Notes: a model not told the origin generated them from the sequence alone. Shown: positions 1 to 32,000, counted from the stretch's first letter. The stretch: 32,000 nucleotides of DNA from Candidatus Thermodesulfobacterium syntrophicum (GCA_029259515.1 JAPHEG010000006.1:42654-74653); one strand, 5' to 3'. Made by a program: numbers and translations.

Positions 1-1
1 G

Positions 2-745
2 GTCCCCCATCATTTATACGATCTTCTTGAACTTGATGAAGAATTTAACGCAGCTAAATTTGTTGAAATAGCAGATAGCTTAATCAAAGAGATTTGGAAA
101 AGAGGGAAACTCCCTATACTTATTGGGGGGACAGGTCTTTATCTGAGAGCTTTAGAATATGGGCTTTTTCCTATAGAAATACCGCAGGAGATAAGAGAAA
201 ATATACGAAATTTAGCAGAAAAAAACCCTTTTTCACTTTACGAAGAGCTTAAAAGACTTGATCCAGAGTATGCAAAAAAAATTTCTCCCAAGGATAAAGT
301 AAGAATTACAAGAGCCTTAGAAGTAATACATACTTCAGGTAAGCCTTTTTCTGAGTTTCACAAAGAAAATCCCTTTTTCGGGAAGAAAAGGTATAATATT
401 ATTAAAATAGGACTAACCCTTCCAAGAAAAGAGCTTTATAAAAAAATCAATCTCCGTGTAATAAAAATGATTGAAAAAGGGTGGATAAAAGAGGTTGAAA
501 CTCTTTTAGAAAAAGGTTATTCTCCGGATTTAAAACCCTTTAAAGCTATAGGTTATAAGTATATTATCAAGTATTTGCAGGGAAAATTGTCTTGGGAAAA
601 GGCTATAGAACTTATTCAAAGAGATACAAGGCGCTATGCAAAAAGACAGTTAACCTGGTTTAAAAAGGAACCTGACATATACTGGTTTAGTCCTAAAGAA
701 AAAGAAAAAATCTTTGCATTTATAAAGGACAAACTTAAGAATTAA
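2..745 (+). CDS. miaA: tRNA dimethylallyltransferase MiaA, 5'-truncated by the window edge
   Basis: I translated frame 2 by hand from nt 2 and found no stop up to the TAA at 743-745. The translation VPHHLYDLL...LPILIGGTGLYLRALEYG...DKVRITRALEV...RRYAKRQLTWFKK carries typical MiaA motifs. The ORF track shows only the part after the first Met (467). Confidence 0.85.
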   Translation, partial: VPHHLYDLLELDEEFNAAKFVEIADSLIKEIWKRGKLPILIGGTGLYLRALEYGLFPIEIPQEIRENIRNLAEKNPFSLYEELKRLDPEYAKKISPKDKVRITRALEVIHTSGKPFSEFHKENPFFGKKRYNIIKIGLTLPRKELYKKINLRVIKMIEKGWIKEVETLLEKGYSPDLKPFKAIGYKYIIKYLQGKLSWEKAIELIQRDTRRYAKRQLTWFKKEPDIYWFSPKEKEKIFAFIKDKLKN

Positions 746-757
746 GAGGTGTCTTAT

Positions 758-1639
758 ATGGAAAGCATGACCGGTTTTGGGAAGGGGGTTTCCCAGACTG
801 GAAACTATACAATAACTGTTTACGCCAAAAGCCTAAATCACAGATACTTAGATATTTCTCTGAGAATACCAAAGAGATACACTTTTTTAGAAGAAAAAAT
901 CAGAAAATTCGTTTCACAAAACTTCAAAAGAGGGAAAATAGATATTCAGATAAAATATACAGGAACTGAACTTGATGAAAAAGAAATATCTGTTGATATA
1001 TCCCTTGCAAGGAAATTAAAAAAAGCTCTAATTCGTTTAAAGTTTGAACTTGGTTTTGAAGATCCTTTAACTTTTTCAGATTTTTTAAAATTTAGAGACT
1101 ATCTTGTTTTGGAAGAAAAAGAAGAGGAGCTTGAGAAACTCTGGGAAGAAGTATTTCCTGCTTTAAATAATGCCTTAAAAGAACTTAAAGATTCTCGTGT
1201 TAAAGAGGGATCCTCTCTTAAAAATATCTTAGAAGACTATTTAAAAGTTCTTACAAATGAAGTATCTCAGATTGAAAAACTAAAGGAAAAAATTATAGAA
1301 GAAAAAAAGGAGAAACTTAAAACTAAAATTGAAGAGCTTTTAAAAGAGTTTGACCTTAAAAGGATAGATGAAAACAGGTTTTATCAGGAGTTAGTTTATC
1401 TTTTAGACAAGCTTGATTTTTCAGAAGAACTTGACAGATTAAAAAGCCATGTTCTTCATTTTAAAAACGCTATGGAAGAAGAGTATTGTGGCAAAAAACT
1501 CGACTTTATCTGTCAGGAAATGTTTAGAGAAATAAATACTCTTTCTAATAAAGCCCAATCCTCTGAAATCTCTCTAATAGCGGTTAAGATAAAAGACCTT
1601 ATAGAAAAGCTAAGGGAACAAATACAAAATATTGCTTAG
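758..1639 (+). CDS. yicC: YicC family stress-induced protein / endoribonuclease
   Basis: N-terminus MESMTGFGKG and C-terminal KLDFICQEMFREINTLSNKA (DUF1732-type) are YicC hallmarks. The ATG at 758 sits 5 nt after the SD-like AAGAGGTG (745-752). The ORF track starts at GTG 749. Confidence 0.8.
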   Translation: MESMTGFGKGVSQTGNYTITVYAKSLNHRYLDISLRIPKRYTFLEEKIRKFVSQNFKRGKIDIQIKYTGTELDEKEISVDISLARKLKKALIRLKFELGFEDPLTFSDFLKFRDYLVLEEKEEELEKLWEEVFPALNNALKELKDSRVKEGSSLKNILEDYLKVLTNEVSQIEKLKEKIIEEKKEKLKTKIEELLKEFDLKRIDENRFYQELVYLLDKLDFSEELDRLKSHVLHFKNAMEEEYCGKKLDFICQEMFREINTLSNKAQSSEISLIAVKIKDLIEKLREQIQNIA

Positions 1640-2528
1640 GTTAATGGAGAAAATAATGAGAAAGCTTAAACTTTATTCCGAACTTTTAAGACTTGAACAT
1701 ACCATTTTTGCTCTACCTTTTGGTTTAGCAAGTTTACTCATTCTTTATGAAAATTTCCCTTCTTGGGAAAAAATATTATATATCTTGCTTGCTCTTGTTT
1801 TTGCCCGAACTCTTGGAATGGCTTTTAACCGCTTAATTGACAAACCCTTTGATGAGAAAAATCCAAGAACCTCCATCTGGCCTCATGCCCAAGGTTTAGT
1901 AAAAGAATGGGAAATCATGGTAATTATTCTTATAAATTCTCTTCTTTTTATATTCTCCTGCTATAAAATAAATTTTCTTTCTTTTCTCTTAAGTCCTGTA
2001 GTTATAGTGTCTCTCTTTGTTTATCCTTTTGCAAAAAGATTTACCTATTTTCCTCATTTTTTTCTGGGTTTTGTCTATTTTTTGATCCCCATAGCTATAG
2101 ATGTGGCTTTAAATGAGAAAATTTCTTTAATTGCTATTTTGCTTGGGATAGCTATGGCTTGTTGGGTATCAGGATTTGATATTCTTTACAGCTTGCAAGA
2201 TGTAGAATTTGACAAAAAAGTTGGATTAAAATCTATACCTGTTAGATTTGGTATAAAAATTGCGTTAAGAATTGCGAGAGGTTTACATCTGATAACTTTT
2301 GTTTTTTTACTTTTAACTGGATATTTTTATTTAAAAACTACCTGGATATATTTTACAGGACTCACTTTAATTGCTCTATTTTTAGTTTATGAACACAGCC
2401 TTATTAAAGAAAATGACCTTTCAAAAATAAACAAAGCCTTTTTTACCACAAATGGCTTTATAAGCATTATTTTCTTTGTAATAATTATTTTAAACAATTT
2501 ATACTATTATTTCAAAACAAATTTATGA
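1632..2528 (+). CDS. UbiA family polyprenyltransferase (4-hydroxybenzoate polyprenyltransferase-like, possibly menaquinone/ubiquinone pathway)
   Basis: Polytopic hydrophobic protein with the UbiA aspartate-rich motif NRLIDKPFDEKNPRT and a second DILYSLQDVEFD motif. The true start may be ATG 1644 or 1656 (MRKLKLYSELLRLEHT). It overlaps the yicC stop. Confidence 0.75.
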   Translation: MLRLMEKIMRKLKLYSELLRLEHTIFALPFGLASLLILYENFPSWEKILYILLALVFARTLGMAFNRLIDKPFDEKNPRTSIWPHAQGLVKEWEIMVIILINSLLFIFSCYKINFLSFLLSPVVIVSLFVYPFAKRFTYFPHFFLGFVYFLIPIAIDVALNEKISLIAILLGIAMACWVSGFDILYSLQDVEFDKKVGLKSIPVRFGIKIALRIARGLHLITFVFLLLTGYFYLKTTWIYFTGLTLIALFLVYEHSLIKENDLSKINKAFFTTNGFISIIFFVIIILNNLYYYFKTNL

Positions 2529-3334
2529 AAATTTTCGCTTTTATAAATCAAAAGGGAGGAGTAGGAAAAACAACTGTTGCCATAAATTTGGCAAGAGCAT
2601 TATCTCTTCAAAATTACAAAGTTCTTTTAATAGATTTTGATCCTCAGGCTAATGCAGGAAGCGGACTTGGAATAAAGACAAGCAAAGATGAAAGTATTTA
2701 TCAAGCATTAGTAGAAGGAAACTGCGAAAGATTCATCAAAAATCCTTATTCTAACCTTTATGTGTTACCCTCATCCATTGATCTTGTAGGACTGGAGGTT
2801 AAACTGGTAGACTTTCCTAAGAGAGAATACCTTCTTAAAGAGTTGATTGAAAATAGCACAATTTCTGGTTTACCTTTAATGCATTTTTTTGATTTTATAT
2901 TTATAGACTCTCCCCCTTCTTTAAGTCTTATTACAGTAAATATTCTTACTGCCTGTGAGGGTATAATTATTCCTTTACAGTGCGAATACTATGCTTTAGA
3001 GGGTTTGTCTCTTCTTATAAAAACAATACGAGGCATCAAAAAAAGCTTAAATCCTGATCTGGTTCTTTTTGGACTTGTTCTAACCATGTATGATGTAAGA
3101 AATAGACTTTCTCATGAAGTAGCAGAAGAGGTAAAAAAACGTTTTAATTGGATTACTTTCAAAACTCTTATTCCCCGAAGTGTAAGGGTCAGCGAAGCTC
3201 CAAGTTTTGGCATGCCAGTTATTGATTATGAAAAAAACAATAAAGCCTCTCTTGCTTTTTTAGAGTTAAGTAAGGAATTTTTAGAAAGAGTTAAAAGTTA
3301 TGACAAAAATCTGGAAATCAGATCTGAGTCATAA
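2525..3334 (+). CDS. parA: ParA/Soj family ATPase
   Basis: Deviant Walker A NQKGGVGKTT, DFDPQANA and DSPPSL motifs. ATGA start/stop overlap with the upstream gene. No parB follows. Confidence 0.8.
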   Translation: MKIFAFINQKGGVGKTTVAINLARALSLQNYKVLLIDFDPQANAGSGLGIKTSKDESIYQALVEGNCERFIKNPYSNLYVLPSSIDLVGLEVKLVDFPKREYLLKELIENSTISGLPLMHFFDFIFIDSPPSLSLITVNILTACEGIIIPLQCEYYALEGLSLLIKTIRGIKKSLNPDLVLFGLVLTMYDVRNRLSHEVAEEVKKRFNWITFKTLIPRSVRVSEAPSFGMPVIDYEKNNKASLAFLELSKEFLERVKSYDKNLEIRSES

Positions 3335-3487
3335 GTAAATTCAACTCAAGAGACCTCTTGGCAATTTCGCTATCTATATAAAACAAACCCTGAGGATTAC
3401 GCTTCCTTCTCAACCTGTTCTTCAACAAACCAGTATAAGAATTTTTCTGTAGCATAGTCATTAAGCTTTTTAGCGAAGCTCATTAAG

Positions 3488-3516
3488 TTGACAGCATTTT
3501 AACTTTATGGTATTTA
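3488..3516 (+). promoter_or_regulatory. putative sigma70-type promoter for the riboswitch-metE transcript
   Basis: TTGACA (3488-3493), a 17-nt spacer, then TATTTA (3511-3516), ending about 8 nt upstream of the riboswitch P1 stem. Confidence 0.35.
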
Positions 3517-3523
3517 ATTAAAC

Positions 3524-3698
3524 GGGCTGAAGTTGTGGAAGAGGGGTGAAAGTCCCCCGCTGCCCCGCAGCCGTGACCAGGGACGAAAGCCGCTTGGGCT
3601 AAGCCAAAAGCTTAGCCGACAAGCCACTGGAGGAAATTTTCCCTCTGGGAAGGCGCGGCAAGTAGGATAATCCGGAAGCCGGAAAACCGCTTCAGCCT
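3524..3698 (+). promoter_or_regulatory. cobalamin (B12) riboswitch aptamer
   Basis: GC-rich island in an AT-rich spacer. It contains GGTGAAAGTCCCCCGCTGCCCCGCAGCCGTGA (the conserved GGUGAAA..CC..GCUGCCCC.GCA.C.GUGA core). It also contains GCCACTGG...GGGAAGGCG and a B12-box-like AATCCGGAAGCCGGAAAACC. The P1 stem pairs GGCTGAAG (3525-3532) with CTTCAGCC (3690-3697). It sits directly upstream of metE, the classic B12-repressed gene. Confidence 0.85.
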
Positions 3699-3821
3699 AA
3701 AAACCCGAGGGGGTGAAACAATGAAAAAATCCTTTTATTATTTGATCCTCTAAAACTTATTTTTATCTTCGCTAAATTTCTCATTTTAAAATTTTTAAAT
3801 TTATAGATGGAGGTGGTGTTT

Positions 3822-6101
3822 ATGCAAACAATGGCTTTTGGTTTCCCTAAACTTGGTAAAAATCGCGAATTCAAAAAACTGGTTGAAAACTTCTGGAAAG
3901 GAAATATCGAGGAAAAGGATTTTTTTAAAGAAATTGAAAAATTGAAAATAAAAAGAGCTGAAATATACAGCAAAAATGTGGATCTTTTTCCCAGTAATGA
4001 ATTCTCACTTTATGATTTTATGCTTGACACCTCAATAATGTTAGGAATTATTCCTGAAAGATTTAAACCCTATAAAGGACTCTCTACTTACTTTGAAATG
4101 GCGAAGGGGAAAGATGCTCTTGAATTAACAAAATGGTTCAACACCAATTATCACTATCTTGTGCCTGAAATAGAAAATGATGATTTTTCTCTTTTAAAAA
4201 ATTTTCCCTTAGATGATTTTATTTTTCATAAAAATTTAGGGTTTACTACTTTACCAAAAATTATTGGGCCATTTACCTTTTTAAAACTTTCTAAAATTGT
4301 GATCAAAGTAAATGGTAAGTTAAGATGCTGCAAAATAGAAGAAAAAGAAAAGTTTGAAAAATTTTTAGAAAAATTAATTCCATTATATCAAAAAATACTT
4401 CAAGAACTATTTGACTCCGGAACTAACTCGGTATTAATAGAAGAACCAGCTTTTGTTATGGAACTAAATGTCTGGGAATGGGAATTAATAAAAGAGATTT
4501 ATAAAAATTTAACAAATTTAGGGGAATTATGGATTTTAACCTATTACGATAGCGTATCTAATTATCACAATTTTGTTGAACTTCCTGTAAATGGTCTGGG
4601 ATTAGACTTAACTTCAAATAAAGAAAATCTGGAAAATTTGTTAAAATTAGGTTTCCCCGAAAATAAATATCTAATAGCTGGAATTATAAATGGAAGACAG
4701 GTATGGAAAGCAAACTTAAAAGAAAAATTAAATATAATAGAAAAACTTTCACAAGTTAGTGAGAAATTAATAATTTCCAATTCCTGTCCGCTTTATCATC
4801 TACCTATTTCACTTGAAGGTGAAGAGCACTTACCTTCCTCACTTTTGGGAAAACTTTCTTTTGCTGAAGAAAAACTTAAAGAACTAAAGATTCTTAAAGA
4901 TGCTTTTGAGGGTAAAGACGAAGCTCTAAAAGTTGTAAAGGAAAATGAGAAACTTTTTGAAAAGAAATTCGGAAAAAATGATGAAATACGAAGAAAAATT
5001 TTGAATCTTTCTGAAAAAGATTTTAAAAGGGATCTTCCTTACCAAGAGAGATTTAAAATACAACAAAAACGTCTCAATCTTCCCTTATTTCCAACTACAA
5101 CCATAGGATCCTTCCCGCAGACTGAAGATGTAAGAAGAGTGAGAACAAAATTTAATAAAGGAGAGATATCCGAAAAAGAATACAAATCTTTTATAAAGAA
5201 AAAAATAGAAGAGGCTATTAAACTTCAAGAAGAGATTGGACTTGATGTATTGGTTCACGGAGAGTTTGAAAGAACAGATATGGTTGAGTTTTTTGCACAA
5301 AAACTTGAAGGTATTGCTACAACAAAACAAGGATGGGTTCTTTCTTATGGAACAAGAGTTTATAGACCTCCAATAATTTACGGAGATGTGTATAGAATCT
5401 CTCCTATGACTTTGGAGGAAATAACATATGCACAAAGTCTTACATCAAAACCTGTAAAAGGAATGCTTACAGGTCCTGTAACTATTTTAAACTGGAGCTA
5501 TTATAGAGAGGATATACCTAAAAATGAGATAGCTTATCAAATAGCAATAGCTTTATTAGAAGAAATAAAAGATCTGGAGAGGGCAGGCATAAAAATCATA
5601 CAGATAGATGAACCTGCTTTCAGGGAAGGGGCACCAATAAAAAAGAGGGATTGGGAAAACTATTTTGAATGGGCAGTAAAAGCTTTTAAACTTTGTTCCA
5701 AGGCTAATCCTGAAACCCAGATTCATACTCATATGTGTTATTCTGAATTTAACGAAATAATAGAGTATATTTATCGGATGGATTTTGATGTAATTTCTAT
5801 AGAAGCATCAAGAAGCAAAGGAGAAATACTTGAAGCTTTTGAAAATTATAAAGATTGGGATCGACAGATAGGGATTGGAGTTTATGACATTCATTCTCCA
5901 ACAATCCCCACAAAGGAGGAAATAAAAACAGTAATAGAAAGGGCTTTAAAAGTTTTTCCCGAAAGACTTTTATGGATAAATCCGGACTGTGGTCTTAAGA
6001 CCAGGAGATGGGAAGAAGTAGTGCCAGCTCTTAAAAATATGGTGGAGGTTGCAAAAGAACTAAGAAAAAAATTGGCTAAAAATTATAGGGTTGACATTTA
6101 A
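3822..6101 (+). CDS. metE: cobalamin-independent methionine synthase (5-methyltetrahydropteroyltriglutamate--homocysteine S-methyltransferase)
   Basis: About 760 aa. N-terminus [24 protein letters not shown], with Zn-site motifs HMCYSEF and NPDCGLKTR. The ATG at 3822 lies 5 nt after the strong SD GGAGGTGG (3809-3816). The ORF track uses an upstream ATG at 3807. Confidence 0.95.
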
Positions 6102-6153
6102 AAAAAGTTTTTTAAAATTTTTAGATAAAAAGGCTTTTTTTGTCTTTTCAAAT

Positions 6154-6227
6154 CGGGACGTAGCGCAGCTTGGAAGCGCACCCGCTTGGGGTGTGGGGGG
6201 TCGGCGGTTCAAATCCGCCCGTCCCGA
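6154..6227 (+). tRNA. tRNA-Pro (anticodon GGG)
   Basis: Hand-folded cloverleaf. The acceptor stem pairs CGGGACG with CGTCCCG. The D arm is GCGC/GCGC. The anticodon stem pairs CCCGC with GTGGG, with loop TTGGGGT and anticodon GGG at 6188-6190. The T arm is GGCGG-TTCAAAT-CCGCC, and the discriminator is A. No CCA is encoded; a T-run follows. Confidence 0.9.
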
Positions 6228-6263
6228 TTTTTTTATTGGTTATTTTTCTTAATTTCAATAATA

Positions 6264-6280
6264 CCAGGCACCTTGCCTGG
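6264..6280 (+). promoter_or_regulatory. GC-rich hairpin immediately upstream of the speD ribosome-binding site
   Basis: CCAGGCA-CCT-TGCCTGG (7-bp stem, 3-nt loop) abuts GGGGAGGTGA (SD) and ATG 6294. Its function is unknown. Confidence 0.3.
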
Positions 6281-6293
6281 GGGGAGGTGAGCT

Positions 6294-6731
6294 ATGAGAG
6301 TAGTGGAACCCCTTTGCCAAGTAGAAAGACTTGAAATCACTCCTGCCCAGCAGGGTGCATTCAGACGAAGTATTTGGGGATATCACCTGATTGTAGAATT
6401 CTGGAATTCCCCTTTTGAGCTTTTGGCTAAAGCTAAAACAGTAGAAAACGCACTAAAAGCTTCTTTAAATCCTTTTAGTGAAAATGGTAATGTAAGAACC
6501 ATAAGTTATCAGTTTCAACCCTTTGGTGTTTCAGCACAAGTAAGCTCAGGAAGAGCTAATATTTATATTCATACTTGGCCTGAAAATGGATACTCTGCTA
6601 TTGACATTATAGCAGAAACCAAAGAAGAAGCTTACAAAATATTAAAAAACTTGCAAAAGCACCTTAAACCCCAAAATGTATATGTAGCTGAAATATCAAG
6701 AGGAATCTCTGAAGATTGGGGTGAGACTTGA
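6294..6731 (+). CDS. speD: S-adenosylmethionine decarboxylase proenzyme (small bacterial/archaeal class), divergent
   Basis: HLIVEFW...FQPFGVSAQVSSGRANIYIHTWPENGYSAIDI matches the pyruvoyl AdoMetDC core (IHTWPE..Y.A.D). Strong SD GGAGGTGA lies upstream. The gene is followed by and overlaps speE. Confidence 0.8.
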   Translation: MRVVEPLCQVERLEITPAQQGAFRRSIWGYHLIVEFWNSPFELLAKAKTVENALKASLNPFSENGNVRTISYQFQPFGVSAQVSSGRANIYIHTWPENGYSAIDIIAETKEEAYKILKNLQKHLKPQNVYVAEISRGISEDWGET

Positions 6732-7552
6732 CTGGACAATTTTGGTGGAAAGAAAAGATTTATCAAGATTTTGGACACGCTTACAAAGTTGAATTAGTCT
6801 TTGAAGAGAAGAATTTACAGAAAATTCAGGTTTTTAAAAACTCTGTATGGGGATATTTTTTTGTTTTAGATGGAATTGTGCAGTTTACTGAAAAGGATGA
6901 ATTTATTTATCATGAGACCATAACTTATCTTCCTGCCAGTCTACTTGAAAACCTTCCAGAAAATGTGGTCATTGTAGGTGGTGGTGACGGTGGAGTTTTA
7001 AGGGAACTGCAAAAAATTCCTTCTATAAAAAAAATTATCCAGTTTGAAGTAGACACACTTGTTTTTGAGGTTTGTCAAAAGTATTTTTTCAAGCTCTCAG
7101 GTGATTATAAAGATCCTCGGGTTTTTTTTATAAACAAAGATGGACTTGAAGGACTTAAAGAATGTCCTGAAGAAAAATTTGATCTTCTAATTGTAGATTG
7201 CACTGATCCTGTAGGACCAGCTAAGTCTTTATACACAAAAGAATTTTATAAAGAAGCTTATAAAGTCTTAAATCCAAAAGGTGTTTTTATTCAGCAGGCG
7301 AGTCTTCCTGTTTACTTTCCTCATATTATAAAATCTGCCTATCCTCTTATATCTTCTGTTTTTCCCGTAGTTAAAATAGTGAGAGCTTTTGTTCCCTCTT
7401 ACGGAGAAGAAATAGCTTTCTTTTTAGCAACTAAAGAAGAAAAAGATTGGTTAAACCCCAAACAAATTTTTAGAGGAAAATACTATCATCCTGGACTTAA
7501 TCCATACTATTTTTCCATTCCCAATACCTGGATTGAAATTCTTTCAAAATAA
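6728..7552 (+). CDS. speE: spermidine synthase / polyamine aminopropyltransferase
   Basis: LDGIVQFTEKDEFIYHE, VGGGDGGVLRE and DCTDPVGPAKSLYTKEFY motifs. The TTG start forms a TTGA overlap with the speD stop. Confidence 0.85.
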   Translation: MTGQFWWKEKIYQDFGHAYKVELVFEEKNLQKIQVFKNSVWGYFFVLDGIVQFTEKDEFIYHETITYLPASLLENLPENVVIVGGGDGGVLRELQKIPSIKKIIQFEVDTLVFEVCQKYFFKLSGDYKDPRVFFINKDGLEGLKECPEEKFDLLIVDCTDPVGPAKSLYTKEFYKEAYKVLNPKGVFIQQASLPVYFPHIIKSAYPLISSVFPVVKIVRAFVPSYGEEIAFFLATKEEKDWLNPKQIFRGKYYHPGLNPYYFSIPNTWIEILSK

Positions 7553-7564
7553 GGAAAATAGGCT

Positions 7565-8122
7565 TTGCAAATCACCGGAGGCTTTTTAAAAGGTAGAAAA
7601 CTTTATTCTCCACCTAAGGACCTAAATCTTATCCGTCCTCTAAGAACAAGGATAAGAAAAGCCCTTTTTGATATGTTGGGACAAGACCTTTCTAATTCAA
7701 AGGTCTTAGATCTCTTTGCAGGAACAGGAGCACTTGGTATAGAGGCTTTATCAAGGGGAGCAATTTTTGCAGTCTTTGTAGATAACAGTCCTGTAAGCAT
7801 ATCTATTATCAAAAAAAATCTTGGAAAATTTGATCTCCTTAATAAAGCGAAAGTTTTTAAATTAAATCTACCCAAGGGATTAAAAATTCTTTTAAAAAGT
7901 TTTCAAAACTTTTTTGATCTCGTATTCATCACTCCTCCCTATGAAAAAGGATTAGCTTTAAAAACATTTCAAAATCTTTCAAAAGATTTGTTACAAGAAA
8001 ATGCCACAATTATTGTGGAAGAGAGAACAGGAATAGAACTTCCTGAAAAAATAGGCAATTTTGAAGTTATAAAAAAGAGAAGCTATGGAGAAACTACTTT
8101 ACACATTTATAAGGTGTCTTAG
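7565..8122 (+). CDS. rsmD: 16S rRNA (guanine966-N2)-methyltransferase RsmD
   Basis: N-terminus (M)QITGGFLKGRKL, SAM-binding LDLFAGTGALGIEALSRGA, and the PPY motif (FITPPYEKG). TTG start. Confidence 0.8.
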   Translation: MQITGGFLKGRKLYSPPKDLNLIRPLRTRIRKALFDMLGQDLSNSKVLDLFAGTGALGIEALSRGAIFAVFVDNSPVSISIIKKNLGKFDLLNKAKVFKLNLPKGLKILLKSFQNFFDLVFITPPYEKGLALKTFQNLSKDLLQENATIIVEERTGIELPEKIGNFEVIKKRSYGETTLHIYKVS

Positions 8123-8816
8123 GTCCAGGAATTAAAGTTCCTCTAAAATCTAAAACAGCTCTTATACTATAACATACTTTTTCCCCGGGCTTTAACTCAT
8201 CAAAGTATTCCTCTTTCCCTCTTACCTTTATAAAGTTGATCTTTTCTTCAGATCTCTTTTCTATTTCATAAAAGGCTTCTCCTTCCAAAAAAAGCCCATA
8301 GATATCTTTTTCTGGTTTTTTCCATGTAATTAACACGGCATCTTCCCCAAAAAGTCTAAGTTGAAATGACTGAGGAAGACCTGGGGGATTGTGCCAAAAA
8401 ATAGTAATAGGCTCTGTAAAGGGTGTTTCTACCAAAAAGTCCTTAACAACTTTTACTCTGTAAGTGTATTGGTGACGATGCTTGAGATTGTAATCATTAT
8501 AAATAAACAGATTACCTGCTGAGTGAAGCTTGGGAGAAATCTTTATAACTTTTCTCTTTTTTTTAGCCTTAGGAATATCCAAAGGGACCTCGATTTTTTC
8601 AATAATCAACTTTTTAATTTTATTTAAAGAATAACCTCCCTGAGTTTTTATTGGAAGATAAACCAAAATTTCTGCTCCCTGAGTATTTAATTTAATTTCA
8701 AAAGAAAGTCCCTTAGGAATACTTTCTTCTATAGGAAATGGCTCTGTTTTTTTACCACAGGATAAAATTAAAAATCCAAGTCCAAAAAGGAATAAAAATT
8801 TTTTAATTTTTTTCAT
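8094..8816 (-). CDS. hypothetical lipoprotein with two FN3-like beta-sandwich repeats
   Basis: MKKIKKFLFLFGLGFLILSCGKK is a signal peptide plus lipobox (LSC). AGGAG lies 6 nt upstream of this ATG. The repeats end in YTYRVKVV and VLITWKKP...YSIRAV. The ORF-track start (8864) would overlap the fumarase gene. Confidence 0.6.
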   Translation of the reverse strand: MKKIKKFLFLFGLGFLILSCGKKTEPFPIEESIPKGLSFEIKLNTQGAEILVYLPIKTQGGYSLNKIKKLIIEKIEVPLDIPKAKKKRKVIKISPKLHSAGNLFIYNDYNLKHRHQYTYRVKVVKDFLVETPFTEPITIFWHNPPGLPQSFQLRLFGEDAVLITWKKPEKDIYGLFLEGEAFYEIEKRSEEKINFIKVRGKEEYFDELKPGEKVCYSIRAVLDFRGTLIPGPKTPYKCVK

Positions 8817-8824
8817 AAGCTCTC

Positions 8825-9664
8825 CTATAAAATCTTTATTCTGACTATTCTTGCAGAATGACACTGAATATTTACAGCAACTGGCAAACTTGCTATGTGG
8901 CAGGGACAGGTTTCAATGTGAACTCCCAAGCATGTTGTTTTTCCACCAAATCCAAGGGGTCCTATTCCTAAATTATTTATTTCTTTTAAAAGTTCTTCTT
9001 CGAGTCTTGCTATTTCAGGATTTGGATACTTTTTGCCCAGTGGTCTAAAAAGTGCTTTTTTGGAAATTAAAGCTGATTTTTCAAAATTACCTCCTATCCC
9101 AACTCCCAAAATAATAGGAGGACATGGATTAGGACCAGTTTTTTTAACTGTTTCTATTACAAATTCTTTAATCCCTTCTATCCCCTTTGAAGGAGAAAGC
9201 ATACAAAGTGCACTCATATTTTCACTTCCACATCCCTTAGGCATAAGATAAATTTCAAAAACATCTTCAGCAACTATCTCATAATGGATAATAGCTGGGG
9301 TATTGGTATTCGTATTTTTTCTGGTAAGAGGATCACAAACTGATGCTCTTAAAAAACCCTCTTTATAAGCAAGATACAATCCTTCATTAATAGCCTTTTC
9401 TAAGTTATTAACTCTTATACCTTCTCCTATCTTAACCCATACCACAGGAATTCCTGTATCCTGACAAAGAGGCAAGTTTTCTTTTTCGGCTATTTCAGCA
9501 TTTTTAAGAAGGATCTCTAAAACTGCTTTAGCTAAAAGATTTTCTTCTTTCTCTAAAGCTTTTTTTAAAGCTTCTTTTACTTCCTGAGAAAGATTTTTGC
9601 AGGCTTTAATATAACCCTCTTTAATCAAAAATACTATTTCTTCGTAAGGAATCTCCTTTTTCAT
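8825..9664 (-). CDS. Fe-S type hydro-lyase alpha subunit (class I fumarate hydratase / tartrate dehydratase alpha)
   Basis: 279 aa with LPLCQDTGIPVVWVKIG, MPKGCGSENMS and GIGG motifs, typical of the alpha subunit of two-subunit class I fumarases. Confidence 0.85.
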   Translation of the reverse strand: MKKEIPYEEIVFLIKEGYIKACKNLSQEVKEALKKALEKEENLLAKAVLEILLKNAEIAEKENLPLCQDTGIPVVWVKIGEGIRVNNLEKAINEGLYLAYKEGFLRASVCDPLTRKNTNTNTPAIIHYEIVAEDVFEIYLMPKGCGSENMSALCMLSPSKGIEGIKEFVIETVKKTGPNPCPPIILGVGIGGNFEKSALISKKALFRPLGKKYPNPEIARLEEELLKEINNLGIGPLGFGGKTTCLGVHIETCPCHIASLPVAVNIQCHSARIVRIKIL

Positions 9665-9669
9665 CTTCT

Positions 9670-10599
9670 TTAGCCCTCAATTTTATCAAAAATAAACAAA
9701 CTTTCTTCAATCCTTTCCCTTAAAACTAAGCTTTTTTCTATTTCGTTTTTTATGTCCTCTAAAGCAAAAGTCAGGTTATCAAAACTGCCACAATAAATTA
9801 AAAGATTGTGTCCACTTGCAAGACTTAAAATTATTCTCTCTTGAAGCTCCCAATCTTTTAACGCACCCATATTCAGATCATCAGTCAATATGGCTCCTTT
9901 ATAATTTAAATCCTTTCTTAAGATGTTTATAATTTTGGAAGAAAAGGTTGCTGGTTTGGGATCAATTCCATTTATACAAAGGTGAGTGGTCATAATAAAA
10001 TCTATTTTTTCTTCTTCAAAAAGGTATTTATAAGGATAAAGACTTTCTTCATCCAAAGTTTCTTTAAAAGGAAGTTCTTTATGGGGATCAGTTTTAACAT
10101 CTTTCAGTCCTGGAAAGTGTTTAAGGCAGGTAAAAACTCCTTCTTTTTTGTGCTCTGTTATAAAAATATAGGCAAGTTCTTTTACCAGTTTTGGGTCTTT
10201 CCCAAAGGTTCTTTCTTTTAGAAATTCTTCAGCGGTCTCATCAGCAAGATCAACACAGGGAGCAAGATTAAGATTGAGACCTTTTCTTTTTACAGAATGA
10301 GCTATACTTTCTGCCCATGTCCTAACTATTTTTTCTCCTTCTTTTAAATACTTTTTTGCAATCTCCGAAGGAGATGCATATTCTCCCTCAATTCTACAAA
10401 CCCTTCCACCTTCCTGATCAACTGCTAAAAATCTTAATTTAATTTTTCCTTTAAGAGAGGAAATGTAATAATTAAGGTCTTCTTCGAAATGCTCTTTAAA
10501 AAAGATAAAGTTTGAAAAATTTAATTCCTTATAAAGGGTTACATTTTTTTCTAAATTTTCAGGTTTAATCAAAAAAAGTTTGCCAATATATTTAAACAT
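9670..10599 (-). CDS. nagZ: glycoside hydrolase family 3 N-terminal-domain protein, beta-N-acetylhexosaminidase (NagZ-like)
   Basis: AVDQEGGRVCR, KHFPG and ILTDDLNMGAL motifs. 309 aa, single GH3 domain. Confidence 0.75.
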   Translation of the reverse strand: MFKYIGKLFLIKPENLEKNVTLYKELNFSNFIFFKEHFEEDLNYYISSLKGKIKLRFLAVDQEGGRVCRIEGEYASPSEIAKKYLKEGEKIVRTWAESIAHSVKRKGLNLNLAPCVDLADETAEEFLKERTFGKDPKLVKELAYIFITEHKKEGVFTCLKHFPGLKDVKTDPHKELPFKETLDEESLYPYKYLFEEEKIDFIMTTHLCINGIDPKPATFSSKIINILRKDLNYKGAILTDDLNMGALKDWELQERIILSLASGHNLLIYCGSFDNLTFALEDIKNEIEKSLVLRERIEESLFIFDKIEG

Positions 10600-11713
10600 T
10601 ATCTTTAAAGTATTCCGAAAAGATTTGTAAGGTTTTTTCTATATCCTCAAGATTTGTATATCTTCCTATGGAAAATCTTATCATCCCCTCGGATATTTCT
10701 TGAGGGAGCTTTAAGGCAAGGAGGGTTTGAGAACCCTTTCTGTCATGACACGCTGAACCAGTTGAGGCACATATTTGTGGAAGATCAGAAAGTATTTTAG
10801 CTCCACTTTTCCCAACAAAAGAAACTGCCAAAGTATTAGGCAGAGTTTTTTCTGGAATACCAAACCGATATAGCTTAGGATAAATTTCCTTAAGTCCCTG
10901 AAAAAGTTTCTCCCTTAAAAAAATTAATCTTTCTTCTTCTGAAGTTACATCTCTTTTAGCTATTTCCGAAGCCTTAGCAAAAGCTGCTATTAAACCGGTA
11001 AATTCAGTCCCTGCCCTTATTCCTTTTTCCTGACCTCCTCCTAAAAATATAGGTTCTATTTCTACACCTTTTCTGATATAAAGAGCCCCTATTCCTTTTG
11101 GAGTATACATTTTGTGCCCTGCCATACTTAAAAGATCACATCCAATTTCTTTAACATCTACCTCTATTTTACCCACTGCCTGACATGCATCAGTATGGAA
11201 ATAAATTTCTCTTTCTCTGCAAATCTCAGCTATTTCTTTAACAGGTTGAATAGTACCTATTTCGTTATTTGCCATCATTATAGAAACCAGTATTGTATTT
11301 AGCTTTAAACGCTTTTTTACCTCTTCTGGCTCCACATAACCGTTAGAATTTACAGGAACAAAGTCTACCTCAAATCCCATTTCTAAGAGTTTTACCGCTG
11401 GTTTTAAAACTGATGGATGCTCAAAGGCACTAACAAGTAAGTGTCCTTTCCTCTTAGAGATTGCTATCCCAAGTAAAGCAAGATGATTTGCCTCTGTTCC
11501 ACCTGAAGTAAAAATTATCTCTTCAGTTTCAGCATTGATTAACTCTGCTACCTTTTTGCGAAACTCTTCTAATCTTTCTCTAACAAATCTTCCAAATTTA
11601 TGAGCAGAACTTGGATTGGCAAAATATTCAGCTGAATAAAGTCTAAATTCCTCTATAACTTCTGGTAAAGAGGGGGTAGTTGCATTGTAATCTAAGTAAA
11701 TAACGTCTTTCAT
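10592..11713 (-). CDS. cysteine desulfurase (NifS/IscS class V aminotransferase family)
   Basis: YLDYNATTP N-terminus, PLP-lysine context SMAGHKMYTPKGIGALY, and catalytic-Cys loop STGSACH. Confidence 0.85.
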   Translation of the reverse strand: MKDVIYLDYNATTPSLPEVIEEFRLYSAEYFANPSSAHKFGRFVRERLEEFRKKVAELINAETEEIIFTSGGTEANHLALLGIAISKRKGHLLVSAFEHPSVLKPAVKLLEMGFEVDFVPVNSNGYVEPEEVKKRLKLNTILVSIMMANNEIGTIQPVKEIAEICREREIYFHTDACQAVGKIEVDVKEIGCDLLSMAGHKMYTPKGIGALYIRKGVEIEPIFLGGGQEKGIRAGTEFTGLIAAFAKASEIAKRDVTSEEERLIFLREKLFQGLKEIYPKLYRFGIPEKTLPNTLAVSFVGKSGAKILSDLPQICASTGSACHDRKGSQTLLALKLPQEISEGMIRFSIGRYTNLEDIEKTLQIFSEYFKDNV

Positions 11714-11729
11714 CTTTAAAATTATTAAA

Positions 11730-12401
11730 TCATTTTTCTGCTCTCACCACTACAAAAGCCCCAAAATTTTTAAATATCCTGTTTAACTTTCTGTCTAATT
11801 TAAATGCTAACTGAGTAAACGGGAAAAAGGAAGGAAAAAAAATAATGCCTCTTGTTTCTATATTTTTAAACCCTGCTTTTTGACAAAGATTTTTCAGTTC
11901 CTTTGGAGTATAAAATCTTGCATACCTATAAGCTGTCTCTACAAAAAGACTTTTAATCCTCTTAAACAAAAACCACAAACTTCTTCCATTCATTGTGCCA
12001 ATTAATACTTCTCCTCCGGGCTTTAAAACTCTGTAGATTTCTTTCATAACTTTTGTGGGTTCTTTTATAAACTCAAACATAGTAATACTTACAACCAGAT
12101 TAAAAACTTGATCTTTAAATGGTAAAAAATAGGCGTTACCATTTATAAAAAGAATTTTTGGAACTTTTTTTCTGGCAACCTTTAACATTTCTTTACTTGA
12201 ATCAAGACCAATCACTTCAAAACCCTTTTTATGAAGCTCTAAGGTATAATTTCCTGTTCCACAACCAAGATCTAAAGAAAACCCCTTTTTAATTTTTAAT
12301 AAGGATAGGATAAGTTCTTTTTCTGTTTTGTCTACATAACTTCCTGTCTTAGTTGTATACCAGCTATCATAAACCTTTGCAATTTTATCAAAATATTTCA
12401 T
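11730..12401 (-). CDS. class I SAM-dependent methyltransferase (Methyltransf_11-like)
   Basis: SAM-binding motif LDLGCGTGNYTLEL, plus VLKPGGEVLIG. The start ATG (12401-12399) overlaps the TGA (12400-12398) of the upstream giant ORF. Confidence 0.75.
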   Translation of the reverse strand: MKYFDKIAKVYDSWYTTKTGSYVDKTEKELILSLLKIKKGFSLDLGCGTGNYTLELHKKGFEVIGLDSSKEMLKVARKKVPKILFINGNAYFLPFKDQVFNLVVSITMFEFIKEPTKVMKEIYRVLKPGGEVLIGTMNGRSLWFLFKRIKSLFVETAYRYARFYTPKELKNLCQKAGFKNIETRGIIFFPSFFPFTQLAFKLDRKLNRIFKNFGAFVVVRAEK

Positions 12402-15400
12402 TTTGTAGTGAGTAATTTCTCTATTTCCTCTTCTGGCATAGGCTTTGCTAAATAAAATCCTTGCACATAATCACAACCCATAATATCCAAGTATTGAAGC
12501 TGTTCCTTTGTCTCTACCCCTTCTGCCAAGACTTTCATATCAAAAGAGTGCCCAATATCAATCATGTTTTTTATAAGAGCTATCTCTTTTCTGCTCTTTA
12601 ACATTTCTTTAATGAAAATTCTATCAATTTTAAGAATATCAAAAGGGATCTCCTTTAAATAACTCAAGGAAGAATATCCTATTCCAAAGTCATCAAGAGC
12701 AACTTTTATTCCTTGACTTTTGAAAAATTTTACCAGTTCTTTTATTTCCTCTACATTCTGAACAATAACTCTTTCAGTAATTTCTATTATCAGGTTTGAA
12801 AAAAACTGCTTAGACCTAAACCTCTTTGTTAGTCTTTTAGCGAAATCTAAATCAACAGAAGATTTACCAGAAATATTAAAAGAAATAGAAATTTTCCATT
12901 TTAAAATTTTTTCTTCAAGAGTTTTTATTCCCCATTCTTCAAAATCCCTCAAATAGGGACTATTTTCCAGATATTCTAAAAATTCTGAGGGCAAATGAAG
13001 TGTTCCGTCCTTCTCTTTTATTCTTACTAAAGCCTCAAGCCCTGCTATTTTTAGTGTATTTACATCAAAGTAGGGTTGATAATAAAAAACAAAAAGCTCT
13101 TCTTCAAAGGCTCTTTTTACAAGAGACTCACTTTTAAAATAAATATCTATCTTTTTACCTATTAAAGATGAATAAAATTCAACAGTTCCCTTTCCTTTTC
13201 TTTTTGCTTCGTTAAGAGCTAAATTGGCATTTTTCCAGAGCTCTTCAAAACTCTTTCCGTCTTGTGGAAAAATGGCAACTCCTGCATTAAAATCAATTTT
13301 TACAGTTTCGTTTTTCAGTTTCATAGGTTCTGAAATCAAATCTTTTAAAGTTTTTAAAATTTCAAAAATTTGCCTTTTATCTTTCAAATGGTAAAAGAAA
13401 ACAACAAAAGTATCAGAAAAAGCTCTGCTAACTAAGCCTTTATTTTTAAGGGGCTCAAGTCTTCTTGCTATTTCTTCTAAACAAAAATTTCCTCCCTCGT
13501 GTCCAAACATGGTATTTATGTAAGTAAAATCGCAAAGATCAACTATAATCAAAGCTCCTTCTTCAGAAATAAAGGGAAAAATATTTTTTACCCTTTTACG
13601 AAATCCTTCGTAGTTTAAAAGTTTTGTTAAAGGATCCATAAATCTTGCTTTATCAAGCATATCTTCAAACTCTAAAATCTTTGATACATCTTCAGCTATC
13701 AAGATATATCTAAAAAATTCTTCATCCAGTTTAATAGCATTAATCTTCATATCAAACCACAGAGTTCCCTTAGAGGTTTCAATACTTACTGGAATTCTCA
13801 AAGGTTTATCTAATCTTGCTTTAAAGAAATTTGCAAGATTTTCTCCTTTAAATTTAAATCCTAAAATCTCAATAGGTTTTCCTATAAGTTTATCTTGAGA
13901 AAAACCCAAGATTTTACTTCCTTTCTCATTTATGAACATAATAGTTCCTTCCTGATTTAAGCTAATTACCACTTCTTCAAGATTTCTTAAAGTTTCTGCA
14001 AATATCTTTTCTCTTCTAAAAAGTTCCAATTTCTTAATTCCAAATTCTAAATCTCTTTTTAATTCTTCCAGAATTTCTCTGTTTTCTTCTTCAAAAAATG
14101 AAGGCTCATCAGCATAAAGAGCTAAAACATATTTTATTTCATCTTCTATTTTTATAGGTATTGCAGCTACTGATCTCAAACCCAATTTTAAAGCTGGCTT
14201 TCTCCAAGGAGAAAATTTTGGGTCTGTTTCAGTATCAGCAATAATTTGAATTTTATCCTCTCTAAATGCTCTTCCTACAGGTCCTCTTCCTTCAGGAACA
14301 CTTTCTTCCATAGAAACTTTTATTTTTTTTAAATAATCTACTGCAACTCCAAATGAATAAACAGGTTTTATAAGTCTTGTCTCGTAGTCAGGAACTCCAA
14401 TCCAAATAAGTCTCATTCCATAAGTATCTGTTAAAATTTTACTTATTTTATTAAAAAATTCTTTTTCTGATTTGACTTCAACTAATTTCTGATTAATCTC
14501 TCTTAACATTTTAAGAAGTTTTTCTATCCTTACTTTCTTAGTAATATCAATTATCATCAACAAACCAGATGGTTTTCCTTCATAAAGAACTGTAATTGAA
14601 GAAACAAGTGCATAAACCTTTTTATCTCTTTTAGTCCTTAAAACCATATCTTTCCATGTCATTAAAAATCGTTCTCCCTTAGATCTTCTTTTTGCAATTT
14701 CTCTCACTCTCTTTTTGTCCTTTTCAAAATAAATAATATCTTCTGGCTTCAACTGAGAGAATTCTTCTTGGGTATATTCAAGAAGTTCACATATAAAAGG
14801 GTTGGCATAAATGTATTTTTCCCTATAAATAAGAATTCCTATAAAAGGATTTTTAAGTAATATTTCTGATAACTCCTTTATTTTAGAAATTTCAAAATAT
14901 TTTGCACTATTCATAACGACCTTTAAAAAACTTTGATAATTTTCAAAAGTTGTTTTCTTTTCTATAAAAATTTTTCTAAAACCCTTAAATAAAGTTTTCC
15001 CCCTAATGGTTATAAAGGGAGTCACCTTTTTCAAGGAAATTCTTAGTCTCTTAAGTGCTTCTTCTCCTATAACCTCTTTTTTTCTTATTTCTATAAGTCT
15101 CTTAGCTGAAGTAGGGCCTATTCCAGGAACTTTTATCAGTTCCCAGTAATCTGCTTTAGTAATTTCTACAGGAAAAAACTCTGGATGAGAAAGGGCCCAT
15201 CTTAGCTTAGGATCGATTTTGATATCAAGGTTTTCTTCCTTATCAAAAAGTTCCTCCAAGCTAAATCCATAAAATCTTAAAAGCCAGTCTGCCTGATAAA
15301 GCCTGTATTCTCTTAAATAAGGAGGTTTCTCTGAAGGTAAATCTTTATCTCTGTTTACAGGAATATAAGCGGAATAATAAACCCTCTTTACCAAGTCCTT

Positions 15401-16105
15401 TTTATATAAATTTTGAGAAAGTTTTAGGATTGTTTTATCTGTATCAGGAGTTACCCCTATAATAAGCTGTGTGGAAGTTGAACTTTCTTTTTCAAGTTCC
15501 TCTTTCAAAGACTTTATTTTAGCTAAGGTTGCAACAAGACTTTTTTGTTCTTTATCTGGAGCCAACCTTTTCAAACTCTCTTGAGTAGGCAACTCAATAT
15601 TACAACTAACTCTGTTTGCAAGTAAAATAGCTTTTTTTATAAGCTCTTCTGATGTTCCAGGAAGTATCTTTAAATGTATGTAAGCCTTAAATCCGTGTTT
15701 TCTTCTTAAAATTTCAACAGTTTTTATCATTTGCTCCATTGTATCATCAGAAGAAGGATAAATACCAGAGCTTAAGAACAGCCCCTTTATATGGCCTTTT
15801 CTATACAAATCTGTGGTAAGTTCAGCCAATTCTTTCGGAGTAAAAGATGTTCTTCTTATGTCATTTTTCCTTCTATGGTAACAATACTTACAATTATTAA
15901 TACAAAAATTAGTATAAAGAACTTTTAAGAGAGGAAAACATTTACCATTAGAGAGCCAAACATAATGGATACCACCCAATCCTCTGGTAAAATTATAAGT
16001 ATTTATTTTTATTCTCTTTCCACTTCCGGTGCAGACATTATCAAATTCTGCAGCCTGAGAAAGGATTTTAAGTTTGGTATAAGTGTCTTTTTTAATCATC
16101 TTCAA
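12398..16105 (-). CDS. multidomain fusion: DNA modification/repair-type radical SAM module + HhH, then PAS-GAF-PAS-degenerate GGDEF-EAL (c-di-GMP phosphodiesterase)
   Basis: Single uninterrupted 1235-codon ORF. The radical SAM motif FCINNCKYC is at aa 67-75 (nt 15881-15904). The N-terminus is KLKILSQAAEFDNVC. The HhH VPGIGPTSAKRLIEI is at nt 15092-15133. PAS-like regions span about aa 405-525 and 700-812, and a GAF-like region spans about aa 545-690. The GGDEF-like domain spans about aa 820-978, with SRAFSDTF where R.GGDEF is expected. The EAL domain spans about aa 990-1230 and has intact EALVR, DDFGIGYSSLSYL, EGVE and QG motifs. The likely start is ATG 16099 (the ORF track uses TTG 16105). 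Confidence 0.85.
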   Translation of the reverse strand: MKMIKKDTYTKLKILSQAAEFDNVCTGSGKRIKINTYNFTRGLGGIHYVWLSNGKCFPLLKVLYTNFCINNCKYCYHRRKNDIRRTSFTPKELAELTTDLYRKGHIKGLFLSSGIYPSSDDTMEQMIKTVEILRRKHGFKAYIHLKILPGTSEELIKKAILLANRVSCNIELPTQESLKRLAPDKEQKSLVATLAKIKSLKEELEKESSTSTQLIIGVTPDTDKTILKLSQNLYKKDLVKRVYYSAYIPVNRDKDLPSEKPPYLREYRLYQADWLLRFYGFSLEELFDKEENLDIKIDPKLRWALSHPEFFPVEITKADYWELIKVPGIGPTSAKRLIEIRKKEVIGEEALKRLRISLKKVTPFITIRGKTLFKGFRKIFIEKKTTFENYQSFLKVVMNSAKYFEISKIKELSEILLKNPFIGILIYREKYIYANPFICELLEYTQEEFSQLKPEDIIYFEKDKKRVREIAKRRSKGERFLMTWKDMVLRTKRDKKVYALVSSITVLYEGKPSGLLMIIDITKKVRIEKLLKMLREINQKLVEVKSEKEFFNKISKILTDTYGMRLIWIGVPDYETRLIKPVYSFGVAVDYLKKIKVSMEESVPEGRGPVGRAFREDKIQIIADTETDPKFSPWRKPALKLGLRSVAAIPIKIEDEIKYVLALYADEPSFFEEENREILEELKRDLEFGIKKLELFRREKIFAETLRNLEEVVISLNQEGTIMFINEKGSKILGFSQDKLIGKPIEILGFKFKGENLANFFKARLDKPLRIPVSIETSKGTLWFDMKINAIKLDEEFFRYILIAEDVSKILEFEDMLDKARFMDPLTKLLNYEGFRKRVKNIFPFISEEGALIIVDLCDFTYINTMFGHEGGNFCLEEIARRLEPLKNKGLVSRAFSDTFVVFFYHLKDKRQIFEILKTLKDLISEPMKLKNETVKIDFNAGVAIFPQDGKSFEELWKNANLALNEAKRKGKGTVEFYSSLIGKKIDIYFKSESLVKRAFEEELFVFYYQPYFDVNTLKIAGLEALVRIKEKDGTLHLPSEFLEYLENSPYLRDFEEWGIKTLEEKILKWKISISFNISGKSSVDLDFAKRLTKRFRSKQFFSNLIIEITERVIVQNVEEIKELVKFFKSQGIKVALDDFGIGYSSLSYLKEIPFDILKIDRIFIKEMLKSRKEIALIKNMIDIGHSFDMKVLAEGVETKEQLQYLDIMGCDYVQGFYLAKPMPEEEIEKLLTTK

Positions 16106-16110
16106 ATTTT

Positions 16111-16138
16111 AATTTAAAAAGATGGCTCTCTTTGTCAA
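16111..16138 (-). promoter_or_regulatory. putative promoter of the radical-SAM fusion gene string
   Basis: On the minus strand: TTGACA (16138-16133), a 16-nt spacer, then TAAATT (16116-16111). The -10 element ends only 6-12 nt from the candidate start codons, implying a very short or absent 5' UTR. Confidence 0.3.
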
Positions 16139-16235
16139 GAAAAATTTTCAAAAACAGGGCTTGCTTTTTTTATTTTTCTTTTTATGGTTTATTTTTTAAT
16201 TTAAAAAATAGTGTCAGGGGAGTTTTTAAAAATAT

Positions 16236-19200
16236 ATGCTATTTTATGTAGCTAAAGGCTGTCCTAATTGTCACGGTAAGATATCTGATGAAAGATTAGC
16301 TAAAGGCTTACCATGTGAAAATTGTTTATCAGAAAAAGATACATTTTCTCTTTCTGGAATTTCAGATATTTGTGAAATTCTATCTTCAAAAAATTCCTTA
16401 AAGGATTTGAAAACCTTTTGTGAGGTAGAAAAAAAGGTTGAAATTTTTAATAAAGTTTTTAAAGATATTTTAAATATACATCCTTCATCTTTGCAAATAA
16501 GCTGGGCAAAAAGATTTTTTTTAGGTGAGTCTTTTGCCATTGTTGCTCCCACTGGAACAGGAAAAACAACTTTTGGTCTAATAAGTTGTCTTCTTACTTC
16601 TAAAAAAGCTTTAATTATTGTTCCAACGAAAGTTTTGGTAAAGCAGGTAGAAGAAAAACTTAATAATTATTTAGCAAAGGGTAAAAAAGCTTCTTTTAAA
16701 AATAAATTGATTTTAGCTTACAAGGGTTCTAATAAAGAAAAAGAATTGTTAGAAAAGGGTAAATTTGATATCTTTATCTGCACATCTGCTTTTCTGCACA
16801 GGAATTTTGAATTGCTAAAAAGTATTGATTTTTCTCTTATATTTGTTGACGATGTTGATTCCTTTTTGAAAAACAGCAAAAATGTAGATAACTTATTTTT
16901 ACTTCTCGGTTTCTCAAAAAAAGAAATAGAGCTTGCTTTAAAAAGAAACAAAGAAGAAAAAGATTATGAAAATCTTCTGCGAATAAAAGAAAAACACAAA
17001 AAAAGAATAAAACAACTTATTATTTCCTCAGCAACCTTAAAACCAAAAACAAATAGGGTGCTTTTATTCCAAAATTTACTTGGTTTTGAAATAACGCGTT
17101 TTGTCTCAACTCTTAGAAAAGTTATAGATACTTATATTCCCATTAATCTAAACGATAAAAAAACTAAAAAAGAAGTATTTTACAAACTTCTTGAGGTAAC
17201 AGAAATACTTATAGGAAATTTAAAAGAAGGAGGGCTTCTCTTTATTGAAGAGGCTTTTGGAAAATCTTATGTAGAAATTGCTACAGATTACTTGAGAGAT
17301 AAAGGTTTTAAAGTTATTTCCTATTTAGAGGCAAATGAAGAAAAGCTTCTTTATGCTTTAAAAAATAAGGAAGTAGATGTAGCTATAGGGCTTTGTCACA
17401 TTGGGAATCCCTTAGTAAGAGGAATAGATATTCCTGAGGTCCTGAGATATGCCATATTTTTGGGTGTTCCAAAACACATTTTTCCACTTTCAAAAGGTAA
17501 AGAGGGATTTTCGCTTTCCCTTTCCCCTCAATTTTTATATAGTATCCTTATTTCTCTTATACCTCTTTTGGAAGAGGAAGAAAGAATAACTGCAATTTCT
17601 CATCTTAATTATCTTCGCAAGTATTTAACATTAAAAGAAGATAAGATTGTGCAATATGAAGGTCTCTATAAAAAAATTCTTTCTATAAAAGAATTTTTGG
17701 AATCTAAGCTTAATGACCCAGATTTTTTGGAAAAGCTTAAAAAAAGTGAAGAGGTTTTTTTAGAAGTTGATGAAGCGGGTAATTATTATGTTATAGTGGG
17801 AAATGCTTCTTCTTATTTGCAAGCCTCTGGAAGAGTTTCAAGACTAACAACTCGTGGACTCCTTCCCGGACTTTCTATCATTCTGGTTGACAATTTTAAA
17901 GCTCTAAACAGCCTAAAAAAGAGATTGCGCTTTTATTTGGGAGATGAAGCTGAATTTAAAGAAATAGACTTAAAAGATGCTTTGAATCTGAATATAGAAG
18001 TAAAAAATGAACGTCAAAAATTAAGTAAAGAAAAAATAGATTTTAAAAATTACCTTTTAATTGTTGAATCTCCTCACAAAGCCAAAACAATTGCCAACTT
18101 TTTTGGCAAACCTTCTGTTAGAAGAATCAAAAATGTTTGGGTTTATGAAATACCTATGGAAAATACTCTTTTATCTGTATGCGCTTCCTTGGGACATGTA
18201 TTTGATCTTTCAAGAAAAAAAGGAATTTTTGGAGTTCTTCAAGAAAACAGCCATTTTTATCCAGTTTTTAATACTATCAAAATTGACAAAAAAAACAAAG
18301 AGCAATTTGTAGATGATGAAGAAATAAAAAATAGGAACGAAATTTTTGACAAAGGAGAAATTATAGAAGTTTTAAGAACTCTTTCTTTTTGCGCAGATCA
18401 GACTTTTATAGCTTCTGATCCTGATGCAGAGGGAGAAAAAATTGCTTATGATCTTTATTCCAGTTTAAAACCCTTTCAAACTAACATAAAAAGGCTTGAA
18501 TTTCACGAAGTTACAGAAAGAGCCTTAAGAAAAGCTTTAGAAAATCCTCAGGAAATAAACATAACAAGAGTAAAAGCTCAGCTGGCACGAAGAGTTGCAG
18601 ACAGATGGGTAGGTTTTTCTCTATCTCAACAGCTGTGGAAAATTTTCAAAAAATCCCGTTTATCTGCCGGTAGAGTTCAAACCCCTGTTTTAGGTTGGAT
18701 TATAGAAAGGGCAAAACTTGCTAAACAATATAAGTATAAGATTTCGTTTAGTTTAAATGGACATAAATTTAGTATTGAAATTAACGAAGAAAGTCTTGCT
18801 AAAAAAATACTTGAAGAACTTCCAAAAAAATTAAAAATAACAGAAAAAGAAAGATTTGAAGATGAACTTTCTCCCCCACCTCCTTATACTACAGATACTA
18901 TTTTAGAGGATGCTTTTCATTTTTTTAGATTTTCCTCTTCTTACACAATGCAACTTCTACAGGAACTTTTTGAACTTGGACTTATTACTTATCACAGAAC
19001 AGACTCCACTAGAATTTCAGAAGTTGGACGTTATCAAGTAGCTAAGCCTTATATCACTCAAGTTTTAGGAGAAAATTTCTTTAACCCCAGGGAATGGAAA
19101 AGTGAAGGTGCCCATGAGGGTATAAGACCAACAAAACCTTGGGATCTTGCAGAAATCAAGTTAAGGATTGCACATGGTCTTTTAACTTTTAAAAATCCAA

Positions 19201-19763
19201 AAGATAGTTTTAAACTATATGATACTATCTTTAGAAGATTTATGGCAAGTCAAACAAGAAAAACCAAAGTATTAAAAGGTCTTTTTGAGTTTAAACTCCC
19301 TTCCTATTCCTGGGAAGAATCCTTAATTTTAAATATAATTCAGTCTGGATATGAATTTTTCTGGACAAAACCTCAAATTTTTAAAATGAACGACTCCATC
19401 TATCCAGAAAATATTCAATACAACAAAGTTCCGAAAGTCTTTCTTTACAATCAAGGAACTCTTATTCAGGAAATGAAAAAAAGAGGGCTTGGACGACCCT
19501 CAACTTATGCAGAAATAGTATCAACCTTACTACAAAGATACTATGTTTATGAACTTAAAAACGGAAGTCTGGTGCCTACATCTTTGGGAAAGGAAGTCTA
19601 TACATATTTAAAAAACAATTATGGCGAATATGTTTCTGAAGATTTCACAAGGGAGTTAGAAAAATTTATGGATGAAGTAGAGGAAGGTAAAAAGGAATGG
19701 GAAGAAATTTGCTTTAAACTTCTTCCTCTCTTAAACCTTTCAAACACTATAACCTCAAATTAA
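16236..19763 (+). CDS. rgy: reverse gyrase
   Basis: 1175 aa. N-terminal zinc finger CPNCHG...CENC. Helicase-like module with Walker A APTGTGKTT and FVDDVDS. Type IA topoisomerase module starting at LLIVESPHKAKTIANFFG (Toprim, about nt 18050). Active-site Tyr context LITYHRTDSTR. Confidence 0.95.
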   Translation: MLFYVAKGCPNCHGKISDERLAKGLPCENCLSEKDTFSLSGISDICEILSSKNSLKDLKTFCEVEKKVEIFNKVFKDILNIHPSSLQISWAKRFFLGESFAIVAPTGTGKTTFGLISCLLTSKKALIIVPTKVLVKQVEEKLNNYLAKGKKASFKNKLILAYKGSNKEKELLEKGKFDIFICTSAFLHRNFELLKSIDFSLIFVDDVDSFLKNSKNVDNLFLLLGFSKKEIELALKRNKEEKDYENLLRIKEKHKKRIKQLIISSATLKPKTNRVLLFQNLLGFEITRFVSTLRKVIDTYIPINLNDKKTKKEVFYKLLEVTEILIGNLKEGGLLFIEEAFGKSYVEIATDYLRDKGFKVISYLEANEEKLLYALKNKEVDVAIGLCHIGNPLVRGIDIPEVLRYAIFLGVPKHIFPLSKGKEGFSLSLSPQFLYSILISLIPLLEEEERITAISHLNYLRKYLTLKEDKIVQYEGLYKKILSIKEFLESKLNDPDFLEKLKKSEEVFLEVDEAGNYYVIVGNASSYLQASGRVSRLTTRGLLPGLSIILVDNFKALNSLKKRLRFYLGDEAEFKEIDLKDALNLNIEVKNERQKLSKEKIDFKNYLLIVESPHKAKTIANFFGKPSVRRIKNVWVYEIPMENTLLSVCASLGHVFDLSRKKGIFGVLQENSHFYPVFNTIKIDKKNKEQFVDDEEIKNRNEIFDKGEIIEVLRTLSFCADQTFIASDPDAEGEKIAYDLYSSLKPFQTNIKRLEFHEVTERALRKALENPQEINITRVKAQLARRVADRWVGFSLSQQLWKIFKKSRLSAGRVQTPVLGWIIERAKLAKQYKYKISFSLNGHKFSIEINEESLAKKILEELPKKLKITEKERFEDELSPPPPYTTDTILEDAFHFFRFSSSYTMQLLQELFELGLITYHRTDSTRISEVGRYQVAKPYITQVLGENFFNPREWKSEGAHEGIRPTKPWDLAEIKLRIAHGLLTFKNPKDSFKLYDTIFRRFMASQTRKTKVLKGLFEFKLPSYSWEESLILNIIQSGYEFFWTKPQIFKMNDSIYPENIQYNKVPKVFLYNQGTLIQEMKKRGLGRPSTYAEIVSTLLQRYYVYELKNGSLVPTSLGKEVYTYLKNNYGEYVSEDFTRELEKFMDEVEEGKKEWEEICFKLLPLLNLSNTITSN

Positions 19764-19832
19764 GCAAGTTGCTTTTTGTCTTTTTTATATTATATTCTTC
19801 TTGTTATATCTCTACTAATGTAGGAGGAAAGA

Positions 19833-20738
19833 ATGAAATTTAAAAATGTTATATTGGGTGTATTTCTAACTATTCTTATTTATCTTTTACTTTCTTTAAG
19901 TAAGAAAACTTTTCTTCCAGAAAATAGTCTTCTTTTTGGTATAACAACTTTTATTTATTTAGGTGCAGGGTTAATATACTTAATTTATTGGATATTTAAG
20001 TGGGAAAAAGCACCTTTTTTTGGATCAACCATTGGTTGGGCAGGATTTTTTTTAAATATTTTAGCCTTTTTTATAAGATGGATACAAACTCACCAAGCTG
20101 GTTTTGGATATATTCCTCTTTCCAATTTATATGAATCTTTGGTTTTTTTTGGATTGTGTATCTCTGGAGTTTATTTATTTTTGGAGTTTAAACTCCCTAC
20201 TAAGTTTTTTGGAAGTCTTGTTTTTTTAATAGCAGGTTTTGTTCTTGCTTATGCATCATTAAAAGCAAGTTCAGAAATAAGACCTTTGATTCCTGCTTTA
20301 AAAAGTAACTGGCTTGTTGTCCATGTAATAACCTGTTTTTTAGGCTATGGTGCTTTTGCTGTGGCTTTTGCTTTAGGAATTTTTTACTTAATAAGTGATA
20401 AAGGAAATTTAAAAAATTATCTTCCTTCTAAAACTACCTTAGATAATCTCATTTATAAACTTATTCTTTTTGGTTTCTTCTGGCTCACCTTAGGAATTAT
20501 TACTGGTGCTGTGTGGGCAGATCAAGCTTGGGGAAGCTACTGGAGCTGGGACCCCAAAGAAACATGGTCTTTAATTACTTGGCTAATATATGGAGGAACT
20601 ATCCATGCCCGTGTAACCCGAGGATGGAGCGGTAAAAAACTTGCATGGTTAAGTATTATCGGTTTTGCCTCTGTCATGTTTACCTATTTTGGGGTAAACT
20701 TCTTTTTATCAGGATTACACAGTTATGCTACTTCTTAA
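19833..20738 (+). CDS. ccsA: cytochrome c biogenesis protein CcsA/ResC (system II heme handling)
   Basis: Polytopic membrane protein with the Trp-rich WWD motif WGSYWSWDPKETWSLITWLIY. SD AGGAGG lies upstream of the ATG. Confidence 0.85.
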   Translation: MKFKNVILGVFLTILIYLLLSLSKKTFLPENSLLFGITTFIYLGAGLIYLIYWIFKWEKAPFFGSTIGWAGFFLNILAFFIRWIQTHQAGFGYIPLSNLYESLVFFGLCISGVYLFLEFKLPTKFFGSLVFLIAGFVLAYASLKASSEIRPLIPALKSNWLVVHVITCFLGYGAFAVAFALGIFYLISDKGNLKNYLPSKTTLDNLIYKLILFGFFWLTLGIITGAVWADQAWGSYWSWDPKETWSLITWLIYGGTIHARVTRGWSGKKLAWLSIIGFASVMFTYFGVNFFLSGLHSYATS

Positions 20739-22618
20739 TTTGATAGAGTTGTATTTGAAAAAATCTTTGACAACTCTTCAAAGGGAATGTAAATAGGAAA
20801 TTCTTGATATTCATGAACTGTTCCCTGCATTACACTTAACCATAAAGGACAAGCAACTCTTCCTCCTGTTTCTCCTCTTCTTAAGGTTTTATCTTTATCA
20901 TATCCTACCCAAACTCCACAGGTATAACGAGGTGTATAACCAACAAACCAGGCATCTTTATATTCTTGAGTAGTTCCAGTTTTCCCTGCCACAGGTACCC
21001 CTAAAGCCTTTGCACATTTCCCTGTTCCATATTGCACTACTGACTGCATAAATCCATTCATCACATAAGCAGTATGGGCTGAAATTACAGGTTTATTCTC
21101 TGAGGAGTATTGGTATAAAATTTTAGATGAATTGTAAATTTTATCATATATCTTTTCAATAAAATGTGGCTTTATAAGAACTCCCATATTAGGAAAAATA
21201 GTATATGCTCTTGTTAGTTCTAATAAAGTAACTTCATAGGTTCCCAGGGCTATACTGTAATTAATAGGCTGATTAAATTGGAACTCCAATTTTTTTACCA
21301 TTTCTTCAATTTTTTTAAGACCAGTTAAAAGTGCAATTCTTACAGATACAGTATTTCTTGAATAAGCTAAAGCATCCTTTAGATTTATTGGTCCCATATA
21401 TTTATTATCATAATTTCTTGGGCTCCAATCTTTACCATTATCAGCTCCAGGTATAGTTATAGGCTCATCTGGAATTATAGAATCTGGAAGAAGAATTCCA
21501 CCATCTATAGCAGTAGCCCATATAAATGGTTTAAAAGCTGACCCTGGTTGCCTTTTAGCAAAAATAGCTCTATTATATGATGATTCTCTATAATCTTTCC
21601 CTCCGATTAAAATCCTTACTCCTCCATCTTCATTATTCAAACACACTACAGCAAATTCAGGAACCTCTTTATGGGAGGAAAATAGTTTGTTTAAAGTTCT
21701 AATAGAGTTTTCATAAGCTCTTTTTATCCATTCCAAATCCAAAGTGGTTTGAATTTTCAGTCCACCCTGTTCAACTACCTTAGGAGGAAGTATTTGAGAT
21801 AATTCTTCTTTAACAGCATCTATAAAATAAGCTGCATAAAGAGGAATATTTACATTTTTAGGATTTAATACAAGAGGTTGAGTGGAAACATACTTAGCAG
21901 TGTCCCAGGAAATATATCCAACTTCAGCCATTCTTCTTAACACATAATTCCTGCGAGCTATAGCAAGTTTAGGGTTCCTTAAAGGACTGTATCTTGATGG
22001 TGCAGGGGGAAGACCAGCAATAGTTGCAGCTTCATTTAAATCAAGTTCCCAAACATGCTTGTTAAAATAGGTTAAAGCTGCTGCCTCTACTCCATACGCT
22101 CCTTCTCCTAAATAGATATGATTTAAATAAATAGTTAATATTTCATTTTTAGTAAGATGTTTTTCTATTTGCCAAGCAAGAATGATTTCTTTTATTTTTC
22201 TTTGAATAGTTCTTTCTGGAGTAAGTAAAAGCGCTCTCACTACCTGTTGAGTAATAGTGCTTCCACCTTGAACAATCTTTCCATGAATAATATTTTTATA
22301 AAGGGCTCTCAATACACTTAGAAAGTCTATCCCCTTATGTTTATAAAAATTGGCATCTTCAGCCGCAATAAATGCTTTTCTCACATGAGGAGGAATTTTC
22401 TCTAAAGGAACAAAAATTCTTCTTTTTTTGCCAATATACCCTATAACCTCTCCATTGACATCTAATACAATATTAGTCTGTTGTGGTCTATAGTTTTTCA
22501 GTTGAGATATACTTGGAAGAGTAATTTTAAGATAAAGGAAAAAGACCAAAAATAGAATTCCCAAAAATAAGGTAAAAACCAAAAAGAGGGTTGCTGTTAG
22601 CTTTAAAAGGGACTTCAT
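20735..22618 (-). CDS. mrcA: penicillin-binding protein 1A family (bifunctional transglycosylase/transpeptidase)
   Basis: N-terminal TM helix. GT51 motifs AAEDANFYKHKGID and GGSTITQQ. Transpeptidase motifs SAFKPF (SxxK) and KTGTT. Confidence 0.9.
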   Translation of the reverse strand: MKSLLKLTATLFLVFTLFLGILFLVFFLYLKITLPSISQLKNYRPQQTNIVLDVNGEVIGYIGKKRRIFVPLEKIPPHVRKAFIAAEDANFYKHKGIDFLSVLRALYKNIIHGKIVQGGSTITQQVVRALLLTPERTIQRKIKEIILAWQIEKHLTKNEILTIYLNHIYLGEGAYGVEAAALTYFNKHVWELDLNEAATIAGLPPAPSRYSPLRNPKLAIARRNYVLRRMAEVGYISWDTAKYVSTQPLVLNPKNVNIPLYAAYFIDAVKEELSQILPPKVVEQGGLKIQTTLDLEWIKRAYENSIRTLNKLFSSHKEVPEFAVVCLNNEDGGVRILIGGKDYRESSYNRAIFAKRQPGSAFKPFIWATAIDGGILLPDSIIPDEPITIPGADNGKDWSPRNYDNKYMGPINLKDALAYSRNTVSVRIALLTGLKKIEEMVKKLEFQFNQPINYSIALGTYEVTLLELTRAYTIFPNMGVLIKPHFIEKIYDKIYNSSKILYQYSSENKPVISAHTAYVMNGFMQSVVQYGTGKCAKALGVPVAGKTGTTQEYKDAWFVGYTPRYTCGVWVGYDKDKTLRRGETGGRVACPLWLSVMQGTVHEYQEFPIYIPFEELSKIFSNTTLSN

Positions 22619-22665
22619 GATTGATGGTTAATGATAATCAATTTTGTGAAAATTACAAGAAGCTT

Positions 22666-22682
22666 GGAAAAAATAAAAAAAT
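22666..22682 (-). terminator. T-rich tract following 5S rRNA (possible end of the rrn operon)
   Basis: The minus strand reads CCCGGG-ATTTTTTTATTTTTTCC immediately after the GC-rich 3' end of 5S. I could not define a separate local hairpin. Confidence 0.3.
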
Positions 22683-22800
22683 CCCGGGCACCGACCTACT
22701 CTCCCAGGGCGGTAACGCCCCAGTACCATCGGCCCTGGAGGGCTTAACGACCGTGTTCGAAATGGGAACGGGTGTTTCCCCTCCGGTATAGGCACCCGGG
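22683..22800 (-). rRNA. rrf: 5S ribosomal RNA
   Basis: The reverse complement reads CCCGGGTGCCTATACCGGAGGGGAAACACCCGTTCCCATTTCGAACACGGTCGTTAAGCCC...GCCGATGGTACTGGGG...GGGAGAGTAGGTCGGTGCCCGGG, with canonical 5S conserved blocks. Confidence 0.9.
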
Positions 22801-22817
22801 AAATCTAAATATTTTTA

Positions 22818-22860
22818 ACAAGTGAATAGGGTATCCTTTGGAACTTTTAAGCTGGTACTG
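22818..22860 (-). repeat. 3' arm of the 23S rRNA processing stem
   Basis: ACAAGTGAATAGGGTATCCTTTGG..TTTAAGCTGGT is the near-perfect inverted complement of 25891-25937. Confidence 0.6.
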
Positions 22861-22861
22861 C

Positions 22862-25890
<3,029 letters not shown>

Positions 25891-25937
25891 ACAGGAACCA
25901 GCTTAAAGATGCCAAAGGATACCCCTATTCACTTGTC
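25891..25937 (-). repeat. 5' arm of the 23S rRNA processing stem
   Basis: Inverted complement of 22818-22860, with one internal mismatch loop. Expected RNase III-type processing helix. Confidence 0.6.
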
Positions 25938-25944
25938 AAAGATC
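25933..25944 (-). promoter_or_regulatory. boxA-like antitermination motif upstream of 23S
   Basis: The minus strand reads GATCTTTGACAA, related to the boxA consensus (T/G)(G/T)CTCTTTAACAA / GTTCTTTGAAAA. Confidence 0.4.
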
Positions 25945-25969
25945 TATTTTGCCACCACTTGTCAAAAAG

Positions 25970-26045
25970 TGGTGGAGGTGAACGGATTCGAACCGTCGAC
26001 CTCCGGCTTGCAAAGCCGGCGCTCTCCCAACTGAGCTACACCCCC
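25970..26045 (-). tRNA. tRNA-Ala (anticodon TGC), CCA encoded
   Basis: The reverse complement is GGGGGTGTAGCTCAGTTGGGAGAGCGCCGGCTTTGCAAGCCGGAGGTCGACGGTTCGAATCCGTTCACCTCCACCA. The G3:U70 identity pair is present and the anticodon loop is TTTGCAA. Confidence 0.95.
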
Positions 26046-26056
26046 ACACTAAAAAA

Positions 26057-26132
<76 letters not shown>

Positions 26133-26160
26133 ATCGGTTCAAATCCGTTCACCTTCAATA

Positions 26161-26173
26161 TTTTCAAAGAACA
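26161..26173 (-). promoter_or_regulatory. boxA-like antitermination motif in the 16S-tRNA spacer
   Basis: The minus strand reads TGTTCTTTGAAAA, a very close match to the Gram-positive-type rrn boxA (TGTTCTTTGAAAA). Confidence 0.5.
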
Positions 26174-26181
26174 AAATTTAT

Positions 26182-26197
26182 ATTGAATAGCGCCCGC
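26182..26197 (-). repeat. 3' arm of the 16S rRNA processing stem
   Basis: ATTGAATAGCGCCCGC is the inverted complement (one mismatch) of GCGGACGCTATTCAAT at 27882-27897. Confidence 0.55.
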
Positions 26198-26218
26198 TGG
26201 GACTCCTTCTTTCTCCTT

Positions 26219-27803
<1,585 letters not shown>

Positions 27804-27881
27804 AACTTGTCCCGGCTCAACCCAGCTACTTTAAAATGTAGCTGGACCGGCCGCAAGTTTCAAAACTTGTAGAGCCCCAAT

Positions 27882-27897
27882 GCGGACGCTATTCAAT
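27882..27897 (-). repeat. 5' arm of the 16S rRNA processing stem
   Basis: GCGGACGCTATTCAAT pairs with 26182-26197 across the whole 16S. Confidence 0.55.
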
Positions 27898-27908
27898 TTT
27901 CAAAGATC
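27897..27908 (-). promoter_or_regulatory. boxA-like antitermination motif in the rrn leader
   Basis: The minus strand reads GATCTTTGAAAA, directly 5' of the 16S processing-stem arm. Confidence 0.45.
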
Positions 27909-27947
27909 ATTATCAACTTCAAAAGATCTTAATAACTGCAACTTAAA

Positions 27948-27976
27948 ATTATAATCCTAATTCTTCTTTTTGTCAA
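27948..27976 (-). promoter_or_regulatory. rrn operon promoter (consensus sigma70 type)
   Basis: The minus strand reads TTGACA (27976-27971), a 17-nt spacer, then TATAAT (27953-27948). Both hexamers are perfect consensus with optimal spacing, about 145 nt upstream of mature 16S, in AT-rich flanks. Confidence 0.6.
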
Positions 27977-28041
27977 GATAAGCTTTAAGATTTTAAACTT
28001 GTTTCACCTGAGCTATTTAAAGATCTAAACAACAATATAAA

Positions 28042-28069
28042 AATGTAACCTCATATTTTTTTTTGTCAA
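28042..28069 (-). promoter_or_regulatory. possible second (upstream) rrn promoter
   Basis: The minus strand reads TTGACA (28069-28064), a 16-nt spacer, then TACATT (28047-28042). This would give a tandem P1/P2 arrangement as in many rrn operons. Confidence 0.3.
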
Positions 28070-28092
28070 GGTACTTTTTTAAATTTTTAAAG

Positions 28093-29346
28093 CTAAAAAG
28101 TTATACAGTTTTTCCCTTTATTCTTTGATTCATAGAGTTTGCGATCTGAAGAAATTAACATCTCCTTTAAAGAATCTTTAAGCTCTAACTCCACTCCCAT
28201 AGAAATAGTATATCTTATATCTAACCCTTCTGAATTTTTAGAAATCCTCAACATATTTTCCTCTATATATTTTCTAAATCTTTCCAAATATTCTAACAGC
28301 CTTTCTTTATCCTCATAGCCTATGAGTAATGTAAACTCTTCTCCTCCTGTGCGAGCAATTAAATCATTTTTTCTTCTAAAAAAACTTCTTAAATGCTTAG
28401 CAAAGTCCTTTAAAACCTCATCTCCTATGTCGTGCCCATAACTATCATTAATCCTTTTAAAATCATCTATATCTGTAACTACACAAGCTAAATTAGATTT
28501 GCTTCTCTGAGCATTTTTCCACAATTTTGGAGCTTCTTCAAAGAAATATCTTCTATTCCTAAGTCCTGTAAGTGGATCTCTAAAAGCGTAAAATTCCAAT
28601 TCCTGTATAATATTTAACATTTCTATGGTGTTGTTTATTCTCACCATAAATTCTTCTTTACTAAAAGGTTTGCTAATAAAATCATTTGCACCTGCCTTTA
28701 AAAGAATAGGTATCATGTTAGTTTTAATCATTCCTGATACAACAACAATTCCTACTTCCTCTTTCCTAAATTTCTCTCTGATAGAATATATAAGCTCTAC
28801 AGTATCTTCTTCTGGCAAAAAATAGTCCAAAACTATTAACTTTACATCTGTATTTTTTTCTAAAATCTCTAAAGCTTCTGACCCTTTTCCTGCTTCAAAT
28901 ACCTGAAAAAGCATATTCTCTAAAATTTTTTTCATCAAAGTTCTGTCAGTTTTAGAATCGTCTATTACAAGAACTTTACTTTTTCTGTTTCTTAAGGCCC
29001 TTGAAATAGTATAAATTATATGTTCTGCTATATTTGGTGTTCCTTTGACAAGATAATCAATTACATTTTTCTCAAGTATCTTTTCTCTAATTCTTTCATC
29101 ATAAGAGGCGGTTAAAACAATTGTTGGGACTTTGTTTTCTATTAAAAAATCTATAGCTTCTCCGTGTTCAGCATCTGGAAGATGATAATCACAAATAGCT
29201 AATAAAAATGAATTTCTACTCAATAAACTTTTTAATTCTTCAAAACTCTTTGCTTGTTCTGTGGATAATCTTATCTTTTTTGAGATTAACTTAGAAAGAA
29301 CTTTTAAAACTATTTTATCATCATCAACTAAAAGTATCTTAGACAT
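28093..29346 (-). CDS. PleD-like response regulator diguanylate cyclase (REC-REC-GGDEF)
   Basis: Two receiver domains (KILLVDDD...CDYHLPD and KVLVIDDS...VLDYFLPE). The GGDEF domain has the active-site motif ARTGGEEF and an RxxD I-site (RKND) five residues upstream. Confidence 0.85.
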   Translation of the reverse strand: MSKILLVDDDKIVLKVLSKLISKKIRLSTEQAKSFEELKSLLSRNSFLLAICDYHLPDAEHGEAIDFLIENKVPTIVLTASYDERIREKILEKNVIDYLVKGTPNIAEHIIYTISRALRNRKSKVLVIDDSKTDRTLMKKILENMLFQVFEAGKGSEALEILEKNTDVKLIVLDYFLPEEDTVELIYSIREKFRKEEVGIVVVSGMIKTNMIPILLKAGANDFISKPFSKEEFMVRINNTIEMLNIIQELEFYAFRDPLTGLRNRRYFFEEAPKLWKNAQRSKSNLACVVTDIDDFKRINDSYGHDIGDEVLKDFAKHLRSFFRRKNDLIARTGGEEFTLLIGYEDKERLLEYLERFRKYIEENMLRISKNSEGLDIRYTISMGVELELKDSLKEMLISSDRKLYESKNKGKNCITF

Positions 29347-29421
29347 TTTGGTTCTCTTGCTTATTATCTAATTTTAATTATCTTTAATTTCAAATCAAAC
29401 ATATTTAATTTAAAATTCAAT

Positions 29422-30090
29422 ATGTTTTATTTCTTAGGAATAGATATTGCTGGAAGTAAAAATACATGGGTTGTAGCTTTAAAAAGTAAAAAAGATTTCT
29501 TGGAATTATCTCCATTATTGTCTTTAGACTTTCCTTCTGATCCATCTTCCATAAAAGATTTTTCTCCAATAATAAACTTTTGTCAAAAAAATAAAGTCTT
29601 GGCAGCAGCATTTGATGCTCCTCTAAGCTTTTCTTTAAAAGATAAAAGTGGTTTTAGAGTGTCAGATAAGGCTCTGAAAGAGCTTCTTCCTAAAAAAGCA
29701 AAATCTTGGGTAGTTTCTTATCACACACTTATGGCTGTTCCTATAAGAGCACTACTTCTCAGTGAACTTCTTTCTCCTTTTTGTGGAACTATAATTGAAA
29801 CCCATCCAAGAGCAAGTCTTTACTTTTGTTTACCTGAAGATAAAAAAGGGCTTTCTTTTACCTATAAAAAGAATTTTTCAGAAGAAGATAAAAATTTTTT
29901 GAGTAACTGGATAAAAACAAAATTTAATCTTATTATAAACTTCAGTGTTAAGCTTACTGAAGGTATTTTAGATGCTATAATGTGTGCTTTAGCTGGATAT
30001 TTTTACCATAAAATGCCAGAAAAACTTATATTTTTACCTACAAACGATAATTCCAAAGGTTTTGGCCCTTTTGTAGTTATACGCTTTTGA
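29422..30090 (+). CDS. hypothetical protein, DUF429-like (predicted RNase H-fold protein)
   Basis: The pattern FLGIDIAGSKNTW...AFDAPLSF...FRVSDKALKELL...ETHPRAS...LDAIMCALAGY resembles the DUF429 family as I recall it. No obvious SD, so the start is uncertain. Confidence 0.45.
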   Translation: MFYFLGIDIAGSKNTWVVALKSKKDFLELSPLLSLDFPSDPSSIKDFSPIINFCQKNKVLAAAFDAPLSFSLKDKSGFRVSDKALKELLPKKAKSWVVSYHTLMAVPIRALLLSELLSPFCGTIIETHPRASLYFCLPEDKKGLSFTYKKNFSEEDKNFLSNWIKTKFNLIINFSVKLTEGILDAIMCALAGYFYHKMPEKLIFLPTNDNSKGFGPFVVIRF

Positions 30091-30156
30091 AATTCTTTTA
30101 AAATTTAAAAAGTAATTTAAAATATCTATTTAAACAAAATTTGAGAGGTTAAAAAT

Positions 30157-31188
30157 ATGCTTTCCAGATTTTTAAACTGGCTTTCTAAGGACTTAGCTAT
30201 AGATCTTGGAACTGCTAATACTTTAATTTATTTAAAAGGTAAGGGGATAATCCTTGCCGAACCTTCAGTAGTAGCAGTTAAAGAAGATAGAAAGTATAAA
30301 AAAGTTTTAGCTGTAGGAGAAGAAGCTAAAAGAATGATAGGTAAAACCCCCGGGAATATAAAAGCTATAAGGCCACTTAGAGAGGGGGTTATTGCTGATT
30401 TTGAGGTTACTGAAGCTATGATTAAGTATTTTATCCAGAAAATTTATAACAGGGGTTATTTTTTGAAACCAAGAGTTATAATAAGTGTTCCTTCTGGGAC
30501 CACTCAGGTTGAGAGAAGGGCTGTAAAAGAAAGTGCTGAAGGTGCAGGAGCAAGAGAAGTCTATTTAATTGAAGAGCCCATGGCTGCAGCAATAGGTGTA
30601 GGTTTACCCATTACAGAGCCAGTAGCTAATATGATTGTTGATATAGGTGGTGGCACAACTGAGATTGCTATTATTTCTCTGGGTGGAATTGTAATAAGTT
30701 ATTCTGTAAAAGTTGCAGGAGATAAAATTGATGAAGCTATTTCTCAGTATATAAAAAGGAAATACAATCTTCTTATTGGGGAAGCAACCGCTGAACATAT
30801 AAAGATAAAGATAGGAAATGTTTTACCTGAGGAACCTTATGAAACTATGGAAATAAAAGGAAGAGATTTGGTTACAGGAGTACCAAAAACAATAAACATA
30901 TCTTCAAAAGAAATCCAGGAAGCTATAAAAGAACCTGTAGATTTGATTTTACAGGCAATAAGAGATGTTTTAGAAGAAACTCCTCCAGAATTATCAGCAG
31001 ACATAGTAGATAGAGGTATAGTAATTTCTGGAGGAGGAGCGCTCTTAAAAAATCTTGACAAATTAATTGCTCAAGAAACTGGTTTAGAAGTAAAGATAGC
31101 TGATAATCCACTCTTTTCTGTAGCAATAGGCGCAGGAAAAGCCCTTGACGAAATTGATACACTTAAAGAAGTTATGATTGAAGTTTAG
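30157..31188 (+). CDS. mreB: rod shape-determining protein MreB
   Basis: [34 protein letters not shown] and [12 protein letters not shown] are canonical MreB/actin-fold motifs. 343 aa. Confidence 0.95.
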
Positions 31189-31417
31189 GAATTTTCTCTA
31201 AAAATTCCTCTACACACTTTTTAGAACAAAAATAATAAGTCTTTCCATTAAGTTCCATTTTTATTGCTTCTTTTTTTCTAATATAGCTCTGACAATTTTC
31301 ATCAAACACCATTTCCTCAATAAGTTCTCGGTTTTTGCTCTTCGCAAGTTTTTTCTTTCTTTTTGCAAAGTACCAATAAAGTAAAACTAATAACCCTATG
31401 AATATTAAAAATTTCAT
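31172..31417 (-). CDS. small membrane-anchored YHS/TRASH-type metal-binding domain protein
   Basis: An N-terminal TM helix ([15 protein letters not shown]) is followed by FDENCQSYI...[16 protein letters not shown], the YHS-domain signature. Confidence 0.6.
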
Positions 31418-31427
31418 AATCTATACT

Positions 31428-31895
31428 CTAAAGCTTTTTACGATTTTTTTCAACTATTTTAAGAGCCTTGTAAAGTTCCTTTAAAGTTTTTTTAAAAAAC
31501 GGATGATCCCAGTAAGGAATTAGTTCTAAAGAAGGTAAAATCACAAATTCTCTTTTGTCCATATAAGGATGAGGAATGGTTAAGCTTTTTGAATTTATTA
31601 TCAGATCTTCATAAAAAATTATATCTATATCAATAATACGATCCTCATACATTTCTCGTTTTTTTGGATTTCTTCCCATTTTAGCTTCTATCTTTTTAAT
31701 TTCAAAGATTAGAGCCCAGGGGGAGAGGGAGGTTTCTCCAAGTAAAACCATATTTAAGAAAAGATTGGGGCTTTTAAAACCCCATGGTTTGGTTTCATAA
31801 ATTTTGGAACATTTTATAATTTTAAGAGGAAGTGCCTTAAGATAATTAAGAGCCCATTTTAAATTTTTTTCTCGATTGCCTAAATTACTTCCCAA
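31428..31895 (-). CDS. folK: 2-amino-4-hydroxy-6-hydroxymethyldihydropteridine pyrophosphokinase (HPPK)
   Basis: LGSNLGNREKNLKWAL..., DIDIIFYEDLII and LTIPHPYMDKREFVILPLxE-type motifs. The annotated TTG start (31895) probably truncates the conserved first beta-strand (see findings). Confidence 0.85.
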   Translation of the reverse strand: MGSNLGNREKNLKWALNYLKALPLKIIKCSKIYETKPWGFKSPNLFLNMVLLGETSLSPWALIFEIKKIEAKMGRNPKKREMYEDRIIDIDIIFYEDLIINSKSLTIPHPYMDKREFVILPSLELIPYWDHPFFKKTLKELYKALKIVEKNRKKL

Positions 31896-31912
31896 GCTTA
31901 AAACAACTTTAT

Positions 31913-32000
31913 TTAAAATTGCAGGGTAGATAGCCTCTGAGCTGCTTCTTTTAATCTTTCTTCTCCTACTGTTAAGGCAATTCTAAAATAGCCTTCTCCT
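31913..32000 (-). CDS. 3' end of a PLP-dependent (class I/II) aminotransferase gene, 5' part outside the window
   Basis: Not in the ORF track (no Met). The minus-strand frame starting at 31999 reads GEGYFRIALTVGEERLKEAAQRLSTLQF followed by TAA (31915-31913). The G.GY.R.AL....E.L.EA..RL ending is typical of aminotransferase C-termini. Confidence 0.45.
   Translation of the reverse strand, partial: GEGYFRIALTVGEERLKEAAQRLSTLQF

Follow-up and report, generated by a model that had tools for sequence, protein, structure and literature searches.

A likely young, near-neutral and species-specific fusion of a radical SAM gene to a c-di-GMP phosphodiesterase gene in Candidatus Thermodesulfobacterium syntrophicum

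In the 32,000-nt stretch of DNA from Candidatus Thermodesulfobacterium syntrophicum analysed here (the window), a single uninterrupted ORF joins a radical SAM module of the TIGR03916 family to a PAS-GAF-PAS-GGDEF-EAL signalling protein with a degenerate GGDEF domain. We consider it likely that this ORF is a young, near-neutral and species-specific fusion of two co-oriented neighbouring genes, in which each module keeps its ancestral job; the fusion is thus probably accidental rather than an evolved signalling enzyme. The ORF and its parts are as follows.

12398..16105, minus strand: fused ORF; the 1233-aa version from ATG 16099 is MDF2954113.1 (P0075) of Ca. Thermodesulfobacterium syntrophicum
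14984..16078, minus strand: TIGR03916 'putative DNA modification/repair radical SAM' module, residues 10-374 (NCBIfam)
15881..15904, minus strand: CxxxCxxC [4Fe-4S]/SAM motif, CINNCKYC (C68-C72-C75), invariant in a 68-sequence family alignment
15077..15169, minus strand: helix-hairpin-helix, residues 313-343, with VPGIGP at 326-331; PGIG invariant in the same alignment
14570..14839, minus strand: PAS domain 1, approximately residues 423-512; weak Pfam scores, TIGR00229 matching the ORF in two stretches
14048..14473, minus strand: GAF domain (GAF_2), residues 545-686 (Pfam)
13682..13993, minus strand: PAS domain 2 (PAS_9/PAS), residues 705-808 (Pfam and NCBIfam)
13190..13642, minus strand: degenerate GGDEF domain, residues 822-972 (Pfam, 79.7 bits), with an FSDTF motif and no RxxD I-site
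12440..13117, minus strand: EAL c-di-GMP phosphodiesterase domain, residues 997-1222 (PF00563), signature residues intact

The frame is open over 1235 codons from TTG 16105, as the first-pass annotation had described, or over 1233 codons from ATG 16099, the latter giving a protein identical to MDF2954113.1 of this syntrophic, hyperthermophilic sulfate reducer. The domain assignments of that annotation were likewise confirmed. For the N-terminal module, TIGR03916 (rSAM_link_UDG) scored 425.2 bits against a curated cutoff of 343.5 over model positions 3-383 of 415, Pfam Radical_SAM matched residues 63-228, and both the CxxxCxxC motif and the helix-hairpin-helix are present, the latter scoring below the cutoff of Pfam HHH_3 (22 vs 27 bits). 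The module retains 95 of the 97 family-conserved positions and all invariant residues of the 68-sequence alignment, and its AF2-predicted structure reaches a pLDDT of 88.4, with values below 50 in the tail at residues 381-395. Its best fold matches are HydE, BioB, LipA and PFL-AE at TM ~0.4-0.5. Aravind et al. 2013 (PMC3765255) called this family 'SplB-like', and it shares with spore photoproduct lyase (SplB) the radical SAM core and a presumed DNA substrate, being tied to an SOS/repair context in other bacteria; the module matched none of the SPL chains in the PDB by sequence, nor was SPL among its top 50 fold matches. That its members cleave SAM reductively and act on nucleic acid is a prediction for this experimentally uncharacterised family.

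For the C-terminal part, Pfam and NCBIfam profiles agree with the motifs on PAS-GAF-PAS, a degenerate GGDEF and an intact EAL domain. The GGDEF signature reads RAFSDTF, compared to RTGGEEF in the window's own PleD-like cyclase, and in alignment with that protein both the GG(D/E)EF active-site motif and the RxxD I-site are absent. Judged from its sequence, the domain is no cyclase, since FSDTF stands in place of GGEEF and RxxD is missing. The EAL domain scores 211 bits against a cutoff of 31.3 and its signature is complete (EAL1024, FNIS1076, EITE1108, DDFG1138, KID1159, EGVE1195, QGF1215), comprising residues which we take, from established knowledge of EAL domains, to be catalytic or metal-binding. 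In PdeA (CC3396) from Caulobacter, a degenerate GGDEF domain binds GTP and activates the EAL domain. The fused ORF resembles such composite phosphodiesterases (PdeA/CC3396; the NCBIfam DibA/PRK10060 type) in its PAS/GAF sensors, degenerate GGDEF and complete EAL domain. Partial NCBIfam matches to DibA, PRK10060 and DosP were obtained, but the equivalogs DibA, PRK10060, GepA, DosP and Tlr1612 scored 195-256 bits against cutoffs of 782-1600 (e.g. 256 vs 980), so that the protein belongs to none of the named phosphodiesterase subfamilies.

A second radical SAM-EAL fusion was found neither in a full-length search of 5.8 billion clusters nor in an exhaustive phmmer search of 1.84 billion representatives, in line with the initial statement that no characterised protein is known to couple this radical SAM family to c-di-GMP turnover. 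The two modules are combined in no other protein among the 120 nearest radical SAM homologues, 119 of which have the length of stand-alone proteins (370-440 aa). Instead of the stand-alone size of ~380-430 aa, the module is part of a 1233/1235-aa fusion here, whereas sister MAGs encode proteins of that size. Identity to these sister-MAG versions is 95-96% over the N-terminal 393 residues, and their genes occupy the same genomic position, divergent from reverse gyrase; the fused ORF differs in that it has no stop there and runs on for 838 residues. Proteins in which TIGR03916 is fused to DUF4130(-UDG) (e.g. P0008, P0022, P0026, P0039) are comparable as radical SAM modules with a C-terminal extension (40-46% identity there). 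In these, however, the partner is the family's usual functional one, widespread and predicted to form a physical complex, whereas the fused ORF has an unrelated signalling protein as partner and was seen once.

Radical SAM and EAL are separate genes in 6/6 independent unfused loci retrieved from relatives (L001/L002, counted as one allele; L003, equal to L005; L014; L015; L021; and the L016/L017 type), at 86-91% identity where measured. Depending on the locus, the two are separated by 8 nt, share an 8-nt overlap or flank a third gene; the radical SAM gene encodes 393-398 aa (378 aa if frameshifted) and the EAL gene 837-840 aa. Additional members of the cluster (P0079-P0086) are also called as separate proteins. 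On this comparison of loci, the adjacency of the two genes is limited to one small clade and hence young, since more distant relatives have either gene but not both: in L004, L006, L007 and L009 the radical SAM gene is missing and the EAL gene encodes a protein with a PBP-like domain at its N-terminus, while L016 and L020 have reverse gyrase divergent from a radical SAM gene that is followed by a methyltransferase gene, with no EAL gene. The PBP-like (Phosphonate-bd) proteins of Thermodesulfobacteriaceae (P0003/P0207 and those of L004, L006, L007 and L009; ~1050-1070 aa) are orthologous to residues 398-1235, with 45-67% identity for L004, L006 and L007 and 35% for L009, and show the identical order PAS-GAF-PAS-GGDEF-EAL. 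They differ in their cytoplasmic PBP-like N-terminal sensor, which is replaced here by the radical SAM enzyme. At the position of the radical SAM module, the ancestral EAL protein had a sensor domain of ~230 aa, which has become separate in L001 and has been lost by deletion in L003, L014, L015 and the window. Since another domain sat there ancestrally, an N-terminal appendage on the PAS domain is structurally plausible.

The module junction lies at 14912-14930, where it had been placed before, and contains two features.

14925..14930, minus strand: T6 run, the site of a 5-nt deletion relative to the L003-type junction AGTTTTCTTTTTTAAAGG (junction alignment)
14912..14924, minus strand: retained initiation region of the EAL gene, consisting of AAAGG (14920-14924), a 5-nt spacer and ATG (14912-14914, M398), now inside the fused ORF

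In the junction alignment, the window reads ...CAAAGTTTTTTAAAGGTCGTTATG and L003 reads ...CAAAGTTTTCTTTTTTAAAGGTCGTTATG; in L003 the first gene ends at a TAA stop, and the second follows after a gap of 8 nt in another frame. The window is 5 nt shorter within the T-rich tract, by which the TAA stop is lost and the two frames are joined; L013 is base-identical to the window at this junction. The new linker K395-V396-V397 represents three codons of the former intergenic spacer, and the AAAGG upstream of M398 is complementary to the 16S 3' tail ...CACCTCCTTTCT. The first-pass annotation had named a stop or frameshift near 14.9 kb, splitting the ORF into two ordinary genes, as grounds for refutation. 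The relatives show such a split, whereas assemblies of this genome reproducibly give the fused allele.

According to our model, a stand-alone TIGR03916 gene and a PAS-GAF-PAS-GGDEF-EAL gene merged when the 5-nt deletion removed the upstream TAA. Ribosomes initiating at ATG 16099 would then synthesize a 1233-aa polypeptide of predicted 143 kDa, in which the flexible radical SAM tail (residues ~381-397) would act as the linker to PAS domain 1, while the ancestral phosphodiesterase of 838 aa and predicted 97 kDa is probably still made from the internal start at AAAGG-N5-ATG (M398). Nothing on expression of the fused gene or on fusion and internal-start products was found in the source paper's supplements. 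[4Fe-4S]/SAM chemistry on nucleic acid would most likely still be the task of the radical SAM module, and c-di-GMP would be hydrolysed to pGpG by the EAL domain under PAS/GAF control; the degenerate GGDEF would do no more than bind nucleotides for regulation. We do not expect allosteric coupling to have evolved between the modules and regard the fusion as probably neutral or close to it. This near-neutrality is inferred from the fusion being young and unique. Both halves are under purifying selection, with pairwise dN/dS of 0.11-0.29 in tests that cover the time before and after the deletion together. Among the codon changes unique to the window, the radical SAM half has 9 synonymous vs 5 nonsynonymous ones and the EAL half 22 synonymous vs 19 nonsynonymous ones.

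These counts also bear on the reading that the fusion is mildly deleterious and a first step of decay, in which tethering to an 840-aa dimerising signalling protein impairs the radical SAM enzyme, its stand-alone form is no longer made and the allele is kept by drift or hitch-hiking in a bottlenecked enrichment culture. Such a course would fit the derivation of the cultures from one inoculum and the mutational instability of the junction, at or near which, besides the 5-nt deletion, a 1-nt frameshift in an A-run truncates the radical SAM gene of L015, the stop is lost by a TAA-to-GAA change in L014 and L021, and a recombinant mosaic is seen. Nevertheless we regard it as unlikely, given that the radical SAM half shows no nonsynonymous excess on the window's branch, every invariant family residue is kept and the flexible tail, as modelled, should make steric interference avoidable.

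Somewhat less probable still is an adaptive origin, in which the radical SAM module took the place of the lost PBP-like sensor, so that Fe-S redox, SAM or DNA-damage input or a DNA tether gates c-di-GMP hydrolysis or, in the opposite direction, the radical SAM chemistry comes under the control of c-di-GMP or of PAS/GAF signals. The ancestral sensor did sit exactly where the radical SAM module is now and was split off or deleted as described above; in addition, the fused allele is the version assembled on each of the 12 contigs known to bear it, and both halves are intact. However, the fusion occurs in one species only, with no other such fusion among the 1.84 billion representatives, and sister lineages that also lack the PBP-like domain still have separate genes. 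Moreover, the linker consists of accidental codons, the internal start is kept and an interface is unsupported by co-variation or conservation. The initial suggestion that radical SAM chemistry and c-di-GMP turnover have become coupled is hence not supported: the genes are split in the 6/6 unfused loci retrieved, a 5-nt deletion joins the frames, and the EAL gene's start codon and ribosome-binding site are retained. If it were nonetheless true, with the radical SAM enzyme captured for input or localisation and c-di-GMP hydrolysis responding to its Fe-S redox state, DNA binding or the availability of SAM, the replacement of a sensor domain in a second-messenger enzyme would have been caught at birth.

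Illumina data (2x250 and 2x150 reads) assembled at NCBI, at ENA and per run in Logan give 12 contigs on which the identical 1233-aa product is called, and the fused allele is the version assembled on all contigs found carrying it, which renders a one-off assembly error unlikely. These contigs probably derive from enrichment cultures seeded by one sediment sample and consequently show reproducibility, not independence of populations; in JGI metagenomes the fused allele was not found. It is highly improbable that the organism truly has two genes and that errors in sequencing or assembly, or a minority variant, gave rise to the fused version: the source is a MAG, the deletion lies in a low-complexity T-rich tract and the allele was not found in the JGI data, but separate assemblies agree on the product, 5-nt deletions are not typical of such reads and L013 matches the junction base for base.

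We therefore retain accidental fusion as the preferred reading. Among the billions of proteins searched, no other shows this domain combination, yet its origin is trivial, and its confinement to one species means that it provides no evidence for a functional link between TIGR03916 and c-di-GMP signalling. Its value lies in being a dated, stepwise natural example of N-terminal module gain and loss in multidomain signalling proteins, with sensor-domain fission, deletion, gene overlap and stop-codon loss all visible in living relatives.

The genomic neighbourhood offers a modest lead on the TIGR03916 family itself.

16236..19763, plus strand: reverse gyrase, divergent from the radical SAM gene, a pairing conserved across Thermodesulfobacterium
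16111..16138, minus strand: best sigma-70-like promoter match, TTGACA-16-TAAATT, a consensus match only, in the 130 bp that separate the fused ORF from the divergent reverse gyrase gene
11730..12401, minus strand: UbiE-like SAM methyltransferase, with a 4-nt overlap (ATGA) between its start and the fused ORF's stop
10592..11713, minus strand: NifS/IscS-type cysteine desulfurase, next in a conserved co-oriented gene row

The UbiE-like methyltransferase gene directly follows the radical SAM gene where a genome has no EAL gene. While the typical TIGR03916 context includes a DUF4130/UDG partner, the window and the Thermodesulfobacterium relatives have no adjacent one: in agreement with the first-pass annotation, eight DUF4130(-UDG) C-terminal regions used as tblastn queries detected no DUF4130 (TIGR03915)/UDG-like partner in the window, nor in L001-L020. 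In Thermodesulfobacterium, the TIGR03916 gene thus sits without such a nearby partner, divergent from reverse gyrase and upstream of the methyltransferase and cysteine desulfurase genes. The fused protein matched none of the anti-phage defence families in PADLOC. No further Dnd or Ssp genes lie near the NifS-like neighbour, which matches DndA/SspA models as generic cysteine desulfurases do.

We located the fused gene as a single open frame on the minus strand of the window, in agreement with the one uninterrupted ORF of 1235 codons that the first-pass annotation had described. Its Pfam domains are arranged as follows.

Features of the fused ORF
Window 12398..16105, minus strand: fused ORF, 1235 codons from TTG 16105, 1233 from ATG 16099
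Residues 63-228: Radical_SAM domain
Residues 313-343: HHH_3, sub-threshold
Residues about 423-512: PAS, weak
Residues 545-686: GAF_2
Residues 705-808: PAS_9/PAS
Residues 822-972: GGDEF
Residues 997-1222: EAL, 211 bits

The CxxxCxxC and helix-hairpin-helix motifs noted earlier in the N-terminal part could both be assigned, as CINNCKYC (C68/C72/C75) and as VPGIGP at residue 326, and by score and motifs this part is classed as a bona fide member of TIGR03916. The linked DUF4130/UDG gene, the contextual hallmark of that family, is missing for the fused ORF and for its Thermodesulfobacterium relatives: tblastn detected no such partner in the window, as had been stated, or in the relative loci L001 to L020 (the loci fetched for comparison are numbered L001 to L021). 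Judged by its sequence, the C-terminal remainder is a composite phosphodiesterase of the ordinary kind, with a degenerate GGDEF and an EAL domain and outside any named equivalog. Its GGDEF signature reads RAFSDTF versus RTGGEEF in an alignment with the second GGDEF protein of the window and lacks the RxxD I-site, so that this domain is degenerate; every signature motif of the EAL domain is kept. On these two points as on all others, the first-pass description of the ORF was right. The protein used for alignment (window 28093-29346, minus) is a PleD/CbrR-like REC-REC-GGDEF diguanylate cyclase with intact GGEEF and RxxD I-site and, about 12 kb from the phosphodiesterase, a likely source of c-di-GMP.

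The combination of radical SAM and PAS-GAF-PAS-GGDEF-EAL modules is new as an architecture, but it is a singleton that arose from a trivial mutation. Searching 5.8 billion clusters with the full-length protein brought up EAL-type proteins and radical SAM-DUF4130(-UDG) fusions only, and no second such architecture. Of the 120 proteins nearest to the radical SAM module, almost all stand alone, with lengths of about 380-430 aa, and PAS, GGDEF and EAL domains are absent from the whole set. An exhaustive phmmer search with 1198 query residues against 1.84 billion representatives gave 150 top matches, each to one part of the query (residues about 5-375 or about 370-1198) and none to both. Such a search misses any fusion whose cluster is represented by an unfused protein, and the window's own protein is a case in point. 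A defence-system reading of the fused protein was discarded, PADLOC giving no match.

Closest to the full-length query come EAL proteins of 837 and 840 aa from Thermodesulfobacterium MAGs (91% and 86% identical), which align with the C-terminal two thirds of the fused protein only. On their contigs the radical SAM and EAL genes are called separately, in the neighbourhood known from the window, with reverse gyrase divergent and genes for a UbiE-like methyltransferase, a NifS-like desulfurase, GH3 and fumarase downstream. The junction exists in five states.

Junction between the radical SAM and EAL genes in the window and its relatives
L003 (= L005): radical SAM of 393 aa, TAA stop, 8-nt spacer, EAL ATG in a different frame
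L014 and L021 (JGI contig): TAA changed to GAA, radical SAM extended by 5 codons to 398 aa, 8-nt overlap with the EAL start
L015: L014 state with a 1-nt deletion in an A-run, radical SAM cut to 378 aa
L001/L002: 231-aa PBP-like (Phosphonate-bd) gene between the radical SAM and EAL genes
Window and L013: fused

Compared with the L003-type junction (CAAAGTTTTCTTTTTTAAAGGTCGTTATG), the window (CAAAGTTTTTTAAAGGTCGTTATG) has lost 5 nt in a T-rich tract (14925-14930), a deletion that removed the TAA, put the frames in register and created the three-codon linker K395-V396-V397. The EAL gene's own ATG (14912-14914, now M398) is intact, and so is the AAAGG ahead of it (14920-14924), complementary to the 3' tail of the genome's 16S rRNA. 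No internal promoter or terminator was found at the junction, the scan total being no higher than for shuffled sequence. The nucleotide missing in L015 (203-1339, MAG GCA_021163335.1) was lost from an A7 run, and the truncation reflects a true frameshift or else a fault of the assembly; it indicates that homopolymer tracts near the junction are indel-prone. In a sliding-window comparison the gene bodies of the window are ~98% identical to L001 and L014, whereas about 500 nt round the junction (14650-15150, minus) are nearer to L003 (96% vs 86%). This mosaic pattern suggests that homologous recombination also carried the junction allele between lineages.

In pairwise comparison with L001 and L003, the radical SAM half has a dN/dS of 0.11-0.27 and the EAL half one of 0.26-0.29. 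Of the codon changes seen in the window's lineage alone, 9 are synonymous and 5 nonsynonymous in the former half, 22 and 19 in the latter, and since nonsynonymous sites are about 4 times as numerous as synonymous ones, these counts indicate continued constraint on both halves. Of 97 positions with at least 95% conservation across 119 homologues, the radical SAM module keeps 95 and departs conservatively at two (A to V, I to L). AlphaFold2 predicts residues 3-397 with confidence (pLDDT 88.4, pTM 0.86), apart from a loop at 31-39 and the final 15 residues (381-395); with the latter poorly predicted, the natural C-terminal tail of the radical SAM protein can, according to the model, serve as a flexible linker in the fusion. 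Foldseek retrieved generic radical SAM cores only (HydE, BioB, LipA, PFL-AE; TM about 0.4-0.5), and spore photoproduct lyase was not among the best 50 matches.

The sequences establish the 5-nt deletion, the survival of the internal start signals, the intact catalytic signatures and the constraint on both halves. We consider it probable that the fusion is recent and near-neutral, with both activities retained. Transcription would start from the best sigma-70-like site of the region (TTGACA-16-TAAATT, 16138-16111, minus), which stops 5 nt short of the TTG and 11 nt short of ATG 16099, so near the start that the leader of the mRNA may be very short or absent. From ATG 16099, translation would yield a fusion of 1233 aa, and a share of ribosomes starting internally at M398 would still supply the ancestral 838-aa phosphodiesterase. 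The EAL domain would hydrolyse c-di-GMP under PAS/GAF control, while the GGDEF domain with its FSDTF signature is predicted to be unable to make c-di-GMP and at most to bind a nucleotide regulator, comparable to the GGDEF domain of Caulobacter PdeA, which binds one. The radical SAM module would carry out its predicted nucleic-acid chemistry, the function of the TIGR03916 family being known from contextual and AlphaFold-3-based predictions only. Set beside the constraint on both halves, a mildly deleterious fusion, or one marking the first step of decay, seems unlikely.

The adjacency of the two genes is itself young. EAL orthologues without a radical SAM gene in their flanks occur in L004 (67%), Thermodesulfatator L006 (59%), L007 (45%) and L009 (35%), each encoding a protein of ~1066 aa, and in the exhaustive phmmer search a PBP-like form of ~1050 aa is the common form of the EAL protein. 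The N-terminal Phosphonate-bd (PBP-like) domain of this ancestral form (L004 8001-11201; L006; L007; L009) has no signal peptide or TM segment, which marks it as a cytoplasmic PBP-type sensor. In L001 (7309-8004) it is split off as a 231-aa gene with a 4-nt ATGA overlap, and in the window's lineage it is deleted. L016 (radical SAM ~75% identical) and T. hydrogeniphilum L020 (67%) have reverse gyrase divergent from radical SAM, methyltransferase and NifS-like genes and no EAL gene. Together with the distant EAL orthologues lacking radical SAM, these loci mark the EAL gene as the variable element, and the conserved unit is reverse gyrase with the divergent radical SAM-methyltransferase-NifS genes. 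The most economical history has four steps: a PBP-PAS-GAF-PAS-GGDEF-EAL gene, its GGDEF degenerate, would have come between the radical SAM and methyltransferase genes, its PBP-like domain would have split off (L001) and then been lost by deletion (L003, L014, L015, L021 and the window), and, only in Ca. T. syntrophicum, the 5-nt deletion would have joined the remaining EAL gene and the radical SAM gene into one. The fused locus and its relatives form a clean natural series in which a signalling protein loses a domain, neighbouring genes come to overlap and the loss of a stop codon fuses them. The fusion could also be read as an adaptive replacement of the lost sensor domain, in line with the functional coupling considered at first; nothing in the analysis points to evolved communication between the radical SAM and EAL modules, and we regard this reading as quite improbable.

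From its ATG, the fused protein (P0075) is identical to MDF2954113.1 of Ca. T. syntrophicum, annotated merely as 'GGDEF domain'. This organism is the sulfate-reducing partner of Ca. Alkanophaga, an alkane oxidiser, in enrichment cultures from the Guaymas Basin at 70 °C, sequenced by Illumina only (PMC10322722). In the supplements of that paper, consulted for expression data, the terms GGDEF, EAL, radical SAM and reverse gyrase never occur. The identical product is called on 12 contigs (NCBI, ENA and per-run Logan assemblies), and L013 is base-identical to the window across the junction, which makes a one-off assembly error unlikely, although all of these data probably go back to one inoculum. 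In JGI metagenomes, a scan for the junction in its fused or L003-type form gave 0 matches, and a relaxed pattern found one contig, L021, with the unfused overlapping allele. An artefact or minority allele is a very improbable account of the fusion.

In the window the TIGR03916 gene (14921-16105, minus) lies head-to-head with reverse gyrase (16236-19763, plus), and this divergent pair is kept across Thermodesulfobacterium including T. hydrogeniphilum (L001, L003, L016, L020), followed by the UbiE-like methyltransferase and the NifS-like cysteine desulfurase and with the DUF4130/UDG partner absent nearby. The conserved pairing may offer a clue to what this radical SAM family does in thermophiles. 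The desulfurase (10592-11713, minus) scores ~420 bits on the PADLOC DndA and SspA models, probably generic IscS/NifS similarity, since no other Dnd/Ssp genes lie near. A second, more divergent TIGR03916 lineage (~60% identical) occurs in L018/L019 (5001-6218, Thermodesulfobacterium sp. TA1 type), in a different setting. Its neighbours there, once more tied to sulfur trafficking, are a 2-thiouracil-desulfurase-like/DUF1722 gene, a rhodanese gene and a further radical SAM gene, and here too a DUF4130/UDG gene is absent.

The window further contains a complete 16S-tRNA-tRNA-23S-5S operon (22683-27803, minus) of about 58-61% GC versus ~31% for the genome, a thermophile signature; the plus-strand ORFs listed at 23015-27872 are spurious. 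On the corresponding side of L004, a LAGLIDADG homing-endonuclease ORF (1-253) lies at the locus edge beside a PBP1A gene and may belong to an intron of the 23S rRNA; no such insertion is present in the 23S of the window (3031 nt). Downstream of the fumarase alpha subunit, a 256-aa ORF (8094-8864, minus) has no match in Pfam, NCBIfam or PADLOC, and its position is kept in L001, L003, L004, L016 and L020 by a gene of 237-242 aa, likewise without a Pfam match. A cobalamin riboswitch (3513-3708, plus, 66 bits) lies directly 5' of MetE (3807-6101, plus), the cobalamin-independent methionine synthase, in the classic order.
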